Assembly: GCA_046290225.1 (NCBI GenBank)
Contig: JBKAGE010000051.1
Location: 1-64,000, forward strand
Direction of reading: 5' to 3'
DNA from: Bradymonadia bacterium
Lineage (GTDB): Bacteria > Myxococcota_A > Bradymonadia > UBA7976 > UBA1532
Length of the DNA: 64,000 nucleotides
The notes under the pieces are model-generated. The model was not told the DNA's origin and searched no databases. It saw only the letters and a list, made by a program, of their open reading frames with translations. The position numbers and the translations under genes are program-made. This document shows positions 1 through 64,000 of the stretch, piece by piece (the first letter of the stretch is position 1; every line of letters begins with the position of its first letter).

Positions 1-70
1 CTGTACTGGGTACGGGTGGTGTTCTCAGATGCCTCGCATCAAGATCCAAAGCGACAATCCAATTGGTACA

Positions 71-341
71 GGGCACGGGCACGGGCACGAGTTGATTCGG
101 GTGTGGACCCGTGGCCCTGCCTGGGTTCAGGACGAAGGTTGTCATTGAGGCTGAGATGGTGCGCTTCAGACCAGCCTGAGAATGTAGGTCTTGGGGTGTA
201 TGAAGGCCAAAACCTCCGATGAGAGACATATGGGGCCGAGTGAAGCCTCCACCATCACAGACCCACGAGCGGAGTCATGCTGGGCCACGGGTCCACATCG
301 GTATCAACTCGTGCCCGTGCCCGTGCCCGTGCCCGTGCCCG
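71..341. repeat. Long imperfect inverted repeat with (GGGCAC)n termini (REP/MITE-like hairpin)
   Basis: (GGGCAC)3-GAGTTGAT..TGTGGACCCGTGGCCC at 71-117 pairs with GGGCCACGGGTCCACA..ATCAACTC-(GTGCCC)5 at 282-340; inner partial arms CTGAGATGGTG-CGCTTCA / TGAAGC-CTC-CACCATCACAG. Confidence 0.8.
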
Positions 342-451
342 AAAACTGATCTGCGAGCGAAGCGAGTCCGCGAGCCCACACTCAGGTTTGATCCAACACG
401 CACCTCCCATCATACTCCCCAGCACATCACCCCCATAAAGAGACGTGAGAG

Positions 452-1282
452 ATGAGAATCACCCACATTGACGAGGTGCCCGTCGCCTATTTCCCTGCGC
501 TCACTGCAGCGCCGCGCTCAGGTCGACCACCGAGACCCATCCACATCCCGATGTTTCAGGCATACGCCGAAGACTGGCCCGAGGATTGCCCGCTCGAAGC
601 ACTTATCATCACCGCTGATTTGCAGTTCCGCGATGTCGATCTGAATCGCCTGATGGGCCAGGTCATCGCCGACGAGCTGGGCCTGATGGCTGCTGCAGGT
701 GTGCTGACCGAGCCCGACGCCACGGGCGTCATCATCGCCGGCGACATGTACGCGGTGCCCGGTCTGCGTAAGCGCGGTGGGCTCGGTGACGTGACGCCTA
801 TATGGGCAGCGTTTTCACGAGGCTTCAAGTGGGTGGCTGGTGTCGCGGGGAACCACGACAGCTTCAATGGTCGCGTGCTGCAGATGCCCGATCACCCGAT
901 GCCCCTGCTCCGTTTGGCAGGCTGCTCGCTCATCGATGATGATGTGGTGGAGTTGGATGGCATGCAGATCGGTGGGCTGAGCGGCATCCCCGGATCGAAT
1001 CAGAAGCCCTGGCGTCGCCCGGAGGCATGGTGTGAGTCAGCCTTCGAAGCGTTGCTGGAGATGCGCCCCGACATCGTGGTGATGCACGCCGGGCCTGATG
1101 GTCCGTCGGGCGGAGGTCACGAGGCGTATCGGGAGATACTGGAGCGTTGCCCACATCCACCTCTGGTGATTTGTGGGCACTGCTACTGGGACGAGCCATT
1201 GGCGGAGTACGAGAATGGCTCTCAGACGCTCAATGTGGACAGTCGCGTTGTCTTGCTGAAGCGTGCGGAGATGAGGCGGTGA
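452..1282 (+). CDS. Calcineurin-like metallophosphoesterase
   Basis: Motifs IITADLQ, IAGDMY, VAGNHD, VMH, CGHC in canonical order. Confidence 0.85.
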   Translation: MRITHIDEVPVAYFPALTAAPRSGRPPRPIHIPMFQAYAEDWPEDCPLEALIITADLQFRDVDLNRLMGQVIADELGLMAAAGVLTEPDATGVIIAGDMYAVPGLRKRGGLGDVTPIWAAFSRGFKWVAGVAGNHDSFNGRVLQMPDHPMPLLRLAGCSLIDDDVVELDGMQIGGLSGIPGSNQKPWRRPEAWCESAFEALLEMRPDIVVMHAGPDGPSGGGHEAYREILERCPHPPLVICGHCYWDEPLAEYENGSQTLNVDSRVVLLKRAEMRR

Positions 1283-1342
1283 CGTAGATGTGTATTGAGC
1301 GGGCTGTGTATCGACGGGGCTGATGCGTCGTCAGTCGATGAG

Positions 1343-2884
1343 TCAGCCCAATAGACGGGCAATCAGGGGCCCGTTCCCTTGCACCACGCAGCGCTGCGTG
1401 TAGAACTCCAGCCCACGCACCCCGCCCAGCTCGCAGCCAGCGCCCGCGCGGCCCGGGCCGCCGTGGATCAGCGTTGGCAGCACTGCGCCAGAGCCGAAGC
1501 CCTTCGCTGCAGTCTTCGCGTCCACCACGTAGAGACGACCACAGGTATCCGCCAGGCCCACCATCGCCGCCGCTAGGAACTTGCGGTTGTCTGCGTAGAG
1601 CGAGTTCACCAGGCCACCGGCGCCCTTGCGTACCAGGGCCACCGCGGCGTCCGCCGTGCCGTCGTAGGGCATCACCGTGGCCACCGGGCCGAAGACCTCC
1701 AGCTCGTGCACCACAGGAGCAGTCTCCGGGGCGTCACAGCGCATCAGGTGAGGGCGAACGAAGGCCCCCTTCGACTCGTCGGCCACACCTTCGAGGGCTG
1801 CCTCAGAGGTCCAGGCCACCGAGCAGGCCCCCTTCAGGGCGGCGATGCCCTCCTGGGCGCGCAGCTTCTGAAGCGGAGAGCTGAGGGGGCCCATGTGCAC
1901 CCCCTCCTGCGATGGATCACCCACCACTGTGCGGGACAAGCGATCGCCCAGATCCTCGATGACCTCGTCGATGCGATCTGCAGGCACCAGAATACGCCGC
2001 ACTGCGGTGCACTTCTGACCCGCCTTCTGGGTCATCTCCTTGTGCACGTCGCGGATGAAGGCGTCGTAGGTCTCTTCGTCGGCCTCGGGGCCCAGGACCG
2101 CCGCGTTCAGGCTGTCGGCCTCCACGTTCAGCGGGCAGCCTGCTGCGATCAGCGACGCGTGACCCCGGAGCTTCGCCGCCGTGGCGCTGCCCCCGGTGAA
2201 CGACACCACATCTTGCCAGTTCACGTGATCGAGCAGGTCGTGGGCATCGCCGGCGATGAAGGTGAAGCCCCCCTCGGGCACCAGCCCCGACTCGACGATG
2301 ATCTCCGCCACGCGGTGGGCCAGCAGCGCCGTACCCGGGGCGGGCTTGCTCACCACGGGCATGCCCGCGAGCAGAGCGCAGGCCATCTTCTCGCCCATAC
2401 CCCAGGCGGGGAAGTTGAAGGCGTTGATGTGCACGGCGGCGCCACGACGGGGCACGCGAATGTGCTGACCCTGTACACGGGCGCTGCGGGTCAGGTTCAC
2501 CGGATCGCCATCGGCGAGGTGCCCCTTGTCGCCGAGCTCGGCCCCGAGGCCGGCGTAGGCCATGAGGGTGCCGGTGCAGCCGTCGATGTCGAACTTGGCG
2601 TCACCCCGGGTGTTGCCCCCGTTGGCGGTGGCGAGCTCGATGAGGGCGTCGCGGTGCTCGTGGATGGCCTTGCTCAACCCCTTGAGCATCTCCCCACGCT
2701 CGGTGAACGACATGGCCCGCAGGGCGGGACCGCCCACGTCACGGGCGTGGGCGAGGGCGCCGGCGAGATCGAGGCCTTCGGCGCTCGCGGTGGCGAGCTC
2801 GGCGCCGGTGGTGGGGTTGATGAGGGTCACGCCCTGGCCGTTGCCGGCCTGCCAGGCGCCGTTGAGGTAGCTGGTGAGCTTCAT
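1343..2884 (-). CDS. Aldehyde dehydrogenase of the PaaZ/BoxD (3,4-dehydroadipyl-CoA semialdehyde dehydrogenase) type, without MaoC domain
   Basis: HINAFNFPAWG, SFTGGS, EADSLNAA, catalytic QKAGQKCTAVRR, EVFGPV, LIHGGPGRAG. Confidence 0.85.
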   Translation of the reverse strand: MKLTSYLNGAWQAGNGQGVTLINPTTGAELATASAEGLDLAGALAHARDVGGPALRAMSFTERGEMLKGLSKAIHEHRDALIELATANGGNTRGDAKFDIDGCTGTLMAYAGLGAELGDKGHLADGDPVNLTRSARVQGQHIRVPRRGAAVHINAFNFPAWGMGEKMACALLAGMPVVSKPAPGTALLAHRVAEIIVESGLVPEGGFTFIAGDAHDLLDHVNWQDVVSFTGGSATAAKLRGHASLIAAGCPLNVEADSLNAAVLGPEADEETYDAFIRDVHKEMTQKAGQKCTAVRRILVPADRIDEVIEDLGDRLSRTVVGDPSQEGVHMGPLSSPLQKLRAQEGIAALKGACSVAWTSEAALEGVADESKGAFVRPHLMRCDAPETAPVVHELEVFGPVATVMPYDGTADAAVALVRKGAGGLVNSLYADNRKFLAAAMVGLADTCGRLYVVDAKTAAKGFGSGAVLPTLIHGGPGRAGAGCELGGVRGLEFYTQRCVVQGNGPLIARLLG

Positions 2885-2970
2885 GTGGGGTCCTGTGGAG
2901 GTTTGGGCGCCATGATGGATCAGGGTGGGGCTGAGCTCAATAGCGGACGATCCCGCCTTCGGCGCGATCT

Positions 2971-2991
2971 GTAGCGGACGGCCGTCCGCTC
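2971..2991. repeat. GTAG-initiated palindrome (REP-like or terminator)
   Basis: GTAGCGGACGGCCGTCCGCTC contains the perfect 18-bp palindrome AGCGGACGG/CCGTCCGCT; partial copy TAGCGGACG at 2941. Confidence 0.45.
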
Positions 2992-3008
2992 AAGGCACAC
3001 TCGCGGTG

Positions 3009-3617
3009 TCAGTCCAATGCCACTGCCAGGAACCGCTCTTCGTCTTCGATCGATACATTGATGAGATCTGAGAGCCCCACAGAGTCCCAGGTCCCCACGG
3101 CTGCTGTGCCCGGCAGCTTTCGCTGAGAGCATGCGTAGAGATACAGCCCCCAGAGGCGCGCCGTGAGCGGGGCGTCGAAGCGGAGGATCCCTCGGCTCAC
3201 CCCAGTGGCCGTCATCGGGTCGAGCTGCGTCGAGAGCCGCATCAGGTAGCCCTGCTCCTCTTGAGTGAGAAAGGTGCCAGCAGGGGGCGTCTCGCCGGCG
3301 TTGCGCCAGCGGTGGCTCACCGCCAGGGCGCCCGGAGAAGGCGTCGCCAGTACTCGGGCCAGCTGCCCCGACGTCACCGAGGGGCGACCCAGGCAGACGA
3401 TGAAGGGCCCCATGAGGGCAGAGCCCAGAGCGAAGAGGCTGTGGATGTCGTTCGGCCCCCGGTGCCCCGACCGGATCACGTTGTGCACCCCCTTAGGTGT
3501 CGGGCCGGCAGCGCCCACACGGATCACCGTGTCGATGTTGTGGCTCGACAGCGCCTCGAGCAGGGGGGTCAAGTCGTGATCCGAGGCGTGGGCCTCGTCG
3601 ATGAGGATGGCTTTCAT
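3009..3617 (-). CDS. Hypothetical protein, possibly a degenerate nucleotidyltransferase (NTP_transferase-like) fold
   Basis: Start moved to ATG 3617, overlapping the upstream stop (ATGA). MKAILI start and 'NDIHSLFALGSALMGPFIVCLG' resemble sugar/choline-phosphate cytidylyltransferases, but GxGxR is absent. Confidence 0.5.
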   Translation of the reverse strand: MKAILIDEAHASDHDLTPLLEALSSHNIDTVIRVGAAGPTPKGVHNVIRSGHRGPNDIHSLFALGSALMGPFIVCLGRPSVTSGQLARVLATPSPGALAVSHRWRNAGETPPAGTFLTQEEQGYLMRLSTQLDPMTATGVSRGILRFDAPLTARLWGLYLYACSQRKLPGTAAVGTWDSVGLSDLINVSIEDEERFLAVALD

Positions 3618-4432
3618 AACGGCTCCTCGCCGGGGGACTGCGCGGCGTTGGGGCGACCGAGTTTCCAGATGATGGTCACCACCGATTGCGCCACATAGAG
3701 AGCATGTACGGCGGCGTAGGCATACACAAAAATCGCCATCTGCCCAAGGGCCGCGAAGATCGGCAGCGTCGCCGGATACTGACTCACCAGCCGGGCGAGG
3801 GCCTTGACGGGCCACAGAGGTCCCGAGCGCTGGCTTGCCTCACCGGCGGCCTCACCGTGTTTGAGCGGGGTGGTGCCCGTGGCCCGGGCGTATTCCGGGC
3901 TGCGGAGGAAGTGGGTGATGAACAGGGCTCCGGGCACGATGACCAGCGTAATCAGGCCCACCCAGAGGGCGTACTCTCCGCCGCCTTCGTGCAGACGCCA
4001 CCGGGCGCAGAGTGTGCCCACCAGCAGCAGGGCCTTCAGCTCGTCCATCAAGAAGTCGAGCAGGCCCCCCGCCTCCGAGGTGCGGCCGGTCAAGCGCGCC
4101 AGCTGACCGTCGGCGCAGTCGAGGATGTAGCTGAACTCGATGAGCAGCACACCGAGGGCCAGGCCCCAGGGGCCAGGCCAGAGCAGGAGCGGCAGCGCCG
4201 AGATCACCATCACCGCCATGGAGATCAGCGTCACCTGGTTCGGGGTGATGGGGGTCCGGGCGAACAACCAGACCCAAGGGGCCGCCAGAGGTCGGGCGAT
4301 GTAGAGGTTGAACAGCGAATCCGCGGGCTTGAGGCTGTTGCGGTAGATGCGGCGGATCTCGGCGAGCACGGCTTCTCTGGGGGGTGATGGGGTCGCTCCG
4401 ACATATGCCTGCACAGGCGGAGCGGGGGGCAC
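3614..4432 (-). CDS. CDP-alcohol phosphatidyltransferase family membrane protein
   Basis: ITPNQVT and signature DCADGQLAR..G..S..GGLLDFLMD; several TM helices. Confidence 0.9.
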   Translation of the reverse strand: MPPAPPVQAYVGATPSPPREAVLAEIRRIYRNSLKPADSLFNLYIARPLAAPWVWLFARTPITPNQVTLISMAVMVISALPLLLWPGPWGLALGVLLIEFSYILDCADGQLARLTGRTSEAGGLLDFLMDELKALLLVGTLCARWRLHEGGGEYALWVGLITLVIVPGALFITHFLRSPEYARATGTTPLKHGEAAGEASQRSGPLWPVKALARLVSQYPATLPIFAALGQMAIFVYAYAAVHALYVAQSVVTIIWKLGRPNAAQSPGEEPL

Positions 4433-4442
4433 TATGGCCCAC

Positions 4443-6716
4443 TCACCGGGGTGCGTACAACACCCCCCCGACGAAGACCGTCACCGGGCCTTCGAGGGCA
4501 TCTGCAGAGGCGGGGAGCCAGCGCCGGAGGCCACCGGTGACGGACATGGCCCACGGGGCGCCCTCGAAGGCAGGGTAGGGGCCGGCGACGTAACGAGGTT
4601 GCCAGCCGATCGACGTGGTGGCGCCGGCCACCGAGAAGCCGGACTCGCTCCACAACAACACACGGCCGTTGGCCAGCAGCGGCACACCTGCTGGGGCGGG
4701 TGGCAGGCCCAGCTGGGCGAGAGGACCCTCCACTGCGATGAGCCCTTCGCTCTGAAGCACCAGATGCCCTGCGACGAGGCTGGCCGAGACACCTGTCTCT
4801 CTCTCGAGGGTATTGATGGCAGCGATGAGGGCGCCATCTGCGTCGTCGGCCAGCACCTCGGTGGCGGGCACCATCACAGCGTTGATCATCAGGCCTTCGA
4901 GGAGGCCCTCGGTGATGGCCTGTGCGCCTCGCAGATGGCTGAGAGTGGCCGAGGCCCACACACCCGTCATAGGCGCTCGGGCGTTGATGAGGATCGCTTT
5001 GTCGGCGGCGCTGCGCGCAGCGCCTGCGCCGATGGGCACCCCGTTGATCACGAGGCCCTCGGTGAGGGGTCTCGGGGGCACCTCGTCTCCGGTGGCCGCC
5101 ACGGGCGCAGACCACTCGGCGACGTCGTACCACTGGTGGGTGTCGAGCCCTGGGGCGTGCTGACGTAGCTCGAAAGGCTCAGGTGACCAGAGCCACAAAC
5201 TGCCGGTGTGTGCACCACGACTCAACCCCGTGATGCCTGCGGCTTGCCCGGCCGCTTCGATGACGACGTCAGTACCGTCTGGCGCCACCAGCGGGATCAG
5301 CCCTCGAGCGTCTCCTGGGGCCCAGACACCCGTCTCTGCAAAGCGACGCACGAGGGTGTCCGTCAGGGTGAGATCGGCATCACCAGTAGTGACATCGAGT
5401 GGATCCAGCCGAGCGCCGTTGATGGCCAGGGCGTCTGCTGCGTCGAGGGTGCCGCCGAGCACTGGGCCTTGTGGCACCACTGTGGGCCCAGGCCATGCGC
5501 GAACACCAGTGGCCTCAGCGTGGGCGTTGATCAGCTGCGCTTGCTCCAGAGCTGAGCTCGCGCCTTCGATGTCTACACCGTTGATGGTCAGCGCCACATC
5601 ATGCCAGCGGCCGCTCTCTGGCGCTGGCAATGTGGCCAGGGCGCCACTCTGCGGTGGGCCGGAGGGGGTCGCCCCGTCAGCGATGTAGAGCCCGTCGACG
5701 AAGCCGCCTGGGGGCACCACATGGGTCAAGTCGCCGAGCTGCACCAGGGCCCCGATCTGCTCGCTCGAGAGGTCGGGGCACGGCGACTCACCCGGAGAGA
5801 GCGCCACGCTGAGCTGGGTGTCGGTCCAGAGATGGGCGCTCTGTGTGATCTCGAAGGTGCCGCCTTCGGTGGGCAGAGCAGGCGCCGCCCATCGCTCGGC
5901 GAGGGCGCACTGCCCATGACCGTCGCAGACCTCCAACGAGACGAGATGGGGCGCCCCCACAGGCAGCTCGGCTTCGAGGGTGGGCCCCAGGCCTGCGATG
6001 ACGCCATCGACCGACCACGTGTGCACCAGGCGATCGCTGCACAGGTCCCCCTCGCCCATGTCACGGAGAGTGATTGCGCCTGCTTCGCACCCTTGCGCCA
6101 CCGGGAACAGCTCACCGCCAATACGGGCCTCGGGCGGCGTAGTGTCTTCGACGTGCACCACCGTGCTCACCGCAGCTCGGCGGCCATCGTAGGCCTCGAT
6201 CTCCAGGGTGAGCACGTGGCGGCCCACAGGCAGCTGCGCTGTGGGATCACAGCGGGCCTCTATGGCCACCGGGCCCCGCCACTCGAAGCGGGCGATGGGC
6301 TCTTCGGTCTCACAGGCGTCGAGCTGCACCCGCGCGCCGTTGGCGCCTGTGCACTCGACATGCATCGTCTCGAGGGCAGGTGGCCTCAGGGGTGCCACGG
6401 CGCAGTCGCCGAGCTGGGTATGATCGAAATCAGGGAACTCTGCGTCAGGGATCTCCATGTCGGGGGGCGCGGCGTCTGGGACGTCGACATCGGCAGGTTC
6501 AGCGTCCGCCGACACACCCGCATCATGGTCAGGGCGTTGTGGATCGTCGTCGCCTGCGTCGGCACCTCCACCCCCGGAGTTCGGGCCGAGATCGGTGTCA
6601 GTGGGGATGGTGCCCGGAGTGGCGTCGCTGGGGCCGGGCCCCCCTCCGCTCACACCATCTTCACAGCCCCAAGCCAACAGAGCGCAGAGGAGAAGGGCGC
6701 TGAACTCAAGGCGCAT
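4443..6716 (-). CDS. Lipoprotein: acidic linker, two PKD/Ig-like domains, duplicated flagellin-like outer-domain modules
   Basis: Start at MRLEFSALL (6716) with lipobox LAWGC; PDAAPPDMEIPDAEFPD linker; LPVGRHVLTL/LPVGAPHLVSL Ig-like repeats; repeated LTINGV/LAINGA/LVINGV and 'DDADGALIAAINTLERETGVSAS'. Confidence 0.75.
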   Translation of the reverse strand: MRLEFSALLLCALLAWGCEDGVSGGGPGPSDATPGTIPTDTDLGPNSGGGGADAGDDDPQRPDHDAGVSADAEPADVDVPDAAPPDMEIPDAEFPDFDHTQLGDCAVAPLRPPALETMHVECTGANGARVQLDACETEEPIARFEWRGPVAIEARCDPTAQLPVGRHVLTLEIEAYDGRRAAVSTVVHVEDTTPPEARIGGELFPVAQGCEAGAITLRDMGEGDLCSDRLVHTWSVDGVIAGLGPTLEAELPVGAPHLVSLEVCDGHGQCALAERWAAPALPTEGGTFEITQSAHLWTDTQLSVALSPGESPCPDLSSEQIGALVQLGDLTHVVPPGGFVDGLYIADGATPSGPPQSGALATLPAPESGRWHDVALTINGVDIEGASSALEQAQLINAHAEATGVRAWPGPTVVPQGPVLGGTLDAADALAINGARLDPLDVTTGDADLTLTDTLVRRFAETGVWAPGDARGLIPLVAPDGTDVVIEAAGQAAGITGLSRGAHTGSLWLWSPEPFELRQHAPGLDTHQWYDVAEWSAPVAATGDEVPPRPLTEGLVINGVPIGAGAARSAADKAILINARAPMTGVWASATLSHLRGAQAITEGLLEGLMINAVMVPATEVLADDADGALIAAINTLERETGVSASLVAGHLVLQSEGLIAVEGPLAQLGLPPAPAGVPLLANGRVLLWSESGFSVAGATTSIGWQPRYVAGPYPAFEGAPWAMSVTGGLRRWLPASADALEGPVTVFVGGVLYAPR

Positions 6717-9003
6717 CGTGAGCCTCCTCGCTGTGGAGGGTGGCCCGTACACCCCCGAGGTACAGCTCGATCTCCAAGGGCCCTTGGAGAGCCTCGGGCA
6801 GAGGTGGATGGTGGGTGAAGGTCACATGGCCGCCATCGGCGATCTCCACAGACCACGGCGCTCGGATGACTGGTTGAGTTGCGAACACGGTCGACGCGCT
6901 CCATCCGATGGCCTCGGCGTCACCTGCGATCTCGAAGGTGGAGGCGCTCCACAACATCACCGCGCCGGAGGCGATCTCGGGGAGGGCGTCGAATCCCAAC
7001 GCCTGTACCGGGCCTTCGAGCTGGATGTTGTCACCTTCAGGGGCGATCAAGCTGAGATGCCCTTGGGCGTTGAGCGTGCTGGTCACCCCCGTCTCGTCGC
7101 TGTGGGCGTCGATGGTCTGTAGCAGGGCGCCGTCGAAGTCTCCGGGCAGGATGCGGACCGCGGGCAGCTGCACCCCGTTGATGATCAGTCCTTCCACGGG
7201 CTCAACGTCGCCGGCGATGGGGCCAGGTGCGTCGAGGCGAGCGGCGGTGGCAGAACTGTGCACACTGGTGAGGGCCGAAGCGCCTTCGACGAGGCGGCTC
7301 ATCTGGCGCGCGCTCGCGGCAGGCGCCGCCGCGGGGATGGCCACGCCGTTGAGCATCAGGGCCTCGCTCTCCAGCGGCCGGCTCGCGTTGATGGTGGTCC
7401 CAGCGCGGGCGCTGGGCGCATCCCAGTTCGAGGGGGTGATGTGTCGCCGCTCGGCGCCCTCGCCGAGGGTGAAGCTCTGGGGTGACCAGAGTACGAGCTC
7501 ACCTCGAGCCACGCGCTCTCCGACTGGGAGCCCGGTGATGCGCCCTGCTGCCTCGTCGACATTCAGCGTGAGGGCGCCTCCATCGAACCTGACCAGTCGC
7601 CACGGCCCTGGGCCATCTGTGAGCAGGGTCACGCCGTCGAGGGTGTGTAGAGCGGACCACAGGGTGCCATCGGCGTCTTGTGGCTCGACGGCCAGCCCGG
7701 TGAGGGCCTCGTCATCCACCATGGCCTGCATCTCCGCGGTGACCTCGCCGCCTTGTGGTGGCCCTGCGAGCGGCACCACGGCGGGGGTGGTCCAGGCGGA
7801 GACGCCCGTGAGCAGGGTGACGGCGTTGATGGCCTCTGCCTGGGCCGCAACCGAGGCCTCGGCGTCCACTGGGAGTCGATGCCCGTTGATGACCAGCTCA
7901 CCGTCGACTGTCGATAGATGGGTGAGGGCGCCCTCGCCGATGAAGGCCTGTCGACGGGCCTGCTCGGGTTGGAAGGATGCGCGGTGTGCGCCGCGCATCT
8001 GAGCACCCTCGGGTGGGATGTCGAAGGTGATGCCGTTGATGGCGACGAAGCCGCCGAGCGACACGATCTCGTCCAGATTGCCACCGCATGGGCCTTCGAG
8101 TCGGCCGCTCACCTGCAGCGCCTCATCTTCGAGGGCGGGTCGCCAGGGCCGGGCGTCGAGGGGCTCTGGGGCAGCGAAGGCCCGGCCGACCCACTGGCGA
8201 TCTGTCGTGCATTGCCCCGAAGGATCACAGGCTTCTACGGTCACCTGCCTGAGCCCGCCAGCCCGCAGATCGATCTGCGCAGCGCCTGTTTCCATGTCGA
8301 GGGGCTCGTCGTCGAGCCACCATCGGTAGCTGAGCAGCTCAGCGCAGCGATCACCTTCCCCCACGTCCCAGAGCGAAATATCAACGCGCCCGCCACAGGT
8401 CTCGGGCTCCACGAAGCGCGCTTCAGTGGTGAGGCGCACGTCTGGAGGCTCTTCGTCGACGATGGCGATCGTGGTGCGCCCCACCGCCGATCTGCCGTGG
8501 GGATCCGTGAGGGTGACGCTGAGGTCGTGTTGCCCCACAGGCAGCCGGACCATGGGATCACATCGCTGAGGCATCTCCACCGGGCCTGACCACTCGATGG
8601 TCTCGATCACCGCCTCGGCATCGATGGCCGCGCAGATGTCGAGCGCGATCTCGGCGCCCCACGGACCCTCACAGGCCACGGTGATCGCAGGGAGCTGGGG
8701 GGCCTCGGGGGGATCGGGGAGCTGAGGTGCGTCGATGGGCGGGCAGTCACGCTCGCACTCTACAGTTGTGCCCTGATCCAGGGTTGTTTCGACACTGGCG
8801 TCATCCTCCGTGGAGCCTGCGCCAGGCACGCCAGCATCACCGGCAGGTGTGATGGGATCAGCAGGGCCCTGGTCAGCGGCTGGATTGCCACTCTGGGCGC
8901 CATCGGAGCACGCAGTGAGGGTGAGCAGGCCAGCACAACACAGAGCGGCCCAATATCGAGGGGCCCCATATCGAGGATCTGAGCGGAAAAGGTGGAGGTG
9001 CAC
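6706..9003 (-). CDS. Lipoprotein paralog of 4443-6716 with PKD-like and flagellin-like modules
   Basis: Likely GTG start at 9003; lipobox LTAC; colinear with its neighbour (CDP..LPVG.H, DVGEGDRC, AQAEAINAVTLLTGVSAW, FDGALLQTIDAHSDETGVTSTLNAQGHLSL). Confidence 0.75.
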   Translation of the reverse strand: MHLHLFRSDPRYGAPRYWAALCCAGLLTLTACSDGAQSGNPAADQGPADPITPAGDAGVPGAGSTEDDASVETTLDQGTTVECERDCPPIDAPQLPDPPEAPQLPAITVACEGPWGAEIALDICAAIDAEAVIETIEWSGPVEMPQRCDPMVRLPVGQHDLSVTLTDPHGRSAVGRTTIAIVDEEPPDVRLTTEARFVEPETCGGRVDISLWDVGEGDRCAELLSYRWWLDDEPLDMETGAAQIDLRAGGLRQVTVEACDPSGQCTTDRQWVGRAFAAPEPLDARPWRPALEDEALQVSGRLEGPCGGNLDEIVSLGGFVAINGITFDIPPEGAQMRGAHRASFQPEQARRQAFIGEGALTHLSTVDGELVINGHRLPVDAEASVAAQAEAINAVTLLTGVSAWTTPAVVPLAGPPQGGEVTAEMQAMVDDEALTGLAVEPQDADGTLWSALHTLDGVTLLTDGPGPWRLVRFDGGALTLNVDEAAGRITGLPVGERVARGELVLWSPQSFTLGEGAERRHITPSNWDAPSARAGTTINASRPLESEALMLNGVAIPAAAPAASARQMSRLVEGASALTSVHSSATAARLDAPGPIAGDVEPVEGLIINGVQLPAVRILPGDFDGALLQTIDAHSDETGVTSTLNAQGHLSLIAPEGDNIQLEGPVQALGFDALPEIASGAVMLWSASTFEIAGDAEAIGWSASTVFATQPVIRAPWSVEIADGGHVTFTHHPPLPEALQGPLEIELYLGGVRATLHSEEAHDAP

Positions 9004-9067
9004 GGCAGCCTCACGGCGCAGAGGTACAGATCTGCACCATCGGCATCGAGGCTGCCCGAGATTGAGG

Positions 9068-11116
9068 TCAGTCTCGGTGAGATGCCTTCTGGGTGAACAC
9101 ATAGTCCGACTGAGAGTGCTTCAGCGTCAGCGTGGGCACCCCGTCAACCTGACCGTGATACAGCAGCATCCCCTGCATTACCCCGCTGGTGATGATCACT
9201 GTGTCAGCTCGGTCTTCGGGGCTGTACACCGCCAATGTGCCGGACCATTCCCCAGCGTCCATCATCACCGCGTCTTTCACCCGGCTTACCTTCAGCGGGC
9301 CCAGGCGAGGGCTGTGGTACGTGCCCAGAAGAGCATCGGGGAACGGCGCCTTCGACACCTTCGACGACTGCTCATTGAGCAGGCGTTGGGTTTGGAACAG
9401 CTCCTGCGTCAGCTTGCCTTCGATCTCCTCGGGCTGATCGAAGAGCAGCTCCAGCAAGCGAGTCTTCACCGCGCCGTGCAGCATCGCCGGTGAGCGGTTC
9501 GCCACCACGAAGAAGCCCACGCCCAGATCGGGGAAGAATAGCAGGTCGGAGTTGAAGCCCATCGTGGCGCCGCCGTGGCCCACGACCCTCAGGCCCTTGT
9601 AGGTGCCTTCGATCCAGCCCATGCCATAGCCCGCGGTGTCGTGGACCTTCACCTGGCTGGTCTGGGTGCGCCGCAAGTTCGCCTCGGAGACCACGCGCTT
9701 GCCCGAAGGGGCCACGCCCCTGGCGAGCTGTAGCTGAAGGTACTTCACCATGTCGTCTGCAGTGGACCACAGCGCTCCTGCAGGGGCGTACGGATCGACG
9801 AAGGTCTCCATCGACATCGGGAGCACGTCGGATCGCCCGCTCCAGTCCATCCGGTGGGGCATGGCGTGGGCCTTGGACCCCAGGCCCTCTTGATCGATGA
9901 CCGTGTCACCCATACCCAGAGGATCGAGCACCCGCGTACGCAGGGCCCTGGCATAGGCCGCTCCTGGATCCTTCATCTCGGGGAACGTCACCTGACCGGC
10001 GATGTAGCCGCCGGCGGCGGTGAGCTGGTTGTTGTACTGAAAGGTCTCCCCGAGATCGGTGGTCAGCTTGAGCTGGGCCACCTCGCCGAAGATGTCGGCT
10101 GGCTGCTTGTCCCCGAACTGAAACAGCATCTCCATGTCTTGCCGAGGTGCCCCCACGCAGGCGCAGAAGAGGTGCTGGATCTGCAGCGCCGCCCCCCGAG
10201 CGTCGGCGAGGGTGAAGTCTGACTTGGCCTCGGTCACGGGCATCTCCCAGCGGAGCTTGCCCTCGTCCACCAGCGTGGCCAGCAACAATGTGGAGAACGA
10301 CTTGGTGATTGAGCCGATCATGAAGCGCGTCTTCGGGGTAACGGCCTCGCCACCCTCCACCGTAGTGCCAAAGCCCCGCGTGAAGACCCCCTCGGGGGTG
10401 ATCACCGCCACCGAGACGCCCTGTACGCCGGTCATCTGTCGCGCGGTGTCGACGTACTTGAAGAACTTCGCCTGTTTCTCTTCGGTGAAGGGCTTCAGAT
10501 CGGCTGCAGTGAGCTTCACCTCGGTGATGCCCTCGATCTTCATGCTGGTCAGAATCTGCAGCAGCTCAGCCTGACGCTTCTGCACCGTCTTGATGTCACC
10601 CTCGATGACCACCACGTAGGCCGTCTCGGGCCGCTCTTTGTGGCGCATGGCGATGCCCTGAGACACATAGGTGCTGGCGTCGTCGGTCCAGGTCACCACG
10701 AGTTGCTCGGAGAACTGGTTGTTGCTGCCGCCGTCCACCCGCTGACGCTCTTTCAGCTCAGGCACCACTGGGGTCTTGGCACGCTGGGTCGTCACCGTGG
10801 CTCTGCTGGTGTCGATGAGCCCGCTCAGCGCCTCGGCGCCCTCGGCGGCTTTGCCCTCGAAGATGTGCAGGTGCACGGTGCCCTCGGGGCTGGTGAAGGT
10901 CTCGAGCCCCCCTTGGGTGAGGGCCCCCTTCACCACGCGCTGCCAGCGATCTGGGGTCTTGAGGGTGTAGCTGGGCTTTGGGGGGGCGAGCTTCGCCTCG
11001 GCCACCTGTGGCCCCTCGTCGGCTCCGCTGGCGACCTTTGGAGTCTGGGCAGGCTGCCCGCCACACGCAGCGAGGGGCAGCGCGAGGGCTGCGATGAGGT
11101 GTTTACGGATCGGCAT
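9068..11116 (-). CDS. Serine hydrolase, beta-lactamase/AmpC-like family lipoprotein with N-terminal extension
   Basis: Lipobox LAAC; SxxK (GSITK), YxN (FQYNN), PAGALWST, GHGG. Confidence 0.85.
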   Translation of the reverse strand: MPIRKHLIAALALPLAACGGQPAQTPKVASGADEGPQVAEAKLAPPKPSYTLKTPDRWQRVVKGALTQGGLETFTSPEGTVHLHIFEGKAAEGAEALSGLIDTSRATVTTQRAKTPVVPELKERQRVDGGSNNQFSEQLVVTWTDDASTYVSQGIAMRHKERPETAYVVVIEGDIKTVQKRQAELLQILTSMKIEGITEVKLTAADLKPFTEEKQAKFFKYVDTARQMTGVQGVSVAVITPEGVFTRGFGTTVEGGEAVTPKTRFMIGSITKSFSTLLLATLVDEGKLRWEMPVTEAKSDFTLADARGAALQIQHLFCACVGAPRQDMEMLFQFGDKQPADIFGEVAQLKLTTDLGETFQYNNQLTAAGGYIAGQVTFPEMKDPGAAYARALRTRVLDPLGMGDTVIDQEGLGSKAHAMPHRMDWSGRSDVLPMSMETFVDPYAPAGALWSTADDMVKYLQLQLARGVAPSGKRVVSEANLRRTQTSQVKVHDTAGYGMGWIEGTYKGLRVVGHGGATMGFNSDLLFFPDLGVGFFVVANRSPAMLHGAVKTRLLELLFDQPEEIEGKLTQELFQTQRLLNEQSSKVSKAPFPDALLGTYHSPRLGPLKVSRVKDAVMMDAGEWSGTLAVYSPEDRADTVIITSGVMQGMLLYHGQVDGVPTLTLKHSQSDYVFTQKASHRD

Positions 11117-11215
11117 CGAAGGACTCCGGGTTGTGCTGACACCCTGCTTTACCGCGAAGGGCGAAGAATATTCTCGGGCAATGAACAGAGCCCTGTCGTC
11201 GAGCGCACAATACGT

Positions 11216-13306
11216 TCAAAAATCGCAGTTTTTGTGTTCGTGGGTGTGCGAGCGATTGATTGAGACGTCGCCAAGGACCCAGCTCGTTTCGGCCTCGAAG
11301 GTGCCAGCGCAGATCTGCTCGAGGTCATCTTCGTCAACGCCCTTCGGTGCATCGTCTGTGTCTTCAGGGGGCGCCATGGTGGAGGTCGTGGAGAGCGTGT
11401 TGGAGAAGGTGTAGACGAGGGCGTCGTCGCCGAGGAGATACGTCCACTCAGCCTCTGTAGAGGCTTCTTCTTCTGAGCTGAGCGAGTCGCCCGAAGAAGA
11501 CTTGGAGGCCGAAGAGAGCTCGAGCGGTGTGTGCCCCTCAGATCTCAGAATCGCCATGGTCTTCGAGCTGCCCTCGGCGCTGCCGTTGTACGGATCGCCC
11601 GTCGATGTGTGAACCGCCTCGACGAGTACGCTGCCCTCGGCAAGAGGTGTCAACGTAATAGACATCTCTTCACCACCACAGCCGTTGTCGTGCTGATCGT
11701 GGGCTGTGGGCGCATCCCAAATCATCGCCTGACCGTCGTCTGCCTCGCCACCCTTGGGCTGCCAGGTGATCCCGTCGAGGCCATAGGCGATCTCGAGGCC
11801 GCTCATCTCCATGGTCCTGGGCGCCGTGGCGTGGTGGAACTCCAGCTCGTACGTTTCGGCATCTTCCATCTGGTCTTCTGCACAGTGACGACGCTCGATG
11901 TCGTCCACATGCGCGGCCGACGCCAATGTGCCGACAGCCGGACGACCCGACAACACAACTGACTTCACACAGGCTGCAGATGTGTCCCACCAATAGAGCG
12001 TGGGTGTGGCTGTCGCTTCTAAGGCTGATGGCAGATGAATCGCTGTGGGCATGTGCCGATGAGGCCAGCTCATCAGGTCGCCTTCAGGCAGCTCAAGACG
12101 GCCGCGGAGACACTTTGCCTGTGGGCCGTATCGTTGGATGGCTGCTGCGCGCCAGGTGGGCAGCTTCGAGGGGATGAGCTGCTTCACCCTGGCGTGGGGA
12201 TGGTCGAAATGAAACCGCTCGAGCTGATCGAGGAAGGCCACGAGGGCGAGGGGTGTCTTCTTGGCAGGGGGTACAACCGAGAGCTGATTCAAGCGGCGCC
12301 TTACAGCAGGGTGTGTGCGCCTCTGGAGGCTGGCGTGATACAGGATGGTCGCCTGGGCGCGGCTGATCTGATCCTCTGCGACGCGCGCGAGATTGTAGAG
12401 GCAGGCTGCGCTGGTGAGCCGGGATCCTGAGAGGGACAGGCATTGACTGGCAGCGCCCCAAGCCTGCTCTGGCTGCTGAGCGACGTGATGAAAGATGATC
12501 AGCTCACCATACGGCCCAGCGTGTCGAGGCCCGGGTAACTTGCTGGCCTCGAAGGCTTCGGACAACCTCTGGCTTTCCTGTTTGGCGTCGCCTGTTTTCC
12601 TCGCCGTTCGAGCGGCGCTGAGCGCGCTCTTGATCGATGGCTCAAGCGCCTTCGTGGCGAGCCGGCCATGAGGGAATTGATCGAAGATGCTGGCTTCGTG
12701 GTTGCACGCGTCAGAGTTCGCCCGCTCTTTATCTGTGAAAATCGGCCCGGTGTCGTCGACGTGCCATGTGCGATCGAGCACGTGTGCTGTCTCACATGAG
12801 TGTGCGTCAGCAGGGCGCTCGCGACTTTCGATGAGGGAGACTCGAACCTGGAGTTGCCCCACGCCATAGCGCCTGTGCACCTGACGCTCGGTGACATATG
12901 GCTCGTCGATCTCAGTGGCGGTACGGGCGCCCTCGGCAGCGGGCAGCTCGAAAGAGAGCATGCACTGACGATGCGGATCCCACCCCCAGAGCCGGGGTGC
13001 TGAGATGTCTTGTGGAGAGAAGGGCAGGGCCAGCCCGATGGGCGCCTTCGCGCTCATGAGCCAATGGAGATCGTCGCCGCCTGATGTGCCGCACGCGCCC
13101 TTCTCCAGCAGAGGTGTCGCGGCCTTGAGCCAGGCTGCGTCGAGGGCAGGGTGTATCAGGAAGCGCCCAGGCAGAGACATCCACTCGCCTTGTTCGAGCG
13201 CTTGCCGGAGCTTCGGCAGGTTCTCGGGGAGCGGGGGAGTCGCTTGAGCGAACGGTGCGAGCCCAACTGCTGCATAGAGCGGGAGCAGGATCTTGAGAGC
13301 CTTCAT
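11216..13306 (-). CDS. Secreted hypothetical protein with central TPR-like helical domain and an internally repeated module
   Basis: Signal peptide MKALKILL..AQA; TPR-like ACLYNLARVAEDQ..YHASL; module with W.WD...C..S occurs twice. Confidence 0.65.
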   Translation of the reverse strand: MKALKILLPLYAAVGLAPFAQATPPLPENLPKLRQALEQGEWMSLPGRFLIHPALDAAWLKAATPLLEKGACGTSGGDDLHWLMSAKAPIGLALPFSPQDISAPRLWGWDPHRQCMLSFELPAAEGARTATEIDEPYVTERQVHRRYGVGQLQVRVSLIESRERPADAHSCETAHVLDRTWHVDDTGPIFTDKERANSDACNHEASIFDQFPHGRLATKALEPSIKSALSAARTARKTGDAKQESQRLSEAFEASKLPGPRHAGPYGELIIFHHVAQQPEQAWGAASQCLSLSGSRLTSAACLYNLARVAEDQISRAQATILYHASLQRRTHPAVRRRLNQLSVVPPAKKTPLALVAFLDQLERFHFDHPHARVKQLIPSKLPTWRAAAIQRYGPQAKCLRGRLELPEGDLMSWPHRHMPTAIHLPSALEATATPTLYWWDTSAACVKSVVLSGRPAVGTLASAAHVDDIERRHCAEDQMEDAETYELEFHHATAPRTMEMSGLEIAYGLDGITWQPKGGEADDGQAMIWDAPTAHDQHDNGCGGEEMSITLTPLAEGSVLVEAVHTSTGDPYNGSAEGSSKTMAILRSEGHTPLELSSASKSSSGDSLSSEEEASTEAEWTYLLGDDALVYTFSNTLSTTSTMAPPEDTDDAPKGVDEDDLEQICAGTFEAETSWVLGDVSINRSHTHEHKNCDF

Positions 13307-13360
13307 CGTGACACCCCAGAGCATGGTTCATTGGGTCTATACAGGCTCAGAGGTGGGTTC

Positions 13361-14815
13361 TCACGGAGAAGATGTCCGGGTGAGTGAGGCGAGCCTCCGA
13401 GTCACCGTCTTGTTGGGGCGACGGGCCAGGCTGGCGTGGTACATCAACGCGGCGACGAGCGGGCGTTTCTGATCTTCGGCCACCCGGCCGAGGTTGTAGA
13501 GGCAGGCTCCCGTGGTGCGCTGCCGAGCTGACAAACGCAGGCACTCTGCCCCTGCCGAGATCGCCGCCTCGAGCGCGCCAGCTGCGTGGTTGAAGACCGT
13601 CAGCTCGCCGTATGCCCCTGCGCGACCTGAATCAGGGGATTCCACACGGGTCAACGCGATGACCAGAGACGTCGCCGCCGCCTTGGGGTCTTTCTTTGCC
13701 TGAGCACGGGCGGCTCGTAGAGCGGCCTTCAGCTTGGGTGAGGGGGTCGACTCGCCGGGGACCGCTTTGAGCCGATCAAGGCCCATGAAGGTCACGTCAC
13801 ATTCTGCGTGCCTGGCGCCCAGCCACTCTGTGACCAGCGTGGGGCCACCGCCGAGGTGCCATCGGCGCAGCGCCTGGGAGTCGTGTGCGCACGAGACCTC
13901 GTAATCCTCGTCGAGGCCATCCTCGTCGGCGGCCTCTGCGCCATCTGCCTCGATCGTCTCGTGACTCTGCTCGTACTGGCCGATGGTGCTTTCCTCGACA
14001 ACGAAGCCCAGGGTGAGATCGCCCAGAGCCTTCGCCGTGGTGACGTCGTGATGTGCATGGCCGCTGCCCATGGTGAAGCGCTCGTAGCTCTGTTCGCTCT
14101 GGCCTCGCAGCAGCCTGGGGCTCGGGGTGAGCTGCCAGACCATCTCCTGCCGCACTGTCTCTCCGCCGCCATACTGTGTGTATTCGGAGTCGGTGGTGTG
14201 GGTGAGCCAGAGGTGCTGTTGCGCATCACGGCTGAGCTGAAGGCCCACGTCCCAGGAGACGATATCGTGCAGCTCGGTCACGCCCATCCCTTCGAGGGCT
14301 GCGTGCCGCAGTTTCATGGGCTGCTTGCCTGCGCCGCGGACTTCGACGCTCGCCGGGCTCCACTTCACCGCCAGTTTGCCCGCCGTAGTGGACCATGTTG
14401 GCTCTGAGTTGCCCTCCGAGGCGTGTGTACGATCGAAGAGTGGCTTCGATTCGGGCTGAGCGGTGAGCTGAAGGGGAGCGGATTGCACACATCGTTTCTT
14501 CGGATGCCATCGCCAGAGATGGGCCTTTGCCGGTGTCGACAAGCCGCGAGAGAGCGCGAGCCCCATGGGGTGGTGCGGGCTGAGGACCCAGTGCACATCT
14601 GCGGGCGGCGGATTGCAGGGGGCTTTGCGCAGCAACCGCTCGCTGTATTTCGCCCAGCGATCGTCCAACGCTGGCGAGAGGTAGATGTGTCCTGGCCCCT
14701 TGAATGACAGCTGCGTCAGCATGCGCTCGATGTGCTCTGCAGGGGCATGGGTTTGACCGTGGGCTGCACCAGTGAGCAACAACAGGGCGATGACGTGTCG
14801 CAAAGATCCGTGCAT
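13361..14815 (-). CDS. Secreted hypothetical protein, paralog of 11216-13306, with C-terminal TPR-like domain
   Basis: Signal peptide; shared SPALDDRW/HPALDAAW, HWVLS..PMGLAL, AGAYGEL, ACLYNLGRVAEDQ. Confidence 0.65.
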   Translation of the reverse strand: MHGSLRHVIALLLLTGAAHGQTHAPAEHIERMLTQLSFKGPGHIYLSPALDDRWAKYSERLLRKAPCNPPPADVHWVLSPHHPMGLALSRGLSTPAKAHLWRWHPKKRCVQSAPLQLTAQPESKPLFDRTHASEGNSEPTWSTTAGKLAVKWSPASVEVRGAGKQPMKLRHAALEGMGVTELHDIVSWDVGLQLSRDAQQHLWLTHTTDSEYTQYGGGETVRQEMVWQLTPSPRLLRGQSEQSYERFTMGSGHAHHDVTTAKALGDLTLGFVVEESTIGQYEQSHETIEADGAEAADEDGLDEDYEVSCAHDSQALRRWHLGGGPTLVTEWLGARHAECDVTFMGLDRLKAVPGESTPSPKLKAALRAARAQAKKDPKAAATSLVIALTRVESPDSGRAGAYGELTVFNHAAGALEAAISAGAECLRLSARQRTTGACLYNLGRVAEDQKRPLVAALMYHASLARRPNKTVTRRLASLTRTSSP

Positions 14816-14910
14816 GTTCAGAGCGCCTCCAAGCGGGCCTTTACGGTGGCGTTGGGCCGTCTGAGCAGGCTGCCGTGATAGAGCAGCGCCGCCTTCTCAC
14901 AGATGCCTGA

Positions 14911-16317
14911 TCAATTCACGCCCTTGATGTTGGCCACGGGATACAACCGTCGGGAGACCTCGGCTATGCCTTCGTCTACCAGCACCTGCAGAACCGCGTC
15001 GAGATCCTTGTAGACGTGACCACACTCGTCGAGGGGGGTGCGATCGGTGTTGCCCACGATGCCAGTGATACGCACCCCGCCGAGCGTGCGGGTCAGCGTG
15101 CGCATCTCGTGGTCGATCTCGTCGTGGCGGTGTTTCAGCTCCTTCTTTGCGGCGCTTCGGCTCAGATGGCGCCCGGAGCCGTGATTCACCGAGTTGCCCG
15201 AGCGGGTGGCCCCGTGCTTCGGGAACAAGATCGCCGCCCCGGCGAGCATCGAGCCCGGAATCAAGATCGGGTGGCCCGTCTTCTCCCATTTGGTCTTCTT
15301 CAGCGCCGGGTGCCCCGCGGGGAAGGCCCGGGTGGCGCCCTTGCGGTGTACGAAGCCCTGGGTGGTGCCGCCGCCGGGCAGCAACAGGGTCTCTTCTTGT
15401 ACGAGGTTGTGGCTGATCTCGTAATACACCTCGAGATCAGCGCCGAGGGCTTCTCGGGTGGCCTCGCGGACCCGCTGCACGATGGTGTGGCGGTTGGCGA
15501 TGGCGTAGTTGGCGGCGCTGTTGTGATACGCCCAGTATCGTTGACCCATGGGCTCGTCGATGTAGAGCCACGACTCTTCTCGACGGTGTGCCGGCAACCC
15601 CCGAAGGCGGGCCCCCTCGTAGAAGAAGTGGTTGGCAGTCTGCCAGCCGTACCCACGTGATCCGCAGTGCACCATCACCCAGACCGAGCCGTCGGCCTCG
15701 TCGATCTGCAGCTCGATGAAGTGGTTGCCCCCGCCCACCGAGCCCAGCTGAGGCCGGGCTTTCTGATAGGCCTTGGGGATCCGGTGCAGATCCATGTGCT
15801 CGGGCACTTCGATGTAGTGCCGCTCGCACAACGACGAGGACACACCCAGAGCCCGAGCGCCATAGCGCAAGATGTCGTTCACCTTGCGCTTGCTCGCCCC
15901 CCGGGCCAGCGGAGGCCGGTGGTTGCCGACCCCGGTGGCCACGCGCTGCTCGACGGCGTCGACCCAACGGGACCGCGTGCTCCACTCGACGAGGTCGCTG
16001 GCGTGCAGGGTGGGGGCCCGCATGTAGACCACACCACAGGAGATGTCGTAGCCACTCCCTGCCTGGACCAGGGTGCCGTCGGTGACCAGCACCCCACCCA
16101 CGGGGATGCCGTAGCCGATATGGCAGTCGGGCATGAGGTACAGCCCCTTGGCCCCAGGGTAGCTCGCCGCCTGGGCGGCCTGCTGCCACAGACCCTCGTC
16201 GGTGCGATCGAAGAGATCGTCGCTGAGGAAGGCGTGTACGTCACAGCACATATTGCCCCGCTTCGGGAGCACGTGATGCTGATCGCTCACGCGATCGGTC
16301 GAATATTTGAGAGACAT
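14911..16317 (-). CDS. rtcB: RtcB-family RNA ligase
   Basis: MPDCHIGYGIPVGG, GYDISCG, LGSVGGGNHF, VHCGSRG, ISHN, HRKGATRA, PGSM, NHGSGR, YKD. Confidence 0.95.
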   Translation of the reverse strand: MSLKYSTDRVSDQHHVLPKRGNMCCDVHAFLSDDLFDRTDEGLWQQAAQAASYPGAKGLYLMPDCHIGYGIPVGGVLVTDGTLVQAGSGYDISCGVVYMRAPTLHASDLVEWSTRSRWVDAVEQRVATGVGNHRPPLARGASKRKVNDILRYGARALGVSSSLCERHYIEVPEHMDLHRIPKAYQKARPQLGSVGGGNHFIELQIDEADGSVWVMVHCGSRGYGWQTANHFFYEGARLRGLPAHRREESWLYIDEPMGQRYWAYHNSAANYAIANRHTIVQRVREATREALGADLEVYYEISHNLVQEETLLLPGGGTTQGFVHRKGATRAFPAGHPALKKTKWEKTGHPILIPGSMLAGAAILFPKHGATRSGNSVNHGSGRHLSRSAAKKELKHRHDEIDHEMRTLTRTLGGVRITGIVGNTDRTPLDECGHVYKDLDAVLQVLVDEGIAEVSRRLYPVANIKGVN

Positions 16318-16338
16318 GGTGGCCTACCCCCCTGAGCA

Positions 16339-16499
16339 AGAGGTCCTAACAAAACAGCGGACCGAGTCAGGGACGTGAGGCGCGAGTGAGGCAGTTGAAA
16401 GAACCGCAGGCGATGCCAGAGCATCGTCGAGGACGGTTTCGGCTGCCTCGCGAAGTGCATCGCGTTCCTGGCGACGGGAGCGGTTATGTTAGGACCTCT
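16339..16499. mobile_element. MITE-like non-autonomous element, 13-bp terminal inverted repeats, rod-like fold
   Basis: AGAGGTCCTAACA (16339-16351) / TGTTAGGACCTCT (16487-16499); nested internal inverted repeats around a CGATGC-CAGA-GCATCG loop; no ORF. Confidence 0.7.
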
Positions 16500-16858
16500 A
16501 AGTCCGTATGCGTAATGCTGATGCGTGTTCGGGATCCAACATCACGACACGGTGAACGCTCTGACCACGTGTTCGGGCCGAGTGGGTCGTTGTTGAGATG
16601 CCGAAGGGTGACCGCGCCGGGTTGCCCCTCGAATCAGAGGGGGAGCAGCTGCGGTGAATGCTGAGGCGGGAGTGTAGCGGCGGTCGAGTCGAGATGCCAA
16701 CGAAGCCCACCTCATGGTGGAGGGCGTAGCAGGTTCGACGACCATCATGTCCGGTGCGGTTTCACATCATCGAAAAGATTCTGTCGACCACGCTGTAAGG
16801 CCCCAGTGACGCGCCATTGAAGAGCGCAAAGTACGTTCAGTCACGAAAGGCCCAGTAC

Positions 16859-17551
16859 ATGAAGCATACGCAATTGCTCCGCACTCTGATCGCATCACTC
16901 ACCATGACCTGTGCGGTGACTGCATGTGGAGACAGCTCGAACGACTCCAGTGAGGTGGAGGGTCAAGGGGGCGCTGCTGCATCTGATGGCGCCGGCGGAG
17001 CCGTCGGTGGCCTCGCCGGCAGCTCTGACGAGGATGGGGGTGGTGAAGCGGCGAGTCTCGAAGGTCTATATCGAGTGACGTCGCACACGGTGGCGGAAGG
17101 TGACTGTGAGGCACCTCAGCCTGTCACTGAATACTCCTCGCTCCTCTATGCCGTGAAGGGGCCGTTCCTCTTCGCGTCGAGCAGGACGATACCGGGTGAG
17201 TCGTTCAAGGAGGTGGAGTCGTGCGCATCGGCTGAGTCGTGCCCGCTGCCGGACGAAGCAGGGCTGCCCCCCGCGGTGGTGCGTTTCTTCGATCCGCAAG
17301 GGGAGGCGTGGGTGACCGAGTCCGTTGGCACGTTCTCTGAAAACTATGGAGAAGCGTGCTCCATATTGATGGTCACGTCGGTTTTGACGCCGACGGAGTC
17401 CGGGCTTCGCCTGACCAAGCGGGTCCTGTCGGCCGAGCTTGATCAGGTGAGCGAGGCCGAGTGTGAAGCCCTCGCTGAAGATCCGCCTTTCGAGATGCTC
17501 GAGTGTGACTACGACGAGGAGGTCATTGCCGAGCGCTTCGTCGCGGAGTGA
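16859..17551 (+). CDS. Hypothetical lipoprotein
   Basis: Start MKHTQ (16859); lipobox VTACG; Gly-rich linker followed by a Cys-containing beta-rich domain. Confidence 0.7.
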   Translation: MKHTQLLRTLIASLTMTCAVTACGDSSNDSSEVEGQGGAAASDGAGGAVGGLAGSSDEDGGGEAASLEGLYRVTSHTVAEGDCEAPQPVTEYSSLLYAVKGPFLFASSRTIPGESFKEVESCASAESCPLPDEAGLPPAVVRFFDPQGEAWVTESVGTFSENYGEACSILMVTSVLTPTESGLRLTKRVLSAELDQVSEAECEALAEDPPFEMLECDYDEEVIAERFVAE

Positions 17552-17668
17552 GTGCGGCCAGGGCACGATGAGTCGGTCACATCGCGTTCAAGCCTGGTTT
17601 GATGTTCAGGCCTGTAAGAACCATGCCGCCCATGGGTCAGGCAGATCGTACATCGACGAGGAGACACG

Positions 17669-18367
17669 ATGAAGCTCAGCCTGATCATACTCATCTCTCT
17701 CATCTACTCGGGGTGCCTGACTGCCTGTGAGAGCGACCCCGACGTCATGCCTGCTGACGAGGCAGCCGACGCCAGCCCTATGGGCGGTACACCCGCCACA
17801 GGTGGAGCAGGTGACGCCACCGAAGGGCCGCCAGACGGTGACGTGCTCACCGAGCCGGGATCTCGCCTCTCGGCGCCCGAAGTGCATCGCCCCGAAGCGG
17901 CCGCGTGTGATCGAGAGCGCCCTGAAGATCCCTTCGACGCTTCTGGGCTCGAGGGCGACCAGCCTGGAGTCATGTGCCTGAGCCATGCAGACTGTGATGC
18001 AGGGGTGAATGGTCGCTGCGTGCACACGCGCTTCGGCACTGAGTGTACCTATGATGATTGCTTCACCGACAGTGATTGCGCCGACGACGAGGTGTGTACG
18101 TGCGGCGGTACACCTGGGCTACCCCACGGCAACAACGTCTGCCTACAAGCATGGTGCAGGCTCGACTCCGACTGCGGAGCGGGCCGCTACTGCTCACCGA
18201 ACGTATACGGATGTGAGCTGGTGGGCTGGGTGTGTCATACCCCCCAGGACACATGCTCTACTCAGAACGACTGCGAAGACACGGAGAGCCCGGAGGGTTC
18301 ATTCTGTGGCTACTCAAACGGCGACTCGCGGTGGATGTGCATCAGCGCGTCCACCTGTGCCGGGTGA
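17669..18367 (+). CDS. Cys-rich lipoprotein (CxxDxDC repeats)
   Basis: Lipobox-like signal; CLSHADC, CFTDSDC, CRLDSDC, CSTQNDC repeats. Confidence 0.75.
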   Translation: MKLSLIILISLIYSGCLTACESDPDVMPADEAADASPMGGTPATGGAGDATEGPPDGDVLTEPGSRLSAPEVHRPEAAACDRERPEDPFDASGLEGDQPGVMCLSHADCDAGVNGRCVHTRFGTECTYDDCFTDSDCADDEVCTCGGTPGLPHGNNVCLQAWCRLDSDCGAGRYCSPNVYGCELVGWVCHTPQDTCSTQNDCEDTESPEGSFCGYSNGDSRWMCISASTCAG

Positions 18368-18377
18368 GCGAGCGGGG

Positions 18378-19211
18378 CTACCGCCCGTTGCAGTTGATGA
18401 TGAGCCTGAAGCTCGAGCACGCGGTGCTGATGTCCGCGGCGGCTTGATAGGGTCGCGGCGTACCGCAGTGCTCGAAGCGATCATCCCACGCGTCGCCCGT
18501 GGGCAGATCGAGGAACCCGCCGCCGTACGACAACCAGACATCGACGGGATAGTCCACGCTGTGGTTGTTGTAGGTGAGACTCAGGCGCTGGCCACGGGGC
18601 ACATCGAAGCTCTCCGGCACCACGCGCATGTTGCAGAAGTTGTCGACGAAGATGTCCACCTGACCTTCGGCGACACTGGGCACACAAACGCCTACATCAG
18701 TGAGGATGAAGTCTTCGACACACGTGCCTTGTGGTACGCAGCGGCCGTCTCCGCCATCGTGAGTGCCGAGGCAGTCGGCGGTGACGCCGTCATCACACAT
18801 TTCATCGCCTTCGACGACGCCGTCACCACACTCGACCAACGGCTCGGCATCAGGCACCTCGGCGTCGGGCTGCTCTGCGTCAGGCGAGTCTGCATCGGGG
18901 GCGTCGGCGTCAGGCAGGTCCATGTCGGCTGAGAGCGTGGCGTCGGTGGCTACATCCGAGTCAGCCATCAGATCGGGCAACTCGGCGTCAGCTGAGCGTG
19001 CATCAGCGCTCGGGGTGTCGGCATCGACCACCACACCACCATCAGCATCACCTCCGCCTTGGCCTGGTGTCTGTGCATCCATCTCTGTGGGGATGCCTCC
19101 CGTGGACATGTCGATGGGCGACACTGCCCTCCGGCCGACGTTGTCCTCACAGGCCACACAGAGCAGGGCGCACATCGAGCATCGAATCAGGGGCCATCGA
19201 ATCTCGTACAT
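18378..19211 (-). CDS. Lipoprotein with PDA linker, myxobacterial Cys-rich repeat and cupredoxin-like C-terminus
   Basis: CVAC lipobox; PDADAPDADSPDAEQPDAEVPDAE; CGDGVVEGDEMCDDG. Confidence 0.7.
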   Translation of the reverse strand: MYEIRWPLIRCSMCALLCVACEDNVGRRAVSPIDMSTGGIPTEMDAQTPGQGGGDADGGVVVDADTPSADARSADAELPDLMADSDVATDATLSADMDLPDADAPDADSPDAEQPDAEVPDAEPLVECGDGVVEGDEMCDDGVTADCLGTHDGGDGRCVPQGTCVEDFILTDVGVCVPSVAEGQVDIFVDNFCNMRVVPESFDVPRGQRLSLTYNNHSVDYPVDVWLSYGGGFLDLPTGDAWDDRFEHCGTPRPYQAAADISTACSSFRLIINCNGR

Positions 19212-19303
19212 GGGCTGGCCTTGGCAGAAATGAGTGATAGTTTTCGGCGAGCATCGTACACATCATCGACGCGCAGGCATCCCCCTTACACAGGAGCACC
19301 GCC

Positions 19304-20002
19304 ATGCATCGAGACGAAACCTCCAAGGGATTGCGGCGCCGCGACGCCCTTGCCGGCCTCGCCACCCTCGCCGTGGGCACCCCAGCGCTGGCCCCGGCGC
19401 TGGCCTCAGCGAAGCCCCTCACCACCACCCCTGCTGTCTCCGGCGAGCGACCGAGCGATGTGCACCCGCTCCTTGTGGGGCAGAAAATTCCCGATGTGAT
19501 GGCCCTCGACCTCGACGGCAAGGCTGTGAGCCTGCGGGCCCTCGCCGCAGAGCGGCACACCATTTTCGTGTTCTTCCGAGGAGGGTGGTGCCCGTACTGC
19601 ACACGGCAGATGAGTCAGCTCAAGTCCATCGAGGCGCCACTCAAGCAGGCGGGGTGGCAGATCGTGGGCATCACCGCGGAGCCCCTGGAGCGTTTCCAGA
19701 CGCAAGCGAGCAAGCTCGACTTGCCATACCGGCTCCTCGCCGACGATCAGTTCAAGGTCTCCACAGCCTTCGGGCTCACCTACAAGGTCAAGCCCCAGGA
19801 CATCGGCGGACCACCAGGCATCGAATATTGGCGGCAGCTCTACAAAGTGGGCCCCGAGGTCGACCCGGTGCTGCCCGTGCCAGCAGTCTTTGCCGTGCAC
19901 CCCAAAGGGCTGGTGCTGCACCAGTATGTCAACGTGGACTACACCGTGCGCCTGAGCGGCGAGGTGCTGCTCACCGTGGCCAAGGTATACGGACCTGCAT
20001 GA
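19304..20002 (+). CDS. Tat-exported peroxiredoxin-like (AhpC/TSA) protein
   Basis: Twin-arginine signal LRRRDAL; FFRGGWCPYC; LPVPAVF; YTVRLS. Confidence 0.85.
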   Translation: MHRDETSKGLRRRDALAGLATLAVGTPALAPALASAKPLTTTPAVSGERPSDVHPLLVGQKIPDVMALDLDGKAVSLRALAAERHTIFVFFRGGWCPYCTRQMSQLKSIEAPLKQAGWQIVGITAEPLERFQTQASKLDLPYRLLADDQFKVSTAFGLTYKVKPQDIGGPPGIEYWRQLYKVGPEVDPVLPVPAVFAVHPKGLVLHQYVNVDYTVRLSGEVLLTVAKVYGPA

Positions 20003-20721
20003 TGCGGAAGTTGTTGTGCGCGTTGATGCTGGTGTCGTCGTCTGCTTTTGCTCAAGAGGCCGCCACAGGTGAAAACTCTTCGGCGTCCGAGCCTGATGAG
20101 ATCACGCCTTCGGCGCCTGCCATTGAGCCGCGGCCGATCGACACGAACGCCGTGGCACCCACCACCGAGCCGGAGCCCTTCGACGAGGTCGTGCCCCGCA
20201 TGTTCGGGGAAGATCGCGCCGAGGTGATCCTCACCGAGTCGGTGGTGCGCCCTGATCGGTGGTGGCTGCAGGGCGGGGCTGCCGTGGCTATCTACGATGC
20301 GCGCCGCGAGGTGGCCCTGGTGCGCTGGAGCCCCGGCGTGCTCGGCGGCTACCGATGGACCCATGTGGGGGTCTTCGGCATGCTCGAGCTCGACCAGACC
20401 TTCGACTTCACCCTGGAGACCGAGCGCCTCGATGTGGCCAACATCGGGGTGGGCATCGAGACTCTGGGGTTCTTGGGTCACGTGCGCAGCAGCTTCGCCG
20501 TCGGGGCCAGCGTGCTGCTCTCCGACACCGCCATCGACGAGGCCGGTGAGGTGGGCTGGTTCATCGATATGCGCCCAGGGGGTTTGCGGTGGGCCCTCGG
20601 TGAGCAGACCCTGCTCGAGCTGACGCCCATCGCTTTCGATGTCATCGTGCCGGTCATCGAGGGGTTGCCCCTCATCGTGCTCTCGTACACCACCGTGCTC
20701 ACCGTGGAGTTCAATCTATGA
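19999..20721 (+). CDS. Probable outer-membrane beta-barrel protein
   Basis: ATG 19999 overlaps the upstream stop; signal peptide ..SAFA; amphipathic strands; C-terminal VEFNL. Confidence 0.6.
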   Translation: MMRKLLCALMLVSSSAFAQEAATGENSSASEPDEITPSAPAIEPRPIDTNAVAPTTEPEPFDEVVPRMFGEDRAEVILTESVVRPDRWWLQGGAAVAIYDARREVALVRWSPGVLGGYRWTHVGVFGMLELDQTFDFTLETERLDVANIGVGIETLGFLGHVRSSFAVGASVLLSDTAIDEAGEVGWFIDMRPGGLRWALGEQTLLELTPIAFDVIVPVIEGLPLIVLSYTTVLTVEFNL

Positions 20722-21848
20722 GCGTACGGACTGGAAGGTGGATGGCGGCTGTGTGCGCGCTGGCTGTGTGGGCGAGCGCGGGAGCGGCGTGGGGTTTTCA
20801 GATTCTCACGCCGGCGAGCGAGCCATGCCACGAGCGGCTGATGCTCGGCGCCCTCGATCTCGCCTCGGCGCCGTTCTCTGCAGAAGACGACACCTCGCTG
20901 GCGCCTCTGCTCGACACGATGGTGGCCGAAGTGGAGCGTCACGGGTTCCCCAACGACAAAGCCACACGGGGGTTCGTCCGGGATGTGGCGGAGCTCTACG
21001 GCTTCGAACATCTCACTGGGGCTCGGCGCTATGTGGTGGCCTCGTTCATCATCGGCGTGCGGGCACCTGATACCGATGGCTTTGCGGTCGTCCAGCTCAA
21101 CGAGGTGCGCACCACGCACATCGATGACGACAAACAGGGTGTGCACTCTTTGAGGCGGTCGTTCGATGACGGCCCTGAGGGGAACCTCGAGGCCATCGTC
21201 AACACCCAGGAAGAGCTCAAGACCAGGTTTGAAGAGATGTCGGCGTTGTGGCGTGCCGATGATCCGTTCATCAAGGCGCGGTGGACCTTCCCGTTCTACG
21301 GAGAGGCAGAGGTCTGGGTGTATGGCCCCGCCATGCGCCTCGGAGAGATGGCCCACACCACACAGGACGCCTTCACGCACACACTGCGAGATGCAGATCT
21401 GCAGATCGTCACCGTGCTCAACTTCGTCGATCCCGTGCTCGCCCGGGACAAAGAGGGCCGCGACGGGCTGCCTCACTCCGATCGACTCGACGAGTGTGAT
21501 GTCCCTGGTGATGACTTCGATGTGGTGCGCGTCACCGCGGCTCGCCTCGCCACCGTCGACCTGCTCAACGAAGCGTTCTTGGCCTTGGAGGCTGCCCACA
21601 GTCAGGGCGGCCCTGTAGATGGCGCGGCGCTCGATCCGGCCTTGGGGCGTATCTATCGGTACCGCCCGGGGTGCGAAGCCAGCAACGCCTACTGTGACAC
21701 CACCTGGCTCGGCCCTGCGCGAGAGGGCTTCACCGAGCCGATCCGTCTCTGGTTCTGCAGCGCCCGAGCAGCGACGCCGTTGCCGATGTCGATGTGGATC
21801 CTCGTGTTGTCGTGCTGTGCCCTTTACCTGCGCAGACAGAGACGATGA
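20718..21848 (+). CDS. Secreted Zn-dependent phospholipase C/P1-nuclease-like protein with MYXO-CTERM-like tail
   Basis: Signal peptide ending AWG-F; CHE, HSLR, LGEMAHTTQDAFTH; C-terminal FCS..hydrophobic..RRQRR. Confidence 0.6.
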   Translation: MSVRTGRWMAAVCALAVWASAGAAWGFQILTPASEPCHERLMLGALDLASAPFSAEDDTSLAPLLDTMVAEVERHGFPNDKATRGFVRDVAELYGFEHLTGARRYVVASFIIGVRAPDTDGFAVVQLNEVRTTHIDDDKQGVHSLRRSFDDGPEGNLEAIVNTQEELKTRFEEMSALWRADDPFIKARWTFPFYGEAEVWVYGPAMRLGEMAHTTQDAFTHTLRDADLQIVTVLNFVDPVLARDKEGRDGLPHSDRLDECDVPGDDFDVVRVTAARLATVDLLNEAFLALEAAHSQGGPVDGAALDPALGRIYRYRPGCEASNAYCDTTWLGPAREGFTEPIRLWFCSARAATPLPMSMWILVLSCCALYLRRQRR

Positions 21849-22756
21849 AGTGCACACTCGTGCTGATGCTGCTGGTGGTCTTCGGCGGGCCATCCTCCGC
21901 GCAACGGATGGTCGAGGGTCCCGCCATACTGGATTACAGCTACTACCCAGCGGTGGTTTCTGAGCAACCTGGCGATGACCAGCCTCGAAGCCACAGGCAC
22001 CTGCAAGAGATCTTCGCGGCTGTGGGCTTGCCGGTGGTGCACAAGAGCTCGAAGACTCTGATCTTCCCGGCGCTGCAATACTCTGTGCTCTTGCCAGAAG
22101 ACACTGGGAACACACGGGAGTTGGACGCTCTGCACAACCCCATGTTGCAGGTGCTCGTGGTGCATGAACTCTCGGCGTCGTGGCAGGGCATGCTCATCGC
22201 TGGCGGCGGGCTGGCCTCTGATCTCGGTGGCAAAGTGACCGCTGACGACTGGATGTACCGTGTCAGCGCTTTGGCGAGTTATCAGTTCAATCCCGACTTC
22301 CGCCTCGGCGCCGGGGTGGACTATGACCGTCGCACCGGCGAGTTGAGACCTCTGCCCCTCGTGGCGCTCGACTGGCACTTCTCGGAGACACTGCGCCTGA
22401 GCGGCGTGGTCCCTGCTCGGGTGATGTTCGCGTGGAGGGCGGCGCCCTCGCTCACCATGGCCCTCGCCGGCAGCCTCACAGGGAACCGTTACCACATAAG
22501 CGAAGAGCGCGTGGGGGTAGAAGACGCCGAGCTTGCTTACTCCATGGCGCGGGTGGGCCCGACTGTCGTGTGGCACATCCATCCGATGCTGCACTTCAGG
22601 GCACAGGCAGGCGCTACGATCCTGCGCCGATACGAGGTCTTCATCGGCGACGAGCGGCGCGGCGACGGCAGTCTCGACAACGGCCCGTTCTTCGGGGTGA
22701 GGCTCAGGGTGGGCCCGAGTGGCTGGCGCTCGGACGCCCCCGAGCCCATGTTTTGA
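21845..22756 (+). CDS. Outer-membrane beta-barrel (DUF6268-like)
   Basis: Start MKCTLV overlaps the upstream stop; GGLASDL, RLGAGVDY..G..PLPLV..DW, GSLTGNRY pattern. Confidence 0.6.
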   Translation: MKCTLVLMLLVVFGGPSSAQRMVEGPAILDYSYYPAVVSEQPGDDQPRSHRHLQEIFAAVGLPVVHKSSKTLIFPALQYSVLLPEDTGNTRELDALHNPMLQVLVVHELSASWQGMLIAGGGLASDLGGKVTADDWMYRVSALASYQFNPDFRLGAGVDYDRRTGELRPLPLVALDWHFSETLRLSGVVPARVMFAWRAAPSLTMALAGSLTGNRYHISEERVGVEDAELAYSMARVGPTVVWHIHPMLHFRAQAGATILRRYEVFIGDERRGDGSLDNGPFFGVRLRVGPSGWRSDAPEPMF

Positions 22757-22815
22757 TTGTCAGACCTCTATAAAAACGCTATCCCACAACGCATTACGAT
22801 GTGTGGAGGTGTGAT

Positions 22816-23556
22816 GTGAGGCACATACTGAGCCTCTTGGCTCTCGTGGTCTGCATGACCACGAGCGCGCTCGCTGCAGACCATTTCGACGGCCCACAGA
22901 CCAGTGATGATCCGGTCGGTGACATCGCCGACTTCTATGTGTTCCCTGTCGAAGACGGCAAAGGGGGCACGCGGCTGGTCCTCATGCTCAACACCTTCCC
23001 TCGGGCAGGCAAAGAGGCGTGGTTCTCCGATGCCATCACCTATGGATTTCGGCTGAGGCCCAGCTGGCTCGAGAAGACCGACATCGGGGTGGCCACGAAG
23101 GTGAGCGACCGGGAGTTCCGGCTCGCATGCAACTTCGACATCGACACCGCGGACACCGAGAAGCTGGCGATGCTCGCCACGTGCACGCTGAGCGAAGGTG
23201 ATCGGCTGGTCGCAGTGAGCACCGTGCCTGTTGATGCGCTCGGCGGTGGCGAGGCGCCCTCGTTCAAGGTCTTCGCCGGTCTACGTGCCGATCCGTTCTT
23301 CACTGATGCCATCCGCATCCGTTTGCCCCGACCCCGCCATGACAGCCTGAGCCGTCTCATCTCTACGGGGAACAGCATGCGTCCGGCGTACTCCGCCGTG
23401 GGCGTGAATGCTGGTGGGCCCCGCTCCACCCGTCGCGAGGTGCCCAACGTGCTCAGCATCGTGGTGGATCTCGACGTCAAGGCCCTGCTCGGTGACGCCG
23501 GCCCCACCTTCGCCGTCGTGGCCGAGACCCGCCGTCGTGAAAGGGGAGTTCAGTGA
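22816..23556 (+). CDS. DUF4331-family secreted protein (N-terminal-type half)
   Basis: GGAGG then GTG 22816; signal peptide then ADHFDGP..DIADFYVF; KVFAGLRADPFF; NVLSIVVDL. Confidence 0.75.
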   Translation: MRHILSLLALVVCMTTSALAADHFDGPQTSDDPVGDIADFYVFPVEDGKGGTRLVLMLNTFPRAGKEAWFSDAITYGFRLRPSWLEKTDIGVATKVSDREFRLACNFDIDTADTEKLAMLATCTLSEGDRLVAVSTVPVDALGGGEAPSFKVFAGLRADPFFTDAIRIRLPRPRHDSLSRLISTGNSMRPAYSAVGVNAGGPRSTRREVPNVLSIVVDLDVKALLGDAGPTFAVVAETRRRERGVQ

Positions 23557-24353
23557 AAGCTGTGCGTTTCATGGTGTGTGCCCTGGCCCTCTGGGGCTGC
23601 GGTGAGTCCTCCTCTACAGACGGCGCTCAGGGTCTTGTGCCTCAGAGCCCCGAGTCGGAGACACCTCCTGATGGCAAGGCTGACGGGGTGCCAGACGAGA
23701 CACCGGACGACTTCGCGCCGTTGCCCTCGACGCAGATCGATCGCATGGGCCACGTAGAGGTGGGCCCGCTGATTCTGAAAGAGCCCGACATCGCCGATCG
23801 TTGGAATCAGGCAGAGCCCTTCGCCCTCGATCTTTCGGAGACCGACGCAAAAGAGTTCGAGGAGGCCCTGCGCTGGGGCCTGATCCGGTACGACCACTAC
23901 GACTCGTACCCATTGAGCGTCTTCGATCTGCGCCTCGATTTGCTGAAGGTGCTCGGCGAGCAGCGCGATCAGGAGATCCCCGATCCGGAGGTGCTCGACT
24001 GGTTCGACGATCTCGAGCAGCCTCACCCCCTGACCGAGGTCTACATGACCGACGCGTTGTTCGTAGACGTGTCGAAGCCTTGTCCTGCAGATGGTGGCTA
24101 TCTGGAGCCAGAGCTGGCCACCCTGGTGGGTCAGCCCTACGAAACCTGCGGCGGCCGGCACCCGAACGAAGACGTGATCGATGTCTTCGCGACGGTGCTC
24201 ATCAATGGCATCTGGGAGAGAGAGACCGAGGATCGGGGGGATGATCCCTATCCGCATCGGGGAGATACGGTCACCGAGCCTTATGCGCCGGCGAAGGCTG
24301 AGTTCCCATATCTCGCGGAACCCTATGATGGCTGGGAAGACGGCCTGTTCTAG
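23553..24353 (+). CDS. DUF4331-related lipoprotein (C-terminal-type half)
   Basis: Lipobox LWGC, GKADG linker; QIDRMG, CGGRHPNEDVID, FPYLAEP. Confidence 0.7.
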   Translation: MKAVRFMVCALALWGCGESSSTDGAQGLVPQSPESETPPDGKADGVPDETPDDFAPLPSTQIDRMGHVEVGPLILKEPDIADRWNQAEPFALDLSETDAKEFEEALRWGLIRYDHYDSYPLSVFDLRLDLLKVLGEQRDQEIPDPEVLDWFDDLEQPHPLTEVYMTDALFVDVSKPCPADGGYLEPELATLVGQPYETCGGRHPNEDVIDVFATVLINGIWERETEDRGDDPYPHRGDTVTEPYAPAKAEFPYLAEPYDGWEDGLF

Positions 24354-24374
24354 CTCCGCCGCTACGGCGGCGTC

Positions 24375-26129
24375 TCAGCGGTTGTGGTAGATGGTGCCGG
24401 CGAACCAGGTGTCGGCGGGGATCCAGCCGTCACCGTTGCCACCCCAGCCCTTGTTGATGTGGAACTCGTAGCGGGTCTCCACATCGTTCCAGCACCAGAA
24501 GAAGCAGCGGCGGACCGTGCGGGTCTGAATCCGGTACTTCCACGCCATCGGGTAGTGGGCCGAGGCGACGAAGCCCGTGCCGATGATGCTCGGGGTCTTG
24601 TTGTGGATGATGTGACCGGCGGCGATGCGGCGGATGCGATCCTCAGAGATGGTGAGCGCGTTGTAATCAGTGCTCAGCGTGGTCCCCGTACGGCCGGTCA
24701 AGTAGCGCCAGGCCTTGTGCATGTCCCAGGGGTTCGTCGCCGCCTGGTTGTTGATCACACAGTACGTGCCCATATGACGGGCGAGCTCCGAGTGCATCTG
24801 GCGCACGCCGTACTCGTTGTTTTCAGGCGCCACGGCGTCTGCACCGCGACCACCGTTCTTACGGTAGAGCCCCCAGCGGCCGGACCATTTGTAGTGTCCG
24901 TCAGCGGCCTTCTTGTCACCCCAACCAAAGAGCATGCCCCAGGCCACTGAGCCACAGCCGATGTAACAGTTGGCCGCCATGTGTTGATTATAGTGGCGCT
25001 GATCGTCAGATCGGCCCGCGGCCCACTCTGCAGTCGTGCGCCACTGATTGATGCCCATCTCGGCGAGATCCTCTTCGGTCACGGGCCGGGTGAAGAGCAG
25101 CTGGCGCGTCGAGCCCTGGTTGTGGTGGATCATGATCTCGATGTCGAGCTCTTCCTCGGTGAGCTCCACCAGGGTGATGTCGAGGCGACGACCACCAGGG
25201 CCCTCGACCTCTTCGACCTGCACCACATCGAGGCCCGGGCCGTCGATCTCATACTCCGCGCCGTCGACCAGGGGCACCACGAAGACCTCACCCGCCTTCA
25301 CACCCTCGCCGTAGTCTGCCACCAGATCTTCTACCTCCCACTCGTGGGCGGCGTTGTCCCGCAGAGCCTCAAGAGGTGCAGCGAACATCTCGGCGTACTC
25401 CGCCTTGAGATCCTCGAACCGCTCGAAGGGCTCGATGACCAGGCTCTGAGGATCTTCGCCCTCTGAGGTCAACTCGAAGCGCACACCATCCTCGGCGTCA
25501 GGATCAGAGGCCACCGGCTCGGCGCGGTGATGGACAAGGTTGGCTTCAGAGTCATGGTCGAGGCCGTACTGGCGCTGGGGCAGGTTGCCCAGCTGAGCCA
25601 CGACCTCACCCTCTACGCCCTCGGCGGCATAGGAGAGTACGTCGAGCTTGTAGAGTCGGGTGATGGCACCCTCGGCGCGCGCTGTCAGCTGGCGGCCCAT
25701 GGCTTCGCCCTCGGCGCTCCAGTGGGCCACGGGATGATCGTGGCGCCCGGTGGAGACGAGCACGAAGCCTGAGGGCTCACCCTCACGGAGCACCTCGAAC
25801 TCGTAGTAGGCCGGCCCTTCGACATCGGGGCGGAAGTAGACGAAGGCCTTTTCACCGAGGCGCGCCCCCTCAAACTCGCCGAGTTGCCGGCGCTGCTCCA
25901 CGAGGGTGGCTGCCCGCGCCCTCAGCCCATAAGGCACCGACTCTGCTGCGATGACCGTCTCGTCGGCCCGCAGCACATTGCGCACGGCGTGCACCTCGGC
26001 GAGCTCACCCTCACCTTCGATCTCACCACAGCCTGTGAGGGTGGCGGTGAAGCTCGAAGACAGGGCGACGGCGAGGGTGACGTGCTTGAGCCAGCGGCGG
26101 GCGGACAGACGGGTACGGGTGCTCCACAT
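24375..26129 (-). CDS. Lipoprotein papain-fold cysteine peptidase, C10 (streptopain)-like, with long prodomain
   Basis: Lipobox LTGC; prodomain GFVLVSTG..HPVAHWS; catalytic GCGSVAW, AHYPMA, INKGWGG. Confidence 0.7.
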   Translation of the reverse strand: MWSTRTRLSARRWLKHVTLAVALSSSFTATLTGCGEIEGEGELAEVHAVRNVLRADETVIAAESVPYGLRARAATLVEQRRQLGEFEGARLGEKAFVYFRPDVEGPAYYEFEVLREGEPSGFVLVSTGRHDHPVAHWSAEGEAMGRQLTARAEGAITRLYKLDVLSYAAEGVEGEVVAQLGNLPQRQYGLDHDSEANLVHHRAEPVASDPDAEDGVRFELTSEGEDPQSLVIEPFERFEDLKAEYAEMFAAPLEALRDNAAHEWEVEDLVADYGEGVKAGEVFVVPLVDGAEYEIDGPGLDVVQVEEVEGPGGRRLDITLVELTEEELDIEIMIHHNQGSTRQLLFTRPVTEEDLAEMGINQWRTTAEWAAGRSDDQRHYNQHMAANCYIGCGSVAWGMLFGWGDKKAADGHYKWSGRWGLYRKNGGRGADAVAPENNEYGVRQMHSELARHMGTYCVINNQAATNPWDMHKAWRYLTGRTGTTLSTDYNALTISEDRIRRIAAGHIIHNKTPSIIGTGFVASAHYPMAWKYRIQTRTVRRCFFWCWNDVETRYEFHINKGWGGNGDGWIPADTWFAGTIYHNR

Positions 26130-26269
26130 AGGGGCCTCTCTTTCATCGAAGGTGAAGGGGTCGCCGGTCTCACCCGGCGTTCACTTCTCCCTACGCGAGA
26201 GCCCGCGCTGTCTTTTTTCGATGACGTAAAAAAATCTCAACGAGGTGCTGAGAGGCCTCTCGTCACCCC

Positions 26270-27061
26270 TCAGGGGTGTGCCTTCTCGAGCAGCGCAATG
26301 CCGTCGATGAACGGCCGCAAACCGATGTAGCCGCTCAGTCTCCTGGTGGTGGCCAGGGTCTCGAGGACTGCGTGCCCGCCAGCGAGCCCGAAGTGAGCCT
26401 GTGGGAGTGATTGTGTAAAGGCGGTTTTACGAATGAGCGGGCTGAGCAGAGCCCAGGCATCTGATGCCTCGGTGAAGTTCGGGACGGGGAACCCATTCAA
26501 CTGTGCGCTACAGGGCGTCTGCAGCACCACCCGACCCCTGAGTGCCATTGGCTCGTCCATCGGGCGCCCAAGATACTGTCTGATCGTCAGCGCGCGCCCA
26601 TGAATCGTGGTGTGAGCCACCACACAAAACAACTCGATGAACGGTGCATGGTTGGACAAGAAGTCGTCCATTGCTGATCGGGTGTCTTCGGGGTGCTCTA
26701 CGTCGAGATCTTCGACGCTGATCGAAGGCGAGCTTGCCTCTGGCAGTTCTTTGGCGATCCGTTTCGAGAGCCAGAGAATGTGTGGCTCCACATCAAAGGG
26801 TTGAGCAAGCCAGTCTTCGCGTTTGGGTCTCCAATTCTTCGACCGAAACAGTCCCCGCATGCCGAGGTAGAGCCCTGCGATGCCTGTGATCAAGGCCAGT
26901 ATGGCCGCGACTGAGAAGACCGTCTTCATCCACATGCTCATTTTGAACTCGAAGATCACGAGCACGGCGACGGGTAACGCGCTGACTGCGGTGATGGTGA
27001 GGTTGATGCGAGCGCTCCTGAGGAGCTGCGCCCGTGTCATGGTCTTGACGTCTGCAGGCAT
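26270..27061 (-). CDS. Hypothetical membrane protein (two N-terminal TM helices)
   Basis: Likely start MPADV (27061); two hydrophobic segments; visibly lower GC than its neighbours. Confidence 0.55.
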   Translation of the reverse strand: MPADVKTMTRAQLLRSARINLTITAVSALPVAVLVIFEFKMSMWMKTVFSVAAILALITGIAGLYLGMRGLFRSKNWRPKREDWLAQPFDVEPHILWLSKRIAKELPEASSPSISVEDLDVEHPEDTRSAMDDFLSNHAPFIELFCVVAHTTIHGRALTIRQYLGRPMDEPMALRGRVVLQTPCSAQLNGFPVPNFTEASDAWALLSPLIRKTAFTQSLPQAHFGLAGGHAVLETLATTRRLSGYIGLRPFIDGIALLEKAHP

Positions 27062-27103
27062 CTGATATGGCCAATCACTCAAAAAGAGAGAGACCTTATA
27101 CAA

Positions 27104-27144
27104 AACACCTCTCCCTACCCAACACCTCTCCTTACCCAACCCCT
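27104..27144. repeat. 17-bp tandem repeat AACACCTCTCCYTACCC x2.4
   Basis: aacacctctccctaccc aacacctctccttaccc aacccct. Confidence 0.7.
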
Positions 27145-27348
27145 TCAAAGCCGTAATCCACGTATGCACATGCCCCGCGGAGGCGCGGAGGTGGTGGCAG
27201 TCGTCGTGAGGTCGGTGAGTTCTCGTTCAGATGCGGGCTTTCACCCGCAGGGGTAGCAGCGCTACCCCGAGGACGGAAAGGTCGTAGCTGGGCGGGAAAT
27301 CGCCGGCGTCACGGCGGCTGGCGCCGCCGCAGCGCCGGAGCTGACTGA

Positions 27349-29625
27349 TCAACGCGCCCGGAAGACCTGGCTTTCCCAGCCGAAGGAGGCGCCACCACCG
27401 GTGAAGATGGCGAGGCGGACCTGTACGGGGAGGATGTACGACGCGGCGATGCCGTTGAGGCTGTTGCTGTTGATGCTGCTCTGACCGGTGACGATGGAGT
27501 TCGCCGCCGTCGTGTGCCAGAGGTAGTGCGCCGATGCGGAGCCGCCCTGAGGCCACGAGCCGCTGCTGCCGCCGCACTGCCCGTCCTCACCGGGCGTCAG
27601 CAGGAACCACGTGCCGGCCTCGTTCTGGATGTAGACCTCGTGGCCGCCGCCGCTGCCGTTCTGGAAGTTGCCGTTGTCGTCGTCCGAGGTGGTGGTCACC
27701 ATGCGGGTGTCCACGCTCAGCTCGGTGAGCTGGGTGCGCAGAGCGCTGATCTCGGCGGCGCTGTACGTGGACCCGTTGGCGGGGTTTTCGTACGTCAGGG
27801 TCCGGTAGAGATCGTGGCTGCCGTTGGGGGAGCTGTCTGCAGAGACAGAGCCTTCGCTGATCCAGTCGTAGTGGGTTGCCGAGTCGTCGGCGCATTTCCG
27901 CCACGGGTTGCTGCTGTGATACTCGGCGACGATGATGTCCTGACTCTCCGTTGTGGAGAGGCGCACCCAGCCGCCGCCGTCGGTGGTCATGTCGCAGTCG
28001 ACGATGAAGGGATCGACGCCGCCGAGGCCATCAGGGTCGATGGTGTAGAGGCCGTCGCCGATATTGTCCACGTAGGCGTAAGGCTCTTCAGGGGGGTTGC
28101 GGTAGTCGGCGCAGCTGGCGGCGTAGGTGTTGTCCGCCCACTCCCGAGCGCCCGTGTCGATGTCGATGATGAGCCCGGTCTCGCAGTCCCCAGGCACGTT
28201 GGCTTGAGGCGCGAGATCAGCAGCAACGTTGACACACTCACCGACAGTGACGTTGCCGCAGACGCGGGTCTCGCAGGTCTCCACACCGAGCTCGACGCCG
28301 GCGCCGATGGTGCTGCCCTCGCCGATGGTGCTGTCGGGGAACACGATGACGTTGTCCTCGAAGGTCACGTCGTTGCCCACGTCGGCGCCGTCACGGATGA
28401 GCACGCCGGCGCCCACAGTGACGTCATTGCCATAGGTGCTGCGAGGCCACAGGCGGCTGTTGTCACCCATGTTGAAGCCGGTGCCGATGGTGACCTGCTC
28501 GTCGATGATGCAGTCGAGCCCCACAGTGGCGCCGTCACCAACGTTGCTGCGGAACAGGACCACGCTGTTGGCGCCAATGGTGCTGTTCGCCCCCACGGAG
28601 GCCCCGTCGTACACGGTCACGTTGCCCATCAGCTGGGTGTTGGCACCGATGTTCGAGAAGAGGCTGATGGTGGATCCGGTGTGCATGCGCGCGCCATCAC
28701 CGACGATGCTCTGGTTGCCGGCGAAGGTGTTGTCGTCGAGGGTGACGTTGTTGCCCAGAGTACCGCGGACCTCGACGTTGGCGCCGAGGGTGACCATGTT
28801 GCCGGCGTTGGCTCCGGAGGCCAGCTGAGAGCCGGCGCCCATCATGAAGTCGTCGCCGATGGTGTTGTAGTTGTGCAGCGTGCTGTCGTTGCCGAGGGTG
28901 GCGCGGTGGCCAATGAGGCTGTTGGGTCCGATGATCACCCGCTCGCCGGCGATGAAGTCGTCACCGGCGGTGGTGTTGCTGGCGATCTGAGTGCCGGTGC
29001 CGAGGGCGGCGCGATCCCCGATGATGGTGTTCGAGCCGATGTTGGTGTTGTCGGGTACGGTGCCGTCAGCCCCGATGCGCGCCAGGGCGCCGAGATCGAC
29101 GTTGTTGCCGATGGCGGTGTCGTCGCCGATGACGACGTTGTTGCCCACGGTGCTGTTGGCGCCGATGGTGACGCCACTGCCGAGCTGTACGCGGATGCCC
29201 ACGGAGGTGCCTGCGCCGATGCCGACGTTGTCGCCGATGACGGCGGCGTTGCCCACAGAGGCACCGAGGCTCACGGTGCTGCCGGCGCCGATGGCGGCGG
29301 AGCTGCCCACGTTGCCATTGACCACGCTGCCCATGCCGATACGGGCGTTTGATCCCACGACGCCGGTGGCACCGATGATGGCGCCGAGCTCGACCTGAGC
29401 GCTGGCATCGATGGTGGCATCAGGGCTCACACAGTCATCGCCGAAGCCGTCGCCGTTGTTGTCCACCTGGTCGACGTTGGACACGGTGGGGCAGTTGTCG
29501 ACATCATCACAGATGGTGTCGCCGTCTTCGTCTGCACACTGGCCCTGTGCCCAAACGCTGGTGCTTACACACATCGTGGCCATGAACACACTTCGGCTCA
29601 TCCATCGCTTCATCGGATTACCCAT
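27349..29625 (-). CDS. Secreted protein: TSP3 repeat + long left-handed beta-helix + fibrinogen-like (CDMxxxGGGW) domain
   Basis: GGAGG precedes ATG 29625; signal ..VWAQ; DEDGDTICDDVDNCP; about 400 aa of [IV]GxxxX hexapeptides; DGLYTIDPDG..CDMTTDGGGW. Confidence 0.8.
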   Translation of the reverse strand: MGNPMKRWMSRSVFMATMCVSTSVWAQGQCADEDGDTICDDVDNCPTVSNVDQVDNNGDGFGDDCVSPDATIDASAQVELGAIIGATGVVGSNARIGMGSVVNGNVGSSAAIGAGSTVSLGASVGNAAVIGDNVGIGAGTSVGIRVQLGSGVTIGANSTVGNNVVIGDDTAIGNNVDLGALARIGADGTVPDNTNIGSNTIIGDRAALGTGTQIASNTTAGDDFIAGERVIIGPNSLIGHRATLGNDSTLHNYNTIGDDFMMGAGSQLASGANAGNMVTLGANVEVRGTLGNNVTLDDNTFAGNQSIVGDGARMHTGSTISLFSNIGANTQLMGNVTVYDGASVGANSTIGANSVVLFRSNVGDGATVGLDCIIDEQVTIGTGFNMGDNSRLWPRSTYGNDVTVGAGVLIRDGADVGNDVTFEDNVIVFPDSTIGEGSTIGAGVELGVETCETRVCGNVTVGECVNVAADLAPQANVPGDCETGLIIDIDTGAREWADNTYAASCADYRNPPEEPYAYVDNIGDGLYTIDPDGLGGVDPFIVDCDMTTDGGGWVRLSTTESQDIIVAEYHSSNPWRKCADDSATHYDWISEGSVSADSSPNGSHDLYRTLTYENPANGSTYSAAEISALRTQLTELSVDTRMVTTTSDDDNGNFQNGSGGGHEVYIQNEAGTWFLLTPGEDGQCGGSSGSWPQGGSASAHYLWHTTAANSIVTGQSSINSNSLNGIAASYILPVQVRLAIFTGGGASFGWESQVFRAR

Positions 29626-29704
29626 CGCTACGTTTGCCTCCATTAGGTCTGATGTGTGTGAAGGTAGCTTATTTTGAGTGGGGGGAGAAGATGGGATTTT
29701 TTAA

Positions 29705-29760
29705 GAGAGTTTCGGGCACGGGCACGGGCACGGGCACGGGCACGAGTTTTACGGATGTGG
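29705..29760. repeat. (GGGCAC)5 dispersed repeat copy
   Basis: GAGAGTTTC(GGGCAC)5GAGTTTTACGGATGTGG. Confidence 0.8.
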
Positions 29761-29761
29761 G

Positions 29762-30019
29762 CAGTGCAGCCTGAGGCTGCATGTCTTGGAGCGAGTGGAG
29801 GTTGGCGTAGCCGGCCGGAGGGAGCGGAAAGACACCCGGAGGGCTGTCCACTGTTTGGCCTGACAGTGCAGCCTGAGGCTGCATGTCTTGGAGCGAGTGG
29901 AGGTTGGCGTAGCCGGCCGGAGGGAGCGGAAAGACACCCGGAGGGCTGTCCACTGTTTGGCCTGACAGTGCAGCCTGAGGCTGCATGTCTTGGAGCGAGT
30001 GGAGGGCGGCGCAGCCGGC
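29762..30019. repeat. 102-bp tandem repeat, about 2.5 copies, each with the palindrome TGCAGCCT-G-AGGCTGCA
   Basis: Units start at 29762, 29864 and 29966; the first two are identical. Confidence 0.9.
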
Positions 30020-30281
30020 TCTACTGAATGTTGTGTATCGCTCCAATGGGCTATCACTCAAACACCCAAAGTCGCCATCCAGAAAACAGAAACCCACATC
30101 AGGCCGAGCCCGCGGAGAGGCGGAGGCCCCGGTCGTGGTTGACTGCGGCGTGAGGCGTGGTGGCTGGGTGGTGATTCACCCGCAGGCGATGCTGGAAGCA
30201 TCGTCGAGGAGGGAAGCGCCGGCCAGACGCCGCGCACCGCGCCGCAGGCGACCGCGAACGGGGCCGGAGCCTCGGAGCCCA

Positions 30282-31850
30282 TCAATGCCGGAAGTGGCGT
30301 GCTCCCGTGAACACCATGGCCAGGCCCAGGCGGTTTGCGGCCTCGATCACCGCCTCGTCGCGGATCGAGCCACCGGGCTGGATGATGCTCGTCACACCTG
30401 CCGCCGCTGCGGCCTCTACCCCATCAGGGAAGGGGAAGAATGCGTCAGAGGCCAGGGCTGCACCTTGCGCCTGCTCGCCAGCGCGCTCTGCCGCGTGGCG
30501 GACTGCGTCCACCCGGTTTGTCTGGCCGCCGCCGATGCCCACCGAGGCCATCACTCCGCCGCCGAGGGGGCGGGCGATCAGGATCGCGTTCGATTTCACA
30601 TGGCGGACCGATTGCCAGGCGAAGGCCAGTGTCGCGTACTCAGATGCTTCTGGGGCGCGCTCGGTGACCACCTTCCAGGCGGCGCGATCGCTCGGGCGGT
30701 GATCCGCCTCTTGTACAAGCATACCGCCGGGGATCGCGCGGAGGTCGAAGCCGTCGAGGGGGCTTGGGCGACGGCCTTCCAGAGGGCGCATTACGCGGCA
30801 GTTCTTCTTCTTGCGGGCCAGCATCGCCAGGGCGCCTTCTGTGAACGAAGGCGCTGCGATCACCTCGACGAAGAGCTTGCCCACCGCCTCGATGAAAGAC
30901 TCGTCCACCGGACGGTTCACGGCCACGATGGAGCCGAAGGCCGACACTGGATCACTTGCCAGAGCGCCCTTGAAGGCTGAGACCGTGTCCGGGCCCGTCG
31001 CCACGCCACAAGGGCTGTTGTGCTTCACGATGGCCACCGCCGGGCCCTCGAAGCCGAAGGGGATCGGCCAGGTCGCGGCCAGATCGAGGGCGTTGTTGTA
31101 GCTTAGGGCTTTCTCGCCCTGCACCATCTCGAAGTACGGCGTGCTCCCCGCCGGTCGGTACACCGCGCCGTGTTGGTGGGGGTTCTCGCCGTAGCGCAGG
31201 GTCTGCACCTGCTCGAGGGCTACATTGATCACTGGGGGCAGGCGTTCAGTTGTGTCCTCGGCCACCGTCGAAGCCATCCAGGTAGAGATCGCCGCATCGT
31301 AGGCCGCCGTGTGGCGGAACGCCTTCAGGGCCATCTTGCGGCGGAAGGCCACCGAGCGGTCATCGTTGGCCTCGAGGCGCAGAGTCGACAGCGCTGCGTC
31401 GTAATCTGCTGGATCACACAACACCGTCACTGACTCGAGGTTCTTCGCCGCGGCGCGCAGCAGGGTCACCCCACCGATGTCGATCTGCTCGATGGCCTCT
31501 GCCTCCGTCACACCTTCTCGAGCGATGGTGTCCGTGAAGGGATAGAGGTTGCAGACCACGAGATCGATGGGGGCGAGCCCGTAGCGCTCGAGCTCACCGA
31601 GGTGCTCTGGCGTGCGGCGGGCCAGCAGGCCTCCGTGGACCGCTGGGTGCAGTGTCTTTACCCGGCCACCGAGCATTGGGGGAAAGCCTGTGAGATCATC
31701 CACCGAGATCACGTCGAAGCCGGCGGCGGCGAGGGCCTTCGCCGTGCCCCCTGAGGCGATCAGCTCGAAGCCCAGCGCGTGCAGGCCGGCACCCAGGGTC
31801 TCGATGTCGGTTTTGTCGTAGAGGCTCAGTAGAGCGCGGCGAGCGGTCAT
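30282..31850 (-). CDS. purH: Bifunctional AICAR transformylase/IMP cyclohydrolase
   Basis: Start MTARRALLS (31850); GRVKTLHP, IDIGG, LRYGENPHQ, KHNSPCG, SDAFFPF, GARHFRH. Confidence 0.95.
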   Translation of the reverse strand: MTARRALLSLYDKTDIETLGAGLHALGFELIASGGTAKALAAAGFDVISVDDLTGFPPMLGGRVKTLHPAVHGGLLARRTPEHLGELERYGLAPIDLVVCNLYPFTDTIAREGVTEAEAIEQIDIGGVTLLRAAAKNLESVTVLCDPADYDAALSTLRLEANDDRSVAFRRKMALKAFRHTAAYDAAISTWMASTVAEDTTERLPPVINVALEQVQTLRYGENPHQHGAVYRPAGSTPYFEMVQGEKALSYNNALDLAATWPIPFGFEGPAVAIVKHNSPCGVATGPDTVSAFKGALASDPVSAFGSIVAVNRPVDESFIEAVGKLFVEVIAAPSFTEGALAMLARKKKNCRVMRPLEGRRPSPLDGFDLRAIPGGMLVQEADHRPSDRAAWKVVTERAPEASEYATLAFAWQSVRHVKSNAILIARPLGGGVMASVGIGGGQTNRVDAVRHAAERAGEQAQGAALASDAFFPFPDGVEAAAAAGVTSIIQPGGSIRDEAVIEAANRLGLAMVFTGARHFRH

Positions 31851-32488
31851 GAGGTCGACTCCTCGAACAGGTTCTCTTGAACATGGTGGGTCGTCGCCAG
31901 AGCCTTGGCGACGGCCTCGACCAGGAGACGGTGCTCGACAGTGCGGATCTGTCCCTCGAGGCCTTTGAGGGTGATGCCGCGAAAGACCGGCACCGTCTCG
32001 GTGCAGAGGGTGGGCCCGGCGTCGACCTCGGGCACCACGTAATGCACCATCACACCCGTGTGATCGATTTGCTTGCGTTGGGCGGCGGCCCACGCGCGCT
32101 CGATGGCGTGGGTGCCCGGGAACGCTCCGGGCAAGGCCGGGTGCAGGTTGATCACGCGCTGAGGGAAGCGATCCAGAAAGGCCACGCTCAGGATGTGCAT
32201 CCAGCCAGCGAGCACCACCAGATCTGGCTGGTGACTGCTCACCAGTCGCGCCAGATCTGCGTCGTACGTGCTGCGGCCTCTGCCGTCCTGTGTGTACGGC
32301 TTCATGGGCATGTACTCTGTGGGGAGTCCCGCTGCCTCGGCCCGTTTCAGGCCATAGGCGCCTCGGCGATTGCTCACCACCACTGCGATCTCGGCGTCGA
32401 GGGTGCCGGTCTCGATGGCGTCGATGATCGCCTGCAGGTTGGAGCCGTTGCCCGAGATCAACACCGCAAGTCGTCTGCGGGGGGTCAT
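31847..32488 (-). CDS. purN: Phosphoribosylglycinamide formyltransferase
   Basis: LISGNGSNLQA, LAGWMHIL, INLHPALP, GVMVHYV..VDAGP. Confidence 0.95.
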   Translation of the reverse strand: MTPRRRLAVLISGNGSNLQAIIDAIETGTLDAEIAVVVSNRRGAYGLKRAEAAGLPTEYMPMKPYTQDGRGRSTYDADLARLVSSHQPDLVVLAGWMHILSVAFLDRFPQRVINLHPALPGAFPGTHAIERAWAAAQRKQIDHTGVMVHYVVPEVDAGPTLCTETVPVFRGITLKGLEGQIRTVEHRLLVEAVAKALATTHHVQENLFEESTS

Positions 32489-32501
32489 GCGTGTTCTCCG
32501 T

Positions 32502-32550
32502 TCACTTGAGCAGCACAGTCATTTCAGAAGCACGGTCATTTCAGAAGCAC
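32502..32550 (-). repeat. Three 17-bp-period copies of the purM 3' end (VLLK-stop)
   Basis: Minus strand: gtgcttctgaaatga cc gtgcttctgaaatga ct gtgctgctcaagtga. Confidence 0.8.
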
Positions 32551-34935
32551 AGGGGGATGATCCCCCCGGGGGATGATCTCGGCCACGACGGCGCCGTCGA
32601 GGCGGGCCCCGGGAGCCCCTCGGCCTGCGGCCATCAGAGTGCTCACAGTCTGTTGCCGATCAGCTGCATCGACGATGACCAGCATACCCAGACCCATGTT
32701 GAAGGTTCGGGCCATCTCGGCCTCCGAGATCTGGCCCAGGCTCTGGAGCAGCTCGAAGAGGGGGGGCACCTGCCACCCGTCGGGCTTGAACTTCATGGTC
32801 ACACCCTCTGGCAGAATGCGGGGCGGATTATCGAGCAGGCCACCGCCGGTGATGTGCACTAGGCCCTTGGGGGTGACACCTGCCGCGATGAGGGCTTTGA
32901 TCTCGTTCAGATAGCAGCGGTGGGGGGCCAGCAGGGCCTGGCCGAGGGCGGAGCCCAGGGTGGGCTCCATGCGGCGTAGATCGCGATCGGCTACGAGGGC
33001 TCGGGCGAGCGAGTAGCCATTGGTGTGCAGCCCCGAAGAGCCGAGGGCCACCACCACATCGCCCACTTCGATGGTCGCCCCGTCGATGATGGCCTCGCGC
33101 TCCACCTGGCCCACGATCGTACCCGCGATGTCGAGCTCTCCGTCGCAGTACACCCCAGGCATCTCCGCCGTCTCGCCGCCGAGCACTGCGCAGCCCACAG
33201 CACCGCACGCCTCGGCGATGCCCTGCACCACCTCGGCCACCTGCTCGGGCACCAGCTTGCTCGCAGCGACGTAGTCCAAGAAGAAGAGAGGCTCGGCCCC
33301 CTGCACGAGGATGTCGTTGATGCAGTGGTTCACCAGGTCGTAGCCCAGTCCTTTGAGCTGGCCCATCTGCGTAGCCACTCGGGTCTTCGTGCCCACGCCG
33401 TCGGTGGAAGCCACCAGCACCGGGTGACGCATGGCCTTGAGCGAGGCGCCGTCGTAGAGGCCACCAAAGGCGCCGACGCCGGCGAGCACCTCGGGACCAT
33501 GGGTGGCGCTCACTGCTGACTTCATGAGGGCCACCGCCTGGTGCCCGGCGTCGATGTTCACCCCCGCGTCGCGGTAGGTCACCGGTCGACGTGGCCCCTT
33601 GCTGAGCTGGGGGGGTCTCGAAGGGCCACCACCGATGTCGCTGCGCCACTGCACGCCGTCGAAGAAGATCGCCCCGAGGCCTGCGTAGGCGCGGTCGAGG
33701 GCCTCTGTCAGGTGGGTGCCGATGCCTGTGATGGCCAGCACCCGACCACCGCTGGTGAGCACCTGATCCGACACCACGCGAGTGCCTGCGTGGAACGCCT
33801 GTACATCAGGCAGACTCTCCAGATCGGAAAGTCCGTGAATCGGGTGTCCTGTGTGAGATTTTGCCGGGTAGCCCGGACTCGCCGCCACCACCGTCGCCGC
33901 GAAGGCATTACGCCACTGCAGGTCGATCTCGTCGAGGCGCCCGTCGAGGCACGCTTCGAAGACCTCCACCAAATCAGAGGCCAGGAGCGGCAAGATCACC
34001 TGGGTCTCCGGATCTCCGAAGCGGCAGTTGTACTCCAGGACCTTCGGGCCATCGACGGTGAGCATCAGGCCGACGTACAAGATCCCCACATAGGGGCAGC
34101 CCGCATCGGCCATGCCCTGCAGGGTGGGTGTGAGGACGGCCTGCTCGATCTGGGCGAGCTGGCTGCTGCTGAGTACGTCTGCAGGGGCGAAGGCCCCCAT
34201 CCCGCCAGTGTTGGGGCCCTCGTCGCGATCTTTGAGGCGCTTGTGGTCTCGGGCGAGGGGCATCACCTTTGCCCGGGTGCCGTCACAAAACGCCAGCACC
34301 GAGATCTCGGGGCCGTAGAGGCGCTCTTCGAGCAGCACGGTGTCACCCGCGTCTCCAAAGGCCCGCTGGTTGAGGATCAGATCGAGAGCAGCCTCTGCTT
34401 CATGGCGGTCTTTGGGGATGATGACGCCCTTGCCTGCAGCGAGGCCCGAAGCCTTCACCACCAGAGGAGAGGCGGTGTCGTGCAGGAACGCCATGGCCTC
34501 GTTGAAGTCACTGAAAGACCACGCCCGACCTGTGGGGATGCCTTGAGACTGCATGAAGCGTTTGGCGTAGGCCTTCGAGCCCTCAAGCTGAGCCGCCGAC
34601 GCCGTGGGACCGAAGCAGCGCAGCCCCGCCTCGGCGAAGCGATCGACGATGCCAGCCACCAGAGGGGCTTCCGGGCCCACCACCGTGAGATCGATGGCCT
34701 CTCGCTGAGCGTAGGCCAGCAGGCCGTCGAGATCGGTGGCCTTGAGGTCGACGTTGACGATGGGGGCCTGCTCGGCGCTGCCAGGGTGTGCGGTGCCGCC
34801 GTTGCCCGGGGCCACGTGGATCTCCGCGGCCTGTGGCGAGTGCGAAAGGGTCCAGGCCAGGGCGTGCTCTCGTCCGCCGCCGCCCACCACGAGGATCTTC
34901 TTTGTCTGCGCGTTTGAGATCGTCTGCACTGTCAT
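32536..34935 (-). CDS. purD-purM: Fused phosphoribosylamine-glycine ligase (PurD) and AIR synthetase (PurM)
   Basis: Start 34935 overlaps the purF stop. PurD: VVGGGGREH, LEGSK, GLAAGKGV, DHKRL, GPNTGGMG, RFGDPETQ. Then in frame, PurM: TYRDAGVNID, STDGVGTK, GGETAEMPG, SSGLHTNG, HITGGG, TFNMGLG. Confidence 0.93.
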   Translation of the reverse strand: MTVQTISNAQTKKILVVGGGGREHALAWTLSHSPQAAEIHVAPGNGGTAHPGSAEQAPIVNVDLKATDLDGLLAYAQREAIDLTVVGPEAPLVAGIVDRFAEAGLRCFGPTASAAQLEGSKAYAKRFMQSQGIPTGRAWSFSDFNEAMAFLHDTASPLVVKASGLAAGKGVIIPKDRHEAEAALDLILNQRAFGDAGDTVLLEERLYGPEISVLAFCDGTRAKVMPLARDHKRLKDRDEGPNTGGMGAFAPADVLSSSQLAQIEQAVLTPTLQGMADAGCPYVGILYVGLMLTVDGPKVLEYNCRFGDPETQVILPLLASDLVEVFEACLDGRLDEIDLQWRNAFAATVVAASPGYPAKSHTGHPIHGLSDLESLPDVQAFHAGTRVVSDQVLTSGGRVLAITGIGTHLTEALDRAYAGLGAIFFDGVQWRSDIGGGPSRPPQLSKGPRRPVTYRDAGVNIDAGHQAVALMKSAVSATHGPEVLAGVGAFGGLYDGASLKAMRHPVLVASTDGVGTKTRVATQMGQLKGLGYDLVNHCINDILVQGAEPLFFLDYVAASKLVPEQVAEVVQGIAEACGAVGCAVLGGETAEMPGVYCDGELDIAGTIVGQVEREAIIDGATIEVGDVVVALGSSGLHTNGYSLARALVADRDLRRMEPTLGSALGQALLAPHRCYLNEIKALIAAGVTPKGLVHITGGGLLDNPPRILPEGVTMKFKPDGWQVPPLFELLQSLGQISEAEMARTFNMGLGMLVIVDAADRQQTVSTLMAAGRGAPGARLDGAVVAEIIPRGDHPPVLLK

Positions 34936-36455
34936 TCGCCCTGAATCTGTTCGAAGGCCAGTTTGCTCTGATCGTCCGAGGTCAGCGCCTCGGGGATCTC
35001 GATGGGATAGTGTCCGGAGAAGCAGGCGCTGCAACGCCCGGAGGGCTGAGCCGGATCGAGAGGCAGGGTGGCCGACATGAGGCCCTCGTGGCTCAAGTAG
35101 GCCAGGCTGTCGGCGCCGATGTGGGCCCTGATCTCTTCGACGGTGTGCCGGTGTCCGATGAGCTCGGCGTGGGTGGCCATGTCCACCCCCATGAAGCACG
35201 GGTGCTTCACTGGCGGTGACGAGACCCGCACGTGCACTTCCGAAGCGCCACCCTCGCGGATCAAGTTCACCAGGGGGCCTACGGTGTTCCCGCGCACGAT
35301 GGAGTCGTCTACCAGGACCACCCGTTTGCCCTCGAGATTGGCCCGGAGGGGGTTGTACTTGAGCTTCACCCCGGTGCGCCGCAGGCGGTCATCGGGTTGG
35401 ATGAAGGTGCGCCCGATGTATCGATTCTTCGTGAGCCCCTCGGTGTAGGGGATCCCCGAGGCCTGGGCATAGCCGATGGCCGCTGGCGTCGCGGAGTCGG
35501 GTACACCCACCACGACGTCGGCTTCGACGGGGGCTTCGGCCCAGAGCTGAGCGCCGAGGCGCTGCCGCACGCCGTGGATGCTCTGCTCCTCAAGGGCGCT
35601 GTCGGGGCGAGCGAAGTAGACATATTCGAAGACGCACAGGGCCCGGCCCTTGGGGGCGCGCCCCTCGAAGCTCTCGAGGCCCCCGTCGCTGATGCGCACG
35701 ATCTCGCCGGGGTGCACCTCTCGGATGTATGTGGCGCCGATGGTGCCCAGCGCGCAGGACTCCGAGGCGATTACGTGGCCTCCGCCAGGGAGGGCACCCA
35801 CACACAGAGGCCTCAACCCCAGCGGATCTCGCACCCCGTAGACCCCGTCTCGGGTGAGGACCACCAGAGAGTAAGCCCCAGCGGTCCGGGCCATGAAGGC
35901 CTTGATGCGGGCCACCCAGTCGGGGCCGTGGGGCTCACCGCCTGCGGGCGGCACCGCGAGCATCTGAGTGATGACCTCGCTGTCGGAGGACGAGGTGAGG
36001 CCGACCCCGCGCTCCAGCAGCTCTCGTCGCAGCTGAGGGGCATCGGTGACGTTGCCGTTGTGGGCCACACCGAGGGGGCCGTGCAGCGTCTCGAAGACGT
36101 AGGGCTGAGTGTTGCGCAGCTTGGGGCTGCCCGTGGTGGAGTATCGGGTGTGTCCGATGCCCAGGTGTCCTTCGAGGGGGGACAGGTTCTGCTCGTTGAA
36201 CACCTGCGTCACCAGGCCCAGCCCCCGCTGAATATATGCCCGTTGCCCGTCACTCGTGGCGATGCCAGCGCTCTCCTGGCCGCGGTGCTGCAGGGCATAG
36301 AGCGCAAAGAAGGTGGTCCGGGCCACGTCGCGATCCCGGGCGTAGATGCCAAAGACCCCGCAGGCCTCCCGAGGGCGATCCAACGTGTCGTCCAGAAGGT
36401 CTGGTGTGGGCTGGTCGCGCAGCCAGGTCTCGCGCAGTCGATCGTGCGGGCTCAT
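34932..36455 (-). CDS. purF: Amidophosphoribosyltransferase
   Basis: Start MSPHD (36455); EACGVFG, LQHRGQESAG, GHTRYST, CVFEYVYFARPDS, VDDSIVRG, CSACFSG. Confidence 0.95.
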   Translation of the reverse strand: MSPHDRLRETWLRDQPTPDLLDDTLDRPREACGVFGIYARDRDVARTTFFALYALQHRGQESAGIATSDGQRAYIQRGLGLVTQVFNEQNLSPLEGHLGIGHTRYSTTGSPKLRNTQPYVFETLHGPLGVAHNGNVTDAPQLRRELLERGVGLTSSSDSEVITQMLAVPPAGGEPHGPDWVARIKAFMARTAGAYSLVVLTRDGVYGVRDPLGLRPLCVGALPGGGHVIASESCALGTIGATYIREVHPGEIVRISDGGLESFEGRAPKGRALCVFEYVYFARPDSALEEQSIHGVRQRLGAQLWAEAPVEADVVVGVPDSATPAAIGYAQASGIPYTEGLTKNRYIGRTFIQPDDRLRRTGVKLKYNPLRANLEGKRVVLVDDSIVRGNTVGPLVNLIREGGASEVHVRVSSPPVKHPCFMGVDMATHAELIGHRHTVEEIRAHIGADSLAYLSHEGLMSATLPLDPAQPSGRCSACFSGHYPIEIPEALTSDDQSKLAFEQIQGE

Positions 36456-36456
36456 C

Positions 36457-37509
36457 TCAGAGGCTCCCGTGATGGCCCTGGAGGGCCGAGGTGAGGGCGT
36501 CGGTGATGCGGGGGGCGGCAGGTTGAGCACCGGGCTCGAAGGGTTGTCCCGTGAGGCCGAGGAAGGCCCCGATGTATCGCCGAGCCACGGCGCGGCGGAG
36601 GTTGGTGGGCAGTGCTGGGGAGGGCCCATCGCCTGTGTATCCTTGCGCTGCGAGCCACTGGCGCAGGTACTCTTTGTCGAAGTGTTCTGGCCCTCGCCCT
36701 TCGGACTGAGCGGCCTCGTAGTCCGCCGCGAGCCAGTAGCGGCTCGAGTCGGGCGTGTGGATCTCGTCGATCAGCACGAGTCGGCCGTCGACGAGCCCGA
36801 ACTCGTACTTCGTGTCCACGAGCAACAGCCCCGCTTCGAGGGCCACCTGTTGCCCACGGGTGAAGATCTCCAGCGCCACGCGTTGCACTTCGGCCCAGAG
36901 ATCAGCATCGAGCAGCCCTCGGCTCACCACCTCGTCGCAGGTGAGGCGTTCATCATGGGCGCCCTCCACCCCCTTGGTGGTGGGGGTGATGACCGGCGTC
37001 GGCAGGGCATCGTTCTTCTTCAAGCCCTGGGGCAGGTCGAGGCCATAAGGTCGATCGACGCCCTGATCGTAGAGGGTCCAGAGCGAGGTCGAGGTCACCC
37101 CGGTGATGAACCCGCGGACCACCACCTCCACCGGGAGGGGGGCAGCGTTCGTCGCCAGGGTGGTGTTGGGATCAGGCAGGCCCAACATGTGGTGATCGAC
37201 CACATCGGCGACGGCCCCGAACCACCACGCGCTCAGCTGATTGAGCACTTGCCCTTTGAGGGGGATGTGCCCGAGTACTCGATCAAAGGCGGAGATCCGG
37301 TCTGTGGTCACCAGCACTCGGCGACCAGCGAAGGGTCCCTCGGTGGGGGCCCAGGCGTCGCGGACCTTGCCGCGTTGTCGAGGGCCGAAGCCTGCTGGCA
37401 AATCGACCCCGGTGAGGGGGGCCTCGAGGGCGAGCTCGATGGCGGCCTCGATTTCAGGGCTCAGAGTGTCACCGGCTGCGAGGGCCTGCAGGTTGATGCC
37501 GTCAGCCAT
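36457..37509 (-). CDS. purC: SAICAR synthetase
   Basis: RGKVRD, TTDRISAFD, KGQVLN, VEVVVRG, TPTTK, VDTKYEFG, DEIHTPDSSRYW, DKEYLR. Confidence 0.95.
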   Translation of the reverse strand: MADGINLQALAAGDTLSPEIEAAIELALEAPLTGVDLPAGFGPRQRGKVRDAWAPTEGPFAGRRVLVTTDRISAFDRVLGHIPLKGQVLNQLSAWWFGAVADVVDHHMLGLPDPNTTLATNAAPLPVEVVVRGFITGVTSTSLWTLYDQGVDRPYGLDLPQGLKKNDALPTPVITPTTKGVEGAHDERLTCDEVVSRGLLDADLWAEVQRVALEIFTRGQQVALEAGLLLVDTKYEFGLVDGRLVLIDEIHTPDSSRYWLAADYEAAQSEGRGPEHFDKEYLRQWLAAQGYTGDGPSPALPTNLRRAVARRYIGAFLGLTGQPFEPGAQPAAPRITDALTSALQGHHGSL

Positions 37510-38929
37510 CGGAAGGCCCCTCGGCCGATGCAGAGGTCACGAGCAAAGCGGCGATGTGACGAGCGCGCTCTGGCGCGTCGCCGACATAGTCATCAGCGTT
37601 GAGGCAGCCTCGGGCTTCAGCCTCGCTCAAGAGCGAGGTCACTCGCGCGTCGGTGCACAGCGTATCGGCGAGGTTGTGGGTGCCAGTCTGTCGGACCTCA
37701 GCCCAGGCGGCGAGGGCGTGCTCCCGGATCACCTCGTGCAGCACCTGGCGATCGCCGCCGCGCTTCACCGCCTCCATGAGCAGGCGCTCCGTGGCGGCGA
37801 AGACCCCGTAGTGATCCATGAGACGGGCCGTGGCGCCGGCGTCGACCCGGAGGCCGTCGATGAGCCGGAAGGCCCGCTTGAGCAGCTCGTCGGTGATGAG
37901 GCAGGCCTCCGGCAACACCGTGCGGCGGTTGGCGCTGTCGTCGAGCGTACGCTCCAAGAGGCTGTGGGCGGCGTTGTCCCAGGTGACCCGGGGCAGAGCG
38001 GCGAGCAGGCGGGCCAGGGAGTCCATGTTCTCAGCGTTGATGGGGTTGCGCTTGAAAGGCATGGCGCTCGACCCGATCTGCCGCTTGCCGAAGGGCTCGG
38101 CCCACTCACCGATGGGCGGGCTCTGGAGCAGCCGCAGATCGAAGGCGAATTTGTAGAGGCTCTGGCCGAGGCTCGCCAGCGTGCTGATCACGCGGTGATC
38201 CTGCTTTCGGGCATACGTTTGGGTCGCCACAGGCATGGCCTCGATGCCCAACTGCCCCATGACGATGTCTTCGAGCTGCGCCGGGGTGATGGCCTTGCCC
38301 TCGAGCAGCTGATGATACGACGCCGCCGTGCCCACGGCCCCTTTGAACCCCTTGCCCCTGATCTGATCGCGCACCCGCTTCAAGTCGTCGTAGTCGACGA
38401 GCAGATCGTACCCGTACTGTGCGAGGCGATAGCCCAGTGTGGTGGGCTCTGCAGGCTGCAGGTGGGTGAAGGCCATGGTGGTGGTGTCGGCGTAGGTTTC
38501 AATCTGTGCCGCAAGCCGGATCATGAGGGTCTCGAGCTTGCCGAGCAGCAGGTCGAGGGCATCTCGTAAGCGCACCGCGTCAGCGTTGTCCTCTACATCC
38601 ATGCTGGTGGCCCCAAGATGGATGATGCCGCCGCCCACGGGGCACTGCTCGGCGTAGGTGTGCACCTCGGCCATCAGATCGTGTCGCAGCTCACGCTCGT
38701 GCTCTTCCGCCCGAGCGAGATCGATGTCGTTCACGTGGGCGGCGAGATCGGCCACCTGGGCTTCGGTGACGAGGCCCGCCTGCTGTTGCGCCTGAGCCAG
38801 AGCCACCCAGACACGACGCCAGAGACGGTGTTTGTGGGCCTGGCTCCACAGCGCACGCATCTCGTCGCTGCCATATCGCCAGGTGAATGGGGAGAGGTAC
38901 CGCTCGTGATCGAAGGACGGTCCGGTCAT
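37502..38929 (-). CDS. purB: Adenylosuccinate lyase
   Basis: Likely start 38929; YLSPFTWRY, HLGATS, FTHLQPA, GSSAMPFKRNP, ERTLDDSA. Confidence 0.95.
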   Translation of the reverse strand: MTGPSFDHERYLSPFTWRYGSDEMRALWSQAHKHRLWRRVWVALAQAQQQAGLVTEAQVADLAAHVNDIDLARAEEHERELRHDLMAEVHTYAEQCPVGGGIIHLGATSMDVEDNADAVRLRDALDLLLGKLETLMIRLAAQIETYADTTTMAFTHLQPAEPTTLGYRLAQYGYDLLVDYDDLKRVRDQIRGKGFKGAVGTAASYHQLLEGKAITPAQLEDIVMGQLGIEAMPVATQTYARKQDHRVISTLASLGQSLYKFAFDLRLLQSPPIGEWAEPFGKRQIGSSAMPFKRNPINAENMDSLARLLAALPRVTWDNAAHSLLERTLDDSANRRTVLPEACLITDELLKRAFRLIDGLRVDAGATARLMDHYGVFAATERLLMEAVKRGGDRQVLHEVIREHALAAWAEVRQTGTHNLADTLCTDARVTSLLSEAEARGCLNADDYVGDAPERARHIAALLVTSASAEGPSDG

Positions 38930-39155
38930 GGGGATGCTCGTCGAGATCGGGCCCCCAGACACTGGGCAGAGATCAGGACGCACGTCACCGCTGAGCAGAC
39001 GTCGCTGATTTCAGGCCTGGGGCGAGTGTGAGTAGGAAGCGGGTCGCGTTCCGGAAGGTCGGGGAGTGCCACTTGGCGGCTCCTCAGCGCGTGCGCTGGC
39101 CGGTCGCAAGGCGTGAGACCCTACGCCCTGAAAAGGCGAAACGCAAGGCACAGAA

Positions 39156-39173
39156 CTGTGACAAATGTCACAG
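39156..39173. promoter_or_regulatory. Palindromic operator/UAS (TGTGA-N6-TCACA)
   Basis: CTGTGACA-AA-TGTCACAG in the divergent purB / 39302 intergenic region, about 65 bp upstream of a sigma54 motif. Confidence 0.6.
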
Positions 39174-39238
39174 CGTGACCCATGAGACACGTGCCCGACA
39201 CAGGGGCTCGGAACCGCTGAAAATGGACCATGAGCGTG

Positions 39239-39254
39239 TGGCATCGAGGTTGCT
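39239..39254 (+). promoter_or_regulatory. Sigma54 (-24/-12) promoter
   Basis: TGGCATCGAGGTTGCT with exact GG-N10-GC spacing, 47 bp upstream of ORF 39302. Confidence 0.7.
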
Positions 39255-39301
39255 GAAAAAGGCGTTGAAGAAGGAGTGGAAACACAGGATAGGGACTCCA
39301 A

Positions 39302-39754
39302 ATGCCGACGTTCAGATATGCTTCCGTGCTGTATGTGCTCTGGGCCTTCAATACGGGCTGTATGAAGACCAGCCAGTACCGGCCTGCTCAGAAAGGCCGG
39401 GCCTACCTCTATGTAGAGCAGAGCCGGCTGGCGGTCTTCAAAGACAATGTCAGCTACGGCAGCGACAACCTCACACAGGCCTTCAGCTGTGACGGGGCCA
39501 CGGCGAGCCGCGGGTTCACCGCTCAGACCTCCATCAGCGATGGAGAGAAGACTCTGCAGACCGCCAGCATGATCAACGTGCTGGGCATTCTGTTGCCGCC
39601 CCTGCTCGCAGTGTCACCCTACTTCATCATCAAGGGCAGCAACGCGCTGGACGCCGGCCAGGCCGCCCTCGTGGACGCCGTCAACATGCACAACGACGCT
39701 GAGTCGTGTTTCAGCGCACATGATGCTGTCAGCCAGGTGGAGGGTCGGCGATGA
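39302..39754 (+). CDS. Hypothetical membrane lipoprotein
   Basis: Possible lipobox NTGC; hydrophobic hairpin; LVDAVNMHND. Confidence 0.6.
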   Translation: MPTFRYASVLYVLWAFNTGCMKTSQYRPAQKGRAYLYVEQSRLAVFKDNVSYGSDNLTQAFSCDGATASRGFTAQTSISDGEKTLQTASMINVLGILLPPLLAVSPYFIIKGSNALDAGQAALVDAVNMHNDAESCFSAHDAVSQVEGRR

Positions 39755-40281
39755 GACGCTTGGGCATGCGATTTGGGATCATGATGGTGTGTGCCGCGTT
39801 GACCATGGTGGGGTGTGGTGGGGCCCGATCGAGTTACACACCACAGCACAATGCCCCAGGAGAGCTGAGGTGGTCATACGCCGATCAGCGCCTCGAGGTG
39901 TTTCAGGGCGATCGTCGAGTGGGCCGCGTGGGCGACTGGTCCGATCTCGATGCCGCTGTGGGGTGTGTGCCCGAGGCGGGCGTCCTCGCAGCCTCTGCAG
40001 AGTCGAGCGGTTCATTTGGAGAGGTGATGGGCATGGCGAGCATCGCCACCCTGGTGGGGAGCAGCGCCTATGGGGTGTACGGCGTACTCGATGACGACAC
40101 CGACAACGATCTCAGCGCTCTGGCGGTCATGGGGGGTGGTCTGCTGATCGGCCTGGGCCTCGCCCTCGTGGCTGTGGATCAGCAATCGTCGAGCACGCGC
40201 GACGCGGTCGACGCCGTGAACATGTACACCGACCGCCACCGCAGCACTGCGGCGTGTCTACGACGAGGCCCTCTCGAATAG
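39751..40281 (+). CDS. Hypothetical membrane lipoprotein, distant paralog of 39302
   Basis: ATGA overlap; lipobox MVGC; two hydrophobic helices; AVDAVNMYTD. Confidence 0.65.
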   Translation: MRRLGMRFGIMMVCAALTMVGCGGARSSYTPQHNAPGELRWSYADQRLEVFQGDRRVGRVGDWSDLDAAVGCVPEAGVLAASAESSGSFGEVMGMASIATLVGSSAYGVYGVLDDDTDNDLSALAVMGGGLLIGLGLALVAVDQQSSSTRDAVDAVNMYTDRHRSTAACLRRGPLE

Positions 40282-40507
40282 GGCGGGTAGAACATATCAA
40301 TGTGCCGGGTGACGCATCCGGGTCATGACCCACCCCTCCTAATGCTTCTGCTTCTTCTGCCGTAACAGTAGGTGTCCGCAGCGATGAATTCGTCACTCGT
40401 CGCTCGACTGTTTCCACTGTGTCCATCTGTGCCGCCTGTGATCTTCGAGAGATCAGAGTGTCTTCCTGTGTGTGTCGGCGGCGATGTGTGTTGAAGAGAG
40501 GTGAGCC

Positions 40508-41410
40508 ATGAAAGCATCCAAGACTCTGATCTGTTCCGGCGCGTTGATGACCTCGCTGTGCCTTGCAGGCTGCGGTGAAGGCACCCCCGGCATCTGGGGT
40601 GGCCCGATGAGCCAGGATGCGCCCCCCATCCCTGCGGCACCCGGTGCCTACAGCTCTGGGCAGACCGATGGCAGCCCTTCCGGCGGGGCGGCACCACAAA
40701 ACGCCGGCGGGTTGATCTCTGGCGACTGGGTGCCGGTGACGCCTCAAGCACAAGGCAGTCCCTTCGTGCAGGGCAGTGATGATCGCATCGACCCCGCGGC
40801 GCTGACGCCCGTGGAGTATGCAGGATACGACTGGGAGGTCACCGAGCTCGGCGACAAGCCTGCGGCCCCTGGGGATGCGCCGAGCCTGGCCCATGGAGAT
40901 GTGTGCACCTTCGATCTCAACGCCCTCGCCCATGGATGCGAGACAGGGCGCGAGGTGGCCTGCGTCGTAGGCGACAAGTTCGACGCGATGTTCCCCGACG
41001 GCCTCAAGTTCGAGGGCGCTGACGGGAGTTTCGAGTTGACCAGCGCTGGGGCGATGATGGCTGCCTTGCCCCCTGAGGGCAGTTTTGGCCCTGCTGACGG
41101 TCACGTTTCGGATCCCGATGCCAAGTCGGCGAACCCCCTCGCCATGCAGCTGGCCATGGTCTACGTCAACTTGGAGATGAGCGCTCAGGGCATCGCCGGC
41201 CGTACGCCGCTGCAGTCCGTGAGGCGGACCCATGGTCCCTTCGAAGGGTGGACGTACAGCGCCATCGCCGAGACGGCCAGCCAGGCCATCACCGGCGACG
41301 ACGATGTGCTCGATGCGCTCGGCATCGACTTCGACAAGCTCGGTGAAGAGCTCGCCATCCTCAATGTCGCCGCTCAAGGGTGCGCGCCTTCCGACATGAT
41401 CGAGCGCTGA
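40508..41410 (+). CDS. Hypothetical lipoprotein
   Basis: GAGG RBS; lipobox LAGC; Pro/Gly linker. Confidence 0.7.
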   Translation: MKASKTLICSGALMTSLCLAGCGEGTPGIWGGPMSQDAPPIPAAPGAYSSGQTDGSPSGGAAPQNAGGLISGDWVPVTPQAQGSPFVQGSDDRIDPAALTPVEYAGYDWEVTELGDKPAAPGDAPSLAHGDVCTFDLNALAHGCETGREVACVVGDKFDAMFPDGLKFEGADGSFELTSAGAMMAALPPEGSFGPADGHVSDPDAKSANPLAMQLAMVYVNLEMSAQGIAGRTPLQSVRRTHGPFEGWTYSAIAETASQAITGDDDVLDALGIDFDKLGEELAILNVAAQGCAPSDMIER

Positions 41411-41845
41411 GGAGGGTTTTTCGCCGCAAAACACAAAAAATATTCACCCTCTTGTGCCCACCTGTTGTGCGACGCGCACATGGGCGGGTCTCACCCGAGC
41501 CCTCACAGCTCTGATCATCCTCCACTGATCCTCCTGCCTGCCCCCTGTGGTGCACCTCTGAGGTGCATCGCCAACCTGCCTCATCGCCCTCAGCCCTACC
41601 CCTCGATGATGTGTCCCGAATAGATGTCGAGATACATGTGGCCGTGCGTCGTTCGCTCAGGGCCGCACACCCTCACTCTCTGACCTGTAGGTAAAGAAAT
41701 ACCTTTTGCGAGACATGGGTTTACCGCAATAGGTTTCTCCCCGTTCTCGAGGCCTGAACCCGTCGTCCAACGGGTCGGCGCCCCGAGATGCCACTGCATA
41801 CACGTTGTTGTTCGACTTACGTCACAGAGAAGGGAGAGGTCTGTC

Positions 41846-43741
41846 ATGAGGTTTACTTCAAACGCACAGGTTCGTCTTGGGCTGCTCACCAGCGCGATGT
41901 TGGGTGTACCTGCCCTGGCCAGCGCCGACATCCACGAGACCGCCATCATCGAGGAGGGGGCCGTCGTGGCTCCAGATGCCGACATCGGGGCCCACGCCTA
42001 TATCGCCGCAGGCGCTGTGATTCGTCCCGGTGCGTCAGTGGGTGTCCGCGCTCGGATCGAGTCAGGCGTCGTCATCGGCGAGCACAGCATGCTCGCCGAC
42101 AATGTGCATGTTCAGAGCAGTGCGATGGTGGGGTACGCCGCTCAAGTGGGCAGTGGCTCGGTCTTGGAAGAAGGCGTGATCTTCGATGATGGGGTGACCC
42201 TGGGCTCGGGCGTGCGTGTCGGTGCCTACAGCATGGTGAGTCATGGCGTTGTCATTGGCAGCAACACCGCCCTCGGCGATGGGGCCTGGTTGGGGGAAGG
42301 CGTCTACATCGGCCCCAACGTGAGAATGGGGGCGTGGGCGCTCCTCCAAAATGGCGCTTTCATCGAGACCTACAATCACGTGGGTGATCGGTTCACCCTC
42401 GGGCCTCAGGCACAGATGCGCTATGGGGCCACGGCAGGTCACAGCGTCACTGTGGGCGCCGAGAGCATCATCAAAGGGGCCCTCGCCGACTCTGTGTACG
42501 TGGGCCCATGGGCGAGGATCGGCAACCAGACCAAAGTGGGCCGAGGCGCGATCCTCGGCTCGGACGTGCGCACAGGCATCTTCGTCACCATCGAGCCTGG
42601 CGCCGCGCTCGGGTCGAGGGTGACGCTCGCCGAGAGCGTCACCGTAGGGCCGAACAGCGAGATCGGTGACGATTGCACGCTCGGCAGCAGCGCTCAGATC
42701 GGCGCGGGCACCCGCCTGGGCGAACTCTGTGAGATCGGCAACTCGGTGCGGATCGCACCAGGCAGCCAGGTGGGCGCAGAGTGTACCTTCAAGTCTCGGA
42801 GTCGCATCGATGATGGTGCCCTCATCGGGGACAGGGTGATGATCCGGGAGCGCACACGTCTGGGTGCCGGGGTGATCATCGGCAACGACGTCGACGTCTA
42901 CCCCGACTCCACCATCGGTGATGCCGCGACCCTCGCCAGCGGGATCATCCTCGGTGCAGCCAATTGTCGGACCCACACCTGTGGCCAGGTGAGGGTGGGG
43001 GCGTGCAGCGAGATCGACGAGAGCATGCCGCGGCGGTCGGCCACTGCCGACGAGTGCACCGACGGCAGCAGCCCGGAGCGTCCTGGGCGCACCTGCAAGA
43101 TCCTGCTCGACGAGGGGGAAACCGAAGATGGCATGTACTGGCTGGATCCTGACGGTACAGGCCCCGTGGAGCCGTTCTCTGCCTGGTGCGACATGCACAC
43201 CCATGGCGGTGGCTGGACCCGAGTCACGCCGCGCATCGCTCGAGATGTCTTCTTGCAGGGCGCCATCCACAACAACACCTCCTGCAGCGTGGCGCAGTGG
43301 GCTGGGGATCACCTGCACTTTGGTGAGGTGGGCAACTGCGAAGACGGCACAGATGTCGTCTACAACTTCGTACTGCCTTTCACCTATCGACAGTTCTACC
43401 TGGACGGGTTCATGGTGGCCGATGGGGACAATGACGGCAGCTGGACGATGGGGTCGGTGAGTCACATCAACGACATCTCCTGGGGCCCTACCCCCAGCGG
43501 CCAGGGCTACGGTGACATCGCCTTCGGCACCATCGACCAGGACACACCCACCACCAGTTTCGGTGCCGCAGGCTTCCCCGGTGACGCGCTGTGCCCTGGA
43601 TGCACGGCGGCTTTTCCTGGCAATGCGCACATCTTTGAACTCGACGCCGAGAGCCAGAGCTTCGCCATCAAGGCCCATGCCCCGGCAGGATCCCACACCG
43701 ATCTCTTCGTCTGGACGAAGGGGTACATTCTGTTCAGATAG
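41846..43741 (+). CDS. Secreted long left-handed beta-helix + fibrinogen-like (CDMxxxGGGW) domain protein
   Basis: Signal ..ALASA; about 365 aa of hexapeptides; Cys cap CRTHTCGQVRVGAC; DGMYWLDPDG..WCDMHTHGGGWT. Confidence 0.8.
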   Translation: MRFTSNAQVRLGLLTSAMLGVPALASADIHETAIIEEGAVVAPDADIGAHAYIAAGAVIRPGASVGVRARIESGVVIGEHSMLADNVHVQSSAMVGYAAQVGSGSVLEEGVIFDDGVTLGSGVRVGAYSMVSHGVVIGSNTALGDGAWLGEGVYIGPNVRMGAWALLQNGAFIETYNHVGDRFTLGPQAQMRYGATAGHSVTVGAESIIKGALADSVYVGPWARIGNQTKVGRGAILGSDVRTGIFVTIEPGAALGSRVTLAESVTVGPNSEIGDDCTLGSSAQIGAGTRLGELCEIGNSVRIAPGSQVGAECTFKSRSRIDDGALIGDRVMIRERTRLGAGVIIGNDVDVYPDSTIGDAATLASGIILGAANCRTHTCGQVRVGACSEIDESMPRRSATADECTDGSSPERPGRTCKILLDEGETEDGMYWLDPDGTGPVEPFSAWCDMHTHGGGWTRVTPRIARDVFLQGAIHNNTSCSVAQWAGDHLHFGEVGNCEDGTDVVYNFVLPFTYRQFYLDGFMVADGDNDGSWTMGSVSHINDISWGPTPSGQGYGDIAFGTIDQDTPTTSFGAAGFPGDALCPGCTAAFPGNAHIFELDAESQSFAIKAHAPAGSHTDLFVWTKGYILFR

Positions 43742-43963
43742 CTCATCGCAGTGTGAACAAAGCGTGAACACACGCTGAGCACTGCGTCAGATATATCGGG
43801 GTCGAAGTCATTCTTACTTGCAATGAACGTAGGTCGTATGTAAGAAACTGCACCCTTTTTGCACACATTGCTCACACTTGGTGTGTCAATCTGGTCAATC
43901 TGGTGTGTTGCATGTGACTTCATCTGTGGGCAACCGGTCTGAGGGCCACACAGGAGTAGAACG

Positions 43964-45232
43964 ATGATCCCGACTTTCAAAACCTGGCTGGCCTCTGGCG
44001 TCTTCATGGGCACTGTCCTGGCGAGCTCTGCTGCCTTCGCTGTGTGCACCGGTGGTCCCGATGTCGACGGCGATGGTGTGTGTGACGGCGTCGACAACTG
44101 CTTGACCGTGGCCAACGCCGATCAGCTCGACGCCAACGGTGACGGCTACGGCGACGCTTGCATCAGCCCTTCGGCCACCATCGCATCCACCGCTGTCATC
44201 GCCCCTGGGGCCATCATCGGTCCCATGGTCAACATCGGCCCCCACGTGCGCATCGGCGCCGGCACCGAGATCGGCCCCCGGGTGTCCATCGGCATCCGCT
44301 CCGAGATCGGCGAGAACGTGGAGATCCTCGCTGATGCCTACCTCGGCGACGGGGTGCGCCTCGGCGACGATGTCTTCGTGGGCCTCAACACCAGCATCGA
44401 GTGTGGCAGCCTCATCGGCGCCCGCACCCGCATCGGCGACGACGTCGACATCGGCGGCAACGTCGTCTTCGGAGACGACTCCAAGGTGCTGCCCCGTGCG
44501 GTCGTGGGCAGCAACGGCCGATACGGCGCTGAGACCTGGGTCGAGTTCGACGCCATGCTCGCCCGCAACGCCTGGGCTGGCGATCGTGCCTACTTTGGCG
44601 CAGGCGCACGGCTGGGCGATTACAACCGGGTCGGTGACGACTTCTTCCTCGGCGATCGGGCTGAGCTGCGTTATGGCGCCTCCGCCGGCAACAACGTCAG
44701 CATCGGCGCCGACAGCCTCGTCAAGGGCACCATTGGCCATGACGTCACCATCGGCGAGTCCGCCAACATCGCCAGCCGCACCGTCATCGGTGACGGCAGC
44801 ACCCTGGGCCGCAACATCGACCTGGGCCATCGCGCCACGATCGGTGCCGGCAGCACTGTGGGCTCTGGCAGCACCTTCGGGGAGCGCAGCGCCCTCGGTG
44901 CCGACAGCGAGGTGGGTGTGCGGACCGAGGTGGGCTACCTCGCCACCATCGGTGAGAACGCCGACATCGGTAACGACAACACCTTCGCCAAGCAGGTCGA
45001 GGTCGGTGATGACGCCACGATCGGTGAGGCTGGCATGTTCCACCGGCGGGCCACCATCGGTGACGGTGTGCGCTTCGGCAACCGCGTCGAGGTGATGCGC
45101 GAGGCCTTCGTCGGCGACGAGGTACGCCTCACAAACGATGTGGAGATCGGGAGCCGAGCGGCTGTTGGTGGCTGCAACACGCTCAACATGAACGTGCCTG
45201 CACACGCCAACGTCAACAACATCTGCCCCTGA
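43964..45232 (+). CDS. Secreted TSP3 repeat + long left-handed beta-helix protein
   Basis: AGGAG RBS; signal ..AAFA; DVDGDGVCDGVDNC..NADQLDANGDGYGDAC; about 350 aa of hexapeptides. Confidence 0.8.
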   Translation: MIPTFKTWLASGVFMGTVLASSAAFAVCTGGPDVDGDGVCDGVDNCLTVANADQLDANGDGYGDACISPSATIASTAVIAPGAIIGPMVNIGPHVRIGAGTEIGPRVSIGIRSEIGENVEILADAYLGDGVRLGDDVFVGLNTSIECGSLIGARTRIGDDVDIGGNVVFGDDSKVLPRAVVGSNGRYGAETWVEFDAMLARNAWAGDRAYFGAGARLGDYNRVGDDFFLGDRAELRYGASAGNNVSIGADSLVKGTIGHDVTIGESANIASRTVIGDGSTLGRNIDLGHRATIGAGSTVGSGSTFGERSALGADSEVGVRTEVGYLATIGENADIGNDNTFAKQVEVGDDATIGEAGMFHRRATIGDGVRFGNRVEVMREAFVGDEVRLTNDVEIGSRAAVGGCNTLNMNVPAHANVNNICP

Positions 45233-45242
45233 TGCTCGAACA

Positions 45243-45306
45243 CACTGAGCCTCAGGTCCACTGAGCCACAGTGTCCCTGAGCTACAGTGTCCCTGAGCCA
45301 CAGTGC
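45243..45306. repeat. 16-bp tandem repeat CCCTGAGCCACAGTGT, about 4 degenerate copies
   Basis: CTGAG recurs at 45245, 45261, 45277 and 45293. Confidence 0.65.
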
Positions 45307-45375
45307 CCCCCTTGCCAACGGCCTGTCGATCAGACTCAATCATCGCATGTCCGCGATGATGAACAGGCCGATCAG

Positions 45376-46302
45376 ATGACCACCCTCCGACAGCCCCAGC
45401 TCATCGCCGAAGCGAGCGACATGGAGACATCCACCGCCCGCCTCGACGAGCTCGCCTCAGAGCAGTTTCTCGCCGTCAAACGCCGCGTGGCGAGTCACCC
45501 CAATGCCTCTGCGGAGGCGTTGGTGGCGGTGTTCAACGCCGCACCGGACGAGGTGCTACAAAACCCCGCCTGGATGCTGCACCTCATCGCTGATCCGAGC
45601 CTCTATGATCAGCTCAAAGCCGAAGATCTGGTGAAGATCGCCAACTGGCATCGTTGCCCGGCCACCTTCGTACGGTGGGCCTGTCGCAGAGGCGACGATG
45701 TCGTGCTCTGGCGCTTGGTGCTCAACCCGCACCTCGATGGCGAGCAGCGGGCCCGAGCTGCGTGTCATTTGTCTGATGAGCAAGGTGACACCCTCGGCGA
45801 GATCCATCTCTCTGGCTTGGTCCCTGTTGCTCTGAGCTGGCTCTGGCGTCTGGTGAAGGAGACCGAGCCCGCGCCGACCGCTGACGACCTCAAAGCGTTG
45901 ATCGCGTGGGGTCCGTTGGGCATTCGCCGCGTGCTCGCGTGGTCCGAGACGCCCTCGTCGGTGCTCGAGGTGCTCGCACATCACCCGTTGGAGTCGATCC
46001 GCCTGCAGGTGGTGGCGCATGCACAGGCAGACGAGCCGGTGCTCACCGCCCTCGCCTCGGACACTCTAGATTCTGTACGCAAAGCGGCAGGGAAGGCGTT
46101 GAAAGCGCTCAAGCCTGCGCGAAAGGGCCCGGTGAAGCCCAGGAAGCCTGCGCCGACGAAGAAGAAAACTGTGAGTCAGAGCGCGGAGAAGGGCCAGACC
46201 ACTACGCCGATGTCCGAGGCGCCACCAGAAGACGAGGCCCCCGCTCCACGGCGTCGATCCTTCGGTCTGCTCAGCCCTCGCCGGAGTCGGTCAGACGACT
46301 GA
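45376..46302 (+). CDS. HEAT/leucine-rich-repeat-variant helical repeat protein with basic disordered tail
   Basis: Likely start MTTLRQ; VKRRVASHPNAS, VLQNP, LVLNP, IRLQVVAH, VRKAA repeats. Confidence 0.6.
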   Translation: MTTLRQPQLIAEASDMETSTARLDELASEQFLAVKRRVASHPNASAEALVAVFNAAPDEVLQNPAWMLHLIADPSLYDQLKAEDLVKIANWHRCPATFVRWACRRGDDVVLWRLVLNPHLDGEQRARAACHLSDEQGDTLGEIHLSGLVPVALSWLWRLVKETEPAPTADDLKALIAWGPLGIRRVLAWSETPSSVLEVLAHHPLESIRLQVVAHAQADEPVLTALASDTLDSVRKAAGKALKALKPARKGPVKPRKPAPTKKKTVSQSAEKGQTTTPMSEAPPEDEAPAPRRRSFGLLSPRRSRSDD

Positions 46303-46328
46303 TCGCAGAGCACGATGAGCGCCTCGGC

Positions 46329-47849
46329 TCACTCTTCTTCAGGGGTGTCGCTGAAGCTGTAGAAGTAGCCGTCGCGGGTGCCCACGACGATGCGGCCCTT
46401 CCAGATGGCGGGGGTGCTCTCCACACAAGCACCCGAAGGCACCTTGCCCTCGCCGATGAGGCTCGGCGTCGTGGGATCGAAGACGTCGTAGATGCGCAGC
46501 TTGCCGTTGCAGGTCCCCACCACGAGGCGACCGTCCACCACCGCCGGTGACGACCAGGCGTGCCAGCCCACGGTGTCCTTCCAGAGGGTGTCGCCGGTCA
46601 TCTGATCGAGGGCCAGCAACTGACCATCGTGGGTGGGCACGTAGAGCACGCCCTCGCCGAGGGCCGGGGTGGCCCAGACGCCGCCCGTGCCATCGCTCGA
46701 GGTGGGCAGGTGCACCGACCACACGATGGGATCCCCCTCGGCGTAGGGGTTCAGTTTGATGATTTGGCCCACCTCGTCGGCGCGATCGAGGAACCGCTCT
46801 TTCTCCACAGAGACATAGAGCATGCCCTCTTCGTCGATGACGATGCTGGCGTCGACGTCGTCACCGGCCCAGAAGTCGAAGGCGATGGGGGCCTTGAGAT
46901 CGGGCAAGGCCTCGCCTTCTTTGAGGGCCGAGATGTCGAGGCCCATCACGCGGCCACCGCTGTTGGCGAAGTAGACGCGGTTGTTGAAGATGGCCGCCGA
47001 GCTCTCGATGCTCACGGTGTTGTCGCCGATGTCGTCGATGAGCTGGCTGGTCCAGCCCTTCTGGGCGATGAGTGGCTCGGGGTTCACGGTGACCTTGCCG
47101 TCTTCACCGATGGCCCGGTTGAGCTTGTAGGCGAAGAACCAGCTGTTCTCGCCGCCCTCGAAGAGCACGTCGCCGACGATGGACGGGTTCCCGTCCCAGT
47201 CGTTGTTCCACATGATGGGACTGACGCTGTAGGCGTCGAGGTGCCACAGCTCTGTGGGCTCGTCGCGATCGAGGGCCACCACGCGGAGCTTGTTGTCCCT
47301 GGATCCGAAGTAGAGCAGGGGGAACCCGTCGGGGTCGAGGCTCACCGAGCCCTTGATGATGTCGCCGGTCTTGAACTTGGGCCGAGTGGCGAGGCCGGTG
47401 TCGGCGTCGACGAAGTGCACCGACTTGTCGTAGGCCCCGAAGATGATCTCGGTGACGCCATCGGGGCGCTCCCAGACCACGGGCTGGCCGGTCCAACCGG
47501 TGCCACACCACGTTTTGTCGCGACCACCGACGCGCGAGGTGCCGCACATGGCCTCGCTGGGATAGCGCCACTCCACCTCGGGGGCCGAAGGCACCGGGCC
47601 CTCGCCGTAGTACGTGTGGGTGGGGTTGCCCCGGAACTGCAGCAGCCCGGTGACGCCGTTGCCCCATGATTTGCCGATATACTCTGCCGGATCACGCCAG
47701 TCGTTCACCCCGTCGCCCTTGCCGCCGATCTCGTTCGACGCGCCAGGCACTGCGGCTTCACCGCCAGGTTGCTCGACAGGATCGGCAACGTCTTCTCCGC
47801 CACAGGCGGCGAGGGTCAGAGAGAGCAAGAGCAGTGGTGTGCGCTTCAT
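46329..47849 (-). CDS. PQQ-type beta-propeller lipoprotein
   Basis: Start MKRTPLLL (47849); lipobox LAAC; GGKGDG linker; FRGNPTH, ESS/ATP/SSP/STP propeller repeats. Confidence 0.8.
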   Translation of the reverse strand: MKRTPLLLLSLTLAACGGEDVADPVEQPGGEAAVPGASNEIGGKGDGVNDWRDPAEYIGKSWGNGVTGLLQFRGNPTHTYYGEGPVPSAPEVEWRYPSEAMCGTSRVGGRDKTWCGTGWTGQPVVWERPDGVTEIIFGAYDKSVHFVDADTGLATRPKFKTGDIIKGSVSLDPDGFPLLYFGSRDNKLRVVALDRDEPTELWHLDAYSVSPIMWNNDWDGNPSIVGDVLFEGGENSWFFAYKLNRAIGEDGKVTVNPEPLIAQKGWTSQLIDDIGDNTVSIESSAAIFNNRVYFANSGGRVMGLDISALKEGEALPDLKAPIAFDFWAGDDVDASIVIDEEGMLYVSVEKERFLDRADEVGQIIKLNPYAEGDPIVWSVHLPTSSDGTGGVWATPALGEGVLYVPTHDGQLLALDQMTGDTLWKDTVGWHAWSSPAVVDGRLVVGTCNGKLRIYDVFDPTTPSLIGEGKVPSGACVESTPAIWKGRIVVGTRDGYFYSFSDTPEEE

Positions 47850-47885
47850 GTGAGATCCTCTGATACGGGGTCGCCTGATTGAATT

Positions 47886-47901
47886 AGCAACAGTGATGCC
47901 A
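47886..47901 (-). promoter_or_regulatory. Sigma54 (-24/-12) promoter
   Basis: Minus strand TGGCATCACTGTTGCT, GG-N10-GC, 36 bp upstream of the 47849 start. Confidence 0.7.
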
Positions 47902-48008
47902 GCTTCGTACTCTTGACGAAACCCGAATTCACCACACTCTAGGTGTCTGATTGATGGTCTCCTGGAGACCTCAGACCACACGTCGATGGCCGATGGATCG
48001 GCCACTGG

Positions 48009-48770
48009 ATGCACATGAGCAACCGACTCGTCACCATTGGATTCAGCCACTACTGCGAGAAGGCCCGCTGGGCTCTGGAGTGGGCGGGGGTGCCCTTCAC
48101 CGAGGAGCCCCACTGCCCGTTGATGCAGCGCCGAGCGGCTCGAAAGGCAGGTGGCAAGGGCACGGTGCCCGCTCTGATCACCGCAGGCGAGGCCTTTGGT
48201 GAATCCGCAGACATCGTGCGCTATGCCGACCAGCAGGCGCCGGAAGATCGCCGCCTCTACACCGGAGAGCCCGAGTTCGATGAAGAGATCGACCGCTGGA
48301 TGGCCACCCTCGATGAGCCTTTCGGCGTGGACACCCGACGCATCGTCTATGCCCACATGGGGGGCAAGGCGCATCGCAAGACTCTGGTTGGCCTCGCCAC
48401 CCGGGGCGTGCCCGCCTTCGAGCGCGCTGTGTTCCCGTGGACGGCGGGCGTGGGCATGCGCTACGTGCGTCGCTACTACGACATCACCGAGGCCACGGTA
48501 GAATTGTCGTACCAACGGGTCGACGAGATCTTCGATCGGGTAGAAGAGCGCTTGGAGCTCGGCGATTTTCTGGTGGGTGATCACTTCACCGCCGCTGATC
48601 TGACCTTTGCGGCCCTCGGCGCGCCGGCGGTGCTCCCAGAGCAATATGGCGTACCGCTCCCACCTCCGTCGGAGATTCCGGAAGCCTATATGGCCTGGGT
48701 AGAGCGCAGCCGCGCTCGGCCAGCAGGGCAGTTCATCCTCGATGTGTATCGGGAGTTCCGGAAGGGATGA
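48009..48770 (+). CDS. Glutathione S-transferase family protein
   Basis: FSHYCEKARWAL, TVPAL, ESADI, FLVGDHFTAADL (start may be 48015). Confidence 0.9.
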   Translation: MHMSNRLVTIGFSHYCEKARWALEWAGVPFTEEPHCPLMQRRAARKAGGKGTVPALITAGEAFGESADIVRYADQQAPEDRRLYTGEPEFDEEIDRWMATLDEPFGVDTRRIVYAHMGGKAHRKTLVGLATRGVPAFERAVFPWTAGVGMRYVRRYYDITEATVELSYQRVDEIFDRVEERLELGDFLVGDHFTAADLTFAALGAPAVLPEQYGVPLPPPSEIPEAYMAWVERSRARPAGQFILDVYREFRKG

Positions 48771-48777
48771 GCGCGGC

Positions 48778-50070
48778 TCAGGCGTTCTCGGTGCCTGCCA
48801 CGGCCAAAGTGATCAGCTCATCTCGAGCGGGGCCCACCGAGATGTACTTGATGGGCACCCCGGCGAGGGCCTCGAGGCGCCGCAGATAGTTCTGAGCCGC
48901 CTCGGGCAGCTCGGCCCAGGTGCGGGCATCGCGGGTGGGGGTCTTCCAACCGGGGAGCGTCTCGTAGACGGGGGTGACCTCTTCATACACTGGGGTGTCG
49001 GGCACGTAGTCGAGGGTGACACCATTGTGCATATAGCCCACACACACCTTGATCTCATCGAAGCCGTCGAGCACGTCGAGCTTGGTCAGAGCCAGCGCCG
49101 TGAAGCCATTGAGCCAGGCAGAATGCTGCACCGACACGGCATCGAACCAGCCACAGCGCCTGGGGCGTCCGGTGGTGGCGCCGAACTCGTCGCCCACCGT
49201 GCGCAGCTGCTCGCCATCGGCGTCGAACAGCTCGCAAGGGAACGGGCCAGCGCCCACTGACGTGCTGTAGGCCTTCACCACCCCGACGACCTCGTCGATG
49301 GCCGTGGGCGGCATGCCGGCGCCGGCGCAGGCAGCGCCCACCATGGGGTTGGAGCTGGTGACGTAGGGGTAGGTGCCCCAATCGAGATCCCGCATCACCC
49401 CGAGCTGGCCTTCGAGCAACACCTGCTGACCTCCGCGGACCGCCTGCTGTACGAGAGGCAGGGTATCGACGATGCGGTGCCCGATCTGCTCGGCCCAGCC
49501 CATGGCCTGGGTATAGAGCGCGTCGAAGTCGAGGGGCGGCTCGCCGAAGAAGGCCATGTGCCGGTTCTTCAGCTCTACGAGGGCGCTGAGCCGCGGGCGG
49601 AAGTGCTCAGGGTGCTTGAGATCGCCGAGGCGCACACCGTGGCGGGCGGCTTTGTCGGCGTAGGCGGGCCCGATGCCCCGCTTGGTGGTGCCGATGGCCT
49701 TGCCGCTTCGGGCGGCCTCTTGAAGGCCATCGAGCTGACGGTGAAATGGGAACACGATGTGCGCCCGGGCTTCGAGGAGCAGGTTGCCTGTGTCGACCCC
49801 CGCCTCTTCGATGATCCGGAGCTCTTCGAGCAGGTTCTCGGGGTTGACCACAGTGCCCGCGCCCACGATGCACTGCGTGTTGGGGTTGAAGATGCCCGAG
49901 GGCACCATGTGCAAGAAGAACTTTCCGTAATCATTGACCACTGTGTGGCCCGCGTTGTCGCCCCCCTGAAACCGAATGACCAGATCAGCTCGCTGGGCGA
50001 GGTAATCCACCACCCGCCCTTTGCCTTCGTCGCCCCACTGGGCGCCGACCACCGCACAGACCGCCATCAC
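48778..50070 (-). CDS. purA: Adenylosuccinate synthetase
   Basis: [61 protein letters not shown]. Confidence 0.97.
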
Positions 50071-50116
50071 GCTCTCCTTTGGTTAGATCGTGGCGTGCCT
50101 TCGAGTTGAGCGCTTG

Positions 50117-50914
50117 TCAGCAGCTCGCGCTGTAGCGCACACCGCGTTCGAACAGGGTCAATCCCAGGCCCCCGAGGGCCCCGTGGGGGGCTTGCTCGGG
50201 GCGGATATGATCTTCAGGGTGGGGCATCAAACCCAGCACTGTGCCCTGGGGGTTGCAGATGCCAGCGACATCGCCCACCGATCCGTTGGGGTTCGCGGGA
50301 TAGCCCGCAGGGCCCGCGTTGTTCACGTCGACGTAGCGCAAGGCCACCTGGCCCCCGGCTTCGAGGGCGGCGAAGGTGTCCTCGCTCTCGGTGAGGAACC
50401 GCCCCTCGCCATGGGCGACCGGGCAGAAGATGGGCTCGGTGAGCCCCTCGGTGAACACGCATGGGCTGTTGACCTCGGGGGCCAGGTGCACCCACCGGCA
50501 CTCGAAGTGACCACCAAGGTTGCGGGTGAGGGTGGTGGTCCGTGGACCGATGCCCGGAGTGGCGCCGGATACGCCGGGCAGAAGTCCGGCCTTCACCAGG
50601 GTCTGGAACCCGTTGCAGATGCCGATGATGGGGCGCCCGCTGGCGACGAAGCCCTGCAGCGCCTCAGCGAGGCCGTGGCGGAGCATGGTGGCCCACAAAG
50701 CACCGGCGCCGAGGTCATCGCCGTAGGAGAAGCCCCCAGGCAGCACCAGCATGCGGTAGTCATCGAGGCGCCGTTCACCCGCCCTTAACTGGTTCACGTG
50801 CACGATCTCCGGGGCGCCGCCGGCGAGCTCACAGGCCCAGGCGACGTCGCGATCACGGTTGGTGCCGTTGGCGTGCAGGATGATGATCGGGGGGGTGTTC
50901 GCGGACGCAGGCAT
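50117..50914 (-). CDS. purQ: FGAM synthase glutaminase subunit
   Basis: GTNRD, LPGGFSYGD, GICNGFQ, VAHGEG, NPNGS, GLMPHPE. Confidence 0.92.
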   Translation of the reverse strand: MPASANTPPIIILHANGTNRDRDVAWACELAGGAPEIVHVNQLRAGERRLDDYRMLVLPGGFSYGDDLGAGALWATMLRHGLAEALQGFVASGRPIIGICNGFQTLVKAGLLPGVSGATPGIGPRTTTLTRNLGGHFECRWVHLAPEVNSPCVFTEGLTEPIFCPVAHGEGRFLTESEDTFAALEAGGQVALRYVDVNNAGPAGYPANPNGSVGDVAGICNPQGTVLGLMPHPEDHIRPEQAPHGALGGLGLTLFERGVRYSASC

Positions 50915-50998
50915 GTCGGGTGCTCCCGAGGTGGGTGGTCCGGCGTCGGAAGGTAGGTGCCCTGGTCTGAAAAGGCAAGTGAAGCGTGGCCTGTCTCT

Positions 50999-52576
50999 TC
51001 AGCCCCTGACCTGGTCGACGTGGCGTTTCACCGTGCGTCGATCGAGGCCCACTCGCCGAGCCGCTTCGACATAATTGCCTGTTTGGTCATACACATGGGC
51101 CACATAGCGCCCTACGACTTCTTCTGCGGTGAGGCTGCCTCTCTGCATCTCCCGGTGCAGCGGCCCCAGCGGGCCCGTGTCCGGACGCACACCTTCTGCC
51201 TGAGGCGTATAAGACCCGCGGATCGCAACATTGCGCACACACTGCTCGAGCTCGCGCACGTTGCCGGGCCAGGGGTAGTCCGCGGGCATCTGGGTGTTGA
51301 TCCACCGCAGTACCTCTTCTGCGAGGCCGTCCACCACCTCGGTGTCGCCCTGGCCGAAGCCACCGTCACGCTCGAAGGCTGCGCCCTGTCGGGGCCCCGC
51401 CACCTTGCCGGCGAGGTGCCAGACCAGGGTCTCGACGTCACCCGGTGCGTCGTCGAGCTGTGTGCGCAGGCTCGGCGTGGTGACGAGATCGGCGCACAGT
51501 CGATAGTAGAGGTCCTGCCTGAAGTGGCCTTCGGCAATGCCGGCCATGAGATCGCGGTGGGTGGCAGAGACGATCTTGCCGTGAAACGGCTTGTGATCGG
51601 TGTCACCGATGCGCTGGAAGGTGCGGCTTTGCAGCACCCGCAGGAGCTTCACCTGAATCGCCGGGTCGAGCTCGCCGATCTCGTCGAGGAACACGGTGCC
51701 GTAGGGTTTGCAGACCTCGAGCCAGCCCGCTCGATCGCCCAGGGCACCGGTGAACGCGCCGCGCTTGTGACCGAACAGCTCCGACTCGATGAGCGTGGGT
51801 GACATGGCCGAGAGGTTGAGCGGGTGAAACGCCCCTGATGGATCATCGTTGAAGCGCGCGCTCTCACCATCGAAGGGGATGTACCTCGAAAGCCCGATGG
51901 CCCGGGCCACGAGCTCCTTGCCGGTGCCCGAGGGGCCGAGGATCAAGGTGGTAAAGTCCGACATCCGCTGATATAGCGCCCGCTGGTACCGCCGCATGTC
52001 ATGGGTAAAGACTGACTGCCACACTGAGGCCCGTAGCCGCCCCGCCGGGGCCGAGGTGCCGATGATGGCAGTGTAGATGTGGTTGAAGGCCCGTCGAATC
52101 TGGAACATGGCGGCGAAGCAGTGGGCCGGATCGGCCTGGGCGGCCACGAGCACCGGAGGCCCGGGCAGATCGGTGAGCCGCCGATGGTCCCGAGCGTAGG
52201 CGCTGTAGAAGCTGACCTTCTGGTTGAGCTTGTTGCTGTCGATGAGCCGCACGAGATCGTCGTCGAACCGGTTGTAGAGCATGTAGAGGGCGAGATCGCC
52301 ATACAGCCGCCGCTCCCCGGCGCTGGCGGCCTCGGGCTGATCGACGAGCCGCTGCCGCACCCGCTCGATCCACGCTTCAAGGGGCGGGTTCAAGTTGATG
52401 ACGTTGGGGTTGGGGGCGCCTGGGGTGAGCCCGGACCAGACCGGGCCGCGATCGACGAAGGCTGATCCGAGGGCTTTGCGCTCGGCGGCGAGCCGCTCGG
52501 GGGTGAAGGGGTTGCAGTAGGCCAGGGTGGATACGGCCTCGGCGAAGCGGCGCTCGTCGGCGGTGAGGATGCCCAT
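50999..52576 (-). CDS. Sigma54-dependent enhancer-binding protein with uncharacterised N-terminal domain
   Basis: GPSGTGKE, ESELFGHKRGAFTGA, FLDEIGE, QVKLLRVLQ, FRQDLYYRL, WPGNVREL, C-terminal HTH; no REC/GAF/PAS recognised. Confidence 0.9.
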   Translation of the reverse strand: MGILTADERRFAEAVSTLAYCNPFTPERLAAERKALGSAFVDRGPVWSGLTPGAPNPNVINLNPPLEAWIERVRQRLVDQPEAASAGERRLYGDLALYMLYNRFDDDLVRLIDSNKLNQKVSFYSAYARDHRRLTDLPGPPVLVAAQADPAHCFAAMFQIRRAFNHIYTAIIGTSAPAGRLRASVWQSVFTHDMRRYQRALYQRMSDFTTLILGPSGTGKELVARAIGLSRYIPFDGESARFNDDPSGAFHPLNLSAMSPTLIESELFGHKRGAFTGALGDRAGWLEVCKPYGTVFLDEIGELDPAIQVKLLRVLQSRTFQRIGDTDHKPFHGKIVSATHRDLMAGIAEGHFRQDLYYRLCADLVTTPSLRTQLDDAPGDVETLVWHLAGKVAGPRQGAAFERDGGFGQGDTEVVDGLAEEVLRWINTQMPADYPWPGNVRELEQCVRNVAIRGSYTPQAEGVRPDTGPLGPLHREMQRGSLTAEEVVGRYVAHVYDQTGNYVEAARRVGLDRRTVKRHVDQVRG

Positions 52577-52637
52577 GGGTGATGCTCCTGTTTGGGGGGT
52601 TGTACCTCAAATGGGCGGGATTTGGTGAGGACCTTTT

Positions 52638-52685
52638 AGAGAGAGTTTTCGGGCACGGGCACGGGCACGGGCACGGGCACGAGTC
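52638..52685. repeat. (GGGCAC)5 dispersed repeat copy
   Basis: AGAGAGAGTTTTC(GGGCAC)5GAGTC. Confidence 0.8.
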
Positions 52686-52827
52686 GAATATCCCTGGGCT
52701 TTTTGATGTGTGTTGTGGTGCGGGAAAGGGGGATGGAAAGGCGCCTTACAACGCTTTTCCGGCACAGATGGTGTGGTGGACTCAAAGTTGATGTTGAAGA
52801 GGCTCATTTGTGGAAGGAAGGTGAGGT

Positions 52828-52845
52828 TTGATATCAATGATATCG
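52828..52845. promoter_or_regulatory. Candidate antitoxin operator
   Basis: TTGATATCAA followed by TGATATCG just upstream of the AAGGAGG RBS of the TA operon. Confidence 0.5.
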
Positions 52846-52866
52846 CTTGACGGGAAGGAGGCCAAG

Positions 52867-53097
52867 GTGGCCCAACTGATCGTGCGTAATTTGGAAGATA
52901 CACTGGTACGTGAGCTCAAAATGCGGGCTGCGGCGAATGGACGATCTGCTGAAGAAGAGCACCGCGAAATTTTGCGGATGGTCCTCGCGCCCAAACCTGC
53001 GTTGTCGTTCAAAGAGGCGCTGCTGCTCATGCCCGATGTGGGTGAGGATGCCGATTTCGAGCGGCAGGACGATCTGGGCCGTGACGTCGATCTGTGA
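52867..53097 (+). CDS. FitA-like ribbon-helix-helix antitoxin
   Basis: GTG start after AAGGAGG; AQLIVRNLED..LKMRAAANGRSAEEEHREIL. Confidence 0.85.
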   Translation: MAQLIVRNLEDTLVRELKMRAAANGRSAEEEHREILRMVLAPKPALSFKEALLLMPDVGEDADFERQDDLGRDVDL

Positions 53098-53510
53098 GTT
53101 ACTTGATCGACACGAACGTGATCTCAGAGCTGAGGAAAGGTGAGCGTGCTGATCAGAACGTTGTGCGTTGGTATGCCACTGTCCTTGATGATGAGATCTA
53201 TCTGAGTGTGATGGTGCTCGGGGAGTTGCGACGAGGCATCGAAAGCATACGTCGACGAGACCCTCGCACTGCGGTTGTTTTAGACAATTGGTTGAACTTG
53301 ATCTCTACACAATACGAGAGCCGGATCCTTCACATCACACCATCTGTCGTGGATGTTTGGGGCCAACTCAACGTGCCTGACCGGCTGCCTGTGATTGATG
53401 GGCTGATTGCCGCGACAGCCCATACACATCACTTGATTGTGGTGACGCGGAACACCAAGGACATCGCTCGTGCAGGCGTCCGTGTGCTCAATCCATTTGT
53501 AATGACTTGA
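53094..53510 (+). CDS. vapC: VapC/FitB PIN-domain toxin
   Basis: YLIDTNVISE, GELRRG, DGLIAATA, VTRNTKD; overlaps the antitoxin stop. Confidence 0.9.
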   Translation: MSYLIDTNVISELRKGERADQNVVRWYATVLDDEIYLSVMVLGELRRGIESIRRRDPRTAVVLDNWLNLISTQYESRILHITPSVVDVWGQLNVPDRLPVIDGLIAATAHTHHLIVVTRNTKDIARAGVRVLNPFVMT

Positions 53511-53532
53511 AGGGTGAAGTCAGGGGGCGTCT

Positions 53533-54435
53533 TCAGCGCCCCACCGCGGCACCGAGTAGTTCCCAGCAGGCTCTCGTCGTGGTGCGGAAGCCGAAGCCGT
53601 TGGGGATGAGCGTCGCAGGTTGAATCGGCGGCAGGCTGCCTCGGATGTCCGCAGGGATGGGCACGAGGGTGATCTGATTGCGCTGGGCTTGCTTCATCGC
53701 CCGGCGTAGATGCCATGCGCTGGTGATCAGCCCCACTCGGGTCCAGCCCTCGGCTCGCATGCGTTTGGCCAATTCGGCGATTTCTTCTTTGGTGTTCCGT
53801 GCCCGGGCGAGATCGAGGATGTCCGCGTCGGGTATCCCGATGTCTCGCCAGATCGTGCGTGTCTCCTTCATCAAGCTGCGCTCGCCACCTGTTTCGAGGC
53901 CGGCGACAGAGACACCGGAGGTGATCAGCTTTCGGGTTTGACCCCTCAGGTAGACCCGAGCGCCTCTGAGCAGCCGATCACCGGTTGGGCCGAGCTGAGG
54001 CTCGCCCCAAGGGGTGCGGTTGGTGCCTCCGCCGAGCACCAGCACTGCATCGAGGGGATCTTCGTCGCTGAGCATGCTGATGTCGTAGTAGTCGACTTCG
54101 AGCCAGTTCATCAACGCCGCGCCCACGTAGTTGTTTCCGGTGAGGCTGTAGGCCACCCAAAGAGCCACGAGCCATTGACCGTGTCGTCGGGCGCCCTTGC
54201 GGAGGGTTTGCACGGCGAGGGCAAGCAGGGCCATCCAGAGCAGCCCGCTGGGCATGGCGAGCTGGCCGAGCCATTTGCTGGCGACGAAGCCGCTCGGCGA
54301 GCTGACGAGGGAGAGCCCGGCGAGGGTAGGGGGTATGAGCCACAGAGCACGGTGACCACGTTTCCTGGCGCGGAGATCCGCAATGAGCAGTGGGGTGAGG
54401 AGCGCACAGAGAAACAGGAGGGTGCTGAAGATCAT
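53533..54435 (-). CDS. YdcF/DUF218 family membrane protein
   Basis: N-terminal TM helices; VLVLGGG, ARNTKEE, LITSAWHLRRA. Confidence 0.85.
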   Translation of the reverse strand: MIFSTLLFLCALLTPLLIADLRARKRGHRALWLIPPTLAGLSLVSSPSGFVASKWLGQLAMPSGLLWMALLALAVQTLRKGARRHGQWLVALWVAYSLTGNNYVGAALMNWLEVDYYDISMLSDEDPLDAVLVLGGGTNRTPWGEPQLGPTGDRLLRGARVYLRGQTRKLITSGVSVAGLETGGERSLMKETRTIWRDIGIPDADILDLARARNTKEEIAELAKRMRAEGWTRVGLITSAWHLRRAMKQAQRNQITLVPIPADIRGSLPPIQPATLIPNGFGFRTTTRACWELLGAAVGR

Positions 54436-54555
54436 GGATCGAGGTTACATCGATCTGTCAGGTGAGCCACCTTCCACTGCCTGAGAAACATTGGGCGACA
54501 TCAATGTGTACCCCACTGACGCTCAGGCTGCGGTTGTGAGGGTCTTTGCCATAAC

Positions 54556-57500
54556 TCATGTGACCAATGCGCGGGTCTCTTCTGGCTCCTCTTCCTCGGG
54601 GAGCGGCACCTTCTCCGCCAGTCGCTGCAGCACATTGCGCACTGCCCCGAGCGTGTCTCGCAGCTCTTCCTCTGTGTATTGATAGTGCAGCTTGAAGTCC
54701 GCCGGCGCAGTAAAGCCGCTGCGTGGATCGGACACGAGCGCCAGAATCTCTGCCACTGGCAGCGGGGTCTGGGCGTGGAACGTGAACACCACGGCGCCCT
54801 TGCCTTGGCGGTCGACGCTGGTGATGGCGAGGTACTTCGCCAGCGTGCTGATGCGCATCAGCTCGACGAGGTTCTCTGCGGGGCCTGGCAGCGGGCCGAA
54901 GCGATCGGTCATCTCGTCTGCTGCCGAGAGCACATCCTCTTCGTCATTGCAGTTCGAGAGGCGCTTGTAGAACACCAGCCGCAGGTGCGTGTCGGGGATG
55001 TAGTCCTCGGTGAGGCGGGCATTTACGTCGAGGTTAAGATCGGGCTCGATCTCGAGCTTCGGCGGCTCGCCTCTCAGCTTGCGCACCGCCTCGTCGAGCA
55101 GCTGGGCGTAGAGATCGAGGCCCACGGCGGCGATTTGACCCTTCTGCTTCGTGCCCAGCAGCTCGCCGGCACCTCGCAGCTCGAGATCGTGGCTCGCCAC
55201 CTGGAACCCCGAGCCCAGCTCGGTGAACTTCTGAATGACCGCCAGGCGCTTGCGGGCGTCCCCGGCGAGGGCGGCCTCGCTGGGCACCAGCAGGTAGCAG
55301 TAACCGCGCTCCCGGCCACGGCCCACGCGACCCCGCAGCTGGTAGAGCTGGGCCAGACCGAAGTGATCCGCATGATCGACGAGCATGGTGTTGGCGTTGC
55401 TGATGTCGATGCCGCTCTCGATGATCGTCGTGCTCAGCAGCACGTTGTATCGACCTTCGGTGAAGTCGAGCATCACCTCTTCGAGGCGGCCGGGATCCAT
55501 CTGGCCATGGCCCACGACGATGCGGGCCTCGGGCACCAGTGACTGCAGCCACGCCTTGCGGGCCTCGATGGAATGCACCCGGTTGTGCACGAAGAACACT
55601 TGCCCGCCGCGGCCGAGCTCTCGCAGGACCGCGTCGCGGACCACCTGATCGGTGGCCCGACACACGAAGGTGCGCACCGAGAGGCGATCTGCCGGGGGCG
55701 TGGTGATCACGCTCATGTCCCGGATGCCGCTCATCGACAGTTGCAGCGTCCGGGGGATCGGGGTGGCGGTCATGCTGAGCACGTCGAGGTTGGCCCGCAG
55801 CTCTTTGAGGCGCTCCTTGTCTTTCACCCCGAAGCGGTGCTCCTCGTCGAGAATCAGCAGCCCGATCGACTTGAACTTCACGTCTTTGCTGAGCACACGG
55901 TGGGTGCCCACGACGACGTCGACCTTGCCCAGCTTGATGTCGGCGATGATCTCCCGCTGGGTCTTCGCGGTGACCAGACGGCTGAGCAGCTCCACGCGGA
56001 TCGGATACTGGGCGAAGCGGGCCTTGAGGGTCTTGTAGTGCTGCAGGGCCAGCACCGTGGTGGGCACCAGCAGCGCCACCTGACGGGCGTCGAGGACCGC
56101 CTTCATCGCTGCCCGAATGGCCACCTCGGTCTTGCCGAAGCCCACGTCGCCGCAGAGCAGGCGATCCATGGGGCGCTCTGACTGCATGTCGGCGAGCACT
56201 TCATCGATGGCCCGGGCCTGATCGACAGTCTCCTGGAATGGGAAGGTGGCCTCGAAGCTGCGGTAGTAGTCGTCGGGGGCGCTGTGGGCGAAGCCCCTGG
56301 CCATCTCCCGGCGGGCGTAGAGATCGAGCAGGGCGTAGGCGTCTTCTTCGGCGGTCTTCTGGGCCTTGGCCCTGACCTTCTGCCAGGCCGTGCCTCCGAG
56401 CTTGTCGATGCGGGGGTTGCCACCCGACGGGCCTACGTATTTCTGTACTCGGCCGAGCTTGTGCACGGGCAGGTACAGCTTGTCCTTGCCGGCGAACTGC
56501 AGCACGAGGAAGTCGGCCTCGTGGGCCCCCACCTGCAGCTTGGTGAGGCCGAGGTAGCGGCCTACGCCGTGATCGGCGTGCACCACGTGCTCGCCCTCTT
56601 CGAGCTCTCTGAAGCTCTGCACGAAGGGGTTATCGGTCTCCACCCGGGCGGCGCGGCGTTTCGGGGCCTTGCGGCCGAAGATCTCCTCGTCGGTGATCAG
56701 GGCGAAGCCGTGGGTGAGCAGCCGGAACCCGCCGCCCACGTCACCCTGCACCAACACCGCGCCACGCTCTTTGCCACTCGTCGGCGGCCGCAGGTAGGCG
56801 CGAGGGGCCTCTTCGCCCCGGCTCACCTGTACGCCGTAGCCCTTGAGCAGGCGCTCGAGGCGGTCGAGCTGGGTCTGCTGACGACAGGCGATGACCACCC
56901 GGGCGCCACCGCCGAGGCCTTCGTCGTCGCCCTCGGTCCAGAGACGCACCGCCTCGGCGAGGGGGCGCAGGGGCTCGCGATCACCCGTGGCCTGTGACAG
57001 GGCGTGGCTGATGTCGGTGTTCCCCGGCACCTCGAAGCGCAGAGCGTCGTCAGGGCCTTCTACGGCACCGAGCTCATCGACGACCTGCACCGTGTGGGCC
57101 CGCACTGTGGCTCGCTTGCTCAGCTCGGCGAGGACCTCTGCCGGCGAGAGGGCGTGGGACTCCGGTGGCATCACTGCCCGGGGCTCCTCGATGGAGGCTT
57201 CGTACTCCGCGGTGTGGCTCTCTCGCAGCCAGCGCAGCTTCTCGCCGATGGCCATGGGGTCGAGGAGCAGGAACACCGGATCTTCGGGCAGATAATCGAA
57301 GAGGGTGCCCAGCTTTTCGTAGAAAGCCGGCCGGAAACCCTCGATGCCCATGAAGGGGATCCCGTTGGCGAGATCGTCGAGGACCGATTTGAGCTTGCGG
57401 GTGGGCAGCTCCGCCACCTCGGCGGCCTGCAAGATGCCTTTGCGGGCCCTGCTGCGGTAGGGCTCGATGAGCAGCTCCTCGCGGACCGGCGGCACGATGA

Positions 57501-58191
57501 GGGTGTCGTAGTCCGCCTCGGGCACACCGTCGACGAGGCGGGTGCGCTGAGTGGAGGGGCTGAAGGGGCGCAGGCTGTCCACCTCGTCCCCCCACAGCTC
57601 CACCCGTACGGGCTGAGGCAGGTGGGGCGGGTAGATGTCCAGGATCCCACCGCGAATCGCGAAGGTGCCCGGGTCCTCCACGGTGCTCACGGCGTGATAG
57701 CCGCCGTCGGCGAGGGCCCGCAGGCAGGCGTCGCGGTCGAGATCTTCTCCCCGCACGATGATGTAGCTGAGATCGAGGAGCAGATCCTTGGGCACCGTGC
57801 GCCGGGCCAGGGTGTGGGCCGGCACGATGGTGAAGCCATTGCCGGTGCCCCAGGCCATCTGGGCGAGCTGGCTGAGCAGCTCCATCACCGCGCCGCGATC
57901 AGGGCTGAGATCGCTGTAGGGGCTCGCCTCGATGACCGGCAGGTTGATCACGTGGCTGCTGGCCTCGGGATCGTCACCCTGCCCCGAGAAGAAGGCCAGA
58001 TCGCCCGCCACCCGTCGCGCGTCGGCGCCGTCGGGGGTGATCAGCACAAAGGGGCGATCGAGGGCGGCCTTGAGCCGTACGGCCACATAGGCCGCCAGCT
58101 CGGTGTCCACGCCGGTGAGGTCGATGAGTCGTCGCCCGCTGCCGAGCGCCTCGAGCAGATCGTCGAGGGGGAAGCGTTCCGTTGCCGCCAT
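54556..58191 (-). CDS. mfd: Transcription-repair coupling factor
   Basis: UvrB-homology (FAIRGGILDIYP), RID (VVHADHGVGRY), CGDVGFGKTEVA, DEEHRFGV, TATPIPRT, QLRGRVGR, DLELRGAGELLG, TRCF C-terminus. Confidence 0.97.
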   Translation of the reverse strand: MAATERFPLDDLLEALGSGRRLIDLTGVDTELAAYVAVRLKAALDRPFVLITPDGADARRVAGDLAFFSGQGDDPEASSHVINLPVIEASPYSDLSPDRGAVMELLSQLAQMAWGTGNGFTIVPAHTLARRTVPKDLLLDLSYIIVRGEDLDRDACLRALADGGYHAVSTVEDPGTFAIRGGILDIYPPHLPQPVRVELWGDEVDSLRPFSPSTQRTRLVDGVPEADYDTLIVPPVREELLIEPYRSRARKGILQAAEVAELPTRKLKSVLDDLANGIPFMGIEGFRPAFYEKLGTLFDYLPEDPVFLLLDPMAIGEKLRWLRESHTAEYEASIEEPRAVMPPESHALSPAEVLAELSKRATVRAHTVQVVDELGAVEGPDDALRFEVPGNTDISHALSQATGDREPLRPLAEAVRLWTEGDDEGLGGGARVVIACRQQTQLDRLERLLKGYGVQVSRGEEAPRAYLRPPTSGKERGAVLVQGDVGGGFRLLTHGFALITDEEIFGRKAPKRRAARVETDNPFVQSFRELEEGEHVVHADHGVGRYLGLTKLQVGAHEADFLVLQFAGKDKLYLPVHKLGRVQKYVGPSGGNPRIDKLGGTAWQKVRAKAQKTAEEDAYALLDLYARREMARGFAHSAPDDYYRSFEATFPFQETVDQARAIDEVLADMQSERPMDRLLCGDVGFGKTEVAIRAAMKAVLDARQVALLVPTTVLALQHYKTLKARFAQYPIRVELLSRLVTAKTQREIIADIKLGKVDVVVGTHRVLSKDVKFKSIGLLILDEEHRFGVKDKERLKELRANLDVLSMTATPIPRTLQLSMSGIRDMSVITTPPADRLSVRTFVCRATDQVVRDAVLRELGRGGQVFFVHNRVHSIEARKAWLQSLVPEARIVVGHGQMDPGRLEEVMLDFTEGRYNVLLSTTIIESGIDISNANTMLVDHADHFGLAQLYQLRGRVGRGRERGYCYLLVPSEAALAGDARKRLAVIQKFTELGSGFQVASHDLELRGAGELLGTKQKGQIAAVGLDLYAQLLDEAVRKLRGEPPKLEIEPDLNLDVNARLTEDYIPDTHLRLVFYKRLSNCNDEEDVLSAADEMTDRFGPLPGPAENLVELMRISTLAKYLAITSVDRQGKGAVVFTFHAQTPLPVAEILALVSDPRSGFTAPADFKLHYQYTEEELRDTLGAVRNVLQRLAEKVPLPEEEEPEETRALVT

Positions 58192-58265
58192 GTCGCTTTA
58201 CCGTAGGTCAGAAGAAATCAAGGTGGGCCCGCTGATCATCTGGCGCGCGCTCAGCGCGCGAACGC

Positions 58266-59822
58266 TCAGAGATCGGTGGTCGCCGAGAGACCGAAGACGT
58301 GATAGTGGCCGTCGAAGTCGCCGTTCCCTGCAGGGACCCACTGGGACTCGTCGGGCTGCTGAATGTCGATGATACCGGCCTCGCTGTTGTCGACGCTCCG
58401 GCTGAACATGTGCACATAGGCGTAGCCCACGTCCACAGTGACCGGGCCGATGACGTAGCCGGCGCCGATGTGGCCCGAGGCCAGATCGAGGCCGGGGAAG
58501 TCGAGGTGGGAGAACTCCTCCGGGCTGGCCCCGGTCTCGTAGCTGGCGCCGAGACGCACCGTGAGCTCGCCGGGCATCACCTGCCAGTCGCCGCCGAGGC
58601 GGAAGCTGTGAGAGTCCTGGTAGTTCCGCCTGTCGGTGAGGGAGGGCAGGGGCACGTCGGGGATGCTGCCGCCGTTGGCCAGGATCAGGTCCACCTGCTG
58701 GGCCTCGAACTCCACCTCGTACCCCTGGTGCACCGAGTTGGCCTCGAAGACGTAGTCGAACTCGATGTCGAAGATCTCTTCTTGAGTGCGATCGTCGCGG
58801 TGCACGTAGCGCACACCTGCCCGGACCACCGTGGGGTTGTCGAAGCTGAAGGTGATGTCGTTGTTCGGCGTGCCGTCGGCGTTCTCCGGCGTGAGCTCCC
58901 CAGCGTACGGGTAGCTACCGATGGTGGGCTCCCCGGTGCAGGCACCGTTGGCGTCGGGGTTGGGGCACTCGGCGAAGAGGCGCAGGCGGGCCTCGCCAGA
59001 GGCTTCGTGACGGAACCCGGGCCGCACGCTCAGGCCGAACTGCATGCTCGGCGTCGGGGCGTAGTGCACGCCGATGGTGGCCGTGGGGGCGAACCAGTCT
59101 TCGAACTCGAGCTCCACCTCAGAGGGCGCCACGCCCCCAGCGCCCTTGCGGATCGTGGCGAAGACCATGGAGTTCTGCAGGCTCACGCCCACGGAGAGCT
59201 CTTTGATGGGCCGCCAGGCCGCCGAGAGGGTGGGGAACATCTGCAGCAGCTCGGTCTCCATGACCAGCCCATTGGGGAACAGCGTGGCGTCGCGGTTCCC
59301 TGCGAGATCGTCGCTGACGTCGGCGCCGGTGCGGGTGTTGGTGGCGCCCTTCACCGTCCACTGGTTCGGGAACCGGTGGTTGCCGTGGGCCGCGGGGCCG
59401 TAGATGCCGAAGCCGAAGCCCCAGTCTGGGAGCTCTTCGAAGCCGAACTGGCCGGCGATGAAGGGGGCGATGAAGGCCGGGGCGTTCTGCTCTGCGGTCT
59501 CGAACTCGATGCGGGTTCGAGGCACCACGTCTTCCGTGGCCGCCGGCGTGAACCGGTGGGTCAGGTCGACGATGTTCGCTGAGACTGTGAGCCGGAGCCC
59601 GGGGCCCTGCAGCGCGAGGCCCGCAGGGTTGTAGTAGATGGCCGTGGGGTCATCTGCCTTGGCGGTGAAGGCACCGGCCCGTCCGAGTGCCCGAGCGCCA
59701 TTGTCGGGGTACTCGGTGTTGAAGCCATTGGCCCAAACCGGGCTGGCCATCGTGAGAGTCATGGCCACGGTGACCCACGAGGGTCGAGGGGTGAGCACAC
59801 GGAGTGAAGCGGGGTATCGCAT
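58266..59822 (-). CDS. FadL/OmpP1-family outer-membrane transporter
   Basis: Start about 59822; signal ..VWA-NGF; GARALGRAGAFTAKADDPTAIYYNPAGL; beta-barrel C-terminus. Confidence 0.85.
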   Translation of the reverse strand: MRYPASLRVLTPRPSWVTVAMTLTMASPVWANGFNTEYPDNGARALGRAGAFTAKADDPTAIYYNPAGLALQGPGLRLTVSANIVDLTHRFTPAATEDVVPRTRIEFETAEQNAPAFIAPFIAGQFGFEELPDWGFGFGIYGPAAHGNHRFPNQWTVKGATNTRTGADVSDDLAGNRDATLFPNGLVMETELLQMFPTLSAAWRPIKELSVGVSLQNSMVFATIRKGAGGVAPSEVELEFEDWFAPTATIGVHYAPTPSMQFGLSVRPGFRHEASGEARLRLFAECPNPDANGACTGEPTIGSYPYAGELTPENADGTPNNDITFSFDNPTVVRAGVRYVHRDDRTQEEIFDIEFDYVFEANSVHQGYEVEFEAQQVDLILANGGSIPDVPLPSLTDRRNYQDSHSFRLGGDWQVMPGELTVRLGASYETGASPEEFSHLDFPGLDLASGHIGAGYVIGPVTVDVGYAYVHMFSRSVDNSEAGIIDIQQPDESQWVPAGNGDFDGHYHVFGLSATTDL

Positions 59823-60039
59823 CAATGCCTCCAGAAAAAACGGGCAGATCGAGCGGCCGGCCTGTGAGGTGGGGTGGGCGGAGCCGAGCGGACGATATTC
59901 GGGCCGCCGTTTCGCATCAAGCTGATCCCGCCTTTGGTCGATTGAAGCACTCAGGGCTGACCTTATGCTGTCCGGGGCGCTGGGTATGACGAAGATGTGG
60001 CACACGATGATCGAAGAACCACCAAAGAAATCTACAGCC

Positions 60040-61839
60040 ATGGCGAGAGGCAACAGCGCGCTGCACGGTTGGGCCGTGGCGGTTGCACTGTGTTCGATCA
60101 CACTCTGTGCGGGTTGTAGCAGCCCTGACTCTTCGGGCAACACACCGCCGGTGGCCAACGCCGGTGCAGACATCACCACCGCCCTCTCCGAGGACGGCGC
60201 TTCGGTGATGCTCGACGGGGCCCAGAGCTACGATCCAGATGGAGACGACATCCTCTTCAACTGGTCCCTCATCGAGGGCCCGACCCAGCCAGACTGGTCT
60301 TTCGAGGATCGAGGGCTCGACTACTTCGAAGTGGTCTTGCGCCGACCAGGGCTCTACGTCTTCGAGCTTCAGGTAGAAGACGCTTCAGGGGTGATGGCGA
60401 GCGATCTGGTGAACGTGCAGGTGTCACCCTCTCTCGATGCTGGCCCGCCTGATGCTGAGGTGCCCGATGCCGAGGTGCCCGATGTCGAGGTGCCCGATGT
60501 CGAGGTGCCCGACATGGAGCCCGAGGACATGGGGTTGCCCGATGACATGGGCCCCGACGCAGCGCCGACGAACCAGGCGCCACAGGCTGTGGCAGAAGCC
60601 GAGCCCCAGCGGCTTGCTGTGGGTCAGACCGTGGCCCTCTCCGCCCTCGGGTCGACCGATGATGGCCTTGGCGGTGAGCTGAGCCACCGCTGGCGTTTGA
60701 TCTCCGCGCCCTTCGGCGTACAGGCCCAGTTCGATGATCCCGGTGATGTGGCCGAGACCTCCTTCTCGCCTCTGGCCCCTGGCCGGTACACCTTCGAAGT
60801 GCAGGTGGCCGACGCAGACTTCGAAGATCGAACCACCGTTTCGTTCTACGTCACCGGCGCTTCGGCCTACGCGCTGGTCCCCGAGACCCGCTCTGTGTGG
60901 CCTGTAGACGCCAGCACCGGCTTGACGACTAACCCCCCTGTGCAGTGGGGCGGTGGTGGTGAGCCTCTTATGCTCGCAGCCCGAGCGGGTGTGCTCTACG
61001 TCATCACTGCGCCCACCGAGGTGAGCCCCGGCACGCTCCTGGTCCTCGCACCCGGGCGGCCCGAGGTGCGCCGGGCATTGCCCCGCAACGCCATCGTCAC
61101 CGGGCTGTACCCCACGGTGACCGGGGTGTGGATCGTGCTGTCGAACAGCCCCCTCATGTGGTTCACCGATCCACTGGGCAGCTTGAGCTTGCAGCCCGTG
61201 GCCGTGCCGGAGAACTACCCCAACGGTGGCGGCTTCGCTGCTGAAGGCAACGGCGCCTGGATGTCATCCACCTTCTCCGATGCCGCAGTGCTCCGCCTCG
61301 ACGCCATCACCCGCAGCTTCGAGACCGTCGCCGTCGATACGGCGAACCGATGCAACCCTCGAGATCTGGCCGTAGACGACACCTGGCTCTACCTGGCCTG
61401 TCGCAATCAGGGGGCCGTGGCACGTGTGCCTCGGGATTTCGAAGGCGCCCTGGAGTGGTCCAGCGCCATCACCGCGGGCAACCTCGGTCAGCGGGCAGAG
61501 CAGATGGTCCTCGTCGACGACGTGGTGGTGGTCCGCCACAACAATGGCGATCGCCTCAGTTTGATCCCCATCGAGCGTTTCGACCTTCCGGAAGATGATC
61601 CCGAGCGGTTCCCCGGAGCGCTGCCTTCGGTGATGCTTTCGGGGACCCCCATCGACATCTTCACCGGTGATGGGCAAGCCCATGTGCTGGTGCGCCGACC
61701 TGATGGATCGACGGGGCTCGACGTCTTCGAGCCTGGGTCTCCAGAGACCCTTCGGGCCCTCAGCTTGACCCCCACTGGGGTGACCGATCTGGTCATAGAT
61801 GCCGCCGAGGACCCGAATTTCGCCCTGGATCCCCTTTGA
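60040..61839 (+). CDS. Lipoprotein with two PKD/K319-like domains and a beta-propeller-like C-terminus
   Basis: Lipobox CAGC; NTPPVANAGAD..LDGAQSYDPDGD..W..GLYVFELQV; NQAPQAVA..STDD..PGRYTFEVQV. Confidence 0.75.
   Translation: MARGNSALHGWAVAVALCSITLCAGCSSPDSSGNTPPVANAGADITTALSEDGASVMLDGAQSYDPDGDDILFNWSLIEGPTQPDWSFEDRGLDYFEVVLRRPGLYVFELQVEDASGVMASDLVNVQVSPSLDAGPPDAEVPDAEVPDVEVPDVEVPDMEPEDMGLPDDMGPDAAPTNQAPQAVAEAEPQRLAVGQTVALSALGSTDDGLGGELSHRWRLISAPFGVQAQFDDPGDVAETSFSPLAPGRYTFEVQVADADFEDRTTVSFYVTGASAYALVPETRSVWPVDASTGLTTNPPVQWGGGGEPLMLAARAGVLYVITAPTEVSPGTLLVLAPGRPEVRRALPRNAIVTGLYPTVTGVWIVLSNSPLMWFTDPLGSLSLQPVAVPENYPNGGGFAAEGNGAWMSSTFSDAAVLRLDAITRSFETVAVDTANRCNPRDLAVDDTWLYLACRNQGAVARVPRDFEGALEWSSAITAGNLGQRAEQMVLVDDVVVVRHNNGDRLSLIPIERFDLPEDDPERFPGALPSVMLSGTPIDIFTGDGQAHVLVRRPDGSTGLDVFEPGSPETLRALSLTPTGVTDLVIDAAEDPNFALDPL
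60448..60519 (+). repeat. 15-bp coding tandem repeat (PD[AV]EV)n linker
   Basis: cctgatgctgaggtg cccgatgccgaggtg cccgatgtcgaggtg cccgatgtcgaggtg cccgacatggag. Confidence 0.8.
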
Positions 61840-61953
61840 TTTTGAATGGTTCTCATCAGAACGGCCCATCGATCGGGGATGTTGACACTCTCTTCGAGGC
61901 CCCGATAGGCTTCGAGCAACATCTCGAATTGCCTCTAAGGACGGCCAGCAAAG

Positions 61954-63990
61954 ATGAACACTGGGCAGACCTCCCCCAATCGTAAGTCGCCTCACCGTTC
62001 AGGGCTGCCCAAGGCAGCCCCGCCTTACAAGCTCCTCGGCCTGTGTGCCGTGATGATCGCCGCCACGGCGGTGGGCTTCGTCGGGTGTGACGATGATGAC
62101 TCTGAGCCCGCCGTCGATCCGGCCCCCGACATCGTCGTCACTGCTGATTTTCAGTGCACGCTCGGGGCCAACTACTTGCCGGTGACCACCCGGGAAGAGA
62201 TCCAGACGGCCGAATTGATCACCACCTTCGTGACGGTAGAGGGCCGGGATCCGGCACAGCCGAATACGTTGATGACCGATGGCACGCCCATCGATCTCTT
62301 CGTGGCTGATGCCAACGGCGAGCAGGTCACTGCGGCGGGCTCCTTCGTATCGTCGCCATCGCCCATCGAGGCGGTGAGTGACGGGCTGACCCTGGTGACG
62401 GGTCGTACGACCGACGAGTTCTACTGCATCCAAGAGGGGGTCTTCTGGCTCTTCGCCAGCACGGACGAGTACGCAGGGCTCACGGAGCCTCTGCGCAGCC
62501 GCCGTGGTTTTCCCGTGCGGTGTGTGAGCCGGGCGGAGTGGCGTTGTCAGTGTGAGGATGACTGCTCAGAGGTCGACGTAGACGCCGGACCCGACGCCGC
62601 CCTCGACATGGGCGTCATCGATTCGGATGCGGGCGACATGATGCCCGATGCCGAGCTGCCCACCCTCACCCTCAACTATGACTCGCCTGCCGCCGACGAG
62701 CTCGAGATCGGCATTCGAGGCTCGTTCCGCGAAGGTCGGGGCGACAACGTGATCCTCACCTTCAAGGTGGCTGAGGGCGGCGCAGTGCCTACGAGCCCGG
62801 TCACGGTGGACTTCACCCTGGCGCCTGACTCCCCCAGTGACATTCAGCTGCAGCCGGCAACCGTAGTGGCCGACGCTGACGGGTTTGCTCGGGTGCGGGT
62901 GACCGCAGGGGTGACCCCTGGCGTCACTGCGGTGGTGGCCACGGCCACTCAGGGCGCCCAGAGCGAGACCCGGACCAGCCCCACCATCTCCATCCGCGGG
63001 GGCATCCCCAGCCATCGTGGGTTCACCTTCGTGTGCAACCAGTCGGTGATCCCCTCGTTCTTGCGCCGGGCGCCTGCCACCTGGCCCATGAGCCTCATTC
63101 CCGAGGCTGCCGAGTGCACCGTGCTGCTCTCGGACCGCCTCGGCGGCGTCATCGACGAGCCCACCCAGGTGTTCTACCTTTCTGAGGCGGGCAACGTGGA
63201 GCAGGCGGTGCCCACCGACAATCAGGGGCTCAGCGTAACCAAGTTCGGGGCCAGCGAGCCGCCGCCGGACGACTTCCTGAACCCGGGCATCTTCGATCCA
63301 CAAGACGGCCTGGCCACGCTCGTGGCCATCACCCGAGGTGAAGAGGAGTTCACCGACAACAACGCCAATGGCGTGTACGATCCCGGCGAGCCCCTCGTGG
63401 ATCTCCCGGAGCCCTTCGTCGACTCCAACGACAACGGCGTGCACGACTTCGGTGAGCTCTACCGGGACACCAACGGTGACGGCATGTGGAACCCCGCCAA
63501 CATGCAGTGGGACAACAACATCGAGATCTGGCGCTCCACCAAGATTCTGCTCACGGGCGATCTCTCCCCTGTGACCAGTCGGGTCGACATTGATTGCGCC
63601 AACGGCCTGTGCAGCAACCGCGCCGAGTTCGACGCCAGCTGCCCACCCGGGCTCGACTACTACCTCAACGATCTGGGTCGCCTCGACTTCACGATGTACC
63701 CCCTGGACGACAACAGCAACTGTGTGCTCGGCAGCGTCGATGTAGAGAGCGATCTCAATGACTTGCGGATCGCACCGGGCATCATGGAGTCCTTCGACAT
63801 CACCCCCGATGATTGCTTCCAGAATGGCCAGCCCGGCGGGAGCGCCTTCAACTTCTCTCTCATCGACGGCTCACAGAGAGAGCCGGGAGACGAGATCGAG
63901 GTCGGCGAAGTCAACATCACTCTGACCTACCGCCGCTCCACGGGTGAGCAGGTGACCGAGAACTACATCTACAGCGTCTGCCTCCCCTGA
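61954..63990 (+). CDS. Lipoprotein with Ig-like (Big_1/invasin-type) domains and Ca-binding DxNxNG loops
   Basis: Lipobox FVGC; ADADGFARVRVTAG..PG..V.AT; GEEEFTDNNANGVYD..DLPEPFVDSNDNG; DTNGDG. Confidence 0.7.
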   Translation: MNTGQTSPNRKSPHRSGLPKAAPPYKLLGLCAVMIAATAVGFVGCDDDDSEPAVDPAPDIVVTADFQCTLGANYLPVTTREEIQTAELITTFVTVEGRDPAQPNTLMTDGTPIDLFVADANGEQVTAAGSFVSSPSPIEAVSDGLTLVTGRTTDEFYCIQEGVFWLFASTDEYAGLTEPLRSRRGFPVRCVSRAEWRCQCEDDCSEVDVDAGPDAALDMGVIDSDAGDMMPDAELPTLTLNYDSPAADELEIGIRGSFREGRGDNVILTFKVAEGGAVPTSPVTVDFTLAPDSPSDIQLQPATVVADADGFARVRVTAGVTPGVTAVVATATQGAQSETRTSPTISIRGGIPSHRGFTFVCNQSVIPSFLRRAPATWPMSLIPEAAECTVLLSDRLGGVIDEPTQVFYLSEAGNVEQAVPTDNQGLSVTKFGASEPPPDDFLNPGIFDPQDGLATLVAITRGEEEFTDNNANGVYDPGEPLVDLPEPFVDSNDNGVHDFGELYRDTNGDGMWNPANMQWDNNIEIWRSTKILLTGDLSPVTSRVDIDCANGLCSNRAEFDASCPPGLDYYLNDLGRLDFTMYPLDDNSNCVLGSVDVESDLNDLRIAPGIMESFDITPDDCFQNGQPGGSAFNFSLIDGSQREPGDEIEVGEVNITLTYRRSTGEQVTENYIYSVCLP

Positions 63991-64000
63991 CTTATTGCCC

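Follow-up and report, generated by a model that had tools for sequence, protein, structure and literature searches.

Two overlapping genes on the bottom strand of the analyzed window (64,000 nucleotides of a Bradymonadia contig) encode predicted lipoproteins, P1 and P2, each of which carries two tandem modules of the flagellin outer domain (D2/D3) and none of the flagellin helical core. As comparison with uninterrupted relatives suggests, an older Ig-stalk protein likely received the D2/D3 copies within a loop of its tip domain. Such split-domain D2/D3 lipoproteins are apparently undescribed and form part of a wider reuse of this domain. The features of the gene pair, in window coordinates, are as follows:

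9037..9066, minus strand: weak sigma-28-like site upstream of P2, doubtful (15.2 bits; spacer 16, 2 nt too long)
6706..9003, minus strand: P2 lipoprotein gene, 765 aa, GTG start (ORF; paralog comparison)
8908..9003, minus strand: P2 predicted lipoprotein signal, LTAC, Cys32 (regular expression)
8704..8907, minus strand: P2 acidic low-complexity linker (composition)
8179..8703, minus strand: P2, two PKD/HYR-type Ig domains (alignment to P1; fold modelled in P1 only)
7969..8127, minus strand: P2 split terminal beta domain, N-half, approximate (alignment A6)
7438..7902, minus strand: P2 flagellin D2/D3 module 1, without the R-T..DD..ST loop (55.6 bits, outer-domain HMM)
6904..7380, minus strand: P2 flagellin D2/D3 module 2, without the loop (54.9 bits; PF07196 17.9 bits)
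6739..6852, minus strand: P2 split terminal beta domain, C-half, approximate (alignment A6)
4443..6716, minus strand: P1 lipoprotein gene, 757 aa (ORF; ATG start)
6663..6716, minus strand: P1 predicted lipoprotein signal, AWGC, Cys18 (regular expression)
6402..6662, minus strand: P1 acidic linker (composition)
5874..6401, minus strand: P1, two PKD-type Ig domains (AF2; VIA Z 11.3 to 4tn9)
5682..5825, minus strand: P1 split terminal beta domain, N-half, degenerate (alignment; pLDDT mostly <50)
5112..5603, minus strand: P1 flagellin D2/D3 module 1, without the loop (86.1 bits; 18/18 core positions)
4581..5105, minus strand: P1 flagellin D2/D3 module 2, without the loop (PF07196 25.8 bits; Z 15.6 to 9yh1)
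4446..4559, minus strand: P1 split terminal beta domain, C-half, degenerate (alignment A6; no match with the parents-only HMM)

The P1 start overlaps the P2 stop by 11 nt, GAGGAGG lies just 5′ of the P1 ATG, and the start codon of P2 coincides with the start of a matching library protein record. BLAST aligned the two paralogs at 33% identity across 752 columns (E 5e-88). The first-pass annotation had described overlapping paralogs in which a lipobox and acidic linker are followed by a pair of PKD/Ig-like domains and a pair of flagellin-like modules, with no helical core. This architecture was confirmed, but the description had missed that the modules interrupt a terminal domain and that the same module was recruited to other scaffolds. 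A broken or frameshifted flagellin remnant was ruled out, given the long open frames, a GC3 of 0.76 and the recurrence of the architecture in other genomes. Closely downstream of P1 on the same strand (3012-4432) lie a gene for a CDP-alcohol phosphatidyltransferase and an ORF of 202 aa that has no name; no link between these genes and the lipoprotein family was seen elsewhere.

The modules were identified by profile searches. PF07196 (Flagellin_IN), which had been suggested for this purpose, matched P1 above its gathering score (25.8 against 22.7 bits), whereas the P2 match fell below it (17.9 bits, E 0.0035). An HMM that we built from 48 flagellin outer domains of related genomes detected two modules in each protein (86.1 and 46.8 bits in P1, 55.6 and 54.9 bits in P2, all E≤2.3e-14). 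The repeat is missed by BLAST self-comparison of P1 and P2, and the two modules of P2 are 26% identical. As the first-pass annotation had claimed, D0/D1 termini are missing: neither PF00669 (Flagellin_N) nor PF00700 (Flagellin_C) gave a match at E≤1 in P1 or P2, nor did an HMM of the N-terminal region of the host's own flagellins. The helical termini of FliD (FliD_N, FliD_C) and of the hook-junction proteins were likewise tested in both proteins and none matched. P1 and P2 as a flagellin, FliD or FlgK/L were ruled out on these grounds.

P1 residues 106-757 were modelled with AF2 from an 11-row alignment (mean pLDDT 72.6, pTM 0.46), and in this model the PKD domains were recovered as a pair and both modules were well folded. 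VIA-align matched P1 module 2 to the flagellins FlaB (9yh1; Z 15.6, rmsd 2.6 over 168) and FlaA (9ygu; Z 15.4) of H. pylori, FlaA of C. jejuni (6x80; Z 13.2), FliC of PAO1 (8sug and 8erm; Z 10.8 and 10.0) and p5 of Sphingomonas A1 (2zbi; Z 8.8 over 90 residues). The second PKD domain of P1 matched the collagenase PKD domain 4tn9 (Z 11.3); Pfam PKD gave no match in either P1 or P2. These fold matches stand for P1 module 2 and the P1 PKD domain only. Taken with the outer-domain HMM, they bear out the assignment of the modules to flagellin D2/D3.

Lipobox-like motifs were found by regular expression in both proteins, in agreement with the earlier claim of a lipoprotein signal in place of flagellar export. 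The lipoprotein call combines this motif with hydropathy and is not a SignalP result; the same expression matched in all nine family members checked. D and E make up 26% (P1) and 21% (P2) of the 70 residues after the lipobox cysteine. Such an N-terminus, with a lipobox-like signal and an acidic linker, is common here, a crude scan having flagged it in 186 of 5365 coding-like ORFs. A hydropathy scan found no hydrophobic segment beyond the N-terminal signal in P1 or P2. Both are predicted to be Sec-exported, lipidated outer-membrane proteins displayed on the surface.

The sequence on either side of the modules was traced to a likely intact parent. Five large secreted HYR/PKD proteins of the same family (G006:C9, G008:C246, G014:C2, G017:C405 and G024:C96) share the same last PKD domain, and after it comes a terminal beta domain, so far unnamed, that is uninterrupted. 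In alignment A6, four of these parents align on either side of a gap spanning exactly the modules. An HMM of the five parents matched the four-module homolog P0004 at residues 358-415 (18.2 bits) and 1200-1226 (15.1 bits), the best of 1000 shuffles scoring 3.4, and it found both halves in P0006 (318-357 and 769-819). In P1-P3 this parents-only HMM gave no match to the C-half, which is assigned there by alignment only. Seven further uninterrupted cases, with both halves and no module, were found among 151 library proteins examined. The split domain was left unfolded (pLDDT mostly <60) in two AF2 models, those of P1 and of the G002 core; the latter had a mean pLDDT of 64.2 and folded modules. 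The direction of insertion is inferred from two observations: an intact parent exists, and flagellins widely carry the module. The parent beta domain itself lies near unnamed Atlas clusters (score 0.94, low recognition), which are commonest in Planctomycetota, and stands at the end of large secreted Ig-repeat proteins in L093:8898-9344 and its relatives.

Further members of the family were found. A third paralog, P3 (P0003, 913 aa), lies alone on contig C77 of the host genome. Among the 31 genomes of the order searched, a homolog in G008 (C25) has four modules, and those in G002 (C96) and G024 (C98) have two modules and no PKD domain. Protein searches added P0006 with its cluster, P0030, P0034 and P0037. 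The word-index protein searches, with 1, 7 and 5 proteins returned, overlooked members already known and therefore have no bearing on rarity; Atlas matches for the P0006 core were all under 0.9. The combination of module and scaffold had no match outside family f1 among 401 genomes of the phylum, two candidates being scored per genome. The architecture is patchy in one order of Myxococcota. No conserved gene neighbourhood was seen, two of the contigs being only 5-6 kb, and flagellar genes adjoin no member examined. It had been suggested that the pair is possibly heteromeric; this found no support, since the third paralog is solitary and one scaffold-family member was found per genome in G002, G008 and G024.

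The genome itself offers a likely source of the module. The first-pass annotation had taken the lineage to be probably non-flagellated, which is wrong, even though it had correctly noted that the window holds no flagellar genes (none is annotated among the window ORFs scanned). The host genome (8.58 Mb, 99.4% complete) encodes seven full flagellins with one D2/D3 module each, FlgL, and flhA, fliF and fliA, all three scoring over their cut-offs. It also has a cluster of flgF-G-A-H-I-J-M-K-L, csrA, fliW, fliS and fliD, these being best-match names, some below curated cut-offs; its FliD matches PF07196 at 28.4 bits. Of the order's 31 genomes, 24 carry flagellins (4-17 per genome). Submitters gave the label Myxococcota, Myxococcales or Bradymonadia to several of the nearest full-length flagellin records, and the order is mostly flagellin-rich. 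Since the host flagellins carry the same module, the lineage's own flagellins are the likely donor.

Several side observations were made on these flagellar loci. At the end of one contig of the host genome (L022:11043-16229, G000:C78), three flagellin genes have two tyrosine recombinase-like frames among and next to them, and a class I adenylate cyclase-like gene lies between fliW and fliS in the late flagellar cluster (L019:5916-9029, G000:C75). Giant flagellins occur in relatives (L050, L051, L052, L053, L054 and L055): frames of 913, 1091, 1336 and 1872 aa keep both helical ends, and one of 2269 aa has Flagellin_N and two modules with no Flagellin_C match. In a flagellin array (L063, G029:C7:250000-268000) several genes are broken across two frames, reflecting assembly errors or real frameshifts.

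The window modules differ from those of true flagellins at one conserved place. Each of the six positions of an R-T..DD..ST loop is kept in 44-48 of 48 flagellin modules of related genomes, and the loop is deleted in all four window modules. The module core was retained at 11-18 of 18 positions in the three window modules scored, and homologs in G002, G008 and G024 retain up to six of the six loop residues. The window modules have likely lost a loop that flagellins would need in the filament. Lipoprotein modules of the host genome are 30-39% identical to its own flagellins (32-39% for the window copies), against 40-58% among six of those flagellins. Among themselves the lipoprotein modules are 19-45% identical, with the core kept and surface identity low. 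Deletion of the loop, retention of the core and low identity to the own flagellins make filament contacts and a faithful decoy less likely and suggest a tip domain on a membrane-anchored stalk. A quick-search tree clustered 13 of 15 lipoprotein modules (support 82) on long branches, with terminal branches of 0.8-2.4 where the median is 0.34; short HMM coverage kept the half-module proteins and module 2 of P1 out of this tree. In a comparison of two close members, the modules diverge by 3.0% and 8.3% and the Ig part by 7.3%. The modules have thus not changed faster than the Ig part, and diversifying change is not evident.

The same module was found on other scaffolds. The 151 library proteins (146 new matches and five earlier ones) comprised 106 without the module, 22 that are flagellin- or FlgL-like, and 23 with modules and no strong match to the helical termini. 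The flagellin- or FlgL-like proteins have one to five D2/D3 modules, so that tandem modules occur there too. Ten of the 23 core-less proteins belong to the split-domain family, one is P0007, and the other 12 include fragments and partial proteins, P0028 and P0152 among them, which may be flagellins. P0036 (1452 aa) combines a lipobox and an FGE-sulfatase domain with seven modules, full or partial, in an apparently nested order, and ends in a C-type lectin; modules are joined to a C-type lectin also in fragment P0155. The modules of these two score up to 173 bits, far closer to flagellin than the window modules. P0035, P0114, P0130 and P0172 have an N-terminal anchor, collagen-like repeats, DUF7151 and two to six modules. 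The N-termini of these collagen/DUF7151 proteins presumably resemble Marine Group II archaeal surface proteins, and their loci were not found in two metagenome scans. P0007 and G024:C452 (L150:1498-4158) are lipoproteins with several half-modules separated by Cys-rich spacers. Module copies number two or four in the split-domain family and five to eight, full and partial, on other scaffolds. Overall, the D2/D3 module appears to behave as a mobile surface domain.

We give about an even chance to the reading that P1 and P2 are non-flagellar adhesins bearing flagellin outer domains on the tip of an Ig stalk. D2/D3 domains copied from the lineage's own flagellins would have entered the tip domain of an Ig-stalk protein. 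Sec export and lipidation would anchor the product in the outer membrane, the acidic linker and PKD stalk would display the modules on the surface, and these may bind a surface ligand such as a polysaccharide, a particle or a prey cell. Loss of the near-invariant loop from the window copies and their 32-39% identity to the own flagellins favour an adhesin over a spacer, a tether or a decoy, and other core-less recruits pair the module with a C-type lectin (P0036, P0155) or with collagen/DUF7151 stalks (P0035, P0114, P0130). There are precedents: Sphingomonas A1 p5/p6 flagellins bind alginate at the cell surface (PMC9751261), and Vibrio FlaE/F strengthen the biofilm matrix (PMC8306008, citing Jung 2019). 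Against an adhesin, the alginate site of A1 p5 is placed in the helical and not the beta domain (PMC9751261). The loop-keeping homologs in G002, G008 and G024 and a sigma-28-like site of P3 would also count against it. The motif used to find this site was built from the upstream regions of flagellins, 54 of 90 of which went into it; the site lies at -60 and scores 17.9 bits against a 0.1% background quantile of 16.9, which hints at co-expression with the filament. The motif is unspecific: it scores 17 bits or more at 110 genome sites, and wrong spacers still give 63 and 30.

A filament tether we consider unlikely. The tandem modules would then mimic the end-on-end ridge contact, D3-D2(+11), and so hold the filament of the same cell, or a sheath, at the outer membrane. 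The PAO1/C. jejuni fold polymerises end-on-end through D3-D2(+11) contacts (PMC10256154); several homolog modules retain the loop, the P3 site exceeds the background quantile, and flagellins are present in all four carrier genomes. However, this co-occurrence would be expected by chance in about 1 case in 3 (hand arithmetic), and 20 of the order's 24 genomes with flagellins yielded no module-scaffold fusion. The loop is deleted in the window copies, the site before P2 has the wrong spacer, none was present before four members in G002, G008 and G024, and no examined member lies inside a flagellar cluster.

Similarly unlikely is a passive spacer, in which the module would be a stable rod that, much like an Ig domain, lengthens or stiffens the stalk, with the function residing in the split domain or elsewhere. 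This could account for the variable copy number, for a conserved core combined with low surface identity, and for tandem modules also in true flagellins. However, the last domain holds the modules in one of its loops, so that they would lie at the tip and not in the stalk, and in P1-P3 it is the host domain, not the module, that has degenerated. More doubtful is the capture of flagella, in which predatory Bradymonadia would grab the flagella of prey or kin through the end-on-end ridge contact, D2/D3 having left the filament repeatedly; the departures meant are the split-domain, the Cys-rich and the FGE/C-type-lectin lipoproteins, and the collagen-DUF7151 proteins, which may be archaeal. Least probable is a surface or vesicle-borne decoy that soaks up flagellum-binding phages or predators: the 4-17 flagellins per genome are consistent with pressure on the filament surface and a minor C. 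jejuni flagellin has a phage-defence role (PMC8306008), but a decoy must resemble the current receptor, and the host's lipoprotein modules fall below the identity found among its flagellins; the two close members compared show no sign of diversifying change, and no defence genes flank the window pair.

Among known systems, PAO1-type flagellins (H. pylori, C. jejuni, PAO1) share the outer-domain fold of P1 module 2, and PMC10256154 reports this fold from flagellins of six phyla, Myxococcota included. In contrast to these, P1 and P2 lack D0/D1 helices, have a lipoprotein signal, and carry their modules in tandem inside a foreign domain and without a loop that is near-invariant in the order's flagellins. 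Sphingomonas A1 p5/p6 (PMC9751261) likewise place a Flagellin_IN beta domain on a cell-surface, non-filament protein, but are complete flagellins in which helical domains form both termini, alginate binding to the helical part. Vibrio FlaE/FlaF are flagellin relatives with a non-motility role in the biofilm matrix; they differ in being secreted by the flagellar apparatus and not being membrane-anchored fusions (PMC8306008). FliD, FlgL and flagellins with several motifs share PF07196 or tandem modules with P1 and P2, but keep helical termini, which P1 and P2 do not have; the latter match the flagellin module and not FliD. The secreted HYR/PKD Ig-repeat parents have the same last PKD and terminal domain, theirs uninterrupted and without a flagellin module. 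Tandem PKD/HYR domains after an anchor are common to P1/P2 and Ig-stalk adhesins, PKD being absent in the G002 and G024 members. P1 and P2 likely work like an Ig-stalk surface adhesin. Searches of full-text literature, whose coverage leaves out most subscription papers, found no description of a core-less D2/D3 lipoprotein, in line with the earlier suggestion that the architecture is undescribed.

Domain traffic usually runs in the opposite direction, with foreign domains entering the variable region of flagellin. Here a flagellin outer domain has apparently moved out of the filament into surface proteins whose export by Sec is predicted; related genomes still hold the uninterrupted parent and two- and four-copy forms, and at least three other scaffolds bear the module. 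Soluble core-less proteins make it testable what the widespread ridged D2/D3 domain binds apart from its filament neighbours, and which of its conserved loops serve filament contacts only. An annotation as 'flagellin hook IN motif' does not prove a flagellar protein, and the nearest flagellin records of the class are labelled Myxococcota/Bradymonadia.

Other features of the window were recorded. Three apparently secreted proteins (27352-29643, 41846-43738 and 43964-45229) have long hexapeptide (left-handed beta-helix) repeats; among them there is one fibrinogen-like match and one TSP3 match. In a short ORF at 29672-29953 a stretch of about 35 codons is duplicated in tandem almost exactly. Genes of purine biosynthesis, one of them a GARS-AIRS fusion, occupy 30285-38962 and 48781-50914, and RtcB is encoded at 14914-16317.
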